A stretch of 64,000 nucleotides of DNA from NCBI GenBank assembly GCA_015680685.1, contig MNCI01003446.1:55691-119690 (forward strand). Direction: 5' to 3'. The notes under the pieces were generated by a model. The model was not told where the DNA came from and searched no databases. It worked only from the letters and a program-made list of their open reading frames with translations. How positions within the stretch are numbered: position 1 is the first letter of the stretch; every line of letters begins with the position of its first letter. The translations under genes and the position numbers were made by a program. Source of the DNA: Gnetum montanum (Eukaryota; Plantae; Gnetophyta). Below, piece after piece: positions 1 through 64,000 of the stretch.

Positions 1-2170
1 ACATGGGGGCTCACTGTTGGTTTATTCATAAGGAACCAGATGGCATTATGATCTGTATGCATAAACACATTGTATACGAGCACATGGTGTCATAACTTTT
101 CCAAGGTGAACATCACTACCATTAATTCGTTTTTAGTGGTGGTGTAATTTAGATGAGCACCCATAACACTTTGGCCTACATAGTGGATGTAATATGGATG
201 CTTTTGATTATCCAACTGCATGAGCATGACCCCCAATGCATAATTAGATGCATCCATCATGATGTGAAATGGTTTGCACCAATCAGGTGCTTGTAGAATT
301 GGAGTCTCTATGAGTTTTTACTTTAGCATTTAGAATGTAGACTCACATTCCCTAGTCCAGAAAAATAGAGCATCTTTCTTTGTCAGCTCCACCAATGGTT
401 TGGCGATCTTTGAGAAATTATTGATGAAGCACTGGTAGTAGCCAATGTGTCCAAGGAACGATTGGATGTCCCTTACAGTTCTCAGTTGACTGGTAATTCC
501 TTGGATAACCTTGATTTTCTCAAGATCCACTCCAATCCTTCTTGTGAAATTTGATGCCCCAAAACAATGCCTTCTTGGACCATTAGGTGGCTCTTTTGCT
601 AATTGAACCGTAAGTTAGTTTCTACACATTACTTCAAAACTTGCTCAAGGTAGTCCAAGGCTTGCTTGAATGTTGCTTCATAGGTGGAGAAGTCATCCAT
701 AAAAACTTCTACAACATTGCCAATTTTCTCCTGGAAGATGCTAAGGATAAGGCATTGAAAGGTTGCAGGCGCATTACGCAACCTAAAGGACATCTTCCTA
801 TATGTGAAAGTTTCCTAGGGACGCATAAACATTTTCTTAGCCTAGTCCTTTGGTGTAGTTTGGATTTGGTTATAGCCACTGTAACCATCCAGGAAGCTGT
901 AGTAACAATGCCTCGAAATGGTATCCAACACTTGGTCCACAAATGGAAGTGGAAAATGATCCTTAAAGGTTTCCATATTTAGTAATCGAAAATCAATATA
1001 TACTCTTCATTTTCCATCCTTTTTGGCACAATAACAAGTGGGCTAATCCACTTGCTATTTGCAATAGGGTAGATGAATATCACCTTTAGAATTGCTCAAT
1101 TTCATCCTTGACGATTTGTTTAAGTTTGGGATTCAATCATCTTTGCAGTTGTTGTCATGGCTTCATGGAAAGGTTGATATAGATTCAATGTTGGCATACC
1201 CTAGGATCAATCCTTGTTAACTCAAGATATGACCATGCAAATGCAATCAACCACTTATTCACCATCCTTAGCAACCTTTTTTTTGCTCTGGAACAAGAGT
1301 GGCATTGATTATTACCCACTTATTATTCTGTAAGAATGCATATTCTAGATTAACTAGTAAGTGTTTTAGTTCTAGGGGCTCCTATTTAAAGCTTTTAGAG
1401 ATCTGCAACTTTCCCCAATTAGTAGCATCATTAGTAGTGGAAATTTGTTGATGGAACTATTTTGGTTTGTCTATGCTCCTCATATAGGTACATACAAGGC
1501 TGTCAGGGGATTCCATGCATAGGGTGCTGCTATCAAAATCAGCAATGAGCCACTGGGTGCCTTTTTGGTTAGTGGCTACTACATACATGCATCATTGAAT
1601 TTGTGATTTGGTCACACACTAACTACATGCTTGAATGGATGTCTTCTTAACAAACCAAAGTTGCTACACATAGTTGCACCCAAAGTCATGGTATGTGATG
1701 CATGGAACATGCTTCTTCTTGATCTTCCCAAAAGGATTTTCCTTGGAAATTTCAAGGGAGAGATCTCAGAGTCCTAAACATGCATCCACCATGCTAAGCC
1801 ATGCTCTTCCCATTATAATTGGGAAGTTCCCCTTGCAATTATCGATATGGATTACTAGGAAATTAGTAGGGTAGGACCACCTAGAAATGGTGGTCACAAT
1901 ATCTTCTACTAATCCCAAAGGGACAGTGATAGATTGGTTTGCCAACTTGAGCCAAATGTTGCTTTTCTTCAACAGAGGTAGGTTTCAAGTCTTATACATG
2001 TCATCTAAAATTAAGTTGATACATGACCTTGAATCCAAAAGAGCTTTGCATGGCCTATTCCCTACTACCTGAAGGTATATGAGAGAGCTTCCTAAATCAG
2101 CCAATTTCTGAGGGAGATGACCTACCTTGATCCAGTCCATCACAGCATGTGTTAACATGATAGTTTGCAC
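1..2170 (-). pseudogene. pol: Degenerate pol of element A (protease, RT, RNase H)
   Basis: ORF fragments 1985-2170 and 1766-1972 (protease, ..PIIMGRAWL), RT relics at 560-1100, 330-530 (IQSFLGHIGYY..FSKIAKPL), RNase H at 1-270. Many stops and frameshifts. Confidence 0.88.
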
Positions 2171-2799
2171 ATTAGAAGGTGTTTGTTTCGAAAGTTGCTC
2201 AAAGGATTGAGTATTAGAGGTAGTTGGAGATGCAGGGGTACTGGCCGTAGGTGAATGTGAGGGTGTGTTTAGGTTATTAAGCTAAAAAAAGGGCTATTTC
2301 CATGGTTTTGATTTCAACCCACTTGACTAAGATGCCAGTTGTAAATTAATGGCCCTCATGGCATTACATTGCTATGGCTATGGAGGTATTTCTCCCTGCA
2401 TGGGTGGAGCAAGAGGTAGCTGAGTTGAAGGCTAATGGGTAGGCATGGCAGAAGAAGGTGGTAGAGGATAGTACAAATGTGGGCTTTCTCTCCTAGGTGA
2501 TAGAGATTGGGCCCGAAAGTATTCTAGAGGGTAGTAAGGATTTTGGAAGGTTATGTGACTAGAAGAGTCCCACAGGAATATTGGCTGCTAAATGTTGTAC
2601 CCATAAGGATCCAACTGCCGGTAAGGGTACTACTTCCTTGGGGGTGGCATCCCCCATGACTTCAGGTGTTTCCATTGTTGGTAGTGCTCATATGGTTATG
2701 GCAGAGCTCCACTTGGATAATATCCCTATTGCTAGTAGAATTACCTAGAATTGCCTTGGGGATAAGGAAATCTTTAGGGTGTTTTCTTTTTGCTAAGTG

Positions 2800-4536
2800 A
2801 GTATTCAGATCATACACCTTAGACTCTTGCAAATGTGACACCATGAGGCAACATCTCTTAGGATTTTCATACTTGCATATGTCACATCCATCATCTTCCT
2901 TAGTATCAGAGTCTAAAACTTATTCTATTGTAGCAACTTTGCCCTTACCTTTGTGGTAGGCATGTTTAGCATCTTTTCTCCTTCATCGATCCAGATCATT
3001 ACTTTGCTCTTTGGATTCTTCTGTGATTTTTAAAAAACTTTGGAATTTTTCATCCAAAGAATCCAACATCTTGTTCACCTTGGCTAAAATTTCAAAATTG
3101 AATTTTTGTATGGGCAAGGTCTTCCTATTCACCACTGCATCTAGTGATGATTCTTCCTCATCTTCACAAAATTGGACTTCCCTCTTTCAGATGGAAGGGT
3201 CCCAATTATATTCCTCTACACTTTCCTACTTTCATAGTTCTCCCTCTTCCTTGGCTACCTACTTAATTAATCATTGAATCTAATGAGCCCTTAACTTGGA
3301 TAACCATTTTTGAGCATAAATGCCAAGGGTCCTTATTTTGAAACAGAGCCCATCTATGACATGGCAAAGTTATCCTTGCTAAGAGTAGCCATGACCAGGG
3401 CATAGGTGCAACAAGGAGTAATATCTGTCCATGATTGCATCCAATGGTTCATGGCTACCTTTTTTCCACTCCTGAATTTGTTGTCTTAGATTGGACACTC
3501 TAAAGTAAGTTTGGTATTTTTCATTAAAGAGCTCCAACATCATACTCCATCACCTGATTGATTCTGGATCCAAAGACTAGTACCAACTTTCTTCTTCCTT
3601 GATGAGTATTCAAGAAAATAGCTTAGGTTTCTGCCATTCATTTTCAATATTCTGCAGGGTGTAGACATCATGAAATTCTTGTAAGTGAGTTTTTGGATCA
3701 CAATTATATCTCACTTAAAATCTAGAAATGTTGCTCATATCAAGGTTCTTGATTCAACTATCTCTCAAGTTCCTAGTAGGTATGTGAACTACCTCTGCTA
3801 TGTTGAGCATGCTTCAAGTGGCAAGTAGTAGTTCATCAAAATCATGGTCCCGATGATGGCCATGGCATCTATGATGGTCTCTGCTACCTCTTCTTTTGTG
3901 ACGGTGAGTCTCCCATGACCACTCACACCCATGGTCATGTCGTTCCCATTGGCCTTCTTGATCATGTTGGTTTCTGTGATCACCATCATCATGATCTCTC
4001 CTACAATAGTTGCAATCAAAGTCCAAACCCAATGAAGATAAGGTGGAACAAGAGGATGGAGAAGAGGGGGGAGAATTGCCACCCTCATGGTGTCGATCCC
4101 CTCCTCTTTCATGATGATCGCCTCGATCTTCACGTCCATCTTCACCTCTTCCATAATCTCCTCTGTGAGATCCCTCATCATCTTGGAACTCCTGATCACT
4201 TGATCCTTTACTCCACATAATAGATCGTATGTTCTAACATGGGGGAGGAGATTCGGAAGAACAGGAACCATGAGAAACAGGTTCCTCATCATCGTGTTGG
4301 TCCTACAAGAACAAAGGGTTATTGAACCATTTTCCCTTTTCTCGTTCATAGTTTTTTGCCTATTGCTAGTTCCATTTACGTTGCACCTTAGTTGGATGAT
4401 AGTCCTGATAATTGTGATCCTCCATAATGTACTCTTGACCTTGGTCCTGAATGCCAAATCTAGTGAGAGTTTGGAGTAGCATTCTAGGAACTGATTGATC
4501 AGGGGCAATATAATGTTGTCCTCCATGTCCTGCCAT
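2800..4536 (-). pseudogene. gag: Degenerate gag of element A with His/Asp/Arg-rich N-terminal region
   Basis: Gag-core relics (DPKTHLQEFHDV; PESIR.WSMMLELFNEKY) at ~3500-3720; low-complexity DHHERGGDRHH tract at 3814-4218. Confidence 0.65.
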
Positions 4537-4806
4537 TGCATTTACTCATCCTAATGCATGATGAAGGTGAATTTGGTTATATACTCATCTGGATGAGTAT
4601 ATACCACCTGACATTCCTAGGGCACTTGTGGTTTGGATTTGTCTCACTTGTGAGAAGAAGGCATATTAGTGTTAAACAAAAAATAACTTGGTATGTCTTA
4701 CTCTTACCTAAGTTGTCTGGCATGAGTAGATTTTTGTGTAATTGGTCCGTTCCAGCGAAGTGAGTGATGATCTTGCTAAGGCTAGATAGCACACATAAGA
4801 GTAACA

Positions 4807-4825
4807 GTCCCTGGCAATGATGCCA
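4807..4825 (-). promoter_or_regulatory. PBS of element A (tRNA-Asp type)
   Basis: Minus strand reads TGGCATCATTGCCAGGGAC, a deaminated form of the Athila PBS TGGCGCCGTTGCCGGGGA, adjacent to a CA terminus. Confidence 0.8.
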
Positions 4826-4826
4826 A

Positions 4827-6147
4827 TGATGACTAGTGAGGTACCCCTATGTCCAACCATACAAATCACGAGCATTCATGTGCGACCTAGTCAAATTCTA
4901 AAGAATGCAAGCACTTACGCACATAGAATTCTAGCCATTAAAATCCTAGTTAGAGTAGTCGTTGTTCTCTCAACCTTACTAGTGACATTTTGGAACGATG
5001 GTTAAGTGAGACTGAGGCATATGATTTCTTTATATGTTTTATTTTATCTTTAATATCTAATTCTTCTAATATAGGGAGTAAAAGGCTAGATAACTTAAGA
5101 TTCCACTACTCTATCGCTCGACTACTCCTAGCATAAGTAGCCATTCCCATCCTCTATGCACATCCTGAGCATGTCCTAATCACTACTGGGTTGCTTGACA
5201 TTAAGCATCACTGGGTTGCCAAGTATTAGACATATGTTTGAGGTGCTCATACTTATGTGTTCTTGTGGACTACGAAAGTGTACTATAATTATAAATCAAT
5301 AACAAAAGCATGATAATTATCAAAGTATTAAAATATTAATGCTTAAGTAATCTAGTCCAAATGTTGCAAGGAATATCCAAAAAGTCTCTTAGGTACATTA
5401 GCACTCGAATAAAGAGTTGTACACTCTTCGAACTCCTTCTGCATGCACTTGGAAAATAGTCTAACTCCTATAGGAATAAACTATAAGAGCTTCACTACAA
5501 TTTGAAGAAAAGGTGCCATAAAGGTGTTGGGTGCATACATATTTATAGCAGAAAATGGCCTCTATGTTGACAAGGCCACATCAATGCCTGGAAAGATGTG
5601 TCGATGGGATCTCGTTGTTGCAACCATGTTAACAAGGCTTCGTTGACGTGGCCCAGCCAACACAGTTGACTAGATGCTTCATCAATAGTGATAAATCATG
5701 CATAACACTTCACTTATAACCAAGAGATTAAATTCTTTTTATAGCCTTTAAGTTTCCAAAAATCCTTCGAAATTCATGCAATAGCTAACTAATGACTAAT
5801 GTAGACATCTCCTTTGAGATTAAGACATCTTTTCTAAAATTAGTTTCTATTTTGGGTAGATGTCTTCTTCTTGGATGGAATGTCTCTAAGGAGATGTTTC
5901 TAGGGAGACATATTCTTTGGAAAGAAGACATCTTCTATTTCTAGGAGATGTCTTCTTTGCATTTTCTTCACTTTGGCCAACACATCTTTTGCTTCTTGGA
6001 GATGTCTTCTCATGTTTTGAACTTTGGTTCTTGAGACCTCCTCTTGCTAATTTAGCTTCCTCTTCACCATTGGAGTATTGTCATTTGGCTTGTAGTCCTC
6101 ATACTCATTCATGCTCCCTTAAGAACAACTCTCATTCATCCCCTACA
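4827..6147 (-). repeat. 5' LTR of element A
   Basis: Ends in CA next to the PBS; probable start TGTAGGGGATG at 6147. The partner LTR is outside the window, so the outer boundary is inferred. Confidence 0.6.
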
Positions 6148-6388
6148 AAAACATCACACTCCACAACATTCTATGTTCTCCATTTTTCTTAAGGTTTTGA
6201 CATAGCAAAAGGTCAACAAAAATCACACTATGTGATGAAATAGTAATAAAAAATAAATATATATAATATTAGCTATACTTGCACTATGCAACATGAAAAA
6301 TAACAAAATAACATAGTCTCTAGGACTATGGTAGTCTAAAATAATAAAAAATAGTAAAATAAAATAGGTTAATCAAAATATGCTAAAA

Positions 6389-9300
6389 CTATGATGTAGG
6401 AGAAGGAGAAGGATCATTAGCAACATCATCTTCAACAACATCATCATCATTACATGAGGCCTATAAGCAACAAAAATATAAAAAATTAGTAATCATCATA
6501 ACCAAGACATAACTATGAAACCCTAAAAACTAAATAATAAAAAATATAAAAATATAACACAAAAGCTTAGAATATTTTTTTACACAAACCTCTAGGGATT
6601 CTGGAGTTATGTCTTTAGGTGCAAATATTTAGAGACCAACCTCTAACAAGTGAAGAATTTGTTCTTCACTCATGTTTACCCAATCAATGTCTCCTAGATC
6701 CACTCCTATAAGGATCTTTTCCATTATTATGCTTGTTCACTTAGATGGAGCATGAGAGAAATTAGTAGTGCTAGTTTTCCTAGACACGAGCTGAGTAGGA
6801 GACTCAAGAGCCAAAATGGAGCTAGCAAACATGTTGTACTTATGTCTTAAATAAATAACTTGTACTTATGCTATGTCATAGTTGCATCATGTCATGATTT
6901 TATGTAATTTTCTTTCTCCAACTTGTAAAGCCTTTTGCAAACCTTTTGTTTTTTTGCCACACTCTAATCCCCATGCATAATAATTGTGCCATTCCTGGAA
7001 CTTTCAAGTTAGGAGCTTCATTTGCATGTCTTTCTCTACATTACTCCTAGTTAGAGCAACCTTACCTTGAATTTCACTCCAATAATAGGACTACTTAATT
7101 TCTTTAGTACACAAGGAATTCCTATTGGCCACACATACCTCTATGAATTCCTTACAATCTTCAAGGCTCTTGACCTTGTTGGTTAGCTTCTTGTTTTTCC
7201 TCCTCAAGGCCATAACCTCCTCCCATAGGAACTCATTAGAACATTGGACTTCAAAAAACATTTTTTCATAAGTAGCACATTTTTTGACCCCTTCATACAA
7301 CTTACATGGGACACTATCAACATTGGAGGATAAGGCTACGAACTCATCACATTCAAAGTCTCATGAGAAGTTCCATTTTATTTTGGAAACTACAAGAACA
7401 TAAAAAATACAAAAATATTTAAAAAGATTTTAAATAGCAAAATACTATAAACATAAAAACATGAAAAATAAAAAATATATAAAAATAAAAACATGTAAAA
7501 ACAAAAACACTTTAAAATTTTCATTACTAATATTAGAAGCCATATGTTGCAACCTATCCATCATTCCCTTCATGAACTCTAGTTTGTCTAGGGCCTTTGC
7601 CCAAGACTTGGCATGAAATATGGATGTAGATGCTTCTAAAGGAGGTTCACATCCTATAATGGCTATAATGGTTAGACACTAATTACAACAAGATAAACAT
7701 ATATATAAACTAACAAAAATAATGAAAAAATTAAAATTAAAACATGAAAAAATTATTAAAATTAAAACATACCAAAAAGATTATGAGCTAGGCCTATTAG
7801 AGGACTTCTCTCTAGAGGCAAATTATCTCAAATGAAATCTATAACATTTGGAGCCTCCTTGGTTACTCTTTCCTCTTCCTTCCTAGTTGCTATTTCCTTC
7901 TCTTCTTTACATTGTTGGTCCTCAACAGCAATAGCTTTTGCAGCTAGTTCCTACACTTTCTCTACAATAAAAAAAATAGTCATAAAACATAAAACAAGTT
8001 AGCAAACACTTAACAAAAAAATAAAAACTAAAACTAAAAAAATATATTATGTACCTCCAACATCCTAATTCACCATGTTGGCTTGATGGACAATTTCTTG
8101 AATGCTTGCTTAGTAGGAGCTTGAATATTGTCTTCAACACATGGCCTCTTTATCTTCTTTCCAACAACACCATCCACTTCTCTACATAACCTTTTTTCCC
8201 TCTTAACATTGGCACTTGTGGCATAAGGCTCAATCATTGTGCTATTAGGGGAACATCCATGCAAACCACTAAGATTCTTAGTGGTAATAGATACTAATTT
8301 CTCAACATCATCCACTCGTAGATCTTGGTAACATATAACATGAGTGATATGATTAGCCCAAGGCCTAGAGAGTTGGCAAGGGTCATGTGCAAGCCATTAT
8401 CCATATCTGTTGATCACCAAGAACTCCATAAACCTCTTAAGATATGCAAGAAAGAATGTAAAATGCACATGATGAATATGATTGAGGTTGTTATGAAGCT
8501 TTTTGATTTCATCCCTTAAACTAGTGACCAAGTGGGTAGCCTAATCAAACATAATACCATTAGTCAGTACCTTTCTCATAGTCCAAGCCTAATAAACTCC
8601 TATATTTTTCTTTTGTGATAGTAATAAGTCTGATTGGCTTCCTCAACAATACAATTATTCAAGGTTAATACTACATTGGGAGAAGAATTGAACCAAGCCT
8701 CCAGCTCCTCTCTATATTCTACATTCTTCCCTACTCTAGTGACCATCTAAGCACTACTAGAGGATGTGCCAAAGATATTGCTAAACATGGATGTAGTAAT
8801 GTTCAATGTAATAGGGTAACCATTAATATCAGTGATGAATTTGGCAACATCCTCATCAAAGAAGTAAAGCACATTTAATATCTCAGTAGGTGACATCATG
8901 ATACTAGGAAACGTAAACAAATCATGCAAACTTACATAAGTGATCCTTTGTTGGATGTTCATAGAAACCTTTTCTGCTACACATTCTTGTGCTAATTCTA
9001 CTTCACCTCACTTGAGCTGAAGTTTCTTTTTAGAACACACTGAAATAGTCACATCAATTATAGACTTACACACACAATTTGTTACATAACATAGTGAACA
9101 TGTTCTCGTAAAAACTTAAAAAGATAATAAACAACATAAATAACAAAAATGTAAAAATAAAAATATATTAAATAATAGCAATAATAATATATATTAAAAT
9201 TATTAACCATGCTAAAAAATTTTAACTTACCAGGCTTAGATAAGGTTAGAACCTTAGGATGAGCTAATGTGTGTGCTCCCAAATCTGGGTGAGTCCACCA

Positions 9301-10040
9301 CATATGTACATGTTTGGTTGCTATGCTTAACTGGTACAAGATGGAATACCATTTTTGGTATCTATCAAACTCAAATTCCAGAGATGAAGCACTTCCATTC
9401 TTATGATTTTACCTTTCTTGAACACTTCCAAAGATGTTTGAGCCACAACTAAGTGTTGGTCATTCCTCATCAATCCCCCAAGATGTACCCTATGCTTGCA
9501 AAAAAATGAATACCAAAATAGTTAGGACTAAAATAAAAACCTTAAAACCAAAAACAACAAAGGTGATAGATTAAAGTCAAACTTATGGTGTTAGTAGGTA
9601 GATAGTTCCTAGAGGATTTTGAAAGAGTGTGTTTACCTTGTGACCTATCATCACAATGTTACCAAAATTGTATTGCAAGTACTCAGGCATCTTCCAAATC
9701 TATGATAACCTATGAACTCTCCATCATAAAAGGTAGTATTCCTCTCTATCTCTCTCTCTCTAGGTGTCAAGATCATAAATCATGAAATTCAAGATGTAGT
9801 TGGAAGATCTAGACATAAGAGTTTCTATGATTATACTAGCAATATCCACCACCAAGTGTGATCATACAATCAGGTTGAATTGTTGGTTTAAGTATAGCAA
9901 AACTCTTGGGCACCAGGTCTAAACCACATCAAAGTATGATTGTTAATGCTTACATCAAGGTTCAAACTCTTTTGTGTGGCTATCCTAGTGTAAGATACGA
10001 TACCAACTAGCTCCACCACCACTAAAATAGATTTTACCAA
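6389..10040 (-). pseudogene. Third, degenerate copy of the spliced accessory gene (FCP1-like + Transposase_32/PMD-like + coiled coil) in older sequence D
   Basis: Manual translation gives ILVVELVGIVSY (~10000), MWFRPGAQEF..QFNLIV.SHL (~9900), TLFQNPLGTIY (~9610), LHDLFTF..FITDINGYPITLNITTSMFSNIFG (8747-8962), SWAKALDKLEFMKG (~7590) and VDLGDIDWVNMSEEQILHLLEVGL (~6670). All are collinear with the B and C genes and separated by AT-rich introns. Confidence 0.85.
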
Positions 10041-10435
10041 GGACTTGTACTTAGCCAAAATTCATAACTATTAAGGACATGAAAAACCATATAACTGTTA
10101 TAACAAAAAGTAACAAAGTTTAAGCCAAAATTAGTAGTAGCATGAAAACATTGACATCAAATAAAAAACATAAAAATTAATTAAGTGCACTAACATAACT
10201 ACATTTACAATATAACCAAAATTTGGTTTTTATTGACATGGAAAACCCAATTTAACATTTCCATGATCAATTAGCTTATAGATCCTTGGAACAAACAATC
10301 TTGCAAATTGTTGACAAACAAAAAAATAAAATTTGACAAAACTAAAGGGCAAAAATGAAAATGATAGGGCCTAATTGATGTAATTTTTTATGATTTTACG
10401 GTCAAGAAATTCACACAAGTGTGGACATTGGAGAT

Positions 10436-11959
10436 TGAAACACCACAAAATTTTGGCCTAGCACTTTCAAACAAAATTCAAGCTAAGTCATGCTATTGCC
10501 CAACATGAGTATAGCATGACCAAACATGAGAGTCTCCAAAATGACATGAAATGACATTCAATGGAGCAAGCAAAGTCTCCCTGGGGCCCACAGGCGACTG
10601 CACCAGCTTTCGGCATCCAGAATCAAAATTTTTGGGCTCAAAGTGCTTAGTTTTGGCTAAGTATACTTTGGTTGCATTTTCTTACGCTACACAGCATAAG
10701 GCCTAGCGTCACCAACTTTTGGAGCCTCGGAACTGAGCCAAAACAGGCCAAAATTGAGCACAAGGACCCCCCATGACCTCCACTAATGGTTGCCCCAGGT
10801 TTCCAGCCCTTAGGATCCTGATTTTGGGCTCAAAAATACACTATTTTCACTGCTCACACCTAGCTCACGCCTAGGTCAGGCCTAGGTCAAGCCTAGGTCA
10901 CGCTAGAACGTGAGCCCAGTGTGACCAAAAAAATGGGTTTAAATAAGCATTCCCAGGCACAATGTCAGCATCAACTCAACTCCCAAGGGTAGGCAGCCGT
11001 TATACTTGAAGGACAAGCCTTGAAAATCAAGATTCGATGCAAAAATGGCCTAGCGTGAGCCTAGCATGAGCTTCCAAAAGTGGGCTAAAACATTTCAAAC
11101 ACATGCTGAAAACATGCCAGGACAAGATCAAGTCAAATCGACATCCTACAACAGCCGATCCAAGAGACTATGAAGTTCCAAGTGAGCCAGAGTCAAATTT
11201 TAATTGCAAATTCATTGTAAATTTTCATTCTAAGCTTTACCATAGGTGAGCTTGTTAAGCCCTTACGCTGCTTCCATGGGCATAAACTAGCTTGCATTGT
11301 AAGATGCAGTGCACCTGGTCTAGAACGTAGTTTTCCCATGTACACCTATCATGCAATCCATTATTCTCTCATCTCGCCATCATCAATCCTGTTCATTCCT
11401 ACTCCCAAGCCTAGATGAATGCATAAATACCCTGTGCAAAGACATAAACAGGGTTTGCAAAAATTTGGCAAAAGAAACTAGCAATCCTAATCTTGGACAC
11501 ACGTGATTCCCAGCACCTGCAAACACTACACATCGAAGCTTAACATCTGACTTGCAATCCAGATTCGCAACTACGTTTTGAACGGTGCACATTTTGTCAA
11601 TTAATACAATACATTTTCATTTTTTCCTTCTGTTGTGCTGTTCTTATTCATTGTTTGTATTATTTTGTTTTATCGCAAGTTTCTACAATACATTCTCTGC
11701 ACATTTACATGATGTATTTCATGTTTACGTTTCATTTTTATTACGTTCTTCATTTTACATTTCATAACAATAACCCCAACGTAGGCCATAGCATATGCTC
11801 AGGGAAGTCCTTGGTTGATTTGCGTGTAGACCATCCAAGGCACTCTACCTTCATCTTTCCAGCCTTCCCTCACGCGAAGGTAGGGTCATCTATGTTTCTC
11901 CGGAGATATTTCGACGTACGTTTTTTTCCAGCCTTACGTCGATGATTTCGAACAGTATA
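10436..11959 (+). repeat. 5' LTR of element B
   Basis: Direct repeat of 28164-29647; starts with TG, ends in TA (CA>TA), followed by the PBS. Confidence 0.92.
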
Positions 11960-11964
11960 GAAAT

Positions 11965-11982
11965 TGCTGCTAGAAGGAGGGC
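11965..11982 (+). promoter_or_regulatory. PBS of element B (tRNA-Asn type)
   Basis: TGCTGCTAGAAGGAGGGC; 2 mismatches to the complement of the plant tRNA-Asn(GUU) 3' end, TGGCGCTAGAAGGAGGGC. Confidence 0.8.
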
Positions 11983-12074
11983 CGCTTACCGTTTGATAAA
12001 ACCTTAGTTACCCCATAGTTCAAAATGTTGCACTAATTGAGCACTTTAACCAAAACCCCCATTAATGTTGGTCC

Positions 12075-12355
12075 TGTTCATGCTAGGCTTGCTCATGTTG
12101 CAAATTTACTCACGTTGAGACCAGTTACTCATGCTGAGCTTACTCATGCTGACACCAGTTACTCACACTGAGCTTGCTCATGCTGACACCAGATACTCAC
12201 ACTAAGCTTGCTCACGTTGACATCAGTTACTCATGTTGAGCTTACTCACGCTGACACCAGTTACTCACGTTGAGCTTGCTCATGAAAACACTAGTTACTC
12301 ACGCTAAGCTTGCTCACGCTGACACCAATTACTCATGCTAAGCTTGCTCACACTA
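12075..12355 (+). repeat. ~34-bp tandem repeat in the 5' UTR of B
   Basis: About 7-8 copies of GAGCTTGCTCATGCTGACACCAGTTACTCACACT, built from CTCACGCT-like halves. Confidence 0.9.
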
Positions 12356-12414
12356 TGACTAGTCCACATAAGTTAGGCTTTACATAAATTCAGCTAGTCA
12401 AATCGATTACACAC

Positions 12415-15400
12415 ATGGAAGCATCCCAAATCAACGCAACATTGCCCATTTCTGACCTCAATGCTGAAATCTCAAATCCTGTGACTGCAACCAAATCTAT
12501 AGTCACCGTTGGAGAGATGAACCTTCAAGGGCCAACCTGTCAGTCACTTACGTTACAAGGCAAAGATCCTGCCTATACAATTCTCACCTCATAACAATAC
12601 AACTTCATTTGTGTAAAGATCCAAGCCAACCTACCTACTGATTGCGCAGAAATAGAAGCAAAATGACATTTTGAGTTCGTCTATAAGGGGGACCATAATT
12701 TTATCCCCTCAGCATACAATGTGATTCCCTTATCTAAATCTCATCAAGAACTTATATCCCACCTCCTCATGGTAAGGAGTCAAACCTTGCAGCAATCTGC
12801 TGCGGAACCCCAAAACAAAGATGAAGAAGATAATTTCGCGGCTCAGTCCGAACACTGAGATTCGTACCATACTCTCAGTCCGCATACTTATACGAACCCA
12901 TTATTTCACCCTTTCACAGGAGAGACCATGTCACTTCATATAGTTAAAAGCACTCAAGCACATGTGCCCCAACAGGAAGCACCTACTCTCATTCCCACTG
13001 TCCCTATGACCGATACTCAATTCAATGTACCCATCCCCACTATTCCTTCGGCCACCACATTATCCCCTCTCCTACAAGTACAACCCCAACAACCCTCCTC
13101 TCTAACTAATGTAAGAGTGACTTTCCCACCCCAAGTAATTGGGATGCCCTCTGTGATACCCGCTTCCACATCTACACACTTCATCCCATGAGTGCAGGTT
13201 CATACCACACCCTTAGCTCCTCCAGTACAACATCAAGTACAAAGTCTCCCTTCACAACCCATAGTTGGACAATGGCCCGTCCCATTTTTCCAGTCACAAC
13301 AATCTGTTCCACAACCCCCAATTGGCCGATGGTCCATCCCTGTCACTCAACAACAATGACCTATACCTTATGGTATGCTGCCCTGAGTGGGACCCTCTGT
13401 AAATGTTTCACAAGTGCAACCTTAGACCACTCAACTTTCTTCCTTTCTATCCACTATACAGTAGTCTAACTTGTACGACACTCAAACTAGCCAACCTACT
13501 GCTCTACCAAGTGCCCAAGAATGGGCTGAATCCAAAAAGATGATGCAAGAGCTCACTGATGAGGTAAAACACCTCAAAACTGCTAACAACGAAGAGCTTA
13601 AAGTATTAGACTTTTACCAAGATGATCCTATTAGCTCTTTGGTGCCACCATTAACCCTGCCCAAAGGAGTTTCTTTTCCTCAACTAACCAAATACAATGG
13701 GGAAGGAGATCCCAACGCCCATCTGGTCACATTTAGACTAGAATGTTTATTGCTTCAGGCCTGGCCCCACACAATCTTGTGTGTGTTTGTCATTTCCCTC
13801 ACTGGATGAGCTTTAGACTAGTACTGAGCCTTGCCTCGTAACTCCATATCCTCTTTGGAGGATCTCTTACACCAGTTCATTACCAGGTTTAAATACAAGC
13901 TAAAACCTAAAGTGACCTTGGACAGTCTCATATAAGTAAAGCAAGCACCGCTTGAACTTGTACAAAAATTTATCCAAAAATGGAGTGCCACACTCAATGA
14001 ACTTCATGAGCCAACCCTAGAAACATACCTTCTTATGATTCTTAAGGGAGCCGTGAATGATTTTGTCAAATCAAAATTGTACTATCTAAATGCACGCACC
14101 CTAAGCCAAACTTTTGTACAGATCAAGAACATAGAAGAGGCAGCCCAAAGTAGCCATGACCCTGCTTACTCAACCTTCAAAAATAAACACACTAAAAAGG
14201 ATAAAGAAAAGGCCAAAGCAATAGTAGCAATAGTAGCAAAGACTCAACCTACTAACATGGGACAACAAGGTAGACCACCTACTACTCCCATTAACTATGA
14301 GAGAATCGCTCCTGCACATACACCTGAATCATCTACCATGCAAGCTACTAACACAGGTCATGCACATACGTTTGAGAGGAAAGACCCTGCTTAGTACACA
14401 CTACTCCCCATGAAGCCTTCCCAGTTGTTAAATCAACTTTTGAAGGTTGGGACCATTAAACACAAACAACTGTCTCCAACAGCAGCCCAGAGACATGACC
14501 GATTCTGTGAATTGGCCAAAAACCCAAGCTTGGCAACTCCAAATGAGCCTCCTATTCCAAGAGGCTTTAGACTAGATAGATTTTGCGAGTACCACCAATA
14601 GAATGGGCATGGTACTGCTTATTGTTTCACCCTAAAACAAGACATACAATGTATGATTGATAGGGGTGAAATAACATTTAACGATGCCAACCCTATTAAA
14701 CCGAAGAATCAATCTATGGACATATACAAAGATCCCCTTAATACTAAGGAAGCTCCTTACGTTATTAACATGATCCATGTCAGAAATTAGCAAGGTATGC
14801 CCAAAAAAACTTTCATGATTCGTGTTCCTCCTAAAACTTCAACATCATCCCCACAATCTTCGTATCCCACATATAATCTGCCTACACTGACAAAACCATT
14901 TGTTATTCATGTACCCCCTGCCAATGCAATCACAAATGTACAATCACCTACCCAGCTCACTCCCTTTGTGGTTCGAGTGCCACCTACGGTTGCAACCATG
15001 GAGGTACAACTGCAAAACCAACCAACTCCCTTTGTAATCAAGGTGCCCAAACACCTTGATCTTCAACCTCCTATTCCTCAACCACAAACCAAATCGACCC
15101 CATTCGTCATTATGGTGCCTAAACAGCTTGATGCACAACCACATCCAAATGTTCAACCACAACCTCGACCAACTCCATTCGTAATCCGAGTCCCAAAACA
15201 ACCTGATGTTCAAGCTCCAACAGTTCCCCCACGACCTTTGCAAGAACGCCTCACCAACAAACTCACTAGAGAATGGTTGAAAAAAGAACGTTGAAATCTT
15301 GAATTGGGGCCACCAAAACCCACTCCCTTAAATGTTGTACCTATGGCTCTGGCAACTGATGAGCCAAGCATGAGTCATGAAAGCAAAAAATCAGAGATGC

Positions 15401-16512
15401 CAGATATGTCGAACCCAACCATCACACTAGACCACATGAAGACCATTCCACAAGAGATACAATTGTTGGGTCCAATGGACCAAGTCTCAACTAGCAAGAC
15501 TATTCCAAATAGCCAAGACTTGGCCAATGCCCTAACTCAGGTCACACAAGCGCTTAAACAGAAAAATACATCTTTGAGCTTGTATGATCTAATGATGACT
15601 TCTCAAGTTCAATGTGAACCCTTAGTATGCATGTTAACATCGATCCCGGTCAGTGAACACTTGCTTGCAAATGAACCTTCCATTCATGTGGTAATGTCTC
15701 CATATCAAGGATCAAGAGCCACATCACTAAGCTTTAATGTGAATAATATAAAAATAGATGAAAAAATAGGAAAAGTCACCACTGCACCCATGTTCATAAC
15801 TATACAAGTAAATCAATTTAAGATACACAAGATGCATGTAGATGACAGAGTGGCCACGAACGTAGTACCATACCCCGTCATCGAACAGTTAGGGCTAACT
15901 GAACAAATCAAACCAACTTCCACGACATTCCTGAAATCGTTCAGTAGATCACGCGTAGTTGTCAAAGGAACACTAACTTTGGACTTCATAACAAGGGACC
16001 AGTTCCCCACGTTAGCTAAATTTGTGGTCGTAGATGAGATGCCTGGATTTAACTTGATATTGGGATGACCATGGCTAGCCCAATTAAAAGCGGTATCCTC
16101 ATCCATCCACCAAGAGATTCACTTACCCTATGAAGGTGGTGAAATCATTATACACGGTGATGCGGCTACATTCAACACCTCGACACACGTAGGCACAAAC
16201 CAAGGCTCAAAGTTCGAAATTGATGAGACTAAACAAGATGACATTACTCTTGAGCTTAAATAAAATGCCACACTCACTGAAAACCAAAGTGATAACCAAT
16301 CCCCAAACTGTGATCCCCTGGAAGATATAGAAACATTACAAAATGTGGAAACATTAGGACATGCTGACATAGGAGTTATTCCGCCAGACGTCTCATGGTT
16401 TGAATTGCCATTTAACATAATTAGCGAAGGAGATGCTGAATATACAATTACACCGACATGCCCAACACACCATGTCAATTTGCAAAAATTAAAGAAGCTA
16501 CTCAACCATTAA
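12415..16512 (+). pseudogene. gag: gag-protease of element B (disrupted)
   Basis: KYNGEGDPNAHL gag core, CEYHQ.NGHGT..C knuckle, PFVIRVP repeats, protease VDD(R)VATN...FNLILG.PWL; terminal TAA at 16510-16512. Confidence 0.9.
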
Positions 16513-16756
16513 ACTACAATCGTCTGAAATGACGTTAAACTACAATCTTCCGAAATGACGTTAAACTACAATTGTCTGAAATGACGTTAAACTACCACAT
16601 GTCCACAATAACATAAAACTAGCCACAATCAGGAATGGTCGATTTCAAAAAAAAACCTACTGAAACAATTTAAATTTCTCGTGTTTTCTTATGGCCTGAA
16701 ATGGCCTTAAACTAGAATGTTGTTGCACGCATGGCCTAAAATGGCCTTAAACTAGA
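16509..16756 (+). repeat. Hairpin+TAAACT motif cluster after the gag-PR stop (B)
   Basis: CGTC-tgaaat-GACG-TTAAACT x3 (degenerate) and GGCC-tgaaat/taaaat-GGCC-TTAAACT x2. Confidence 0.85.
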
Positions 16757-17159
16757 ACAAGTTTCGTTTTTGTTTCTTTAAAATTACATTCTTGTTTGCA
16801 TGCATATTTGCATCCTTGCTCTACAAATTATTATTCCCCTTACATTTCTTCCACACTGTTACCATTTTATTTACATTCACACTTATATTTATAAACAACT
16901 AAAACAACAAAAACAAATTACAAAATTGAATCACAAAATTAAAAAAAAAAATCATTCGTGTTTACACTTGTGTCTACCCAAAGTTTGGACAAAAATTTAG
17001 AAAAAAAACTTGAACAACATAAAACACCAAAAAAATGTGTAAATGTATAAATATATCAAATGTTAACATGGTATCATACATTTTTTTTCATACAATCTAC
17101 AAAGAAAAGACAACAAACTAACAAAGAAATGACAAGGTTGACAGGACCAACAAGTCAGA

Positions 17160-20100
17160 TCATGCACTAGTGTTAGGAGGAGGTTGGTCCCCAAAATCCT
17201 CCATGTCATCAGCCCCTATCCCACTAGGGCTAGCCTCATCAGCACCACACCCTTATCACGAAGAGAAAACAAAACAACAAAATGAGCAGACGCACAAAAA
17301 GAAAAAAAAAGAACAGGTAAAAGAGAGCAAAGACACTAGAGAGGAATGATGACTAAAAGTAATAAAATAATGCAATAAAATACTCATGGATGAAGAAGAC
17401 CTGAAATTAGCTTCTAAGCACCATAAAATCTCTTCTTCGGGCACACAAGCCCAATCTTTCTCGAGTCCGAGGTCGATGTTGGCCAAGGTCTTACCCTTGT
17501 CCATGGGAGACCAGGAGGGACGCTCAAGAGAAAACACACTTGTTGAAACCTCCCCAAAGGTAGTGGTAATGGATCTCTCAGGAGACCCCTCCACTTTTGT
17601 ATATTCAACGAACTTCTCATAAGAAGAGCATAAACCTAACCCCTCCACGAACATCTCCAACCGGCGACGTTCCACTGATTCCTCTTTTAACTATTTTTTA
17701 TATTGGTGCTTATGATCTTTCTAATCTTGGCCCCATTTATGTACTTTGGATGCAAAGGATTTCCAGCCATGGCACTTCCTATTCAATAGATCCATCTGGG
17801 CCCTTTGTTCGGCCAAATCTTGAATCGCCTACACCTTGTTATTCAAGCATGCCCAATAACGTACATAAATGATCTCGAATGAACGCCATGTACTATCATT
17901 TTCCAACCTAGCAGAGGAAAAATCATAACGGGCTTGCAAATCATTTCTCTCCTTTGTCATCTTCGCCAGATTTTCCTTCAATGATTGAATTTCAAGCCAT
18001 AGTTGTCCAATTAAGCGCCTGTAAGTCCAGAGAGATTTGGCATTTGGGACAACACAACCCGAAATCGAATCATAAATCTCTCTTAGGATCTGCTCAATAT
18101 CTCTTGGCAATTCTGGGAGACTATTAATATGAGTAGCCTCAGAAGGATTCCATTGAAGCTTTGCACCTACAAGTACAAACATTGCACACATAAGCCAACC
18201 AGAAATCTCCAACAGAAGCAAAAACACAGTGAACTTAGGCACTTAGTATAAAGTACACACCTAATTCAGGATGAGCCTATCTCAAACAAGCTACAACATC
18301 ATTGACAATGCCAATGACAAAGTCTACTTTATTAGGCACCTCAGGCCACAGCTTCAATGGATCAGTGGATCTTGGATTTATATGAGAAGGCATCTTAACT
18401 GGGGCCTCAAACTCCGACCCACATGCCTAAGAAGCATATGCTTCAGGTACCTTAGCATCTATATCTAATGTCAAGCAAAGCCATGATAGTTAAAATAATG
18501 CATGAAACTAGGAAGATACAAAATGCAGATCAAACTAACAAGACTTACCAAGCGGCCCTCTACTGGTCAGCTCAGGCGGATCACCAAGGTGTAGAGACCC
18601 ATCGAAGAAACCATCAAAAACATCTTTCTTCTCAATTGAGTGTTTAAGGGCATCTAAAGCCTCAACAAGTGTCATGTCCATGGTGCTCATTTCATCCTCT
18701 TCTCGTAAGATGGAAATGGCCTCAACTGCTTCTTCCCTCGTATCCTCCTCTTCGTTACACCCAATGGTGACTGTTTTAGGTTCATCCATTGGAGCTAATT
18801 TCTCCCTCTCTCTCTCGGGGGTATCCTCTGTTAACACCAGTAAACCTAAAGTTAGCATGATGTAATAGGCATACATATCTAAGTAAATAAGTAAATTCCA
18901 AAAAAGTAAAAAAAAAATTGAGCAAAAATAATAAAATACTTACCCACTCTTGGCAAGGTGAATCGAATCTTCTTAGCTCTCAGCGACCTCGCCTCTATGG
19001 TAGGATCCCTCAGATGCTCACCTCTTTTCACCTTAGCCTTGGCCTTTTCAACAGTCTCTTAGATTAAGCGTCTAGCCCTCCTAACACTAGTGTGCAGCTG
19101 AGGTTGATCTAACCCCAGGCTGTCACATGAATGGCGGGAATGATTAGCTGCGCCTCCTGTTGTGACAGAGACTAACCCCTTGATGCCTTCAGGTGGATCT
19201 TGGGATCTAGTGGTGTTAAATAGGTGACAAATCCAAGGGTGAGACAACTATGAACGGTCCCTTAACACATAATGGGTATCCCCATAGACCACTAAGAACT
19301 CAGCAAACCTACGAAAATAGCCCACAAAAAAGGCAAATGTGAAGTGTGACCTAGCATCAACATTGGAACATAGCTTGCTGATCTCTCCACGGAGACCCAA
19401 TACAAGGAAATGCGCCCATTCATAATGCATACCAGTCTCTAAGACTGAACACATAACATGCACAAACTCCACCCCGAGACTTCTTGCTTGGGAAAGAGAC
19501 TTAGGAAATGCTCGAGCTCTAAAGAGCAGGTACATAAAGTTTGCCTTCATCGAACGAGTATCATCTTGCATGGTGAAGCCTTTAGGACCTCGCGGTACAC
19601 CTAGCCAGTCTTCAAGTTCCTTACCACATGTCTCTCTTTAGTTCCCCTATCAACCGCCACCTTAACACCATTCACTGGCACATCAAAAAGATCGGAAAAG
19701 AATTCAGCGGTGATGTGGAAGGACACCTTTACTCCTCGAACCCGTGTGGTAAAATGGGAGACGTCATTGTTAAAAGAGTCAACTATAGCAACCATTTCAG
19801 TAGTGGGAACGTTGGGAGTCAAGGTGGTAAATAGGTCCAGTAGGCCTACGCTAGTGAGATGGCTGATGATTTGTTCAGGTGCCTTCTTATGCAACCACTG
19901 TTGCGACTCCTCTGTTTCTACAAACTTCATACAAAGAGTAGCCTCAGTGCGCCCAGATATGACGGTAACCTCATCAAGAGGAACGACCACTATAGAAAAG
20001 ACATAGGTGACATTGAGCCAAAAGAAAAAATCAAATCAAAAACATGCTAAAATGAAAATAAATCCTGGAACACGATCATTTACCACTAGTAAATGGAGTA

Positions 20101-20888
20101 GGTACACTTGCTGCAAGGTCAATCATTTGAGGAAAAATAGGCCAATCAGGAGACCAATCCTCATGTAGCCAATCACGAACTCGACAACATTCCAAGGCCC
20201 TAGAGAACTACCTAGGATAATTGATAATAGCATCCTTGGTCTAGCCTAACACTGCAGAACGAAGTGTGGGGCCCATCATGAACGCTTCCAAGGCTCTGCC
20301 TACTATGGTAAGTTCGTTATCATCCTCATGCAATCCATGCTAAGCAAAATGGAGCCTGCAAAAGAAAGAACACTCATACGCGAACAATGATCATAACGCT
20401 AAGCAAGTCAACATTAATACACATATAAAAGAGCATACTTGTCTACTCGATATACTGTTCTAGGTGGGTTTTGAAACAGTGTGTGTGCACAGCAAGCTAG
20501 AAACAGTGTGCTACTACTATTATAATGGCTGCAAGATGGAAATCCCCACACACAAGTTAAAGAGCATGTAGATTTAGGACCTTCAAGAATGCCTCCCTTG
20601 ACCACATATAGCCCCTCTTCTATGTCAGCAATGAAAGCTAGCACACCCCGCGTTGAGCTAGGTAATATGGTCTCAACAATGTCACAAGTCAGCTACTCAT
20701 TCAAATGAGACCATATGACAACGCTGAAATTCTGTAGAATAAATGACAAAAAGGCACCAACATTTGAATGAAACCATATCACGTGTGCCCTGATCAGCAT
20801 GTCATAACTGGTCGTTTTCTGTTCCAAAGGGCCGAATCAAGATAGCACACCAACCAGTTCAACCACAAGGAGAGAAGGCTTAGGCCCC
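17160..20888 (-). pseudogene. Antisense spliced accessory gene of B (FCP1/NIF-like pseudo-phosphatase, Transposase_32/PMD-like domain, acidic region, coiled coil)
   Basis: GT-AG bounded exons 20888-20439, 20355-20084 and 19989-18944, plus further exons to ~17160. Homologous to 37851-41531. Start exon not identified. Confidence 0.85.
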
Positions 20889-23181
20889 CTACACCAAAAC
20901 AAAATCCCAGGTAAGTAAGTTAAAATTTGTAAACACACAAATGAAAGTAACCATTAATGAAACATGACTATATATCCCTTCATCAATCCGAAATCATTGA
21001 AATACAGTGGCAACAGATTTCGAATACAAAATCGAGACTTATTTTGAAAAATGCATTGTTCCCTTAGGAGATACATAGATGGAGTGCATGCTGACGAAAA
21101 AGTCTGGTCACCATTGGCCCTTATGTGTAGGGTACTGCTTATAACATGATCATAACATATGCATAATGGAGCTGGCCATGTTCAAAAAAAAGAATATATA
21201 TCAATAAGATGTAAACCTATTACATCTTATTACTAGTCCAGCACTAGTAGGAGCGTTCATTTTACATCTTATTACTGGTCCAGTGCTAATAGGAATGTTA
21301 GTTAATTTGTGTACATGTGCTAGCCCACTATATATAAATGACTATATCTCAAAATGCTACTCCACATGGTAGGGCCTTAAATGTGCTAATTTGTTCATCA
21401 TATTACTGATAACCTAATCATGTATCAGCTATCCATCACACGGTAAGGAGAATATGGAATGCCATATTTAGCTAAAAGTAATCCAGGGTAACAGCACCTC
21501 ATGAATTGAGACAATACCATCATACCAACTTGAGGCATGAGATGCTGATCCAAATTGCAAGATTGAAGATCAACAACAATATCACTGCACGCGTCGCCCA
21601 AATTAGAGGTCTAAGTCACGCTAATTTTGGTTCAATAGCCCACACTGCCAAGTAAGAGGCCTAACTCACCCTGGACAATCCAAACCGGAAAACTCACGCT
21701 GCAATAGAAACGAAGGCAACAACTCATACTCACGTTGCAAATGGTAGCTGACTCATGCTACAAATGGCAGCTAACTCACGCTGAGCATGTAACAGTCCAT
21801 CCAAAATCATGGATGTCAACACAATCACTCACTATATTGTAAACAGTTCATAGGACCAAATGCCAAACCTCGGATACTAGTTATGGGAAATCTATTAGCA
21901 CAAGCAGTGATTTGGTGTTTGAATACAAGACTTTGTATTTTAACCTTTGAGTGTCAGTTTATAGGATAACCCATAAACACCGATAAAATTTTAGCACAAG
22001 CGTTGGTTATTTGTAGTGAACCAACAAGGTTGATTTTGGCTAAAGGCACTATTCATGTTACTTATGCTGCCTAGGGCACGTTACTCACACTGCCCAGGGC
22101 AAGCAACTCACACTAGGGCAATTTGCACTGCCAAGGAAATTCACATGCATACCAGAGCATCCCTCACGATGACACTAGAACCCCTAAACCAGCCTCCAAT
22201 AACTCATGTTAAAGCCCGATTACTCAAACTAGCTGATTCTCAAAAGGTAACCCCAAATGCAATTTAAAACACAAATGCCCTGGAACATAGTGAAGGAATA
22301 TAGAAAACGTGATCATTGCTAGATAATTAAAATTTAAATCGCCCTCATACACTAAAATACGGTGGTTCCCATAACTCAAATACTGCCACTCGTTGGTGTT
22401 ATGCTGCGAAAAATTGAAAAGAAAAGAGGAAAGCAATAAACCTACATAGGGTTCCAACCCACGAAGAAACCCTTGGTTATAGAAGGCATTGAAGCAACTC
22501 CTTGCTCTCTTCCACAAACACTAAGCTTGCCTACCTCTTCCCCTTCCCTTGTTCCAGCTTTCCCTTGCCCTTCATCTTGCTCTATTACTCACGTTGTTTC
22601 TACTCTGTACTCATGTTGTCCTGCCCTGTTACTCATGCTGTCGGTCCCTCTTGCTCACGTTGCAAGTCTTCAAGTCGCTCACGCTGCTTAGAAGTCACGC
22701 TAAGTACATGTTTATAGTTGCTCATGCTAATGGAAAATCCTCCAACTCACACTGCCTTCTATTCCCAAGCATTCACGCTGCTCGTCACCTTCATCAACTC
22801 ATGTTGCATTGGTTACTCATGCTTGCATCTCACTTGGCCTCCCCTTTTTTTTCTTTACCCCAATTGTTTACACGTGGCGCGTTTTACCTCATTTATATCT
22901 TACTTATTTTATTCTATCCTTGTACTTTGAGGTAGCCATTTCTTTTATTTCTTGCATACATTTATTCATTCTCCCAAAGCAACTTAGATGTTTTAAATCC
23001 AAGAAATTTATGTGCATAAAGCTCAAATTACGTTTTGGCTTGGTACGGCCTTAAACTGCCATACTATGGCCCAGTATGGCCTAAAACTTCCATTACATAC
23101 CACAATCTTGTTAGACTAATCATGTGGAACTTAAACCTTCCTCATCAAGAAAATGTTGTTTAAATTGGTAGGAACAAGCAT

Positions 23182-26100
23182 ATGGACAGCAAGAACCTCT
23201 TTTCAACATTGTCTATCAATGGACCACATGGGGCCATTCAACGAGAAGTTGACCTAGAATCCATTGATCTAGACTCATCATCAATTTATGAAAATTTTGT
23301 GGCATCCACTCAAGGAACATCAGATTGCTTTGAGGATATGACTAAACCTTTGGACTTAGAAGTCGACAACATCACTGAGGATCCCCTCGTTGAAGTCCCC
23401 ATCACCATGTCTAGTGGCGAGCTTAAAACATTAAAATTAAGTACTTTACTAAATCTGCAAATTTCCAATGACATTACACGAGTGTTGAAGAATAATATAA
23501 AAACTTTCACTTGGTCGTATACTGATATGCTAGGATTGGACCCTTGCATCATCCAACATAACATCATCCTCGATGAAAAACTTATACCGGTAAAGCAAAA
23601 GGCACAAAAGGTTAGGCCTGAGGTAGCATTGGCAGTTCGTAATGAAATCACAACACTATATCAAGTTGGTTTTATTTGGGCTGTTGATTACACCTATTGG
23701 GTATCTAACATTGTTGTAGTCCCTAAGAAGAACGGCAACATTCGCATATGTATTGACTTCCATGACCTCAACGTAGCCACTATAAAAGACAACTTCCTGC
23801 TACCCAGCATCGATCAACTTATTGACTCAACCGCCAGGCACGCATTATTGTCCTTTATGTATGGATTCTCGGGATACAACCAAATTAGGATCAAACCAGA
23901 ACATCAACTCAAGATAACCTTCATGACACCTCGGGGCATGTTCTGTTGTACAATGATGCCATTTGATCTCAAAAACGTGGGTGCCACGTATCAATGGGAA
24001 ATGACATATATATTTAGCGATTATATGCTCAATTCACTCAATGATTATGTAAATGACATCGCATTCAAGTCCAAAATAACCAAACAGCACGCGAAGCACC
24101 TAGACTTGGTACTCAAATGCTATCTCAAATACAACCTTAAGAATAACCCAAAGCAATAAGTCTTTAGGGTTAAGATGAAAAAAATGCTTGGCTTCATAGT
24201 CTCCGAAATAGGTATACGAGTAGACCCTAATAAGGTCAAAGCAATAACTAATATGCAACCACCTAGGAACCTCACTAAATTACATGGTCTGCAAGGTAGA
24301 CTGCAATTCATCATGCGCTTTATTATGAAGCTAACTGATAAGTTGAAACCCATGCAACATTTACTATGAAAGAATGTCCATTTTCAATGGACTCAACTGT
24401 GCCAAGAGGCCTTTGAAAACATAAAAGTAGAGTTGGCTCAACTACCAACGATTCATCCCTCGCAAAGTGATATACCTTTTTACATCTACCTTGCCACGTC
24501 TGACTCATCGATTGCGTCCATGCTTTGCCAAAAATAAGAAGATGGAGCTGAGATCCCCATTTACTATTTAAGCCATGCCTGAACTACATACAAACAATGC
24601 TACAACGATGTGGAGAGATCGTGTCTTGTCCTAGTATTTTCCTTAAAGAAGTGGTGATACTATCTCTTTCGTAATCAATTCTATATCATTTGCAAAGATA
24701 ACGTGCTTCGAGCTATCACAAACAACATCTATGAGTCAAGTAGGATAAATAGATGGAAGGCAATGATTGTAGAGTTTGACCTATGCTATGTTGGTTAATC
24801 CTCCACTAAGGGTCAAGCAATAGCTAATCAATTGACTGCATCACTGATACAAGATTAAGTGACGATCAACCTTGAATTTCCTAATGAAGATATTAGTAGC
24901 ATAGACGTAGTGTCCAATAATTATGATGCAATCCTGTACTTTGATGGAGCATCCACCTCCAGAGGAGGAAGTGTTGCAACCATCATAACATATCCCTCGA
25001 AAGAAATTCTCCCTTTTTCCTATCGACTAAACTTCCCTAGCACCAACAATGTGGTAGAGTATGAAGGTCTTCTTAGAGGTATTATAGTGGCATTAACTTC
25101 AGGGATCACACGTCTTGTAGTTCGCGGTGATTCACAGTTAGTAATCAATCAAGTCACTGAAATCTACGCATGCAAAGCTCTGCATTTGCAACCATACTAT
25201 GACCTGACAAAACACTTACTAAAACAACTAATCAATGTAGACATGCAACACATTCCTCGAAACAAAAATACTATTGCTGACACACTTGCCACACTAGCCT
25301 TGAACATGACACCTGACATGTTCCATGCATTGCCTAGTTCTATAACAAATTGTGCCAAACCTATGATCAACGCACTTGATGAAATACCCATAGTGTCTGT
25401 TAGCACTACACGAGTAATAGAGTGGTACGATGACATAAAAGAGTACCTTCTACGAGGCGAACCAACATACCATTTGACAAGCACTCAAAAATATGTGATG
25501 CAAAAATGCTCTAGACAATATGCATTAATAGGGGATACCTTGTGTCGCAAGTCCTATGAAGGCATCTTGTTGATGTGCGTCAGTAGCATTGATGACAAAA
25601 CGATAGTGGAGTAGGTTCACGAAGGACTGTATGGAGGGCATATAGCACCCAAAGCAATGGCAACAAAAATTAGATGTTTGGGCTATTACTAGCTACACAT
25701 GGAGTACAATTTCTTCTCCAGGGTCAGGAAATGTAACATTTTCCAAAGGCATGGTAACCCAATACATGTACCACCTAATGAGTTGCATACTACACAAATC
25801 ACATGGCCATTCAAAAAATGGGGATTAGACATCATTGGGTCAATAACACCACCATCTTCAACAAGACATAGTTTCATCATCACTGTGACCAAATACTTTA
25901 CCAAATGGGTAGAAGCCATTCCCCTTAGGAAAACCACGTCCAAACACGTTTGCAACTTCATATTAGAAAACATCGTAACCCGCTTTAGTATCCCAATGAC
26001 CATAGTCATCGATAATGGGCCACAATATAGTAGCACGGATACTAAAAGCTTCTATGAATGCTTAGGTATTAAACACTCATTTTCATTATCCTACTACCCA

Positions 26101-26661
26101 TAGAGCAATGGTCAAGTAGAGTCTATGAATAAAATGATCATCATGGTGCTCAAGAAAATGCTGAATCAAAGTAAGAGATGATAGCACGAGTAGTTAATCT
26201 ATGCACTATGGACATACCGAACAATGCATCGAACGTCCACAGGTAAGACACCATATAGCCTAGTATACAGATCTGAAGTTGTGTTACCTTTGGAGTTATA
26301 GGTGTCCTCGCTGCGGATAACGCTCTCTAGCCTCCTTGATGAAAGCCAAAACAATGAACTACACATCACTGACCTTGACTCGGTGAAGGAAGAAAGAGTA
26401 TGAATGCTTGACCAAATCAAATGGTACCAAAGATAGTAACGACAATGTCATCAACATAATCCACATAAGTAGCTGATCAAGGAAGGTGACCTAGTTCTCA
26501 AGGCAGTCCGCAAACACTCAGAAAAATTTTCAGCCAACTAGGAAGGACCTTACTTAGTCACTAAAGCATATGATAATGGGGCATTCAAGCTTGTCGACAT
26601 GGACAAAAATGAATTGGCCAATCCTTCAAACCACATGTACCTGAAACCATTCTATGTCTAA
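23182..26661 (+). pseudogene. pol: pol of element B: RT, RNase H, additional (archaeal-type) RNase H, integrase with GPY motif
   Basis: FTWSYTDMLGLDP, WVSNIVVVPKKNG.IRICIDF, FSGYNQI, YVND; aRH LYFDGAS..TNNVVEYEGL..GDSQLVINQV; integrase WPFKKWGLDIIG, DNGPQ, EGPY. Multiple stops. Confidence 0.95.
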
Positions 26662-26678
26662 TGATCTTAAGGTACGTC

Positions 26679-26990
26679 ATGGTCCTAGCATCACGACCTA
26701 AAACTGATACCACAGAATAGTCCTAGAGCTATGACTTAAAAACTAGTACCACAAAACGTCCTGGCATCATGATAGTAAATCGACACCACAAAGATCTATC
26801 CTACATGACACTAAACTGTTACACTCATTCACCAGAGTCCACTAAGACTATAAAATAGCTAGCCTCTTCATAGTCCACCATGACTATAAACTAGCATGGC
26901 ACCATCTGGTACGATGCTAAATTGGCAACATCCAATGGGTTATGACGTAAAACTAATCCACGAGAGTCTGCCAAGACTATAAACTAGCAA
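26679..26990 (+). repeat. Hairpin+TAAACT motif array in the 3' UTR of B
   Basis: About 9 degenerate units, e.g. TAGTC-caccat-GACTA-TAAACT and AGTC-tgccaa-GACT-ATAAACT. Confidence 0.8.
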
Positions 26991-28150
26991 CTTCTTCACT
27001 AGCCTACTAATCTGTTGCTGAAATTGAATGGCATGTCATCATCAACCTAATCAATGAATTCATCACATGGCTCTGACAACATTGCTGCTTCTCAATTTTG
27101 TTTGCCTACGATTGCACGTGGTATTTCCATCCCATCAATTTCATCCATGTTTAAAGTGTTAAGCTAACTCATTCACTTGTGGTTTTCTTGTCTTCTTGGA
27201 GTTATGTTTGTAGGATGACACCCAAAGGTGTTCGTACATGAATGCACTTCATCACGACAACAAGGTGACACATTGTTCCTAATGCATGTAACCAGGTTAA
27301 TCAAACCATTCACAAGTACATTTACAATTCCTCAAACATCCCTTATTCCCTAACATGTTCTCCCTACCCATTTTCCAGATACATCCCTGTCACCCCTAAA
27401 CTTGAACAACACTATTGCACACTGTAACTCTCCAAGTAGTTGTGCAACACAGCATAGCCCATGATACAATTACAAGCACACAAGCACAAGTACAAAAAAC
27501 ATGCTCTTGCCAAAAACAAAAAAAAACAAAAAAAATAGAAGGCTAAAATAATAATAAAAATAAAAATGAAAATCAAAGAGCAAAATCCATCATAAGACCA
27601 TTGGCACTTCCCATACAAGCCCCAGGTGGGAAGGTACTTGTCTTGGAAGAAAACACTCATGTCTCAAACAATCACGTTGCATCCCACTACGTGGCTTTGG
27701 CTATTGGACAACGGGTTCTCTTTGACACTCAATAAGAATCTTGTTTCTCCAAAGAACGTACCACCTCACCGCGTGGCTCTGGTTGTGACAACGAGTTCTC
27801 TTAAACATGATACAGGAGTCTCATTCCTCCAAAGGACGCACATCCCATGCCTTGGTCCCAAGTCTACTAGATATTGGCTATTGAAAAGGACCAACATGAT
27901 GTGATTCACACAAGAGCATTCCTCTTCCCATAGTTAAACAAAATCATCCCTTCATCAATCCCCGATCTCGCAGTAACAAACCTTTCTCCCTATACACCTC
28001 AAAAACCTCATTTCCCAATTCCATGTACTTCTGAACATGGTGCGATGAAATATGGCAAAGTGCCAAAGAACAATGCTTGATACCTAGTTTCTTGTGGTGT
28101 TTTGTACTTCTTTGTCAACACCTCTTGGGTAGAGTCCTCCAGACATCAAC

Positions 28151-28159
28151 AAAGAGGGG
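28151..28159 (+). promoter_or_regulatory. Polypurine tract of B
   Basis: AAAGAGGGG-CCAA immediately before the 3' LTR TG; identical in C. Confidence 0.85.
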
Positions 28160-28163
28160 CCAA

Positions 28164-29647
28164 TGAAACACCACAAAAATTCTAGCAACACTTCCAAACA
28201 CTTCAGAGCCTCTGAAGTGGTTTCAAACAGCCCACCATGGAGCAAGGAAGGTCCCCATGGGGCCCACAGATCATGACAGCAAGTCTCGGTGTCAAGAATC
28301 ATCAGTTTCAAGGTCAAAAAGTGCAATTTTGACTAACTACATTTTTCAAACGTTGCACAGCGTAAGGCTCAACGTCACCAACTTTTGGAGCCCCGAAACT
28401 AAGTCAAAATAGGTTAAAATTGAGTACAAGGACCCCCCATGACCTCCACTAATGGTTACCCCAAGTTCCCAACCCTCAGAATCCTAATTTTGAGCTTGAA
28501 AATACACTATTTTTACTACTCACGCCTAGCTCACACCAAGGTCAAGCCTAGGTCACGCTGGAATGTGAGCCCAGCGTGACCAAATGAAAATGGGTTTAAA
28601 AAAGTAGTCTCAGGTACAATGTTAGCATCAACTCAACTCCCAAGGGCAGGCAGCAGTTATACTTGAAGGAAAAGCCTCGAAAATCAAGATTCGGTGCAAA
28701 AATGAACCATTCTGCCTATCTCATGCCCAGTTCACACTGAGGTCACTCTAATAGCGTGAGCCTAGCGTGAGCTACCAAAAGTGGCCCAAAACATTTCAGA
28801 CATACACCGAAAACACGCCAAGACAAGATCAACTCAAATCAACATCTTGCAGTAGCCGATCCAAAATACTATGAAGTTCCAAGTGAGCTGGAGTCAAATT
28901 TTAATTGCAAATTCATTGTAAGCTTCACCATGTGTGAGCTTGTCAAGCCCTTACACTGCTTCCATGGGCGTAAAATAGCTTGTGTTGTAAGATGCAGTGC
29001 ACCTAGTCTAGAACGTAGTTTTCCCACGTACACTTGTCATGCGATCCGTTATTATCTCATCTCACCGTCATTGATCCTGTTCATTCCTACTCCCAAGCCT
29101 AGATGAATGCATAAATACCCTGTGCAAAGACATAAACAAGGTTGGAAAAAATTTGGCAAAATAAACCAGCAATCCTGAGCCCAGACGCACGTGATTCCCA
29201 GCACCTACAAACACTACACATCAGAGCTTAACGTCTGACTTGCAATCCAGATTCGCAACTACATTTTGACCGATGCACGTTTTGTTAATTAATACAATAC
29301 AATTTCATTTTTTCCTTCCGTTGTGCTGTTCTTGTTCGTTATCTGTATTATTCTATTTTATCATGGGTTTCTGCAATACATTCTCTACACGTTTACAAGA
29401 TGTATTTCACGTTTACATTTCATTTTTATTACACTCTTCATTTTACATTTCGTAATGATAACCCCAGCGTAGGCCATAGCGTATGCTCAGGGAAGTCCTT
29501 GGTTAATCTGCGTGTAGACCATCCAAGGCACTCTACCTTCATCTTTCTAGCTTACCCTCACACGAAGGTAGGGTCATCTATGTCTCTCCGAAGATCTTTT
29601 GACGTACATTTTCTTCCAGCCTTACGCTAATGATTTCAGACAGTACA
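28164..29647 (+). repeat. 3' LTR of element B
   Basis: TG...CA direct repeat of 10436-11959. Confidence 0.93.
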
Positions 29648-30919
29648 AAGATTATGAAAAAGTGGAAATAACAAGTATGAAATTTCATGGCTCTTAAAAT
29701 AACAATGCTATCACATATCCTTACAAAATGCACTAAAACACCTTGTACATTACAATAAATTATAGAACAAGTTCTATACATTAAAAATAATACTTAAAAA
29801 ACTTCACAAGATTCATAAACCAATCCTAGGTACCAAACATTGTCACTCTAGCCAAGTGAACCAAAACTGTGTAACCAAAACCAAAATTGAGCAACCTAGA
29901 TGCTAGAGGCTAGAAAAAACATCTAAAAAAAGTATAAAAACTCATTTTTACTTGAAAGTGTAGAGAACATAACCTCAATAACCAAAAATAACCATCAACA
30001 CTATAGTTCAAGTGTAGGAAAAATTAAAAATGAGATATTTTTCACTTGAGCCTTTTACTAAGAAAACTTAGTTTGTTGTAAATCAATTGTAGTAAACACC
30101 CTAGGAAAAACTCATAAAAATTTCAAAAAATTACAAAATCCATAAGAAACCATTCTACACTATTTTTTCCATCTCTCATGAGCCAAAACACTGACAACAT
30201 GTAGCCAAAAATTTGAAAACACTATTAGTTTTCCCTTAGAAAAATTGCAAAATTTCAGTAAAGTAGGCCAGAACACAAAAAATTGAGTTGGGAAAAAACC
30301 AATAAAAATTATTAAAAACTCATAAATATAAAATTTCACCTCTATTATCACAATAAGACCAAGAATAACACATCTAAGCACTCAAAATTTCAAAAATATT
30401 AGGCTATACATTCTAGGAAAAATGTCAAAGTTGAGTTAAAATTCACCGAAACTAGAACAAAAAAATGTTGAGCATAGATTTGGGAAAAAACCCAAATCTC
30501 CTTAAATCCATCACCAAAAATAAAAATCTTTATTTTGATAAAATTGATGGGCCTAAACCTTCAATTTAGCACAAATAGAGTGAAAAATTTCAACCTAGCT
30601 AGAGGTGGAAAAATGATTCCACAAAACTATAAAAAATTAGAAAAAATGACAAGAACTTGGTATCTGGTAGATCTTGATGAAGACCCTTCTTCCATAGTAT
30701 GATCTTAAAGGCTTGAAATAATTTTTATGGCATCCTCCACCTCATCTAAAACTAGATTTCGACTACTTGACTTAATCCTTTTCACCAGGGTTATTGAGAG
30801 CTTCAAACCTTCACCTTGATTGTAGCAGAAGAAAAGCCTGAAACTCCTTGCCCTATTGCACCAACGTTGTGAGTAGAGATGGATGAACACTAAGATTAAT
30901 AAGGATATGTGATGATATT

Positions 30920-31194
30920 TTTAGCCACCAATGTGGATTCTGGGTTTCACACTTAGGATACTTGGCAGAAAATAGCTATGGTGCTAGAGTTGGTTGTAAC
31001 AAATCCTTCAATCCTGAAGTGCCTTGAACGTAGATAAGAAAATGTCTTTATAAAACCAAGAAAACCTTCTTCACATTGATCTTGAGAATTTTTATAGAGA
31101 TGTAAAACCTTGTATGGTAGGTTTTGGTTAAAAGTTTCTATTTTGACCTTCCTAATCATGCTTCCCAGGATAGTGCATAAACTAACTTGGAGAG
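30920..31194 (-). pseudogene. C-terminal half of a second FCP1-like relic in D, split by insertion of C
   Basis: LYKNSQDQCEEGFLGFIKTFSYL...STIAIFCQVS.V.NPESTLV; in frame with the sequence at 48475+ once C is removed. Confidence 0.5.
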
Positions 31195-32691
31195 TGTACT
31201 GTCTGAAATCGTCGATGCCCAGATGGAATGAAAAAGACACTGAGAGATCCACAGACAGACATAGAAGACCCTACCTTCACTTGAGGGTGAACTGGAACTA
31301 ACGAAGGTAGAGTACCTTGGGTGGTCCGCACGCAGATCAGACAAGGATTTCCCCGAATGTATACCAATGTGCAATACGCTGGGTTATGGGTAAACAGTGT
31401 AATAAATGTAAACCAGAATATAAACGTGCAAGGATGTAAACAAGAGGTAAATAAGAACGAATGAAAACTATAGTAAATCTTAACCAAAAATGCAGCAATA
31501 TTATTGCATGATGAAAATTACAATGCACCGGTCTAAACGCAGTTATGGATCTAGCACAAGGCGGATGAAGAGCCCTAATGGATGCGGAGGGGTGATGGTA
31601 TGCTGGTTTAAAGTACAGTCACAACGTGGAGGCTGTATGCTCAGTGTGCAGGATCGAAGTCCAGCATACATGATGGGTGTTCTGGATGTTCTCAGCGTGG
31701 ATTGCCCAAATTTCTTTTTGCCCCGATTCTTTAATTTTCCGAACCCTTATCTAGTCAAAAATCTAGGGTTTTGTACAAGTTTTGGTGTTAAACTCGGATC
31801 TGAGATGGGATGATTGGGTGTGGGATGCTAAAATTTTGGATCGGGTGACATGTGGAGCGTCGACCGAGTGCAACAGAATGAAACTTTACAAGTGTGCGGT
31901 GTGCCAGCTTGTACACGCTGGGCGTGTAGGGCTAAAAATGACCCTTATGATGCTTAAAATTGATGTTTATAGAGCCAGTGGACTTGTAGATTCATTGACC
32001 ATGCCTTGGGGGCTAACTCCATGTCAAAATCTTGCCTAAAATGACTGATCAACCCTGTTCAAAGTGGTGCATGTTGGGCTGCACGCTGGGCATGCAGTCA
32101 AGTGTACAGGCATGAAAGTGCCACTTTTCAAAGTTAAAAATTGATCTTTGGAAGCCCAAGATGATTCCTGATAGTTTCCCTACCTCTGGGAGTTGATTGG
32201 CTATGAAAATCATGCTCTAAGTGTCTGTTTTGGTCTCTCTGAGTGGTACACGCTGGGCGTGCACACTGGGCATCCAGGCCAGTGTGCAGGCATGAAAACC
32301 CATCATTTGGAGCCCAAAATTTGAATTTCAAATGCCTAAAAGCTATTGGGGACCCTTGGGAAGGTCTTGGGGGGTCCAAATGCTTGATTATGACATGTTT
32401 TGATTCATTTTTGGAGCTAAAAAGTTGCTGCACGCTGAGCTGCACACTGAGCTATACGTTGGGCGTGAAGGCCTGTGTGCAAGAAGTATACTTAGTCAAA
32501 ACTAAGTGTTTTAAGTTTGAAACCTATAGTTCTTGTTGCTAGATGTTGATGTAGTCTCCAATGGATCTCAGGGAACTCTTGATTGTTCAATTATTGCTCC
32601 GTTTGATGCTGTTTTTGAGGCTTTCAAGCTTGGTCATGACTTAACTCAATTTCTGTCTACAAGTGTTAGCCAAAATTTTTGTGGTGTTTCA
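31195..32691 (-). repeat. 3' LTR of element C
   Basis: Direct repeat of 46977-48474, TG...CA, preceded on the minus strand by the PPT at 32696-32704. Confidence 0.95.
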
Positions 32692-33957
32692 TTGGCCCCT
32701 CTTTGTTGACGCTTGGAGGAATCGACCTGAGAGGCATCGACAAAGAAGTACAAAACACCACAAGCAACTTAGTGGCATTGTCCTTTGACATCTGGCCAGA
32801 TGTCCTCGCATCGTGTTCAAAAGTACTTGGGATTGGGAAATGAAGTTTTGAGATGATGTCTAGGGGATTGGGAATTAACCAAGGGATTGTGCTAGTGTGG
32901 GAGAGGAGTGTTCATCTTTGTGCAAACAATTCATGTTGTTCCTTGTCGATGGCCAATGTTTGGTAGACTTGGAACCAAGGTATGAGGTGTGCGTCCTTTA
33001 GAGGAACAAGACTCTTGTATCAGTTTTAAGAGAACTTGTTGTCACAACCAAAGCCACATGATGAGATGATGTGTTCTTTGGAGAAATAAGACCCTTGTAG
33101 AGTGTCTAAGGGAACCCATTATCTAACAGCCAAAGCCACGCAGTCTAAAATGAAACATGATGGTGTGAGACACGAACGGTTCTTTCCAAGACCACTGTCT
33201 TCCCGCCTGGGGCTTGAATGGGAAGTGCCAAGGGCTTGCGGTTCATTTTTCTCGTTGCTCTTTTTTCTTTTCTATTCCTTTTCATTTTTTTGTTCTCTTT
33301 TTTTCATTTTTTTGGAAAGAGTGTTCTTTCAATTTTACACTCATGCTCATGTGTTGTGTTGTGTGTGGCAATTGCTTGAGAGTGTCAAACCGTGAAACTG
33401 TATGCTCAAAGTTTTGGGTGCACTGGGTGTATCTAGGAGCTATGACTGGGTAGGAAGGGGAACAAGATTGTTGGGGAAATGGAGAATGTATTGGGAACTG
33501 GGAATGTACTTTTGAACAGATTGATTAACCTGGTTGCGTGCGTCAGAAACAATGTGGTACCTTGTCGCCGTGATGAAGTGTATCCATGTACGAGCACCAC
33601 TGGGTGTCATCCTGCAAACACAACTCCAAGAAGACAAGAAAACCACAAGTAATTGAGTTAGTGAACACTTTAGACATGAATGTGACTGATGAAACAAAGG
33701 CACCAGATGAGATTTCAAGCACTAAATATGAATGGTAGCAATGTCTTTAGGATCAATTGATGATGAGTGAGGCAGCGGCTCTGATGAGGTTTGAATGCAG
33801 CTACTGATCGGGAGGCTAGAAATGAAGCTGCCAGTTTATAGTCATAGCAGACTGTCATGGGTTAGTTTTATGTCATAACCTGTTGGACGTTGCCAGTTTA
33901 GTGTCGTAACAGATGGTGCCTTGCTAATTTATAGTCTTGGTGGACTATGGAGAGGCA

Positions 33958-36471
33958 AATAGTCATACTCCATGTGTGGCCAATAGTACCCTAAATGCCT
34001 TATTTTGGTTGCCATTGCTTTGGGTGCTATGTGCCCTCTACAAAGTCCTTCATGTACTTGCTCCACAATGGTTTGGCCATCAATGCTATTAACGCACCTT
34101 AACAGGATACCTTCGTAGGATCTACAACACAACGTGTCACCTACTAATGCATACTGTCGAAAACGCTTTCGTACTACATCCTTTTGTGCATTTGTTAGAT
34201 GTCGCGGTGTTTCACCGTGTAAAAGGTACTCTTTTATGTCATCATACCATTCTACTGTGTGTGTTGTACTAACTAATGTAATCAGTAATTCATCGGGAGT
34301 ATCAATTATGGATTTAGCACAACTGTTTATAGAACTAGGCAACGTGTGGAACATGTTTGGCACTAATTTTAGGGCTAACGTAGCTAGTGCATCTACAATG
34401 GTGTTATCATTTCTGAAAATATGTTGTACATCTATGTTGTCGAATCACTTCAGAAAATGCTTAGTCAAATCACAGTATGATTGTAAGTGTTGTGCTTTGC
34501 ATGTGTAAACGTCTGTGACTTGATTTAGAACTAGCTATGAGTCACCTCTGACTACGAGTCGTGTGATGTCAGAAGCTAGTGCTACTATGAGACCTCTAAG
34601 GAGGCCTTCATACTCTGCTACATTGTTGGTATAGTGAAAATTGAAGCGATAAGCAAAGGTTCGGATCTCCCTGGAGGGATAGGTGATGACGACGATGGCA
34701 CTTCCACCTCAGAAGGTGGATGCTCCATCAAAATTCAAGGTGACATCGTAATTATCAGGCACTATGTCTATTGCACTCACATTTTCATCTGGGAACTCTG
34801 GCTCTATTGTCGCTTGATCATGCATTGGTGATGTAGTCATTTGAGTTGCTATAGCTTGACCCTTAACTGATGACTATGCTATGTAGTGTAGGTCAAACTC
34901 AGCTATCATGGCTTTCCAGTGAGCCATCTTACTTGATTCATAGAGGTTGCCTGTGATGGCTCTAAGCACATTATCCTTGCAGATTATATTAACTTGGTTG
35001 CGGAAGAGATAATGTCGCCATTTCTTCAAGGAAAAGGTAAGGGCTAAACACAACCTCTCCACCTCATTGTACTTCTTGTCATGGGCTACTAATGCATGAC
35101 TTAAATAATATATAGGGACTTCAGTTCCATCATCTCATTTCTAGAAAATCATGGACGTGATTGATGAGTCAGATGTGGCCAGGTAGATATAGAATGGTTT
35201 GTTGTTCTGAGGTGGATAGACTGTCAGTAGTTGAACAAGTGTCGTTTTAATGTTGTCAAATGCTTCCTGGCATTGTGAAGTCCATTCAAAATGGATGTTC
35301 TTGCATAGCAAGTGGTTCATAGGTTTCAACTTGTCCGTCAGTTTTTCTATGAAACGCCTGATGAACTATAATCTACCTTGTAGACCTCGGAGTTTGGTAA
35401 GGTTGCTTGGTGGTTTCAATTTGGTGATAGCCTTAACCTTGTCTGGATTTACTTGTATTCCTATTTCTGATACTACGAAGCTTAGCATCTTGCCCGTTTT
35501 TACCCCAAAGACACATTTCTTTGGGTTGAGCCTAAGTTCATATTTTAGACAACGTTTTAAAACCAAATCTAAGTCTTGTATATGTTGCTCTGGTGTTTTT
35601 GATTTAAGTGCGATGTTATCCACATAATCATTGAGTGAATGAAGTATGTAATCGCTAAAAATGAATGTCATTGCTCTCTGATATGTGGCACCGACGTTCT
35701 TCAAGCTGAATGACATCATTGTATAGCAAAAGGTTCCCCATGGTGTCATAAAGGTCATCCTGAGCTGATGTTCCAAGTTAATCCTTATCTGGTTATATCC
35801 CGAAAAGCCATCCATAAAAGACAACAAAGCATGCCCCGCAGTTGAGTCAACAAGTTGATCAATGCTTGGTAGCGCGAAGTCATCCTTTATGATTGTGATG
35901 TTGAGATCCTGGAAGTCTATGCATAAGTGAATTCTTCCGTTCTTCTTGGGGACTATAACCAATTTAGACATCCAATCAACATAGTCAACAGCCTGAATGA
36001 AACCAGCTTGATAAAGCTTAGTAATCTCATTGCGAACTGCCAGTGCTACCTTAGGTTTAACCTTGCATGCTTTCTGTTTCACTAGTCTTAACTTGGGATC
36101 GAGTATAATGTTGTGTTGGACAATGCGAGGATCTAGTCCAGGCATGTCATTGTAAGACCAAGCAAATGCTTTCATGTTTTCTCAAAGCACGTATCCATGT
36201 CCTTGGCAAGTTGAGGTTGTAATAGTGAGCTCAATTTTAATACTTTAACTTCACCTTCAAGCATAGTTAAAGGATCTTCAGTGATGCTATCAGCTTCTAT
36301 GTCCAGAGATTTTGTCATACCTTCATAGCTGTCTAATGTTTGTTGCATCAAGGCTACTAATGTATCGTCTGTTGATGGACCTAAGTCGATAGAATTTATG
36401 TTGATTTCTTTTGTGATCTTTTCGTATGATCCATCGATGGTCAATGGTGTGAATAGATGCTTGCAATCCAT
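33958..36471 (-). pseudogene. pol: pol of element C (RT, RH, aRH, integrase Zn-finger only)
   Basis: ORFs 35366-36175 (FMDGFSGYNQI, YVDN), 35141-35329, 34874-35062 and 33929-34363 (VHEGLCRGH..GYYWPHM), then a direct jump to the 3' UTR. Confidence 0.93.
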
Positions 36472-37850
36472 CGCGCTTGCTCCTACCAATAAACAGGGAG
36501 CAAAGTGAGCTAGGGGGGTTGTTATGCTTTCCATGCAATGTAACTCATGTGTATGTTTGATAGTGACTAAGGTATGCAGTGGTAATTTATCATCGTACCT
36601 AGATGCATGGCATTTTAGGGCCATACCAGGCCTTACTTGTTAGTTTATAGTCATGACAGACTGATCATGGTAGTTTAAGGCCTTACCGGGCTGATTGTGA
36701 CAGTTCGCTTACGATTTCTAATTGATTGTGCGATTTGTAATTGTTACTAAGTGTGAGATTGCAAAACGAAGAGTCTGTACTGAGGTGTTCAATTTGGGCA
36801 ATAGGAGTTGCTGTGTAAGGGAAGATTTCACATGGGTAATGCTACATAGTTATCTTTACCTTTGTTTGTAAGTATTTTTATTTTAGTTAATTCCTATGTT
36901 TATTGAGTAAAATATTCAAGGCGCCGATTTCCTAGAGGGTGAGGCGACGTGTGCCATGTGGAGACATAAAAAAAACATGATGTTGCAAGCATAAACTTCA
37001 GCGTAAACCTCAAAATCTCAGCATGCACCCAGAGCTCAGCATGAATCTACACTTGACATGAAATCGAGAGTAGCGAACGCTGAGGTGAATATCCAGTGAT
37101 ATAGGCAAGGATAGGCGTGAATACGCTACATAGGTGGTAGCAAGGGCAGCATATGTCGGAGCACGATGAGTCCAACAAGGGAGTTTGATGTGTACGCTCT
37201 TGAGAATATTCAATGTGTCGTGAGGAAGAAACTCTGAGTGTGAACACAGCAAACCGCGTGAATGCAAAATTAAAACCCCAGTGTGCAGGGTTCAACATGA
37301 ACACATGGTTCAAACCCCAGCATAGAGGGTTTAGCATGAACATAGGGTTCAAGGTGAACATAGCGTGCAAGGATGGGCAATGGTAAGTAAGCATAAGGCC
37401 AAGGAAGAAAGGAGCTTAGCTTGACCTTCACGGAGGAAAGCGAGGCTATGCTCCGGTGCTTGCCTAAACCCATGATCCCCTCATGGTCGAGATCGTCATG
37501 CTAGTAGGCCCTGATCCTCTGTTAAACTTTGTATTTCCGCTTGTTGTTTTCTTCACACTTAATTTCCCTTTTTTTTATTTCGGCATATAGCATGAGGCCT
37601 GGCCTATTTCTTTAGTATAGATGTTAGCGTACAGGCCAGCGTTCATATTTGGGAAATTTTGGTTGTATGTTCGACGTATAGGATAGGGCTAAAATGCTCA
37701 GCATGTGGGGTTTGTGTACCCACATTCCAGCGTGCAGCATGCAGGGTCTGCACATTGAGTGTGAACTTGGGAATTTTTCTAAGTGTTGGCCCCCAGTGTA
37801 AAACCTTATTTTTGCATAGCTTATTAACCCTAGTTCTTGAATACATACAG

Positions 37851-40800
37851 GGATCCCAAACCTTTCCTCCTGGTGGTGGAGCTTGTTGGAGTTCTGGTGT
37901 GGTTTGGGCCTATTGATTCCGACGAATCGGCTCCCGATATGACCATTGATCAAAATGGGGTATGGTTCAGGGCAGGTGCCAGCAAGTTCCTGGCTTTCAT
38001 CTTAGAAAAATTCAATGTGGTAATATGGTCGCATCTAAGTGAGCAATTAGTACTGAGCGTGCTTGAGACTATGTTACCAGGATCCTCAAATGGCATTGTG
38101 GCTTTCATGGTGGACATCGACAAGGGACCACTTACGATTGAGGACGGTCCCTCTGGAGGGCCTAGATCTACCTGTCCATTATCACGTGTATGGGACCTAT
38201 TGTCACATGGCTCTCACAACATCAATAGCACTTTATTCCTGGTCACTCGTGTGCACACCTTATTCCAAAATCCTCCTGGAACGGTGTACTGGGTAGAGAG
38301 GTAAGGTTGTTTAATTTACTATTTTTGTTCTGATGCTTAGTGGTTCAGGTTTTGACCATCGTTCCTTTTGTAGGCCCCAATTTGACAAAGAAGGATTATG
38401 CGTAGGTGATGATGGACTTTCATTGACTCATACCACCTTAGAGACTTTCATGGTGGGTCCCACTCTCCATGGTGCTGTGTTAGCCCAGACTAAGAGTGCG
38501 ATTGTTCATTTTCACAAACGATACTCCAGGGCATTTGCACAATGTGAGGCTCGGGGGTGGCTGCATGGGGATTGGTCCCGTAATGGCCCAGTTTTCCCAT
38601 GCGATGCTGATTTGTCTTCTAATGATCCTAATCCATTATCCAACGGTAAGTAATAGTATTTCTGACACTTAACGTTTGTTTGTTCTGCTACATTGTTGGT
38701 TGTATTGACTCCATCGATGTTACCCTATGCGTACAGTGGATGTCCCCCTGGTGGAGTCACCATCACAACCAGGCAGACTGAGGGCACTTTGGCAATGAAA
38801 TTTGCGGAGATGAGCAATGCACAACGATGGCTGTGTGAGAAGGCACTGCCACATATTATCAGTTGTATGTGCGACACTAGCCTCATGGAGTTATTTATGG
38901 CCCCAAGTCCTAATGTCTCTGTGACCGAGATGATTATGATCATTGATTCTTTCAATGAAGCATTTACTTACTATAGTACTCGCATCAAGGGGATCAAAGT
39001 AGCCTTCCATTGGTCAGCAGAGTTCTTTTCAGACTTCTTCAGTGTACCAGTAGCTGGGATTAAAGTGATTTTGAATAGAGCGCAGAAGGAGATCCATGTG
39101 GTTCGTGAATTGGAGGACTAGTTGGGTGTTCTTAAAGGTGCTAAGGGATTCCCTATGTAGGGATAATCAAAAGTAACTAAAGTCAATGAACTGTACCCCC
39201 TATTTAGAGCACGAGTGTTTCCAAAGTCCCTATCCCAAGTGAGGACTTTTGGGGTAGAATTTGTGTGCATCATGTGCATGATTTTGGAGACTAGGGTACG
39301 CTATAATTGGACATAGTTTTTACTTTTAGGTTTCCACGGGGAGATAGTGAGGTTGCATTCGAACATTGAGGCGCAGTCCCATTTCACCTTTGCATTCTTC
39401 GTCGGTTACTTGCGCCGACTAGCTGAATTTCTAGTTGTTCGCGTGGACAACAAGTACGTGTTAAGGGAATGTGGGTAGCTATCTCGCCCGTGGATTCACC
39501 ACTTATTTGAGGTGACAAAATCCCAAGATTCTCCTGAGGGAATTGACAAATCGATTTCTATTACAATGGAGCGATCATATGGCCATTCAATTCATACGTG
39601 TGACGGCGTAGGGTTGGAACCATGTGATGTGCCCTATACTGCTAGGAGAGTCGACTGAGTAATCAAGGAAACAATCGAGAAGGCCAAGTCCAAGGTCCAA
39701 CAACCTAAGCGCTCTAGAGAGGTGGCTCCAGCTGTAGATGAACCCAAGGTGAAATGCATATGGTTTAAAATGCCTGCATGGGGTAAGTAAGCTTGATTCA
39801 CTAATTTATCCTTGTTTTATTTTATTTTATTTTTTCAACCATTTAAATGAAGCTATCTTACTCCTGAATGTCATTTATTCAATGCTGTGCTTATGAACGT
39901 CATCAGAGCCAACTCCTAAAGTAAGAAGGGAGATGTTGATGTCGATTGTCAAGGAGGAAGAAGTCCCAATGAATTTGGATGAGGAGGACGAAGCGTGCAA
40001 CAACGAGATGGAAGTCCCTACCCCTCTGAGCGAAGAAGTGAAAGAGCAGGAGGGAGACACCATAGAAAAGGATCACATTGATGATCAGGATGAAGTCGAC
40101 AAGATGTTTGATGGTTTCTTCGGAGGAAGGTTAGACCTTGGTGATCCCCTGAATCCAGAAGAGGACAGAGATTCTGATATGTTCTCCTTATTATGTTTAT
40201 TTGGATCTTGAATTGTTCTTTCTATTATTCAAAGTTTTAATTTTATGTTTTTGCTACTACTAGGTGGAAATGTTGAAACTAGGACGATTCCTAATGTCCG
40301 TTTGGAAATACCTATGATGAAGACTCCAACGAGAACGACCACCGAAGTTGACGCATCTCCTACATATGAACCATTTACTTGGATCGAGATGCTAAGTAAG
40401 ATGGATTTTGTCCTTGGTATCGTTGATGAGGTAGTTGATCGCATCCAGCAAGCTCATCCTGAAATAGGTACATATGTCTTAAGCATTTTGAGTCCTTCGA
40501 TTTTCACATCCATTTCCACCGTCTGATGTCTAATGCATGTTCTTCTTACGTGGATAGGGACTAAGCTGAAGTGGGATCCATCTAAGGTCACTTGCATTGA
40601 CAGTCTGCCCGCACTACCATCAGAGATTGAGCAGGTGTTGAGACAGATCTACGATGAAGTGGCAAAATCTGTTGTGCAGAATGCCAAGTCTCTTTGGACC
40701 TGTAGGTGTTCCATCAAGAAACTATGGTTGCAAATTTAGGTAGGGGAAAAGGAGGTTGCCAGGCTAACAGTAGAACGAGATGATTTTAAGTCACACTATG

Positions 40801-41531
40801 AGTTTACCTCGGCAAGGTTGACGGGTGATCATTCTTGGCGAACCTCTGAGATGACCTATACTAGGTATTGGAATTTATTGAATCGCCAAGTAACTATGAT
40901 TCAGGAGCTAGCAGAACGGAAGGCAAAAATTAATTTGCTGAATCTCAAGTGTCAGGATTGGAAAGCTTTCGCGTCTAAGGTGCGGAAATGGGGTCAAGAT
41001 GAGAAGATGCATAAGTATCATTATAAAAAATCATTAAAGGAGCAATCCATAGAGAAGCGTCAGCTGGAAATGTTTGTAGAGGGTTTAGGCCTACGATCTT
41101 CATTTGACGCGTTTGCTAAGCACACTATGGTAGAAATTGAGTCTCCCAAGACATCACTACAGCTTCTGGGGAGGTTTCTATGGGCGAGTTTCCTCTTAAA
41201 CATCCCACTTGGTCTGCGGTGGACAAAGGGAAGGCCTTAGCCGACGTTGATCTGGGTCTTGATGGAATCGACTGGGCAAGTGTCCCTGAGGAGGAAATCC
41301 TTTGTCGGCTAGAGTTTGGTCTACGAGGATCTTCTTCGGTAAGTCGTTTATATTTGTCAGTTTTTCTTATTAGTTTTTAGTAGAAAATGTCATATTTCTT
41401 TGTTAATTATTTTCTTTTACCTTTTACAGAGTCATGAGGGTGACGGTGGCCAAAAAGGTGGCCCTAGCGGAGTGGGGCAGGATTATGCGAAGGAGTCTAA
41501 AGATCAAGCTCCTCCTAGATTTAATACCTAG
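37851..41531 (+). pseudogene. Antisense spliced accessory gene of C (FCP1/NIF-like pseudo-phosphatase, Transposase_32/PMD-like domain, coiled coil)
   Basis: Exons 37851-38300, 38374-38645, 38737-39782, 39907-~40170, 40264-40467, 40558-41338, 41430-41531. Motifs LLVVELVGVLV, FRAGASKFLAFILEKFNVVIWS, LSRVW, STLFL..TLFQNPPGTV. Confidence 0.87.
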
Positions 41532-42213
41532 TTTTGATTTTGATGTTTTTGTTGTTAAAATGATTATGTATGTGATCTGGGGACACGACACTAAGTTGTA
41601 ATTTGACTTTGATACATTTAAATAGTTTTTTGGTTGAGTTTTCTGTTATTCATTTTTTTTTTGAATTTTGCATTTGTTTGAACACTAATAAGCGTAGATT
41701 TGAGGTGAAAATCTTTTTTTTTCTTTTGACTATTTAAACGTAAACATGATGCAGCAGTGTAAAATGTTTTTGTTCATTTTTTTTGTTTAAGTGTAATCCA
41801 TGAAGTAGGAATGCATGTAGGAATGTAATTGTAATTGAAGCATAATGATGTAAAAGGGGAATGCGAAGGAAAACTATAACTGATAACGCAACAATGTAGG
41901 CGTAAATTCAAACAGTGAACTTGAATTGAGAGAAAACAAATGTAAGAAGATGCTCTAGTTTAAGGCCATTTCGGGCCATGCGCACATGTGTGTCAGTTTA
42001 AAGTCATGATGGACTATAGTCTTGATGTTCTAGTTTAGGGCCATTTTGGGCCCCATGCACTAGTTTAAGGCCATTTTGGGCCATGTGTAAACAAGAGAAG
42101 TTTCAAGTAATATTGGTGGATTTCTTGGTAAACCGGCCATTTCTAGCCATGGCTAGTTTTATGTCGTTACGGACATGTTATAGTTTAACGTCATTTCAGA
42201 TGAAAAATATAGT

Positions 42214-45200
42214 TTAAAGTTTTAGAAATTTTTTGATTTTTCTTAATTTAATGTTAGGAGTAACACTGGTAGGTATGATTTTGTACTCAGCGTCCCCTTC
42301 GCTGATCACGTTGAATGGTAATTCAGCCCAAGGGACGTCTGATGGAATAGGCTCTATGTTGGCGTCTTCTAGTGTTTTCGTATGTTCAGTAGTCTCGATG
42401 TTTTTTGTAGTTTCTAGGTTAGGCGGTATATGTACCATTTCAGGTTCAGGTGTTTCTGTGCTAGGTGAAGTTTCTTTTGCGTCTAATGGATCATTGTCTA
42501 CTGGTTGCATGCAACTTTGTTTTTCCTTTGTGTCATCCTATTTAGGTTCTTCAAACTTAACCTCCAAGCCTTGATTTATATCCGTATGTGACGAGATGGT
42601 AGGTGTAGCGGCTTCCTTGTGTATGATGATTTCACCGCCTTCATAAGGCAGGTGGATCTCTTGGTGTATGGGGGAAGATACTGCTTTGAGTTGGGCCAGC
42701 TAGGATCTTCCTAATATTAAATTGAACCCTAGCATTTCATCGATGACAACAAAGTCAACAAACGTGGGGAAACGATCCCCTGATATAAAGTCCAAAGTTA
42801 TGGTGCCTTTTACTACTATGCGTGATCCACTAAATGATTTTAAACATGTGGTGGAGGCTGGTATAATTAGTTCCGTAAGCCCTAATTGTTCAATGACGGG
42901 ATAGGGTACTATGTTTTTGGCAGCTCCGTCATCTACATGCACTCGATGTATTTTGAATTGATTTACTTGTATCGTTATGAACATAGGTGCGATTGTTACT
43001 TCTCCTATTTTCTCATCAATTTTGATGTTGTTAGTGTGGAAGCCTAGTGATTTAGAAGTTGATCCTTGAGGTGAATACATTACCGCATGAATTGAAAGTT
43101 CATTTGGGGGTAAGTCTTCGCTTACTGGGATCGATGTCAACATGCGTACTAGGGCTTCACGATGAGTTTGAGAGGTTAACATCAAGTCATATAGGCTTAA
43201 TGAAGTGTTTTTCTATTTAAGTGCCTGTGTGACCTGTGTTAGGACTGTTGCTAAATCTTTACTATTAGGTGTATGCTTGTTAGTGGTTACCTGGTCCATC
43301 AGGCCCAACAGTTTTATCTCATGTGTAGCTGGTTTGACGTTTTCTTCTGCAGTCGTTGATCTGGATATATCATGTATTCCTAATGATTCTCCCTTATAGC
43401 TCATGTTTGGTTCATTATTAGGTGATGTCATGGGTACTACACTTAATGGATTAGGCTTGGGGGGTCCTAAGGTAAGTCGTTGATGTTCTTTCTCTAGGCG
43501 TTCCTGTGTGAGCCTATCTGCCAAGCGTTCTCACATGTGGCACGGGGGAATATTTGGTTTCTGAACATCAGGTTGCTTTGGAACCCGTATGAGGTATGGA
43601 GTAGGACAGGGTTGCGATTGGATGGTTGAAGGTGGTTGAGTGTCAAGCTGCCTAGGCACCCTAACAATATATGGGGTCGGTCTATTCTATGTTTGCGGAG
43701 TGGAAGGTTGGTGGTTATCAGGATGTTTGGGTATCCTGACAACATATGGAGTTGGTCTAGTTGGGGGCTGTGCCTTCGTCGTTGTAACCGTAGGTGGCAC
43801 CTGGACTACATAGGGAGCAGGCCAGGTAAGAGGTTGCGTGTTTGAGGTTGTAGTGGTAGGAGGTACACACACTACATATGGTTTGTCTTGTGGTGGTACG
43901 GTATAGGTTGCCACTGTAGGGGGTATCCGGATGACATAGGGTCTTTGCGGGATAGGCAAGTTATATGGAGGGTATGACGATTGAGGTACGGGTGTTTGTG
44001 CAGTGGGAGGAGTACAGGCTACAAAGGGTCTCCTAGGTGTTTGTCATTCATCATCTAAATAAATGGTGTTAATTACGTATGGTGATTCCTTAGTATTTAG
44101 TGGGTCTTTATATACGTCCATGGATTGGTTTTACGGTTGGACTAGGTTGGACTCATCGAAAGTTATTTCGCCCCTATCTATCATTCGTTGAATGTCTTGT
44201 TTCAGGGCAAAACAAAAATCAGTACCATGTCCATTACGTTGATGGTACTCATAATACCTATCAAGCCTAAAGCCTTTTGGGACAGGAGGCTCGTTAGGTG
44301 TGGCCAAGCCTAGATTCTTGACCAATTCACAGAATCAATCATGTCTTTGAATAGCTACAGGAGACATCTGCTTGTGTTTCATCATTCCATCCTTCAAAAT
44401 TTGGTCAAATAGTTGAGAAGGTTTCATAGGTAGTGGTGTGTATTGAGAGGGATCTTTCCTCTCAAAGTTTCGGGCATGACCTGTTGTTATAGTTTGTGAT
44501 GTAGAAGGTTCGGGTGGAGTGGCGGGAGCTGGTCTAGTATAGTTAGCAGGGGTAGCAGGCGGTTTGTCTTGTTGTCTCGTGCTCGTTTGTTGTGTTTCTG
44601 CTACTGCTACTATAGTTTTCTTAGCCTTTTCTTTGTCTTTATTGTTATGTTGGTTTTTAAATGCTGCATAGGCTGGGTCATGACTATTTTGCGCAGCTTC
44701 TTCAATATTCTTTATTTGTAAAAATGCTTGGCTAAGAGTTCATGCGTTAAGATAGTACAGTTTGGACTTCACAAAATCATTAACGGCCCCCTTTAGAATA
44801 GTGAGGAGGTAAATCCTTGGGATTGGCTCATGGAGCTCATTGAGGGCAGCACTCCACCTTTGAATAAATTTTTGAACAAGTTCAAGCGGTGCTTGCTTGA
44901 CCTGTATGAGGCTGTCAAGTGTTGCTTCAGGCTTCAAGTTATACTTGAACCTGGTAATGAATTGGTGTAATAAATCTTCCAAAGAAGCTATGGAGTTTTG
45001 GGGCAAAGCTCGATACCAATCAAGTGCTCTCCCTATGAGGGACATGGGGAACACTCGCAAGATGGCATGTGGCCATGCCTGAAGCAACACGCACTGTAGT
45101 CTAAACGTTACAAGATGGGCATTGGGGTCTATTTCCCTATTGTATTTGGTTAACGTGGGTAGGGAAACACCTTTAGGTAATGTTAGAGGTGGAATTGAAG

Positions 45201-46440
45201 AGCTGATAGGGTCATCTTGATAGAAATCTACTATCTTAAGCTCTTTGTCGATAGCTGCTTTGAGGTGCTTGACCTCATCAGTTAGCTCTTGCATCAGTTT
45301 TTTGGCTTCAACCTAGTCTTGGGCATTAGGCAAGATAGTAGATTGATTATGTTGTGTCATATACAAGTTAGATCGTTGCACAGTGGGCTGGAAAGAGGAG
45401 AGTTGAGTGGTTGGAGGTTGCGCTTGTGGAATATTCATGGTAGGTGCTACTAAGGGTATCATACTGTAAGGAAAGGGTTGTTGTTGTTGTTGTTGCTGTA
45501 CTTGAGGGATGTTCATGGATGGAACTATAGGAGGTGGTATGTTGTAGTGAGGAGGTTGATGTGGTTGCATACCAGTCGTAGCCCATTGCCCAGTCATATT
45601 TTGTGAGGGAGCACCCTGAACTTGTTGAGTTGAAGTGGTGAAGGATGCTCCTTGAGTTTGGATCCGTGGTATCTAGTGCGTGGATGTAGAAGCTAGTATC
45701 ACATACGGCATCTCGATCACTCGGGGTGGGAAAGTTACTCCCACATTATTTTGAGGGGGGTGTTGTTGGGGTTGTATTTGTAAGAAAGGGGGTGACATGG
45801 TAATGGGAGGAATGGTGGTGATGGGTATATTAAATTGGGTATCGGTCACTAGGAGAGTGGAAACAACAGTGAATGATTCTTGTTGAGGCACATATGCTTG
45901 AGTCGTTTTAAATGAATGGAGAGACATAGTATCCCTTGTGAAGGAATGAAATAACGGGTTTTCATATGTGTGTGGACTGAGAGTATGGTATGAATCCTTG
46001 TGTTCGAACTGAGCCGTGAAATCATCCTCCTCCTCTAATTGAGAATTTACTATGGGCTGGTCTAGAGATTGGCTCTTTACCAGGAGGAGCTATGAGATGA
46101 GCTCAGAATAATGCTCTGGAAGAGGGATGATGTCATATGGGTAGGGGATGAACTCATGTCCTCCCTTATGAATCAGTTCATACTATTTCTTAGTCTGCAA
46201 CTCAGTTTGATCTACTGCCAGGCCAGCTTGTATCTTCATGCATATAAAGTTATACTGTTCCTGTGTTATGGCGTTGAATGATGGATTCTTCCCTTGCAGT
46301 CTAAGAGATCGGCGAGGTTCTCCCTGGGGATTAACCTCGCCGTGGGCCCCTATGGGTTGCATAATGGGTATCGGCATCGTCGTGGGGTCAACAGTATCTG
46401 AAATGGACTTGGTTGAAACGTTGGTGTTGGCAATATTCAT
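42214..46440 (-). pseudogene. gag: gag-protease of element C (disrupted)
   Basis: KYNREIDPNAHL..RALDWYRALP, EYHQRNGHGTDFC, PYVVRIP repeats, protease VHVDDGAAKNIVP..FNLILGRS. Confidence 0.9.
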
Positions 46441-46953
46441 GATGAAAAGGTCATAAATGTAACAAGGTGGAAGGGAGACAATGTCAGGGCATACAGGTGA
46501 GGATTTGGCCAAGTATGAAATGGGTATACTTATCAGCGTACACCTAAGTTGGTAGCATGCAACCTGTTTACACAGCGTATGGATTGGGTCCCAGCGTACA
46601 GGCTTCAATGACCAGCGTACAGAAACTGGTCACAGCGTGTGAACTGAGGTAACAGCGTGGGGGCTGGAAATGTCTGCATAAAGCTAGAGTGGTCAATGTG
46701 TTGCAAATGGTTGTAGCGTGTAGACAGGGTCTACAGCATGCAGGTAAGCTGGGAAGCGTGTAGACAGGGTCTACAGCTTGCAGGTAACCTGGGCAACGTG
46801 TAGATGCTGAGATTGCTGCGGAATAGGATGCAGATTCAGAGAGTTACAAAATCAGAGTTATGCATACACAGTGTAAATCTGAGGAAACTCAGTGGTAAAT
46901 CAGAAGCACAAGGGACGAGTGTGTGAGATCAGAGTAGATTTAAACAGTTTCAT

Positions 46954-46971
46954 GCCCTCCTTCTAGCGTCA
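46954..46971 (-). promoter_or_regulatory. PBS of element C (tRNA-Asn type)
   Basis: Minus strand reads TGACGCTAGAAGGAGGGC, 5 nt from the LTR end. Confidence 0.85.
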
Positions 46972-46976
46972 TTTTG

Positions 46977-48474
46977 TGTACTTTCTGAAATCATCGGTGC
47001 CCGGCTGGAATGAAAAAGACACCGAGAGATCCACAGACAGACATAGAAGACCCTACCTTCGCTTGAGGGTGAACTGGAACTGATGAAGGTAGAGTACCTT
47101 GGGTGGTCCGCACATGGATCAGACAAGAATTTCCTTGAACGTATACCAATATGCAATACGTTGGGTTATGGGTAAACGGTGTAATAAAGGTAAACCAGAA
47201 CGTAAACATGCAAGGATGTAAACAAGAGGTAAACAAGAACGAATGAAAACTGTAGCAAATATTAGCCAAAAATGTAGCAATATTATTGCATGATGAAAAT
47301 TACAATGCACCAGTCTAAATGCAGTTGTAGATCTGGCACAAGGCGGATGAAGAGCCCTGATGGATGCGGAGGGGTGATGGTATGCTGGTTTAAACTGTAG
47401 GTACAGTGTGGAGGCTATATTCTCAACATTCAAGGTCAAAGTCTAGTGTACAAGATGGGTGTTCTGGATGTTCTCAGCGTGGATTGCCCAAATTTTTTTT
47501 TTGCCTCGATTCTTTAATTTTTCAAACCCTTATCTGGTCAAAAATCTAGGTTTTTGTACAAGTTTGGGCGTTAAACTCAGATCTAAGATGGGATGATTGG
47601 CTATGGGGTGCCAGAATTTTGGATTGGGTGACATGTGGAGCGTCGACCGAGTGCAACAGAATGAAACTTTACAAGTGTGCGGTGTGCCAGCGTGTACACA
47701 CTGGGCGTGTAGGGCCAAAAATGACCCTTCTTATGCCTAAAATTGATGTTTCTGGAGCCATTGGACTTGTAGATTTATTTACCATGCCTTGGGGGCTGAC
47801 TCCATGTCAAAATCTTGCCTAAAATGATCGATCAACCCTGTTCAAAGTGGTGCATGCTAGGCTACATGCTGGGCATGCAGTCCAGTGTACAGGCATGAAA
47901 GTGCCACTTTTCAAAGTAAAAACTTGATCTTTGGGAGCCCAAGATGATTCTTGATAGTTTCTTTACCTCTAGGAGTTGATTGGCTATGAAAATCATGCTC
48001 TGAGTGTTTGTTTTGGTCTGTCTATGATGGTACACGCTGGACGTGCACGCTAGGCGTGTAGGCCAACGTGCAGGCATGAAAACCCATTATTTGGAGCCCA
48101 AAAGTTGAATTTCAAGTGCCTGAGAGCTATTGGGGACCTTGGGAAGGTCTTGGGGGGTTCATACTCTTGATTCAAACATGTTTTGACTCATTTTTGGAGC
48201 TGAAAAGTTGCTACACGCTGAGCTGCACGCTGAGCTATACGTTGGGCATGCAGGCCTGTGTGCAAGAAGTATACTTAGTCAAAACTAAGTGTTTTGAGTT
48301 TGAAACCTGCAGTTCTTGTTGCTAGATGTTGATGTAGTCTCCAATGGATCTCGGGGAACTCTTTCTTGTTCAATTATTGCTCCGTTTGATGTTGTTTTTG
48401 AGGCTTTCAAGCTTGGTCATGACTTAACTCAATTTCTGTCTACAAGTGTTAGCCAAAATTTTTGTGGTGTTTCA
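46977..48474 (-). repeat. 5' LTR of element C
   Basis: Direct repeat of 31195-32691. Confidence 0.95.
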
Positions 48475-48645
48475 GAGAGCTAAAGAACCTTGGTAATATT
48501 TTGGCCACAAGAACTTCAAATTATTTAGTAAACATATAGAGAATGTGGGTAGGCATTAACCATATTTAATCTAAGTTATAAGTATCTAGAGGATGCCACC
48601 AAAGTCCAAGATTTTAGCAAGTCCCAATACACCAAAATTTAGCAT
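48475..48645 (-). pseudogene. N-terminal half of the second FCP1-like relic in D
   Basis: MLNFGVLGLAKILDFGGIL, then with a frameshift IWLMPTHILYMFTK.FEVLV. Confidence 0.45.
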
Positions 48646-50029
48646 AAGGAAGTGGATACATTAGAAGCCTAGTTAAAATATGTTCGGATTCCAGGTCAAA
48701 TACACTAGCTAATGTATGAATCAACATGGAAAATCTTAAGAACACCTACTACTTATTAAGTAAGTTCATACATTATTAGAAATGATCCTAAACGCTATCA
48801 ATCCTTTTGAAAAAACCTAGGCACTGAGATGGAAATCTCAAATCTTTTAAAACCTATCAATACTTGTTAAAAAGTTTTCAAACTTGATATATACATTGGT
48901 AGTCACATCAATTATGTTGGTTAACATGAATATCAACATGAGAACATTAAGAAACCTACAATTTTGGTTTTACAGTTTCACAAACCACAAATCTTACTCT
49001 AGAATCCTAGGCATAGACCCAAAAGATTGCAAGGCTAGAGAATTGAATAAAAAAAACCTTAAAGTTGGCCAAGATGGACTCCACACTTTGGATGTTGCTG
49101 AAAAATATGTTGGTCAATGTGTATACCAATGTAAGAATCCAAATAATATCCAAAACTTAGTTAGTATAAGCCTAGAAACTATAGATCTTTTCTCAGAACC
49201 TTGGCCACTTTACTTGGAGGCTGGAAGGATTAGGACTAAGTTGAAAAATCCCCCTAAAATTATCAAGTTTCATTCATATGTTGGGTGTTGATGCCAAATA
49301 CGTTGGCCAACAGGTATACCAATGTAAGAATACAAATAAACTTCAATCTTGGTTTCCATAGCCTCATAAATCATAGATTTTTTGTCAAAACCCTAGTTGT
49401 TGCCTTAGAAGTTCCAGAGTATCAATAGTTCGATCAAAAACATTGTAAACGAGTCCAAAGGTATTTGTACATTGAGTGTTAATTCCTCACATGTTGGTTG
49501 ACTTCTAAACAAAAATTTGGATAGTAGAAAGCCTTTTACATCAATGGACGTAATCTCAAACAATGTAAATCTCTCTCTCTCTCTTCCTAACATTGGCATG
49601 AGAATTTAGCAAAATCCAAGCTATGATTGAAACTTCATCAAACATTTCCACAAAAACTAAATACGTTGGGCCAATGTATATGCCCATGTGAGGACATCAA
49701 AAAGTATTTAATTTTCTCCAAACAACTCCAAAATGGCAAATTTCTTCACTAAACCATAGGTGCTATAGTGGAAGACTTCAAACTTCTAAAATTTGATCAA
49801 AATTCCATTTCCAACCTTGCAGACAACTCAAATAAGCTGGAAATCAAGCTAAATACATTGGTTAACGTGAATACCAATGTATGGAAGTCATTACCACTAA
49901 AAGAAAGCTCAAACACCATTACAATGTGTCCACATGCCAAAAGCCTAACCCAGAGTAATCACAAGTTGCCTTGGTGGGTCTTGCAAGCTAAAATCAAGCC
50001 CAATTTATCACCATGTTGAGAGAATGATT

Positions 50030-50780
50030 CATTCATGTTGGGAAAATAAGTATTAGCCTTTTAAAATAATTTTACCAAAAAAAAATCACTTTTCATGTAG
50101 TTTACTCCTAGTTTTTACAAGCTTTCTCTATTTTTACAACCTTTTTTTGTTTTATTAATTTTTCCTAGCTTTTTTATTATTTCAAAATTTAAAACCTCAT
50201 TTCTTTAACTTTTTTTTCATTATTTGAATAATTTACAACTTTTTTTCTTTAGCTTTTTACTCAGCTTAATAGTTTACAACCTATTTTCCTTATCTTTTTA
50301 CGAATTTTGATAATTTGCAACCAGTTTTCTTTAAGCTTTCACCTATTTTGGTAACTTATAATTGATTTTCATTAAACTTTAGTTATCCCTATTATAAAAA
50401 TATTAAATAAAAATAAATTATTTTTATTTATACTATTTCTAGCTTAGTGCAACCTTATTTGACCAAGTTTGACCTAGTCAACATAATTTGGTCTCATTTG
50501 GTATCAACTGATATCATTTGATGATATTTCACACCATTTTTGGCATTGTTTGACCTTGCTTGGCCCTCATTTATACTATTTTGCATCATTTTGACATCAT
50601 TTGACATTAGTTGATATCATTTAGATTCATTGTTCATAGTGTTGACTTCATTAGGCCATGTTGGAAACCATTCAATATCATTTCACATTATCTCAACCTC
50701 ATTTTTCATCATTTAACATCATTTCTTCATTGTTACAACTTCATTTGTTGTCATTTGATATCATTTTAGAAGCATAATCC
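50030..50780. repeat. AT-rich low-complexity DNA with degenerate TTTACAAC and TGACATCATT micro-repeats
   Basis: Short imperfect units visible by eye. Confidence 0.5.
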
Positions 50781-52153
50781 TTATGCTAGTTCATTACATA
50801 CACTCATAACTTGCATGTCTCAAAGCAAGAGAAATTCTCTAAAGTAGTTCTTGAGGATTCATAAGACCTTGGTCGATATTTTTAGGAGATGCAATAGTTG
50901 AGAAAATGGAATATCTCTTGGGATGATGTGTAGCAAAATCTTAAGCATATTAGCCAATTAGTTAAGCATAAGGTTTTAACAAAAATGTGTGGTCTAATGT
51001 AAAAGGCAAGAGATAATTTTATTTACATTAAATTATATCTAATAAATAAAATGTAAAAGCTCACTATCTCTTAGCTACTATTCTAATCAAGTATTGGAAT
51101 GGTATTAGCAAGTTTTGCTGAAGTTTTCATCATCTTAGAATTGAAAGTGGAAGATGGGTTCAACTCCCCTAGAAAGAGTGCATTTGTAGGCTGTGCAAAT
51201 TAGGAGCCCTTGAAGATGAGTTATATGTGTTTCTTTCTTATGCTGTGACTACCTATTTGAGACAACATTATAATATTACAGCAAAAAACTAATTTTTTTG
51301 GGTGCCCCCATTGGTTCTTGGTCACCAAATGTAATATCTCCCCAATAGATCCTATGGGTCTTGGGACATAGTTTCAACTTCAATTTCATAAAGGCTTAGC
51401 TGATTTGTTGTATCAACATTGCTTAATTGACTAAGCCTATGCTATGTTGATGCAAATAGGTTACAATTCACTTGTGTTTATACATTGTTTTGGTCATTAA
51501 TATAGCCAAACTCTTGTAATTTGTTTCTGTAGTCTATTAATAGTTAATAGTTAGCAAGTGCCTGATTGTATGTAGACGTAATTCATAAATAGTAAGAAGA
51601 TTGATATTGATTCGCCTTCATTCATAAATGAACATAGAATTTAGTTTGAATGTAATTCATTGTAGCACTTTACATTAGCATAAAATTCCGTTTCAATGCA
51701 ATATAGAATTAAAAAGCAAAGCATGTTACCCCATGGTTTTTTAGCGTACCGAAAACCCAGGGAATATTCTATTACGCCAATCAAGCCAAGCCATTGCTTT
51801 ACGACTCTTCATTCTTCATTGATTGGTATAGTACAGAACATGGCAAAGGGCGTTCAAACATTGAATCTCCGCAAAAGACGGAGCGAGAAGCAAACCCTAG
51901 AACAAGATTCAATCCCCATTCCATTTGCCCAGATAATCAACGAAAGGCAATGGCAGCAGCAGGCATCCACTTTGAGGGTGGGGCACGTGTAAGACACAAA
52001 TTACTAGTGTACACGAAAGAAAGAAAAAAAACGGAAAAAGACGGAGATGGATGGACGCAGAGGGAAGAAGAGAAGAAAAGAAAAGAAAAGAAAAAGGGAA
52101 GACAGAGAATCTGCTGCATATGCATCATCACCAGGACAGGAACTGAGAGCGAG

Positions 52154-53272
52154 TCAGTCGGCGCGCGTGCAGTTTCCGGGAAGAAGGAAGGAGAAACGAC
52201 GAGGATTCTGGAGCACATGGGCGGGCAGATGAACGGCGGAGAAGGAGCGAGGAACAGGGCCCAACTTGGCGATCATCCGCTGGAAAGTGTGCTCCTCGGG
52301 CAGCATATCGAACAAGTCGGAGCCGGAGCAGATGAGTTCCTGGATGCGTCGCTGATCCAGAAAATACGAGAAACGGACGCGGTCGCTGTGGCTGTACGCC
52401 TGCATTTTGAAGACGAAGTCGGAGATGCGCCTGAAGCAGAAGCTGCAGTGCCAGCCGGAGTCGGCCAGAAGCAGATCGCTCGCACGGAGGTGGCCGTAGC
52501 GAGTTTGGCCGGGCCTGTACACGTGAACGGAGGCTCGCCACGAATGGTCGCCCTGCAAGAACTCGTACGAGTAGAGGTAGTCGCGCATCTGCAAATGCAG
52601 AACTCCGGGAATGCCGTCGCACCATCGCAGCAAATGGATGGTGTGCGCCGAGGGAACCTCGTCCACGTCCGACATGATGAGCAGGTCCCCGTCCTCGATT
52701 CCCGACTTTCTTATGAGTTTGTCCACGGCCACGCGCTGGAACGCCTCCTCCACGAACGGATGCGCCCCCGGCGCGCGCCTCCCTCCGTAGTTGTCGTAGT
52801 GAATTCTGTTCCTCGCGAAGCGGAAGCGCTCCTGGTTTTTGTTCTCGGCGAAGTACAGCGGCTTCGGCTGCCCCGTGAATGTGATGTTGGATTCCAGAAT
52901 TATGAATGTGGTTATGTGTGGCTCCAGCTCTCGCCACCGTATCTCCAGCATGTCTACCTCGTTGCTGAATAGCACCGCATCGAATACTCGCCGTGGTGAA
53001 GCCCTTGGCGTCCATCCGTGCAACTTGCAGAGATCTCCCACGCTGGCGTTGTCGTAGTAGTAGTGCTGGATTACGTGGAACGGCTTCGGCGGAGATTCCC
53101 ACAGCGGTCTCAGGAAATATGTTATTTTCTGGTAGTGCAACCAGCCTCCTACAATGATGCTTGGCAGGATTATGAGCATGAACAATACGGACTTTATGTC
53201 TATCCCTCGCAACAAGCAGCAGCACAGCCTCTGTGCTTTCGCCACCAGGCCCAGCCTCGCTCGGCTTGATTC
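52154..53272 (-). CDS. Glycosyltransferase family 17 (beta-1,4-mannosyl-glycoprotein GlcNAc-transferase/MGAT3-like), exon 2
   Basis: Intact ORF with a TM anchor and KITYFLRPLWESPPKPF, RRVFDAVLFSNEVDML, IMSDVDEVPS, GWHCSFCFR. Acceptor ATGCAG|GAA at 53273/53272. Confidence 0.97.
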   Translation of the reverse strand, partial: ESSRARLGLVAKAQRLCCCLLRGIDIKSVLFMLIILPSIIVGGWLHYQKITYFLRPLWESPPKPFHVIQHYYYDNASVGDLCKLHGWTPRASPRRVFDAVLFSNEVDMLEIRWRELEPHITTFIILESNITFTGQPKPLYFAENKNQERFRFARNRIHYDNYGGRRAPGAHPFVEEAFQRVAVDKLIRKSGIEDGDLLIMSDVDEVPSAHTIHLLRWCDGIPGVLHLQMRDYLYSYEFLQGDHSWRASVHVYRPGQTRYGHLRASDLLLADSGWHCSFCFRRISDFVFKMQAYSHSDRVRFSYFLDQRRIQELICSGSDLFDMLPEEHTFQRMIAKLGPVPRSFSAVHLPAHVLQNPRRFSFLLPGNCTRAD

Positions 53273-54202
53273 CTGCATAACCAACCATTTACAGCATACT
53301 GCCAACCTTTAGATAACGCCGCCCAACTGGTTTTGCTAATTTATGCTATCAATCAATGAATTTGCTCGGTCTTCGTGGACGCTAATGGGAGAACCATCAG
53401 GCACTCAATTTGAAAAGCAGGCATTTCACGTTCAGAAAGCAGAGAAGAATCATCGTAGGTGTTGGGATTCGAACAAGTACATCAAGCAACCAACGGACGG
53501 ACGAACGATCATGTGTGCAGAAGGAGAAGCAAAAGAGAGGGAGGGAGGGAGAGAGAGAAATATCGCAAAGTAAGATGCCGTCCCAGCAAACACGTCGAGG
53601 CACATGTGGTCTCTAAATCATTTTCCCACAACCGTTTCACAGACGGCGTAACCTCGTTCGGGATCACCGGAACGGTTACCGGAATGGAGAGAGCCAGAAG
53701 CAGGGTACAGGTGTCCCCATGGAACAGTCTCGGCATTCGCATAAAATCAGAGGTTCAGAGCGCCCAGCGCGGAATCATTTCCAACGCAATACAAATACGA
53801 TACATTTTCTCTTGTCAGATACAAATACCAGGGGGGATCGATGGATCGCAGGTTTTTCGAAGGTTTTATCTGGACACCTCTTTTAAAAAGGTACTATTTT
53901 CCGCGGCCATTTCACAGTTGAACCGCTCATTAGACTCCCAAGTAACGGCTTTTGCGTTTAAATGCACACGAAATTCGTTTGCAAAAGAACAGCCTGAGAC
54001 AACTACCTTGGAAAAAGAAAAAGAAACTAAAAAATAGCACATGAAATTAGATGATATCTCAGGCAAATCAATTTGCACTGAATATAACTTAAATGTTGCG
54101 ACAGTTCTATTTGCTAATTAAGACACCAAGCGTGCATCATGCGGTGATTCATTCAATTACTGAAGATTAGAACACCGAAGGAAAGGCTAAAATTTCGTGT
54201 AC

Positions 54203-54271
54203 CTCTGCGCAGATACCGTCGCAGATTTCATCTGTTTTCTTCGAATGATGGTAGGAACCGCTATCGGCCAT
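54203..54271 (-). CDS. GT17 gene exon 1 (true start; not in the ORF track)
   Basis: MADSGSYHHSKKTDEICDGICAE followed by a GT donor; resembles the conserved plant GT17 N-terminus (SKKTDDIC..VC). A phase-0 930-bp intron gives a 395-aa protein. Confidence 0.92.
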
Positions 54272-55596
54272 GTCGACAGTCATTCAAAACTAGTGTTAAG
54301 GGCTGGAGCGAGACGGCGTCAGAGTCTGTCGCAGAACAGGTATGAACCTCGGAAAATATGGCCAAATAATCGCATGAAAAACCAAATCCCAATCTCGACC
54401 AGCCAAGAATTCAGGACAGATATATCCCCAAAACGCAACCTTAAATTACTTGTCCACGGGATCCACCCGCCATTTTTGAAACTACCCTTCACAGGAAAAA
54501 CACTCCCCTGCCCCTTCAACAAAATGGGCTTCAGGCAGGCTTGCAGACCATAACAAGTCAGAATCCAAGCCAGAACCTTTAGAAAACAAAACCCCGAAAC
54601 GCTGCGAAAAAAAATATTAAAGAAAAACCTGCAAACAAAGATCAGAAAACTCGGCTTTTGTCAGCTTGCAGTTGCATAGACGCAGAGAAACAAATCAACA
54701 ACAACATTCAACAGCAACAACTAAGGAAGCAAGTGAACATCAAGAACAGAATCTGAATCGACATCGGAAGCATGTAAGCGGGCACAGGCAGATGAGCCTG
54801 TGCCTCCGTTTTGCGTGGGCACCAGAACTCTGTGGAAAAATTTTTATGCGGAACTTGGAGAAATGGACGAGAAATATTTGGCAATGGAACAGAATAACAT
54901 TGGCATGAAACAGCTAAAACCAGGAAACAGAGCCAGGGATCGACAGCATTATAGGCCGATGCTCATGCTAACAAATACAACGAGAGGAGGCGGCCTTGGC
55001 TCTGGCTTCTGCCATCGATGTCAATTTTGATGATGTTGAAATGGTTTGGCGGTTTTTACGGTAGGATTTGCAGGGAACTTAAATAGAGACGGGTAAGTCC
55101 TGCTCGAAGTTTCCCACAACTAGCAATTGGTATTTGTTAGTCTTGCTGTTTCCGTTTGTGTATTCTTTGAAATGTGGAATTTGAGGCGTCGGTTGTGGCA
55201 GCCACTACTGTAAGCTTAAACGTTGCGTCGCTGTTTGAGAATTTACATTTATTTTATAATTACCGTTCAGGTTGGCATAACGCAGATTCGGTTCATGCCT
55301 TCTTTGTTGGCTTTGTCTTTACACAAAAATTGCCACTTCCGACTCTCGTACAATTCCTCAAAGTCAAACATAATTAGAGAGAAGCTCCAAGTTTGTATGT
55401 GGGCTGACACACTGTTTTCGTGAAAACGCTGCGTCTTTAATTTGTATGAAATTTTGGTGACTGTACTATGTGTTTTATTTGGAAGGTTTTGAAATAGTCA
55501 ATTGATTTATTTTTGTTTTTAAAAAGTTTTCAAAAAGTTTCCTTTAAAAATACTTACTATCACTTATGAGTGTGGTAATAGTGTAAAAGCTTTATG

Positions 55597-55641
55597 GTGG
55601 GAAGCTCTTGTAGTGGGAAGCTCTTGTAGTGGGAAGCTCTT
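55597..55641 (+). repeat. 16-bp tandem repeat x3
   Basis: GTGGGAAGCTCTTGTA repeated. Confidence 0.85.
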
Positions 55642-55822
55642 ATAACACATCTCTCTATCCTAGTGTGTGGGCAAGGGTTATGTTGCTAGCCCAAAGTTTC
55701 CTTGTCTCAACAAATTCAAATTATTACTATCAATCAAGTTTAGCTTGTTAAGAATACTTACTAGTTTAGCTATATATTAATGATATATATCTATTGTTTG
55801 GCCAAAAGAATCTTTTATATTT

Positions 55823-56325
55823 NNNNNNNNNNNNNNNNNNNNNNNNNNNNNNNNNNNNNNNNNNNNNNNNNNNNNNNNNNNNNNNNNNNNNNNNNNNNNN
55901 NNNNNNNNNNNNNNNNNNNNNNNNNNNNNNNNNNNNNNNNNNNNNNNNNNNNNNNNNNNNNNNNNNNNNNNNNNNNNNNNNNNNNNNNNNNNNNNNNNNN
56001 NNNNNNNNNNNNNNNNNNNNNNNNNNNNNNNNNNNNNNNNNNNNNNNNNNNNNNNNNNNNNNNNNNNNNNNNNNNNNNNNNNNNNNNNNNNNNNNNNNNN
56101 NNNNNNNNNNNNNNNNNNNNNNNNNNNNNNNNNNNNNNNNNNNNNNNNNNNNNNNNNNNNNNNNNNNNNNNNNNNNNNNNNNNNNNNNNNNNNNNNNNNN
56201 NNNNNNNNNNNNNNNNNNNNNNNNNNNNNNNNNNNNNNNNNNNNNNNNNNNNNNNNNNNNNNNNNNNNNNNNNNNNNNNNNNNNNNNNNNNNNNNNNNNN
56301 NNNNNNNNNNNNNNNNNNNNNNNNN
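55823..56325. other. Assembly gap
   Basis: Run of N. Confidence 1.
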
Positions 56326-56779
56326 CATGAAAAGATTAACATTGGGTGGATGGGAAGCAAGCCCCCACCCTATCAATAGAATCAACATTATCCAAAGATA
56401 TTATCTTCATATCTTAATCAATAATTATAAACAAATTATTAGCAATTAAAATATATTGAACATGTTGTTCATTCTGACAATTTGACATGTAATCATCAAT
56501 AGCTAGACTTCCTTGATGTTTTTTATTATCAAGAACTAGTTGAAAATCATCTAAATCAATAATAGGATTCTATGGAACCTGAGGTACATATATTTGTTTC
56601 TACTTAGTCATTGAAGAATTTTTTGAAACTAATTTCATTGAAACCTTCCTTGAAGATATATTCTATTGAACAACACTAAAAGAAAGGGCTGAGCTAACTA
56701 TTGAAAAATTAGTAGAAGAAATCATCCCAAGATTTACAGCATCTATAAAAAAAATCTTAGTAGGATTTATAACATTTGC

Positions 56780-57600
56780 AGAAGAAACTTTAGTAGCATT
56801 TACAGTAGCTTGTTGCTAACATGCTTACATTATCTTTTTTTGTAATATAAAGGACATGAATCAAACATGTGACCCTCTCAATGATGATAGTGACATAACT
56901 TTGAAAGATTACGATAAACAACCTTTTAATGTATAATCAATTTTGCTAGTACACATAAGAAATTCTCTCTTAAGCAAATCAAGATCCACTTCAATCATAT
57001 ATCGAATTCTATGAAAACCACTAGCTACAATGAGGGTTTTAGAATAATCAATTGGCTCAATACGAGAGACAATATCTCTTTCAACATTTTCAAAAATTAA
57101 TGGCAAATTTGGTAACTCAACAAAATAAGGAACCTTTTGAAATTCAAGAGATGCTGGATTAAAAGAGGGAGTCCACTTTCAAATAATCAATAAAGCATGA
57201 CAATGATTGAAAACACTAATATCAAGGCCCTTAGAAACCATTGTTGAATCAACAAATTCTACCAGCAAAAATGAGTTTGACAAATAATGAGCATGGACAA
57301 CATCCAAATCTCAATCTTTCCAAACCAAATTTAAATGATTTAAAAAACTTGAGAAATGAGGTAAATAATACAAATTTTCATGAAAACATACCTTCTAAAA
57401 ATTTCCTGAGTAATAGATTCATATAAATCATTAGATATTTCTTAGAAAGGCAAAGAAGCAGTGGTTCCACTTGAAGGATCACTTATCAAATCTGGTGGCA
57501 TTACACTTAATATCAATGCCAAATCCCTTTCTACCTTAGATCAATATTGAAACCTTCATCATTGAAACCCTTGCCACTGAATCCCTCTATCATAAACATA
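56780..57600 (-). mobile_element. Degenerate L1-like LINE ORF1 fragment (DUF4283 + zinc knuckle)
   Basis: KWTPSFNP..VPYFVELPNLPL..RIRYMIEVDL..KIDY, then C..H..EGHMFDSCP. Confidence 0.75.
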
Positions 57601-58399
57601 TAGGATCTAATAGAAATATATCAAATTTTCATGGAAAGTAAAGATGGAATCTAGAAATGTTGTAACATTATAACACTATAATGTTTAATTTTTTTTTTTA
57701 AAAAAAAGCTACAACCAAAATTTGTCTAGAAATGTCCCTAGGCTTTAATTTCATTAATATTATGGAGCAAGTTAAAAAGGTTCTCTTCATATTTAAACTA
57801 ACAAGTAATCGCATGAAGACTTAATCACCAAACTCCTATGGGTTATTTGATTTGGTGGAATGAACACCATGGGATTCTAACTTCTCCCACATGAATAGTG
57901 ACATAAAAACCTTACCATCACTTATTAGTAAGTCAAGTTCTTAATAGAATTGCTAATGAAATTATAACTCAACTAACAAGCTTATGGGATGTGACAACAC
58001 ATTATTATGTTAGTTGTATGGCTTAAGGGTACATATAGCTATATAAGTTTTGATAGCCACTAATCTAGTGTCCTACAAGTAGCATTGAGAGTAAACCACA
58101 ATGCCACTTAATTGAAAATCTTATAACATGTATATCTTATGAGTGAGTAAAGTGAGCCTCGTCGTATTCAAACTTCAAGTTATGGGTTCAAGTTTTGTGG
58201 GAAATACTAAGTTATAAAGTTTTAATTTGACTATATATCTTTAACGTAAATATTATTAAAAAATATTTTAAGTTTCAACACCCTCTTCCCTTCATGATAT
58301 TCAAACTCATACCATATACGTAGTAGATAAGAAATGTATTTTCATCCCAATAACTTAAAACTTCTTATAATGTATATACCTACAATATATATTAAGTAG

Positions 58400-61300
58400 G
58401 GTAGTGTTGGAATTAAGGACCATCATTTGGAGTGATGATAAGGTGCTTGCTTCTCAAGTCAAAGACCTAAGTTTAAGCTTGGGCATAGCTACTCAAAGAT
58501 GTTAGGCTTTCACTCATCTACCAACCCTCCTAGGGATAAGCACTGTGGCTTTGCGTGATGATGCTAGGGAATTATTGCAATCTAAAACTATTTGACTATA
58601 AGTACATCCAAGATATCATATGGCAAACAAAATATGAGTGTTGAAATTTGTATTTATGGAGAAGGGGATTAGGTGGGGGATAGGGGAGGTGGAGTGTTGT
58701 CGAAAATTGAAATGTTTTTTAAATAATATTTTCCCCTAAGACATATAGTCAAATTAGGACATTATACCTCAACATTGTCCACCAAAATAAAACCTGTAAC
58801 TTAGAGTTCCAAATTAGTGGGGTATTGAAATCTAAAATAATTAAAACATAGGTACACCCCAAGATTTATAGAAGTTTATAACTTAGTGCTACCTAGTAAA
58901 ATTGAACTAGCATTCTCTTACCTAACAAGGCAATAAGATAACCACTTAAGCTACCTCTCATTAGCACAACATATATTCTTTTGGTACAAAATATATTAAG
59001 TAAAATATGAACAAGCTATTTATAAGATGACAAACCAAAAAGTAATGCAAAGCCAAAGTATATTTATATAATTAATCCCCAAACAAAGGTCATTAATTAA
59101 ACTTGAAAGTTAATATCTTATTCTCAACATTTCTATTACAATATGGAACCTTATTAGTAATATTAGATTAAGCTAATGTCACCTTGGGATATGAATGTGG
59201 GATGAATTAACATTCTTAGGGGATATTGGAACTTGAAATAATTGAAACATAAGTACACCCCAAGACTTATTGAAGTTTATAACTTAGTGCTACCTAGTAG
59301 AATCAAACTTGTGACGTGGGGTTACCAGGCCAAGACCCATATCACTAGGTTAACACCTTATTGTTTGTATTAACATTCTTATAGAATAACATCCTTGTAG
59401 ACTATGCATGCTAAGAGCCCTTGAAGATGAACAACATACTCTATTATATTATCTTAGCACTACCATTTGAAATAGAAAAAAATATCTCAAACAAAACTTG
59501 TTTATATTGTAGTATAATAAGTATTTTGCAAGTAAGAGATTACTAGTTTGAGTAACATACTTGATTATAGGTATATCCAAGATAGATAACCAACATTATA
59601 CTTTCGAATAACCTAAAAAGAATATGATGACATCTCAAGTATGATTGAAAATAATAATCTCTTATGTACAAATGCTTATCAAAGAATAAGCTAACTACTT
59701 GATCCATCTTTCATTGGCTTTGAAGCACCTTTACATTCTACCTAAGTACCACTAAACTATTGTATTGGTTATATTCCACTTTATTTTTTTAATTAGGGGG
59801 TTGGGGAATCAAACTCATCATATTGGCTATATGTTTTGAGGTATACATAGTCAATCAATTTTGGTACTAATGAGCTGTTAGCCTTGTGATAAGACTCTTG
59901 ATTTGAAAGCTCCAAGTCACAGATTTGATTTTTGTAGACAATGTTGAGTTATAAAATTATAATTAGACTACATTACAATTATTTTGGGATTCTAATCCCC
60001 TCTTTCCCATCAAAATTAATTTTGGTTCAAACAATGTGATATTATCCTAATTGTAAGACTCTTAATTAGGTAACTCCAAATCATGGGTTTGATTCCAATG
60101 GGTAATGCTAAGTTATATAAAGTTCTAATTGGGGGGTGTTGGAACTCAAAATAAGTGAAATATAGATACACCCTAAGATTTATAGAAGTTTATAACTCAA
60201 TGCTATCTAGTAGAATTGAACTTGTGACTTGGGGTTAGTAGGCTAAGACTCATACTACTAGGCTAACACCTCACTATTATATAAAGTTCTAATTAGACTA
60301 TAAATCTTGGGATATATCTATATTTCACTTATTTTAGGTTCCAACATCCTCCTCCCCCCATCCTATTTAATTTGGTAACTCTAATACATGGATTCAATTC
60401 TAGTGGATAATATTGAGTCATAAAGTTCTAATTTGTCAATATATCTTGGGGGTTAATATTGTTAAAAATATATTTCAAGTTTCAATATCCCCTCCACCAT
60501 CCCCCATCTTCCTCACCCCCATGACATCCCAAATAGTTTTCACCCTTTCTATCCCTAAAAAAAAAATGAAATTTTTACATGCAACTAAGGTATTTTAAGA
60601 TCTTTGTACTACAAGAGTTATGTAGAAATTTTATCTTATTTGGATCTTTGGTTACAACAAAGTACTTTGTTTCTAATTCATAATTATTTGAGCTAATAAT
60701 GAGATGTTACCATAGTGATAAGACTCTTAATTTAAAAAATTAATATATGGGTTTGATTTCATTAGGTATTGTTAAGTTATAAAGTTCTATAAAAGTTTCT
60801 TATTCACTATATGTCCAAGGATTCATATAGGTGTTTTTTTTGGGGGGAGGGGGACAAGGGCACAGGGAGTTAGAACCCAAAATAATTGAAACATAGGTAC
60901 ACCACAAGATTTATAGAAGTTTATAACTAAGTGCTACCTAGCATAATTGAATCTATGACTTGGGGTTACCAAGCCAAGACTCATACCACTAGGCTAACAC
61001 CTCATTGTTTGGATCTATATATGTTTTTTTAGATCTATCTCTGCACTACAAGAGTTATGTAGGAATTTAGTCTTATTTGGATCTTTAGCTGTTGGAACTT
61101 GAAATAATTGAAACATGGGTATAACCCAAGATTTATAAAAGTTTATAACTCAATGCTACCTCATAGAATTGAACCTATGACTTGGTGTTACCAAGCCAAG
61201 ACCCATACCACCAAGATAACATCTCATTATTATTTGGATCTTTAGTTGCAATAACATACTTAGGTTTAACTTCATATTTATTTGAACTAAACAATGAGAT

Positions 61301-61865
61301 GTTAGCCTAGTGGTAATACTCTTAATTCAAAAGCTCCAAATCATGGGTTTAATTCTAGTGGACAATGCTGAGTTAGAAAGTTTTAATTGGACTGTATATC
61401 TTAGGGTATAACTATATTACATTTATCTTAGGGTTTCCATACCCTTGGTTCCCCCTTATTTTTTCTTTTGCTTAGGGGGGGCCTAGCATGGGTGGGAGGG
61501 GAGAGGGGGGAGGGGGTGGTGGGTAGGGTGCAGTGGGTAGGGGCAAGGTGGGGGAATGCGAGGGGTGAAGAGAGGAGCACAGGTTGGGGTATGACTTAGT
61601 ATTACCCAAAAGAAATGAACAACTAGCTTAGAGTTTCCAATCATGAGTTTTATTACTAGGCTAAAGCCTCATTGTCATGTTGTTTGAGAAACCCCAAGCT
61701 ACAGGTTTGATTCTACTAGGTAGCATTGAAGTATTACCTAGTGGTATGGGTCTTAGCCTAGTAACCTAGGTCACATGTTTGATTCTACTAGGTAGCACTA
61801 AGTTATAAACTTCTATAAATATTAGGGTGTACCTATGTTTCATATATTTCAAGTTCCAACACCTT
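58400..61865. mobile_element. Cluster of ~12 tRNA-derived SINE-like repeats (~140 bp) in both orientations
   Basis: Consensus AACAATGAGGTGTTAGCCTAGTGGT..CAAGTCACAAGTTCAATTCTACTAGGTAGCACTAAGTTATAAA.. with A-box and B-box-like motifs. Minus copies at 59221-59365, 60136-60280, 60869-61010, 61090-61230; plus copies at 59868, 60697, 61290, 61735. Confidence 0.75.
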
Positions 61866-62664
61866 CATATTGTTTTGAGAAACACCTCCTTCTTCACCCC
61901 ACCAACAAAAAAAGATATTTAAGCTAATTAATTTAAAATAATCTAGCCAAATACTAATTGGCTACAAGCTTAAGATTCACTTTGCATATATGTTTATGTT
62001 TGAGATTCATCATAATCATTTGTTAGCTACAAGGTTTTGATTATTGCTACTTTTGCTTGGACTTAGGCATCTTTCATTGGCAATCCCTATTTCTCCAAAA
62101 TTATCATTTCCCTATGGAGGATTCTTCTTTCAACTTATTCTCTTGATGCTATAAGTTTTGATTCTTCTATCCATGTGGAACTTTTAATTGATTTTTAGAA
62201 TGTATATTTACAAGTTAGTGAAGAAATTCCTGACACCTTCTTCTAATAATATTGTTGTAAATAAAATACTTGATTTTGTTCTTCCTAATAATACATATGA
62301 GTCATTGTTTGCTCATCTTACTTAATAATATATAATATATGTTCATTCAAATACACATTTCCAAGTTGAATAATCCTTGTTTACTATGCATGGAGGGTTC
62401 TAGGTGATCCAAGTTGAGTGGCCTTTAGGTACATGACAAGGGTTTTGACCTGTGCGGATAACAAACGAGGGTGACTTAAATCTACAGTGCAAACGAATGG
62501 AACCACAAATGAGGAGGTGGTTAGTTTAACGGTATTGGCCCTTCTTCGTTTCTCACGAGCTGTGTCTGTTACTGTTTGGTGGACCACCTACCCTGCTTGC
62601 TCTGCCAACCAAGACATGGAACGCTATCAGGTTTCTGGTCTGAAACTACGAATGTTCCATCATG

Positions 62665-62738
62665 AATAAAAAATATCTTTTCTTACCCAAAGAAGGATGT
62701 TAATAAAAAATATCTTTTCTTACACAAAGAAGGATGTT
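62665..62738 (+). repeat. 37-bp tandem duplication
   Basis: AATAAAAAATATCTTTTCTTAC(C/A)CAAAGAAGGATGTT x2. Confidence 0.9.
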
Positions 62739-64000
62739 TCCAGGGACTGAGTAGCTCTTGTTGTGACAGGTTACGGACAGAGCCATTCAACAAACACTCA
62801 ATGTGGAGCAGGATAAGGCTATCCCTGATGAGCGTAAACTAGCTAAGTCATCGCGTCGTGCAGAAAACGGTTTACCGAGCCGTGAACATGGCAGAGTGCA
62901 ACTGCATTATTCCAATTCGTTTTCATGATAAGACAAGACGACTGGTGCGTGCCCTAAGAGTTAGGCTAACCCTACTGTCAATCATAGAACCTTAAGCCTT
63001 AAGGCAAGGTTGGCCTTGACGTCAAACTTTAATAACAAAAATATTGATCCTTGGCCACCGTCTTACATGCACATCCATTATTCTATCATTACTTTATGCA
63101 TGTTGCGTGACACATGAACCAATGGACGACTTCTGAAGATGCAGTACACTTTTCATGAGAAAAAAAATGATGTGTAACCATCATCACAGGATTTCAGAAG
63201 AAGATGCAGTACGCTAATGAGTACCATTTCATGGTACAGGCATACGCGAAAAAAAATGATGTGTAACGATCGTCATAGTTTGGATGAAGAGCTGTGATCA
63301 CGGTCACTGTTCATGCCTGAACAAAGAATGAGTCAAGCGCAGTCGCATCAGTTACAACGGTTTTTTTTATATTTATATTTGTACGTTATTTGATGGATCG
63401 ATGCTTTGATTTTATAACAAGAAATTCTAAAATAATGTTTTTGAAAACATCATTTTGTAAAACTATGTGATTATATACCACATCTCAGCTCAGCTTATCC
63501 GTTGTCACCATAAGAGGCTGTAAAAATAACAGACTTGGAAGTGGTCTGCAGCTCTTCCCATTATTGTTTGGGAATGAAACATATGCCTAAAAAATTTGCC
63601 TTAAGGATAAGCCTAACATGTTGATCGTCAAATTGTTTTGCCTGTTTGCAGTTCATAAGCGGTCAAGAACCTGTGGATTAAAAATGGAGTTAAAGCGCCA
63701 AATTTAACGGAAGTTGGTGGCGTCTTTTAGTAAATGCGCCGTAACAGATAATAATTCAGGTTTGTCCGTTTTTCAAGTAATTAGCATCATGACATGGTGA
63801 TGGGCTCACACGCATGGCAGATGAAACATGGACGACGCGGCGACTTGACTTTTATTACCACCACTTGTGAATCATCGTTTGCTGAAATTAAGTATATGCA
63901 TCGGAATCCGTATTCAAGCCGTAAAGAGGCTAACCTTAAATCGATTTAAAAAAAATTTGTATTATAAAGTGATTTTATTGTCATTTCTGACAGCGATAAC

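Follow-up and report, generated by a model that had tools for sequence, protein, structure and literature searches.

In LTR retroelements, pol almost always lies directly after gag, and the two are fused by frameshifting, by readthrough or, in Ogre, by the splicing of a short intron; this gag–pol coupling sets the Gag:Pol ratio. Ogre (TatIV; pea and Medicago) is a large Tat-clade element with a 5-bp target duplication, in which gag and PR share one frame, pol occupies a separate second frame and aRH is located between RH and INT. The Ogre spacer averages 274 bp, is free of genes and is spliced out as an intron, and the extra ORF of Ogre (PMD) lies in sense orientation 5′ of gag. In Retand, Grande, RIRE2, TatIII and TatV, an accessory ORF antisense to gag–pol is located between pol and the 3′ LTR and is inherited by most family members, and the Grande ORF has a promoter of its own, from which it is transcribed. 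These ORFs, which carry PMD or Transposase_28 domains, are predicted as uninterrupted in surveys, with no introns mentioned in the literature searched. In the open-access literature that we searched, Tat extra ORFs are placed either upstream of gag or downstream of pol and nowhere else. Outside the clade, retroviruses also carry spliced, polyadenylated antisense genes, HTLV-1 HBZ among them; as such introns run opposite to the genomic RNA, they are not lost during replication. HBZ has its start in the 3′ LTR, is located beyond pol/env and leaves gag–pol uninterrupted. In foamy viruses, a separate spliced mRNA serves for Pol, which starts at its own ATG and is thus not part of a Gag–Pol fusion, and an internal promoter drives the accessory genes.

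We compared these systems with two elements, B and C, of Gnetum montanum (contig MNCI01003446.1, GCA_015680685.1); the window, i.e. the whole stretch of DNA analysed, is 64,000 nt long, all coordinates are window positions, and the tool-based examination covered these two copies only. Self-BLAST and LTR-end alignment placed element B at 10436–29647 on the + strand and element C at 31195–48474 on the − strand. The 5′ LTR of B (10436–11959) starts with TGAAACACC and ends with ACAGTATA, its 3′ LTR (28164–29647) is immediately preceded by the polypurine tract ACAAAGAGGGGCCAA, and the element is flanked by GAGAT on the left (10431–10435) and AAGAT on the right (29648–29652). In C, the 5′ LTR (46977–48474) and the 3′ LTR (31195–32691) are bordered by an identical target duplication, GAGAG, on both sides (48475–48479 and 31190–31194). 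B and C are two distinct LTR retrotransposons, both dead, and each has LTRs and a 5-bp target duplication of its own. The LTR pair is 82% identical in B and 91% identical in C, while the two elements are ~72% identical to each other, with 71–73% nucleotide identity in gag and pol and 65–67% in the exons of the accessory gene described below (self-BLAST). Both copies are pseudogenised, and C is also missing the integrase core. As both are dead, they provide no evidence for present-day activity of the layout. As part of the explanation that we favour, they are likely to be dead copies of two long-diverged families within one Tat-clade Ty3/gypsy lineage.

The domain order of the elements, gag-PR followed by RT-RH-aRH-INT, is that of the Tat clade, Ogre/Retand type, and they share with Ogre the large size and the separation of a gag-PR frame from a second pol frame. 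Pfam matches were obtained for gag (PF03732, E 1.9e-07), RT (PF00078, E 9e-18 in C), aRH (PF13456, E 2.5e-19) and the integrase core (PF00665, E 1.2e-13), and a weak one for the aspartic protease (PF09668, E 0.0046). In B, the gag-PR region (12436–16512, +) is degenerate and spread over several frames, with a protease-like stretch at 15304–16068 and a stop, TAA, at 16510–16512. B pol (23182–26103, +) opens at a conserved ATG and comprises RT (23182–24159), a degenerate RH (~24265–24723), aRH (24859–25614) and the integrase core (25699–26103), where the ORF ends. In C, the likewise degenerate gag-PR (42214–46416, −) includes gag at 45294–44740, a protease-like stretch at 43185–42700 and a TAA stop at 42216–42214, and pol (33959–36471, −) starts at the conserved ATG at 36471 and contains RT (36175–35366) and the zinc-binding part of integrase (34363–33929). 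Compared to B, ~1.1 kb containing the integrase core is gone from C pol, and the pol ATG and first residues are conserved between the two. An aRH between RH and INT is the literature marker of the Ogre/Retand type; because aRH sits between RT/RH and INT here, the Tat membership claimed in the initial annotation, which had been made without database searches, holds.

The gap between PR and RT measures 6,669 nt in B (stop 16512 to pol ATG 23182) and 5,742 nt in C (42214 to 36471), which confirms all four positions at which that annotation had placed the end of gag-PR and the restart at RT. Each edge of the gap has an array whose repeat unit combines a small covarying hairpin with a downstream TTAAACT. 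In B, five units (4-bp stem, 6-nt loop, then TTAAACT) lie directly after the gag-PR stop (16509–16757, +), the stop itself falling inside the first TTAAACT, and two further units of hairpin plus T(T/A)AAACT (23035–23092, +) lie 90 nt upstream of the pol ATG. In C, hairpin–TTAAACT units again lie directly after the gag-PR stop (41950–42205, −), and two repeat units upstream of the pol ATG (36611–36691, −; direct-repeat family D2) match the motif. Homology between B and C extends to the gag-PR stop and the hairpin array, and restarts at the hairpins preceding the pol ATG. The exact DNA pattern of the conserved hairpin unit gave 0 matches in metagenome and viral contigs. An acceptor-like TTGGTAG/GA is conserved 10–11 nt upstream of the pol ATG (ending at 23171 in B; 36489–36483 in C), with a 1-nt indel separating B from C between this AG and the ATG. 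No known RNA family or tRNA was found in the gap.

In the 5′ leader of B, where Ogre has its extra ORF, there is instead a sense-strand array of CAYGYTG motifs (12092–12321, +; 11 copies of CTCAYRYTG), and no ORF of ≥70 codons was found between 11960 and 12928. A second, leader-like cluster of sense-strand CAYGYTG motifs lies in the head-to-head spacer of B (21693–22806, +), which separates the start codons of the accessory gene and pol. From one ATG to the other, the spacer is 0.6–0.9 kb long (22576–23181 in B, 36472–37372 in C), and it repeats the leader array in both elements: 25 matches were counted where 4.5 would be expected, and only three are not on the sense strand.

In contrast to the gene-free Ogre spacer, the 5.7–6.7 kb gap contains a single gene, homologous in B and C, antisense to the element and convergent with gag-PR, of ~8 exons and 1,000–1,050 codons, which splits gag-PR from pol. 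In B (17160–22575, −), its exons are E1 20888–20439, E2 20355–20084, E3 19989–18944, E4 18827–18549, E5 18426–18261, E6 18166–~17390 and a last exon at ~17255–17160, with a candidate exon 0 at 22575–22535 (−; ATG 22575); this copy contains stops and one frameshift. In C (37373–41652, +, i.e. antisense to the element), the exons are E1 37851–38300, E2 38374–38645, E3 38737–39782, E4 39907–~40190, E5 40264–40467, E6 40558–41338 and E7 41430–41531, ending in a TAG stop at 41529–41531 with a poly(A) site at 41648–41652 (+); the ATG of the candidate exon 0 is at 37373 (+). GT..AG borders occur at homologous places in the two genes, the lengths of E1 (450 nt), E2 (272 nt) and E3 (1046 nt) are equal, and the introns between E1 and E7 are 73–124 nt long. 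Sequence is the only basis for inferring exon 0, which is degenerate in C, and the promoter. The ~7 introns distinguish this gene from the accessory ORFs of Retand, Grande, RIRE2, TatIII and TatV as these are described in the literature searched.

Comparison of the two gaps by tblastx gave seven colinear blocks. In the five longest, the antisense frame scored 1.4–2 times the next frame (277 versus 139, 264 versus 139, 188 versus 104, 149 versus 98 and 103 versus 74 bits), whereas all six frames scored alike downstream of pol, in non-coding sequence at the place where Retand and TatV have their accessory ORF. For codon comparisons, stops were set to X and those codons dropped. Identity at the three codon positions was 62/72/40% over 908 codons of the accessory gene and 77/86/52% in pol; dN was 0.40 with saturated dS in the former, compared to a dN of 0.18 and a dS of 2.1 in the latter. 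At the protein level, B and C share ~50% of residues in the accessory product and ~70% in pol. A third, distant homologue of the accessory gene lies outside both elements, at 6989–10061.

The layout, its homology in two independent insertions, the conserved exon borders and the coding-type substitution pattern of the antisense strand are shown by these data. The module has changed in step with the remainder of the element but has retained its reading frame and exon borders. As the same module and junction occur in independent insertions, with frame and borders kept and no termini of its own, inheritance by retrotransposition fits the data and two nested insertions do not. Neither gap yielded insert termini (direct or inverted repeats), internal LTRs or a target duplication, and no transposase, RT or integrase was found in it. 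The initial annotation had proposed that B and C carry the same antisense multi-exon gene at the same position, which the tblastx blocks and GT..AG borders bear out; that the gap lacks an internal LTR or target duplication, which also held, termini of its own having been named beforehand as a refuting result and not found; and that this is an inherited family trait and not a nested insertion, which the comparison of B and C supports. Its description of Tat extra ORFs as lying 5′ of gag or 3′ of pol, and of a short PR–RT intron in Ogre, agrees with the open-access literature searched, in which we found no description of the inherited layout reported here. Its further claim, that a three-gene layout needs either a very large intron or a separate pol transcript, leaves a choice that our data do not decide.

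RNA reads were aligned only to 36400–42399 in C, from four runs, three of which look unstranded. Most reads are <90% alike and only partly aligned, and we therefore take them as coming from relatives. These reads cover the accessory exon blocks and not the spacer. One read joint leaves at 38301, which is the predicted E1 donor when the base shared with E2 is allowed for. Poly(A) reads end after 41648 and 41652 (45 + 34, ~80 in all), on the strand antisense to C and ~120 nt past the accessory stop codon. Polyadenylated RNA of the antisense strand is thus shown, from relatives. No reads joining PR or the leader to pol were present, but the depth over the pol start (≤ ~4) is far too low to exclude such a joint, and no RNA start sites for pol were seen at the same low depth.

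The accessory product appears to consist of a degenerate NIF/FCP1-like HAD domain, a large domain of unknown family, an acidic stretch and a coiled-coil-like tail, although the domain identities are weak or absent. Searches were run exon by exon on stop-free pieces only. The Pfam match to NIF/FCP1 (PF03031; exon 1, C copy) is weak, at 17.1 bits against a curated cut-off of 21.8 (E 0.0045), and the catalytic DxDx(T/V) motif is absent at the start of the domain, which reads VVELVG in B, C and the homologue at 9891–10061. Apart from this match, all Pfam matches of the exon pieces at E ≤ 10 were at chance level, and none was to PF04195 or PF10536; the gene thus matches neither the PMD nor the Transposase_28 domains of other Tat accessory ORFs. 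A plant mobile domain (PF10536) or Transposase_32 over exon 3 was considered and is unsupported, with no match, although a distant relation is not excluded as only stop-free pieces were searched. The PDB sequence search returned nothing significant, with UBLCP1 at E 0.72 only. A two-sequence profile of exon 3a gave 0 matches in 1.84 billion representatives, as did a word-based search with exon 1 and a search of metagenome contigs with the accessory protein. The protein Atlas returned only unnamed Streptophyta clusters at 0.92–0.93 and one at 0.90 with 10% DUF1985, and none when limited to named clusters. AlphaFold models of the product were unusable (pLDDT 35–38).

Overall, the likely explanation is a Tat lineage with an inherited 5.7–6.7 kb module at the gag-PR/pol junction, composed of the antisense gene, the head-to-head spacer and the hairpin arrays at the edges. 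We infer that retrotransposition would leave the introns of the accessory gene in place, since they lie antisense to the genomic RNA as they do in HBZ, with which the gene shares no sequence relation. The gene would be driven by its own internal promoter in the spacer, instead of a gag–pol fusion, pol would have a message to itself, produced by splicing or internal initiation and read from the pol ATG, and the accessory protein may act for the element as a regulator. Foamy viruses are a working analogy for such pol expression, which is inferred for B and C; in foamy viruses, however, PR stays with Pol and no antisense gene lies between gag and pol. A bolder reading, which we consider possible but less likely than not, is that there are three transcription units: gag-PR on the genomic RNA, a pol message from the leader-like internal region and the spliced antisense gene from the same spacer, its product (dead phosphatase fold, orphan domain and coiled coil) being an element-encoded regulator, e.g. 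of transcription or silencing.

As 6 kb and a whole antisense gene were kept at the junction while the families diverged, the Gag:Pol ratio must be set in some other way. The lineage must also pass a long, intron-bearing, host-like gene through reverse transcription with its introns kept. Annotation has a blind spot here: such a gene would be missed, and the elements that carry it might be called nested or fragmented. Should the family prove abundant in the genome, repeat annotation, gene prediction and the dating of elements would all be affected.

How pol is expressed allows more than one explanation. The first, which we folded into the best explanation and consider slightly more likely to be wrong than right, is that pol has its own sub-genomic message, made by splicing a leader donor to the AG before the pol ATG or from an internal promoter in the spacer. 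Retroviruses make env, and foamy viruses make pol, by splicing from a leader donor. The conserved ATG with an AG just upstream, the repetition of the leader's sense-strand motif array in the spacer of both elements, and the position of the candidate accessory first exon, which begins on the opposite strand 0.6–0.9 kb away from the pol ATG, are consistent with this. Against it, no RNA start sites or joints were seen at the low depth available, and the motif arrays may serve other roles, e.g. packaging or protein binding.

The second, which remains possible, is a giant version of Ogre-type expression, in which the whole 5.7–6.7 kb gap is one sense-strand intron and gag-PR is fused to pol in a fraction of transcripts. 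In its favour, the Ogre intron is at exactly this junction and its splicing has been shown experimentally, the acceptor-like TTGGTAG/GA is conserved before the pol ATG in both copies, and gag and PR are read in a single frame, which is also the case in Tat lineages of flowering plants. However, there is no strong conserved donor near the PR stop, the conserved GT sites being GAC/GTC and GAC/GTTAAA, and the 1-nt indel between AG and ATG leaves no donor/acceptor pair that keeps the frame in B as well as in C. In addition, pol keeps its own conserved ATG, and no such joint was seen among the reads, whose depth is too low for this to count.

Third, the layout could be a dead-end rearrangement, e.g. 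a Tat 3′ antisense ORF moved by recombination, that is present only in non-autonomous copies mobilised in trans. Both copies are defective, C without the integrase core, the usual 3′ position holds no extra ORF in either, and the plan of a domain plus coiled coil resembles the PMD-CC ORFs of other Tat lineages. We consider this unlikely, since the layout outlasted the divergence of two families to saturation, during which both pol and the accessory gene retained their coding signal, decay is expected of old copies at these LTR identities, and a move from the 3′ end would still yield a heritable family layout. The weakest alternative, a separate mobile cassette with the hairpin/TTAAACT array as its target, acquired once by the B lineage and once by the C lineage, could draw on the same short repeat on both sides of the gap, the greater divergence of the accessory gene than of pol and the homologue outside B and C, but is very unlikely given a gap without termini or target duplication, a cassette without a transposition enzyme, the same order, orientation and borders in both elements, and literature showing that accessory ORFs usually change faster at the protein level.

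Two further candidates were rejected: a MULE-like nested transposon, for lack of inverted termini, and ribosomal frameshifting at TTAAACT, given the frame mismatch, stems of only 4 bp and the distance of 6 kb to pol. The nearest RT relatives of the elements, e.g. in Victoria and Taxus, are only 45–52% identical.

We compared the window with itself and aligned the LTR ends, and this delimited two complete LTR retrotransposons. Element B lies on the forward strand at 10436-29647 (LTRs 10436-11959 and 28164-29647, 82% identical; flanks GAGAT and AAGAT), and element C on the reverse strand at 31195-48474 (LTRs 31195-32691 and 46977-48474, 91% identical; flanks GAGAG and GAGAG). Both have LTRs starting with TGAAACACC and share the polypurine tract ACAAAGAGGGGCCAA. 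They are 71-73% identical across gag-PR and pol, and are separate insertions from two diverged families within one lineage. The Pfam order is gag, aspartic protease (weak match), RT, archaeal-type RNase H (aRH; PF13456, E 2.5e-19) and integrase core, with gag and PR sharing one frame. As aRH is located between RT/RH and INT, published criteria place the elements in the Tat clade with the Ogre/Retand order, confirming the Tat assignment of the initial annotation; the closest recorded RT proteins are 45-52% identical. Element C lacks about 1.1 kb present in B, including the integrase catalytic core (C 33956-33959 versus B 25713-26862), and is therefore an internally deleted copy, on top of its stop codons.

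The initial annotation had claimed that gag-PR stops at 16512 (B) and 42214 (C), that pol starts 6.7 and 5.7 kb later, and that the same antisense multi-exon gene occupies both gaps without an internal LTR or target duplication; each of these claims held. The gag-PR frame closes at TAA (16510-16512 in B, 42216-42214 in C), and pol starts at an ATG conserved in both copies (23182 and 36471) and followed by homologous residues, leaving gaps of 6,669 nt (B) and 5,742 nt (C). Neither gap contains candidate direct or inverted repeats that could mark insert termini, or a target duplication, and Pfam domain searches found no transposition enzyme in them.

A tblastx comparison of B with C gave seven colinear blocks within the gap. 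The antisense frame outscores every other frame by a factor of 1.4-2 in the five longest of them, while all six frames score equally in a conserved non-coding stretch 3′ of pol. Identity of this accessory gene by codon position is 62/72/40% (908 aligned codons), a pattern like that of pol (77/86/52%); dN between B and C is 0.40 with dS saturated, compared with 0.18 and 2.1 for pol. Short AT-rich stretches separate the blocks; at homologous positions in B and C they begin with GT (mostly GTAAGT) and end with AG. With those borders exons E1, E2 and E3 measure 450, 272 and 1046 nt in B and C alike, and the internal introns of E1-E7 span 73-124 nt. The gene comprises about eight exons and 1,000-1,050 codons if one includes a candidate first exon, inferred from sequence alone, whose ATG is at 22575 in B and which is degenerate in C. 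Stops and a frameshift occur in both copies, as expected given their age. The spliced model was assessed only one exon at a time, in just two copies, both dead.

RNA reads from the same species (four runs, of which three were oligo-dT and one strand-biased) were aligned to C 36400-42399. Most are less than 90% alike and only partly aligned, so the RNA derives from related copies. The reads cover the exon blocks, and those of the oligo-dT runs leave the spacer at 36800-37800 empty. One joint (n = 3 reads) departs from C at 38301 and fits the predicted E1 donor, allowing one base shared with E2. Poly(A)-bearing reads (45 + 34, after 41648/41652) are on the + strand, antisense to C, and put the poly(A) site about 120 nt past the accessory stop codon at 41529-41531. 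Together, exon coverage, the joint and the poly(A) reads show that the accessory gene of this family yields polyadenylated antisense-strand transcripts, as seen in RNA from relatives of C. A few reads from the strand-biased run, X12, share the accessory orientation and lie upstream of the candidate first exon and over the pol start (C 36400-37199); they could reflect an upstream antisense start or read-through.

In the literature searched, extra ORFs of Tat and other plant elements lie either upstream of gag or downstream of pol, ahead of the 3′ LTR, and the Ogre spacer is short (~274 bp, compared with 6,669 and 5,742 nt here), in agreement with the initial annotation. The REXdb survey was restricted to ORFs that run without interruption for at least 250 codons and lie outside the polyprotein region, and would therefore have missed the accessory gene. 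No antisense gene lying between PR and RT is described in the full-text literature searched, which did not include the key 2011 extra-ORF paper.

Whether pol is reached through a very large intron or a separate transcript, the two options raised initially, is not decided. TTGGTAG|GA is conserved 10-11 nt ahead of the pol ATG, and comparison of B and C revealed no strong conserved donor near the PR stop. Owing to a 1-nt indel between this AG and the ATG, no pairing of donor and acceptor keeps the reading frame in B and C alike. The head-to-head spacer that separates the candidate accessory start codon from that of pol (0.6 kb in B, 0.9 kb in C) repeats the sense-strand CAYGYTG motif array of the leader, the region after the 5′ LTR, so that arrays occur twice per element (B 12092-12321 and 21693-22806; C about 46640-46800 and 37025-37741). 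CTCAYRYTG has 25 matches in the window versus 4.5 expected, nearly all in the B leader and spacer; C also shows both clusters, more weakly. On the basis of the conserved AG, the lack of a strong conserved donor, the indel and the leader-like array, we lean by inference towards a separate pol message, which would be spliced from the leader to the conserved AG or begun within the spacer. The less favoured alternative, an Ogre-like giant intron across the whole gap joining gag-PR to pol, is countered by the same lack of a strong conserved donor and of an in-frame site pair. No reads join PR to pol, but depth at the pol start is about 4 at most, which is uninformative either way.

The gap is flanked on both sides by a short unit consisting of a 4-bp stem, a 6-nt loop and TTAAACT, with five units past the gag-PR stop and two ahead of the pol ATG in B, and C arranged likewise. 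These units (16509-16757, 23035-23092, 36611-36691 and 41950-42205) are nearly confined to the two gap edges, their stems covary (CGTC/GACG, GGCC/GGCC, AGTC/GACT, TGTC/GACA), and the gag-PR stop codon sits within the first. The simplest reading is that, before the split between B and C, the gap contents would have entered, or grown inside, an older hairpin array lying where PR meets pol. Independent targeting of the array by a cassette in the two lineages cannot be fully excluded, but is very unlikely and has no supporting evidence. RNA-seq depth over the hairpin units is 5-10 times that of neighbouring regions, which probably reflects the many related families whose reads match there.

E1 matches the NIF/FCP1 phosphatase family below threshold (17.1 bits versus a cut-off of 21.8) and UBLCP1 weakly (E 0.72). 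VVELVG replaces the catalytic Asp motif in B, C and a third homologue; if the domain is indeed a NIF fold, it would be a dead one. E3, the best-conserved part, has no relative in Pfam at E up to 10 or among 1.84 billion representative proteins; a word-based search with E1 and a search of metagenome contigs for the product also gave none, and the protein Atlas returned only unnamed Streptophyta clusters. An acidic exon and a coiled-coil-like E6 are predicted from inspection of the sequence. A PMD or Transposase_32 identity is unsupported by any profile or sequence relative; a distant relation is not excluded, because only stop-free pieces were searchable.

The third homologue (6989-10061, reverse strand) lies outside B and C, is far more diverged (29-38% amino-acid identity) and pseudogenised, and keeps VVELVG and donor-like breaks at matching places. 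It is 5′ of, and co-oriented with, a different gypsy element, and may represent a sense 5′ ORF of the Ogre type belonging to that element, an older split-pol remnant or a free gene copy. A partial Ty3/gypsy element whose PR and RT are contiguous, truncated by the left window end, occupies 24-4541 on the reverse strand (protease-like motif 2281-1988, RT 1274-530, RT_RNaseH_2 317-93); its RT shares only about 37% identity with the RTs of B and C. The window contains a single host gene, an intact, intron-less, GC-rich GT17 ORF (52154-53305, reverse strand; 383 aa; PF04724), 58-67% identical to orthologues across all angiosperm groups equally, with no closer match. Together with the distance of the nearest RT proteins, this suggests that the host is probably outside the angiosperms or poorly sampled among them; long overlapping ORFs in other frames there result from the high G+C. 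An assembly gap of 503 N lies at 55823-56325, and short dispersed repeats are present at 58.6-61.4 kb.

What the first reader, a model, noticed from the sequence alone, without database searches (positions are those of the whole stretch)
16509..16756. Covarying 6-nt-loop hairpin + TAAACT motif clustered at three ORF boundaries
Seen: a 4-5 bp stem, 6-nt loop, stem, then (N)TAAACT, always on the element sense strand. Stems show compensatory changes: CGTC/GACG, GGCC/GGCC, AGTC/GACT, ATGTC/GACAT. Clusters lie just after the gag-PR stop (B 16509-16756; C 41955-42222, where the stop TAA is itself within TAAACT), just before RT (B 23035-23090; C 36610-36692) and after pol (B 26679-26990; C 33830-33950). 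Inference: an RNA element recognised by a protein (packaging, translation or long-range splicing) that brackets the antisense gene.
Basis: partly seen in the sequence, partly recalled or inferred. Interest (0 to 1): 0.82.

Follow-up and report, generated by a model that had tools for sequence, protein, structure and literature searches.

The report
Viral nuclease-blocking RNA motif in retrotransposons
The repeated hairpin-plus-TAAACT units in these two plant jumping genes match the 'coremin' RNA fold that RNA viruses use to stop an RNA-degrading enzyme, and they likely do the same job here, which would carry a trick so far described only in viruses into a eukaryotic genome.

Summary
Two decayed Tat/Ogre-like Ty3 LTR retrotransposons (probably gymnosperm) each carry three sense-strand arrays of a 4-bp hairpin + 6-nt loop + N-TAAACT: 8-11 nt after the gag-protease stop, 114-221 nt before the RT start, and after integrase. 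Stems covary. The unit matches the hexaloop 'coremin' motif (xrRNA_C: loop YGNNAD, spacer UUAAACUAC), which was shown in vitro to stall Xrn1 and scanning ribosomes. A two-unit pattern with free stem letters retrieved 49 viral contigs, mostly RNA viruses: 76 of 76 distinct units paired, 48 of 48 lay on the coding strand, and the median distance after a stop was 12 nt. It also retrieved a Ty3 chromovirus 3' UTR and a Ty1/copia element, but only 5 hits in prokaryote genomes. Best reading: XRN-stalling arrays that yield stable subgenomic RNAs and block scanning; untested here. Against it: the required second hairpin is weakly supported, and RNA reads showed no 5' ends at the units. My literature searches found no retrotransposon xrRNA. 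Earlier scan notes report coremin-like motifs in phages and giant viruses, none in retrotransposons.

The parts
16510..16756 (+). B cluster 1: gag-PR stop TAA (16510-16512, inside TAAACT), then coremin-type units at 16521, 16547, 16573 (26-nt period), 16693, 16733
   Evidence: unit 16521 has the published coremin stem and spacer with loop UGAAAU
23037..23090 (+). B cluster 2: two decayed units, 145 and 114 nt before the RT ATG
   Evidence: not detected by the virus-built model
26681..26990 (+). B cluster 3: about 9 units (6-nt and 10-11-nt loops), starting 19 nt after the integrase stop (26659-26661)
41955..42221 (-). C cluster 1: gag-PR stop (42216-42214, inside TAAACT), units at 42202, 42175, 42082, 42052, 42015, 41977
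36610..36692 (-). C cluster 2: three units (36692, 36662, 36632), 221-161 nt before the RT ATG; all three loops fit YGNNAD
33830..33946 (-). C cluster 3, 5' part lost with the integrase deletion
10436..29646 (+). Element B: Ty3/gypsy Tat LTR retrotransposon, LTRs about 10436-11959 and 28164-29646 (82% alike), 5-bp target duplication with one mismatch; decayed
31195..48474 (-). Element C: same family, LTRs 91% alike, perfect 5-bp target duplication; decayed, integrase largely deleted
12819..16512 (+). B gag-protease region (5' limit = start of B/C homology); counterpart C 46036-42214
   Evidence: gag and protease Pfam hits are in C
23182..26661 (+). B RT-RH-aRH-INT region from an ATG conserved in B and C (C 36471); start codon inferred
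17175..20900 (-). B antisense multi-exon gene, broken by stops; GT-AG intron 20438-20356; first seen exon is homologous to C's weakly NIF/HAD-like exon
37834..41520 (+). C antisense gene; GT-AG intron 38302-38405 matched by 3 spliced reads of a relative; weak NIF Pfam hit, below cut-off

Best explanation
The units are hexaloop coremin-type (xrRNA_C) motifs on the retrotransposon's sense RNA, and they likely stall the host 5'-to-3' exoribonuclease (XRN4 or a relative) and scanning ribosomes at the three ORF boundaries. Shown here: the sequence, the covariation, the strand, the placement, and the match to the published motif. Shown elsewhere, in vitro on viral RNAs: such units stall Xrn1 one nucleotide before the hairpin and block scanning. 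Inferred: after decapping or cleavage of the full-length RNA, decay would stop at cluster 1, 2 or 3 and leave three nested 3'-coterminal RNAs. The RNA from cluster 1 would be complementary to the antisense gene's mRNA. The RNA from cluster 2 would start 110-220 nt before the RT AUG, as a candidate pol message or a protected pol segment. The RNA from cluster 3 would be a non-coding 3'-UTR RNA. The same folds would stop ribosomes that leave the gag-PR stop from scanning on into the 6-kb spacer or reaching the RT AUG. Tandem copies would give redundancy, and the next unit could supply the second hairpin.
For: Match to the published rules (PMC6546385, PMC10520033): 3-4 bp stem with C-G closing pair and free second pair, loop YGNNAD, spacer with A16 A17 C18 U19 A20. 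Window strict units: loop Y1, A5 and D6 each in 13/13; G2 in 8/13, A2 in 5/13 (the change expected from CpG/CHG decay, inferred); A20 in 11/13. C 41977 carries CGAAAU, a loop tested as resistant. IMG/VR scan with free stems: 49 loci; in 48 of 48 with a long ORF the units lie on the coding strand; 36 of 45 scanned ORFs have RNA-virus Pfam domains; the middle pair is Watson-Crick in 76 of 76 distinct units, in all four types. In 44 of 54 viral clusters a long-ORF stop lies between -25 and 150 nt upstream, median 12 nt; in the window it is 8, 11 and 19 nt. The commonest viral unit spacing, 26-27 nt, equals B cluster 1's period. A model built from 73 viral units ranks 18 cluster units first in the window, all on the sense strand, and hits none of 8 non-hairpin control loci. 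Only 5 two-unit matches occur in 596 Gb of prokaryote genomes. The motif also occurs in a Ty3 chromovirus 3' UTR (L071) and a Ty1/copia element (L042).
Against: No nuclease assay was possible. The second hairpin, which the papers call essential, is weak: a hairpin of -4 kcal/mol or better starts right after the spacer in 5 of 13 strict units (0.38 against 0.12 in shuffles), and 5 of 13 have none at all; 50 viral units sampled from 87 were also only modestly above shuffles, 0.54 against 0.40. C21 is kept in only 3 of 13 units; G20 and 10-11-nt loops are untested variants; 5 of 13 loops lack the required G. RNA reads of relatives showed no pile-up of starts at a predicted stall site among the rows listed. 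The piles seen were at C 33803-33804 (about 50 nt past the start of the last unit) and B 26807 (inside a unit), in a library of unknown type and strand. The viral units were retrieved with a pattern drawn from the window, so one search is partly circular, and that model missed B cluster 2. An uncapped pol RNA with 4 (B) or 8 (C) upstream AUGs would need cap-independent initiation, for which there is no evidence here.
Confidence: 0.68

Rival explanations
1. The same coremin fold, but selected mainly as a ribosome barrier in an Ogre-like scheme. Unspliced RNA makes only Gag-PR, because clusters 1 and 2 block onward scanning. A minority spliced RNA that skips both clusters makes RT-RH-INT. Nuclease stalling would be incidental.
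For: Coremin blocks scanning in reticulocyte and wheat-germ extracts (PMC10520033). [quoted passage not shown] B/C homology resumes at a U-rich TAG|G just downstream of cluster 2 and 10-11 nt before the RT ATG.
Against: No GT donor conserved in B and C passed my threshold in the last 500 nt before the gag-PR stop. No gag-to-RT or leader-to-RT joint appeared among the listed joints in 6 RNA runs, at low depth. Cluster 3 lies after the last ORF, where a scanning barrier has no obvious use.
Confidence: 0.15
2. An RNA hairpin bound by an element-encoded protein (Gag, Pol or the antisense product) for packaging, export or splicing.
For: Repeated small covarying hairpins on the genomic strand are the usual form of such signals (general knowledge). 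A separately made Pol would need a route into particles (inference).
Against: The same unit, with the same loop and spacer constraints, occurs with tombus-, picorna-, noda- and narna-like RNA viruses and with Ty3 and Ty1 elements that share no such protein. The published motif works in vitro with purified Xrn1.
Confidence: 0.08
3. A DNA-level inverted-repeat site bound by the antisense gene's product, like the anti-silencing proteins of some plant transposons (recalled, not read here).
For: The element carries a spliced antisense gene, and clusters 1 and 2 flank it.
Against: Both free stem positions covary, 23 of 24 units lie on one strand, and the motif is common in RNA viruses with no DNA stage. 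No DNA-binding domain was identified.
Confidence: 0.04
4. Neutral tandem repeats, or a once-captured viral fragment with no role, the apparent covariation coming from duplication and C-to-T decay.
For: B cluster 1 is a 26-nt tandem repeat, Tat non-coding regions often hold tandem arrays (PMC6317226, passage), and only two copies were available at full length.
Against: The units recur at three separate sites. They are kept between B and C (about 72% alike) where flanking non-coding DNA does not align. Outer pairs include A-T, G-C, C-G and T-A, which deamination alone does not give. Placement matches the viral rule.
Confidence: 0.05

Closest known systems
Coremin motif / xrRNA_C, hexaloop form (Dilweg et al. 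2019 PMC6546385; 2023 PMC10520033)
   Same: 4-bp hairpin with C-G closing pair, G-C third pair, free second and fourth pairs; loop YGNNAD; spacer N-TAAACT-A; tandem copies; placed at or just after stop codons and in intergenic regions; sense strand.
   Different: The host is a chromosomal LTR retrotransposon rather than an RNA virus. There are three arrays per element, with up to about 9 units. Variants include 10-11-nt loops (longest tested: 8) and G at position 20. The second hairpin is poorly supported in these decayed copies. Resistance is untested.
Class 3 xrRNA / xrRNA_LT of Solemoviridae and Tombusviridae (PMC12397905, passages)
   Same: Plant-associated XRN blocker, often intergenic, proposed to produce or protect coding subgenomic RNAs, as cluster 2 might.
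   Different: A different, larger stem-loop/pseudoknot fold; no Rfam match in 10000-49000. I first filed coremin under 'class 3' from memory; one search corrected that.
Ogre/Retand elements of the Tat clade (Neumann et al. 2019 PMC6317226, passages)
   Same: Ty3/gypsy with aRH between RH and INT; GAG-PROT separated from RT-RH-INT by a non-coding region; extra ORF; 5-bp target duplication.
   Different: The spacer is 5.7-6.7 kb with a spliced antisense gene, against 274 bp on average in Ogre. The closest named RT is from Cryptomeria japonica (61-62%), whereas that paper lists this domain order for angiosperms. No conserved splice donor was found near the stop.

Membership tests
Coremin / xrRNA_C | hp1 stem of 3-5 bp with pyrimidine-purine closing pair and covarying inner pairs | tested here: met
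   middle pair 13/13 in strict units; closing pair paired in 22/22 hand-picked units
Coremin / xrRNA_C | hexaloop YGNNAD | tested here: met
   8 of 13 exact; the other 5 differ only by G-to-A at position 2; the loop was not part of the search
Coremin / xrRNA_C | spacer with A16 A17 C18 U19 A20 at fixed distance from hp1 | tested here: met
   TAAACT at the right distance (it was the search anchor); A20 in 11/13, C21 in only 3/13, with a similar spread at 21 in viral units
Coremin / xrRNA_C | second hairpin (hp2) directly after the spacer | tested here: inconclusive
   5/13 at -4 kcal/mol or better against 0.12 in shuffles; 5/13 none; folds are mixed
Coremin / xrRNA_C | on the expressed strand, in 3' UTR or intergenic position | tested here: met
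   23/24 on the element's coding strand; 8, 11 and 19 nt after stops. The family is transcribed, but read strand could not be fixed
Coremin / xrRNA_C | stalls Xrn1/XRN4 in vitro | not testable with these tools
   needs a degradation assay
Coremin / xrRNA_C | subgenomic RNA with its 5' end one nucleotide before hp1 accumulates in vivo | tested here: inconclusive
   not 5'-end libraries as far as recorded, low depth, reads from diverged relatives; no listed pile-up at the predicted sites
Class 3 xrRNA (xrRNA_LT) | coaxial P1/P2 stem-loop with apical pseudoknot | tested here: not met
   the units are 21-nt hairpin-spacer motifs; no Rfam hit
Tat clade, Ogre/Retand type | aRH between RH and INT | tested here: met
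Ogre | GAG-PROT/RT spacer removed as an intron | tested here: inconclusive
   candidate acceptor present, no conserved donor near the stop, no such joint listed

The most novel reading that the evidence does not exclude
Exoribonuclease-resistant RNAs are a working part of LTR-retrotransposon gene expression across Ty3 and Ty1 lineages. This Tat family uses three coremin arrays to cut its genomic RNA into nested subgenomic RNAs by host decay, including an uncapped pol message made by XRN stalling rather than by frameshift or splicing. That would be a new way to express Pol, and the first xrRNAs encoded in large numbers in a eukaryotic genome.
Probability: 0.3. Interest if true: 0.9.

Novelty: new variant of a known kind. 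Interest (0 to 1): 0.76.

Why it matters
A 2021 review states that xrRNAs have only been characterised in viruses and names their presence in eukaryotic genomes as an open question (PMC8374639, section 7). Here are 21-nt candidates that fit a published, assayable rule set, in a repeated plant element and in two unrelated retrotransposon lineages. A one-day Xrn1 assay on about 50-nt RNAs would test them. If true, retrotransposons share an RNA-decay countermeasure with RNA viruses, and stable retroelement RNA fragments become a predictable class of plant RNAs that bears on silencing. It also offers a mechanism for how elements with gag-PR and pol 6 kb apart control Pol. The natural variants (10-11-nt loops, G20, covarying stems) add constraints for a fold described as unsolved in the 2023 papers.

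Tried and rejected
No whole genome is held for this window, so no genome-wide family map could be made. Rfam gave no hit in 10000-49000 at E up to 1. An exact cluster-1 pattern gave 0 hits in IMG/VR. The metagenome scan found no member of this family: 1 of 119 loci had a translated match to B or C, a distant integrase, so covariation within the family rests on two elements. Of those 119 loci, 47 had no paired middle position, many of a non-hairpin 'GTCCCTAAACT' repeat class, and 8 were mixed; 64 were fully paired. Most hairpin-type metagenome loci remain unassigned: 73 + 97 ORFs scanned gave 3 RdRP loci, 1 Ty3, 1 Ty1 and a few cellular-gene hits; L046 looks like a Lenarviricota RdRP; L037 gave nothing. 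The antisense protein was not identified: there were no homologues, the one representative hit was a bacterial PKD-repeat protein judged spurious, and the NIF Pfam hit is below cut-off. No RNA holder was listed by index; raw-read runs of the same species label were laid instead. The joint 16715-23065 (3 reads, 24 letters on the short side) links two similar units and was set aside as a probable repeat artefact, though a spacer-less relative is possible. 'Goes back' joints at clusters 1 and 3 show extra tandem units in expressed relatives, not splicing. Library strand could not be fixed. Whole-cluster folding z-scores ranged from -0.2 to -2.7 and were not decisive. Ideas dropped without a dedicated test: coronavirus-like template-switch signal, branch point, poly(A) signal and ribozyme. 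A -1 frameshift role (coremin can stimulate it, PMC10321173, passages) was dropped because the units lie outside the ORFs.

Full report
Setting. The window holds two LTR retrotransposons of one family in opposite orientation: B (+, 10436-29646, LTRs 82% alike) and C (-, 31195-48474, LTRs 91% alike, perfect 5-bp target duplication). Both are decayed. The domain order is gag-protease, stop, a 5.7-6.7-kb spacer, then RT, RNase H, archaeal-type RNase H and integrase. This places them in the Tat clade with the Ogre/Retand order (PMC6317226, passages). The closest named RT is from Cryptomeria japonica, at 61-62% identity. The spacer holds a conserved antisense gene. It has GT-AG introns at B 20438-20356 and C 38302-38405, and 3 reads each from relatives skip these stretches, approximately in B and closely in C. 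Its protein was not identified.

The observation. The strict scan gave 12 sites, 11 of them in the clusters. A two-unit pattern matched 5 times, against 0 in 100 shuffles. A looser scan, tuned after inspection, gave 24 units, 23 on the sense strand in six clusters, against 0-4 in 20 shuffles. Among 13 strict units the middle pair is Watson-Crick in 13 and the outer pair in 11. Among 22 hand-picked units 93.1% of cells pair, with changes on both sides at three of four pairs; 0 of 500 shuffles reach this, and slid helices give 8-40%. These units are related by duplication, so the figures are descriptive. The loop is constrained too: Y1, A5 and D6 in 13 of 13, and G or A at position 2.

What it is. 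To get independent copies I scanned metagenome contigs with two units in which only G, C, G, C and TAAACT were fixed. The scan returned 119 loci of about 530 estimated. In 64 of 119 every unit had a paired middle position, in 47 none did, and 8 were mixed. Over all 271 distinct units 189 were paired, against a shuffled mean of 116.8 and maximum of 139. None belonged to this family. Three carried RNA-virus polymerase and coat genes, with units just after stop codons (L005, L018, L022). One was a Ty3 chromovirus integrase end, with units between the stop and a purine tract (L071). One was a Ty1/copia RT region (L042). The viral hits recalled the coremin motif, and the papers confirmed the match. 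Coremin (xrRNA_C) is GUCCGAAGACGUUAAACUAC plus a second hairpin. The stem needs pairing, not sequence, at the second and third pairs, and the fourth pair is dispensable. A16-A20 of the spacer are essential. Six-nucleotide loops work if they fit YGNNAD, CGAAAU included. The motif stalls Xrn1 one nucleotide before the hairpin and blocks scanning ribosomes in reticulocyte and wheat-germ extracts (PMC6546385, parts 1-3 of 4 read; PMC10520033, parts 1-4 of 6 read; supplements and figures not seen, and they may list further hosts). B's unit at 16521 has the published stem and spacer letter for letter, with loop UGAAAU.

Tests of that reading. An IMG/VR scan with loop Y, G and A fixed and the stems free gave 49 loci. 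In all 48 with an ORF of 200 codons or more, the longest ORF lay on the motif strand. Of 45 ORFs scanned, 36 had RNA-virus domains; four loci were not scanned. The middle pair was Watson-Crick in 76 of 76 distinct units (TA 41, AT 29, CG 4, GC 2; shuffled mean 33.4), and the outer pair in 38 of 76, as expected if it is dispensable. In 44 of 54 viral clusters (two loci left out) a long-ORF stop lay between -25 and 150 nt upstream, median 12 nt. In the window the gaps are 8, 11 and 19 nt. The same pattern gave 5 hits in 596 Gb of prokaryote genomes, 2 with fully paired stems. A covariance model from 73 viral units (3 units of two loci without RNA-virus evidence left out) returned 23 window hits at E up to 5. 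The top 18 are cluster units on the sense strand, a 19th scores E 1.4, 4 weak hits lie elsewhere, and B cluster 2 is missed. It hit L071 and L042 and none of 8 non-hairpin control loci among 35 searched. Because the viral units were fetched with a window-derived pattern, that ranking is partly circular. What is not circular is that the fetched sequences proved to be RNA viruses, paired, sense-stranded and placed after stop codons.

Against. The second hairpin is only partly supported: 5 of 13 strict units at -4 kcal/mol or better, against 0.12 in shuffles, and 5 with none; 50 of 87 viral units gave 0.54 against 0.40. Five of 13 loops have A for the required G, which I read as methylation decay of old copies (CpG observed/expected about 0.5; inference). 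C21 is rare, and G20 and 10-11-nt loops are untested. Six RNA runs of the same species label cover the family, including clusters 1 and 3, but they come from diverged relatives at low depth. They show no listed pile-up of starts at a predicted stall site, and their strand could not be fixed.

How it likely works. The arrays would halt 5'-to-3' decay of the genomic RNA at each ORF boundary, leaving nested 3'-coterminal RNAs, and would stop 40S subunits from scanning past the gag-PR stop or into pol. Cluster 2 lies 114-221 nt before an ATG conserved in B and C, with 4 and 8 upstream ATGs in between. It could define an uncapped pol RNA, as proposed for intergenic xrRNAs of tombus- and solemoviruses (PMC10520033; PMC12397905, passages). 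It could instead be a barrier that an Ogre-like splice removes. A candidate acceptor lies just before the ATG, but no conserved donor passed my threshold in the last 500 nt before the stop, and no such joint was listed. XRN4 competes with RDR6 for retrotransposon RNA fragments in Arabidopsis (PMC8892269, passages), so stalled products could bear on silencing; this is speculation. I put 0.68 on nuclease stalling as the selected function, 0.15 on a ribosome barrier with splicing, and the rest on protein-binding or neutral readings.

Novelty. The motif is known; this setting appears not to be. 'Coremin' with 'Xrn1' gave 6 papers, all on RNA viruses by title and abstract. Searches pairing xrRNA terms with retrotransposon, LTR, transposon, gypsy or eukaryotic genomes listed nothing on the point (listings and abstract starts only; most subscription journals are not held). 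Two architecture searches added nothing. Term searches in three xrRNA papers found no retrotransposon mention. The 2021 review calls xrRNAs in eukaryotic genomes an open question (PMC8374639, passages and section 7). This scan's own notes hold 207 findings that mention coremin; those shown concern phages and giant viruses, and none holds both 'coremin' and 'retrotransposon' (unchecked). Whether retrotransposons took the motif from viruses or evolved it several times cannot be told from a 21-nt unit. Verdict: real; it meets the sequence and placement criteria of xrRNA_C, hp2 is inconclusive and resistance is untested; new variant of a known kind; interest 0.76.

Noticed in passing
window 17175-20900 (-) and 37834-41520 (+): A conserved, spliced antisense gene of about 3.7 kb between gag-PR and RT, with a weakly NIF/HAD-like first exon that lacks the first catalytic aspartate as recalled for that family; no homologue was found in three searches.
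   Followed up: partly
window 33803-33804 (-): 95 molecules begin at two adjacent positions (depth 99) in run X11, about 50 nt past the start of the last cluster-3 unit of C; cause unknown.
   Followed up: no
window 33946-33960: Element C lacks most of integrase: the zinc-finger region runs straight into the middle of cluster 3.
   Followed up: partly
whole elements B and C: Ogre/Retand-type domain order (aRH between RH and INT) in an element whose nearest named RT is from a conifer (tree support 88/89); PMC6317226 lists that order for angiosperms.
   Followed up: partly
window 12109-12351 and 46715-46804: Tandem repeats in the 5' leaders: 34 nt x 7 in B and 40 nt x 2 in C; a CTCACGCT-like word recurs in the LTRs and near 21728-22700.
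   Followed up: no
window 755-1283 (-): Remnant of a third RT-related element.
   Followed up: no
window 52154-53308 (-): Intact-looking glycosyltransferase family 17 host gene.
   Followed up: no
window 58166-61863: Cluster of short dispersed repeats in both orientations, possibly MITE- or SINE-like.
   Followed up: no
L001, L009, L014, L015, L017, L036, L054, L064, L072, L078, L089 and related loci: Non-coding metagenome contigs with arrays of up to 11 paired coremin-type units, several CpG-depleted; their host elements are unidentified and about half of the units have G at position 20.
   Followed up: partly
L042 87-187: Three units sit upstream of the RT domain inside a Ty1/copia pol region, echoing cluster 2.
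   Followed up: partly
L046, L120-L168: Many environmental RNA-virus contigs (tombus-, picorna-, noda-, narna-like) carry tandem hexaloop coremin units; whether they extend the published host list was not checked family by family.
   Followed up: partly

Follow-up and report, generated by a model that had tools for sequence, protein, structure and literature searches.

The window, meaning the whole 64,000-nucleotide stretch of Gnetum montanum DNA that was analyzed, contains two dead LTR retrotransposons of one family. Element B, a full-length Tat-type Ty3/gypsy element, occupies positions 10436-29647 of the forward strand; its LTRs (10436-11958 and 28164-29647) are 85% identical to each other, and four of the five bases of its target-site duplication match. 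Element C lies on the reverse strand (31195-48474), with LTRs that are 91% identical and a perfect 5-bp target-site duplication. The LTRs of B and C share 63% identity and their target sites differ. The two elements are independent insertions, and a segmental duplication as their origin was rejected on the LTR pairs and the target sites. Paired LTRs, TG...CA ends, the target-site duplication, a PPT and the gag-PR-RT-RH-INT order identify the elements as Ty3/gypsy. A decayed primer-site-like stretch, which may resemble plant tRNA-Asn, follows the 5' LTR in both; the primer site of Ogre elements is for tRNA-Arg.

The gag-protease region of B (12400-16512, forward strand, start approximate) has a tail and stop codon in common with C, where the stop is at 42216-42214. 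The pol gene of B (23182-26661, forward strand) is a single RT-RH-aRH-INT frame that starts at an ATG also found in C (36471), and an acceptor-like AG is kept before this ATG in both elements (spacings of 10 and 11 nt). The B pol protein includes RT (residues 179-338), RT_RNaseH (402-531), RVT_3 (587-704) and rve (875-972), so that an additional archaeal-type RNase H (RVT_3), the mark of the Tat clade, is found besides the native RH. The best 120 RT matches were plant Ty3/gypsy proteins with 45-56% identity, many of them with RVT_3. A quick RT tree of 41 rows without labelled lineage references, 38 of them hand-picked among these 120 matches, placed B and C on a long branch together with two RTs from Cryptomeria (support 89). 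A metagenome scan with the RT found six distant loci (27-47%), and the pieces of the accessory gene described below were matched in none. The gap between gag-protease and pol measures 6.7 kb in B (6.67) and 5.7 kb in C. Short repeats follow the gag-protease stop of B (16509-16757, forward strand), their motif recurs before pol (23047 and 23078), and it is present at both matching places in C, on the sense strand of the element.

Between gag-protease and pol, each dead element carries an antisense gene with seven introns. At least seven exons had been claimed in the original prediction; eight were found, coding for about 1,085 codons, with the addition of an upstream exon that includes the ATG. 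In B the gene is on the reverse strand. Exon 0 (22575-22442), which lies outside the span of that prediction, has a lysine-rich start and a phase-2 GT donor, and is followed by an intron of 1553 nt. Its alignment with the C counterpart (37373-37503) scored 100, whereas none of 300 shuffles exceeded 47. Exon 1 (20888-20439, 450 nt) encodes a NIF/FCP1-like domain without catalytic aspartates and is separated by an 83-nt intron from exon 2 (20355-20084, 272 nt). Exon 3 (19989-18944, 1046 nt) encodes a conserved domain of no recognised family and includes one frameshift. It is followed by exon 4 (18827-18549), acidic and weakly conserved, exon 5 (18464-18261), exon 6 (18166-17388), the best conserved at 59% amino acid identity and probably folded into long helices, and exon 7 (17251-17160), which holds the stop codon and has a one-base gap relative to C. 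The C gene is on the forward strand, with exons 0-3 at 37373-37503, 37851-38300, 38374-38645 and 38737-39782 and exons 4-7 at 39907-40176, 40264-40467, 40558-41338 and 41430-41534.

The coordinates bear out the equal lengths predicted for the first three of the originally described exons in B and C (450, 272 and 1046 nt). The separate 1-bp deletions attributed to the 1046-nt exons are also there: in an alignment of 1047 columns each copy shows one single-base gap, which in C lies close to the beginning of the exon and in B about 370 nt into it. Phases are consistent as claimed (2,1,1,1,1,0 in both copies). The proposal that all junctions are GT-AG held for the acceptors, as all 12 within the originally described span end in AG, but not for all donors, of which 10 of 12 are GT. 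Over the whole gene, 12 of the 14 donors are GT and two are AT (C intron 4 and B intron 6), and the last acceptor of B sits 9 nt further on than that of C. The introns had been called unalignable. This was the case for five of six interiors, which did not exceed composition shuffles (p >= 0.085), but intron 4 did (z 3.1). Raw gapped identities of introns and exons overlap (55-67% for the T-rich introns, 57-64% for the exons), but the exons stood far above their shuffles (z 6.8-39). The T content is 47-51% in introns and 27-29% in exons, and all 12 introns inspected include an in-frame stop.

Selection on a protein, as originally proposed, is well supported by the pattern of substitutions. Over 1,021 codon pairs, the differences between B and C per codon position were 0.37/0.28/0.59 (p 4e-47), third positions differing most, and pN was 0.31 versus a saturated pS of 0.77. 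Under the same frame rule there was no third-position bias in the 3' UTR (0.25/0.24/0.21) or the LTR (0.49/0.47/0.49). Taken exon by exon, the bias was not significant for exons 5 and 7 (p 0.08 and 0.54). Stops are more frequent in the mirror frame of the opposite strand than in the gene frame: 7 versus 2 in exon 1, 18 versus 8 in exon 3 and 23 versus 4 in exon 6. The gene has 15 stops in B and 9 in C over about 1,040 codon pairs, one of them common to both, and pol has 9 and 8, respectively, over about 830 codon pairs. Since these densities are similar, decay came after insertion. Survival of the introns through retrotransposition is also supported, because each element has an LTR pair and a target-site duplication of its own and silent sites between B and C are saturated.

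An old, AT-rich third copy of the gene, D, is found at approximately 10050-6390 on the reverse strand and shares 31-33% amino acid identity with the other two. Its six introns have the same phases as those of B and C, and codon-position bias is retained. Element B inserted just upstream of D exon 1; D is interrupted by insertions on both sides. A candidate for D exon 0 near 30650-30850 scored no better than background and was discarded. No pol was found beside D on its upstream side within the window, so the gene may not be confined to elements of this kind.

The exon 1 sequence of C matched the Pfam family NIF (PF03031) with 17.2 bits (E 0.004; curated cut-off 21.8), and a Pfam search with exon 1 of B returned no match. 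In the Atlas, all 30 matches of exon 1 were NIF (score 0.92, 196 of 256 features). The catalytic motif of FCP1/SCP-type HAD phosphatases is DxDx(T/V), whereas the corresponding position reads ELVG in B, C and D, in a register set by the start of the Pfam match (protein residue 7 at profile position 3) and the family consensus. Judging from these residues, the domain is probably inactive as a phosphatase. The structure model of exon 1 was poor (pLDDT 39.0). Foldseek with this model gave nothing at E 0.001, with Tim50, Fcp1 and Scp1 among the top rows, and a fold comparison reached a best Z of 3.3, which is not significant. A PDB sequence search with the exon 1 profile produced only weak matches to phage sheath proteins (E 0.04-0.05). 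The decayed pieces of exons 3 and 6 gave no Pfam match, whether to Transposase_28, PMD, Athila ORF1 or any other family. The exon 3 model was also poor (pLDDT 32.5), and none of 586 candidate homologues of this exon was real; two matches among 1.84 billion representatives were bacterial-type repeat proteins, matched through repeats, and were rejected. Exon 3 may resemble PMD/Transposase_32 domains; no PMD match was found. For exon 6, a metagenome scan confirmed none of 164 pattern matches, and the Atlas gave only leads under 0.9.

RNA reads were aligned to both elements. An exact junction at intron 1 (net 83 nt skipped) was present in three reads from a relative, in one of the four runs aligned to B. 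The expected splicing was thus seen as one exact junction in a related copy, at one of the seven introns; the four runs aligned to C gave no joint at any intron of the gene. Most aligned reads were less than 90% alike (146 of 175 in run X15 on B) and therefore came from relatives. The same run had about 19 reads over 22409, inside intron 0, versus 14 at 22444, so there was no drop in depth at the exon 0 donor. Untemplated poly(A) was found at 41648 on the strand of the gene, about 115 nt past its stop, in 55 reads of run X13 from a C-like relative. Read peaks at 33226-33751 and 18833-19019 were poly(A/T) artefacts and were set aside.

Tat elements are already known to carry antisense accessory ORFs on the downstream side of pol; the literature searched held no report of the cargo and position described here. 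As described in the available portions of PMC7264820 and PMC11963269, Tat/Retand elements with antisense extra ORFs include maize Grande, with gene23, rice RIRE2, Silene Retand and TRP28, and the Grande gene23 product is nuclear and has its own promoter (PMC7264820). The aORF-3R of Grande, RIRE2 and Retand is, like the gene found here, antisense to gag-pol and conserved across copies. However, in those portions its place is the interval from pol to the 3' LTR and it is described as an ORF, whereas the gene found here sits in the gag-protease-pol gap of B and C alike and has seven introns, a NIF-like domain and no Transposase_28 match. The word "intron" does not occur in the main text of PMC11963269. 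PMD and PMD-coiled-coil eORFs are reported in the accessible part of PMC4408406 for Tat lineages III-V, including the gymnosperm lineage III, with antisense orientation in III and V. Like this gene, they have a conserved domain in the middle and a helical region towards the C-terminus, but they are located at the 3' or 5' end, and introns and the extra NIF-like domain distinguish the gene found here. Ogre elements, according to the available text of PMC6317226, also have a gag-protease ORF apart from an RT-RH-aRH-INT ORF and a 5-bp target-site duplication, but in them a short sense intron, averaging 274 bp, forms the gap, whereas that of B and C accommodates a gene and is followed by a pol whose ATG is conserved. 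In addition, the RT of B and C groups with Cryptomeria elements and not with those of legumes or mallows. Gymnosperm Tat clusters J and K, with dual RNase H and the RT-RH-aRH-INT order of B and C (PMC10508981, PMC13468544, in the portions available), are the likely home of both elements. No extra gene is described for them in the available part of PMC10508981, whereas B and C carry one, and the words "antisense", "intron" and "eORF" are absent from that of PMC13468544. Exon 1 resembles FCP1/SCP-type phosphatases by the weak Pfam match and the Atlas features, but has ELVG in all three copies in place of their catalytic motif. Outside plants, brtn of the Botrytis Boty elements is an extra antisense Ty3/gypsy gene (as cited in the available text of PMC8365987 and PMC7264820), but it is fungal and downstream of pol. 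An orchid Gypsy element has kept a captured AlkB domain over replication rounds, in the available account of PMC9289625, with catalytic residues that the NIF-like domain lacks.

We are nearly certain that this is a real gene, selected as a protein until the copies inserted, given its layout, the purifying selection, the independent insertions, a decay like that of pol, and one spliced intron plus poly(A) in relatives. Chance or neutral similarity, in which B and C are related and the exons are mere alignable islands, could draw on the overlap of raw intron and exon identities, but it is refuted by the codon bias absent from the controls, the same phases in D and the exact junction, and we consider it extremely improbable. 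The elements are probably best explained as a whole as a Tat family that carries an eight-exon antisense gene for a likely nuclear regulator. The idea of the original prediction that the introns survive because the gene is antisense fits splicing logic and strand geometry: splice signals lie backwards on the RNA that is reverse-transcribed, so the introns likely survive copying, and we think it very likely that the orientation would shield them. The idea remains inferred, and Ogre-type sense introns survive too, as unspliced genomic RNA is able to carry them as well. It is quite unlikely that the gene belonged to a DNA transposon or the host, landed backwards in an ancestral gag-pol gap and serves itself or the host. 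The copy D, with no pol upstream within the window, would agree with this, as would the short U-rich introns, which point to DNA-level capture and not to an mRNA origin, and the relationship of Tat PMD eORFs to MULE domains (available part of PMC4408406). As an origin, this capture is compatible with the antisense Tat gene preferred here. As a mere passenger, the gene would not be expected to keep frames and splice sites over the many copying rounds implied by the saturated pS, and no terminal repeats or nested-element target-site duplication were seen around the cassette.

By analogy with maize Grande gene23, and slightly more probably than not, the antisense mRNA would start within the 600-900 nt that separate exon 0 from the beginning of pol, in line with the internal antisense promoter supposed in the original prediction. 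The mRNA could instead begin in the 3' LTR or flanking host DNA and cross pol backwards to exon 0, with double-stranded RNA that may itself regulate the element; we find this combination somewhat unlikely. The antisense-direction reads of the stranded runs X12 and X13 cover gag and pol as well, where the poly(A)-strand direction dominates. Upstream of the gene, B and C could not be aligned; they share no promoter element, and no promoter-like segment is conserved from exon 0 to pol. Antisense transcription driven by the LTR is described for HTLV (available text of PMC7264820). With this start, however, the leader would have to be about 5.6 kb long in B, and Grande gene23 has its own upstream promoter in the same text. 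In three oligo-dT runs, read depth drops from 15-17 to about 1 immediately upstream of exon 0, which also speaks against a distant start but is explained equally by poor alignability. A doubtful proposal of about the same standing is that the entire gap acts as a sense intron of the Ogre type, whose splicing fuses gag-protease to pol, with the antisense gene nested inside. The conserved AG before pol is in its favor, but B and C have no common donor near the protease end, and the gap far exceeds the Ogre mean (PMC6317226, available text). The AG-ATG spacing is also unequal, so a fused frame would be kept in both elements only if one of them had acquired an indel. The runs aligned to C showed no joint into pol on the sense strand.

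With the antisense Tat gene as the preferred reading, its kilobase-scale presence between gag-protease and pol raises the question of how pol is made. Because the gap splits the two, pol is proposed, at a little better than even confidence, to have an RNA of its own, either spliced or initiated internally, that is translated from the conserved ATG. In foamy viruses, pol likewise has a messenger and an ATG of its own. More tentatively, and with less than even confidence, the NIF-like domain may bind but not cleave phosphorylated peptides, for example the RNA polymerase II tail, and, together with the basic N-terminus and helical C-terminus, aid transcription of the element or its escape from silencing. 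An unlikely extension would unite these steps in a three-transcript gymnosperm Tat lineage, with gag-protease made from genomic RNA, pol from an mRNA that has a separate ATG, and an antisense gene whose FCP1-like pseudo-phosphatase would act as a decoy for the phosphorylated tail of RNA polymerase II or for host CTD phosphatases and so keep the element transcribed despite silencing; in it the gene would be old, its families being about 30% identical with unchanged intron phases. The recognisable NIF-like domain hints at transcription control and offers a concrete biochemical test for antisense accessory genes. Surveys that seek plain ORFs flanking gag-pol, as far as their available descriptions go, would miss or fragment a seven-intron gene in between. 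Such genes mimic host genes in their short GT-AG introns and poly(A), and can inflate the gene counts of large gymnosperm genomes. The window also includes a neighbouring glycosyltransferase gene; the 120 matches listed, from angiosperms where a source is named, share 58-67% identity with it.

Self-comparison of the window revealed two related long elements in opposite orientations, the Tat-type Ty3/gypsy elements B (10436-29647, + strand) and C (31195-48474, - strand). The members of each LTR pair are 85.4% (B, K2P 0.166) and 91.0% (C, K2P 0.098) identical, and between the two elements LTR identity is only 63%. The 5-bp target-site duplications are unlike in B and C, that of C being perfect and that of B matching at 4 of 5 bases. 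These three features indicated that B and C arose from two separate retrotransposition events and ruled out a segmental duplicate. The pol of B is one frame with the order reverse transcriptase (RT), native RNase H, additional RNase H, and integrase. This dual-RNase-H arrangement is that of Tat elements and occurs in gymnosperms as well (PMC10508981). In a quick RT tree of 41 rows (38 hand-picked from the best 120 matches and three from the window), B and C grouped with two Cryptomeria proteins on a long branch, away from legume and mallow elements. Both elements are now dead.

The accessory gene lies between gag-protease and pol. The original prediction was that the intron-exon structure of this antisense gene is conserved through retrotransposition. 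The comparison supports it, since these separately inserted copies share exon lengths and phases. The first three exons of the predicted span are 450, 272, and 1046 nt long in both, each 1046-nt exon has a private one-base gap, and intron phases match, all as had been proposed. The GT-AG junctions were found at all acceptors (AG) but at only 10 of 12 donors, the other two being AT. Introns 1-6 are 73-136 nt long and 47-51% T, and all 12 (B and C) contain an in-frame stop. They had been described as unalignable; the interiors of five of the six do not exceed composition shuffles (exons, z 6.8-39), but, owing to the T-richness of the introns, their raw identity is not below that of the exons. 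The first exon of the predicted span is preceded by AG and has no start codon. An upstream exon, exon 0, was found in B (22575-22442, - strand) and C (37373-37503, + strand). It has an ATG and a lysine-rich start, and its phase-2 GT donor falls at an equivalent position in the two copies; its alignment score is 100, and 300 shuffles reach at most 47. The gene, for which at least seven exons had been predicted, therefore consists of eight exons and seven introns, with about 3,257 coding bases. One short repeat unit is found in B at 12090-12360 (5′ leader), 21660-21790, 22050-22110 (intron 0, which follows exon 0), and 22580-22830 (upstream of exon 0); the repeats upstream of exon 0 of C differ from it.

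Selection on the protein, also part of the prediction, was borne out by codon positions. Over 1,021 codon pairs, the differences between B and C were 0.37/0.28/0.59 at positions 1/2/3 (p 4e-47); amino-acid identity was 49%, pN 0.31, and pS 0.77 (saturated). The corresponding values for pol were 0.24/0.14/0.48 and 68% identity. Controls under the same frame rule showed no codon-position bias (3′ UTR, p 0.53; LTR, p 0.90), and the bias was not significant in exons 5 and 7 individually. The sense-strand mirror frame showed the expected shadow of the bias, yet stops were commoner there. The B copy of the gene has 15 stops and the C copy 9, one of which they share, and a shorter stretch of pol has 9 and 8. 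This about equal density indicates that the gene was intact when each element inserted and then decayed together with the remainder of that element.

A third, much older copy of the gene, D (10050-6390, - strand), was located by exon peptide matches. It is 31-33% identical in aligned blocks and nearly CpG-free, and its third-position bias persists (p 1e-15). Its six introns have the phases seen in B and C; the protein aligns on both flanks of introns 1 and 5 and after intron 2, and introns 3, 4, and 6 were positioned by eye in poorly conserved stretches. Donors are GT in five of six cases and acceptors AG in three of six, the remainder being AT or AA. B is inserted directly upstream of D exon 1, and the DNA expected to continue D yielded no pol. 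Copy D demonstrates that this gene structure is old but not that D moved inside a retrotransposon. A stretch between B and C (30650-30850, - strand), open and then T-rich, is a candidate D exon 0 with a score at background. Downstream of D lies another gypsy element (9-6150, - strand; probable 5′ LTR near 4670-6150), whose RT is ~36% identical to those of B and C and whose motifs look Athila-like.

How the introns survived is probably explained by orientation. Splice signals act only on their own strand, so an antisense gene is expected to keep its introns in the genomic RNA, from which they would return to DNA at reverse transcription. The Ty1 his3AI reporter relies on the same logic. Ogre elements have a sense intron at the site where B and C hold the antisense gene, and it is kept by packaging of unspliced RNA, a route by which seven efficient sense introns would be hard to keep. 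The Ogre intron is about 274 bp long (PMC6317226). With respect to pol expression, the tail and stop of gag-protease are conserved between B and C, and so is the ATG at which pol starts, 10 or 11 nt downstream of an acceptor-like AG that is conserved too (B, 23170-23184, + strand; C, 36471-36485, - strand). This arrangement makes a separate pol message more likely than a fused polyprotein; judging from the sequence, pol may be made from its own mRNA. No sense junction was seen in the RNA reads. A short repeat motif, possibly an RNA signal, occurs on the sense strand of B at 16509-16757 (after the gag-protease stop), 23047-23090 (before pol), and 26680-26990 (after the pol stop), and at matching places on the sense strand of C.

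RNA-seq runs were sampled at 2-26% each, and most aligned reads were <90% alike, so that the RNA reports on related copies. The junction reads expected of a spliced gene were found in part. In run X15, one joint on B (3 reads, 3 starts) leaves out 88 bases and has 5 others in their place, and the net 83 is the length of intron 1; runs X14, X16, and X17 had no joint, introns other than 1 were unbridged in all four, and joints at the gene's introns were absent on C in four runs. On C, 55 reads of the stranded run X13 continue at 41648, about 115 nt past the stop and on the strand of the gene, into untemplated A's, and the bin holding this poly(A) site has a depth of 44-48 in X12 and X13, both stranded. 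In the three oligo-dT runs depth peaks in the exon-0 bin, and equally many reads continue into intron 0, a pattern compatible with unspliced or sense genomic RNA or with use of another donor. The antisense direction predominates over gag and pol too in the stranded runs; therefore, strand counts do not single out the predicted internal antisense promoter.

Exon 1 gave a weak Pfam match to NIF (PF03031, FCP1/SCP-type phosphatase family; E 0.004, below the cut-off), and the protein-feature search resource Atlas returned NIF in 30 of 30 matches (0.92). The catalytic motif of FCP1-type phosphatases is DxDx(T/V). At this position B, C, and D read E-L-V-G, and the domain is thus probably non-catalytic. 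Exon 3 belongs to no recognised family, and 1.84 billion representatives contained no true homolog of it; our impression is that it resembles PMD/Transposase_32 domains, PMD being a domain of other Tat eORFs. Exons 4, 5, and 7 encode acidic, variable sequence, and exon 6, the best conserved, is probably helical. The function we infer, as a best guess, is that of a predicted nuclear regulator binding rather than cutting phospho-peptides. In Arabidopsis, transposon silencing pairs PMD proteins with a phosphatase (PMC7156037), a parallel that serves as an analogy and not as evidence.

It is well documented that Tat elements can carry antisense accessory ORFs in the stretch from pol to the 3′ LTR (PMC7264820, PMC11963269, PMC4408406). 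One of these ORFs, Grande gene23, has a promoter of its own, and its product is nuclear (PMC7264820). A review among these sources calls for a search for antisense and spliced transcripts. In contrast, the gene in B and C lies between gag-protease and pol. The literature searched, mainly openly accessible, contained neither a plant element with a multi-intron antisense gene at that position nor a NIF domain in a retrotransposon. Lists of eORFs are given in additional files 1, 4, and 5 of PMC6317226, which may be relevant to this result. Elsewhere in the window, a glycosyltransferase family 17 host gene (PF04724; 52154-53272, - strand) is GC-rich, not CpG-depleted, and 58-67% identical to angiosperm proteins among the matches listed. 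In the region 55700-62000, a very AT-rich low-complexity stretch gives way to scattered repeats of 70-150 nt that lie in both orientations.
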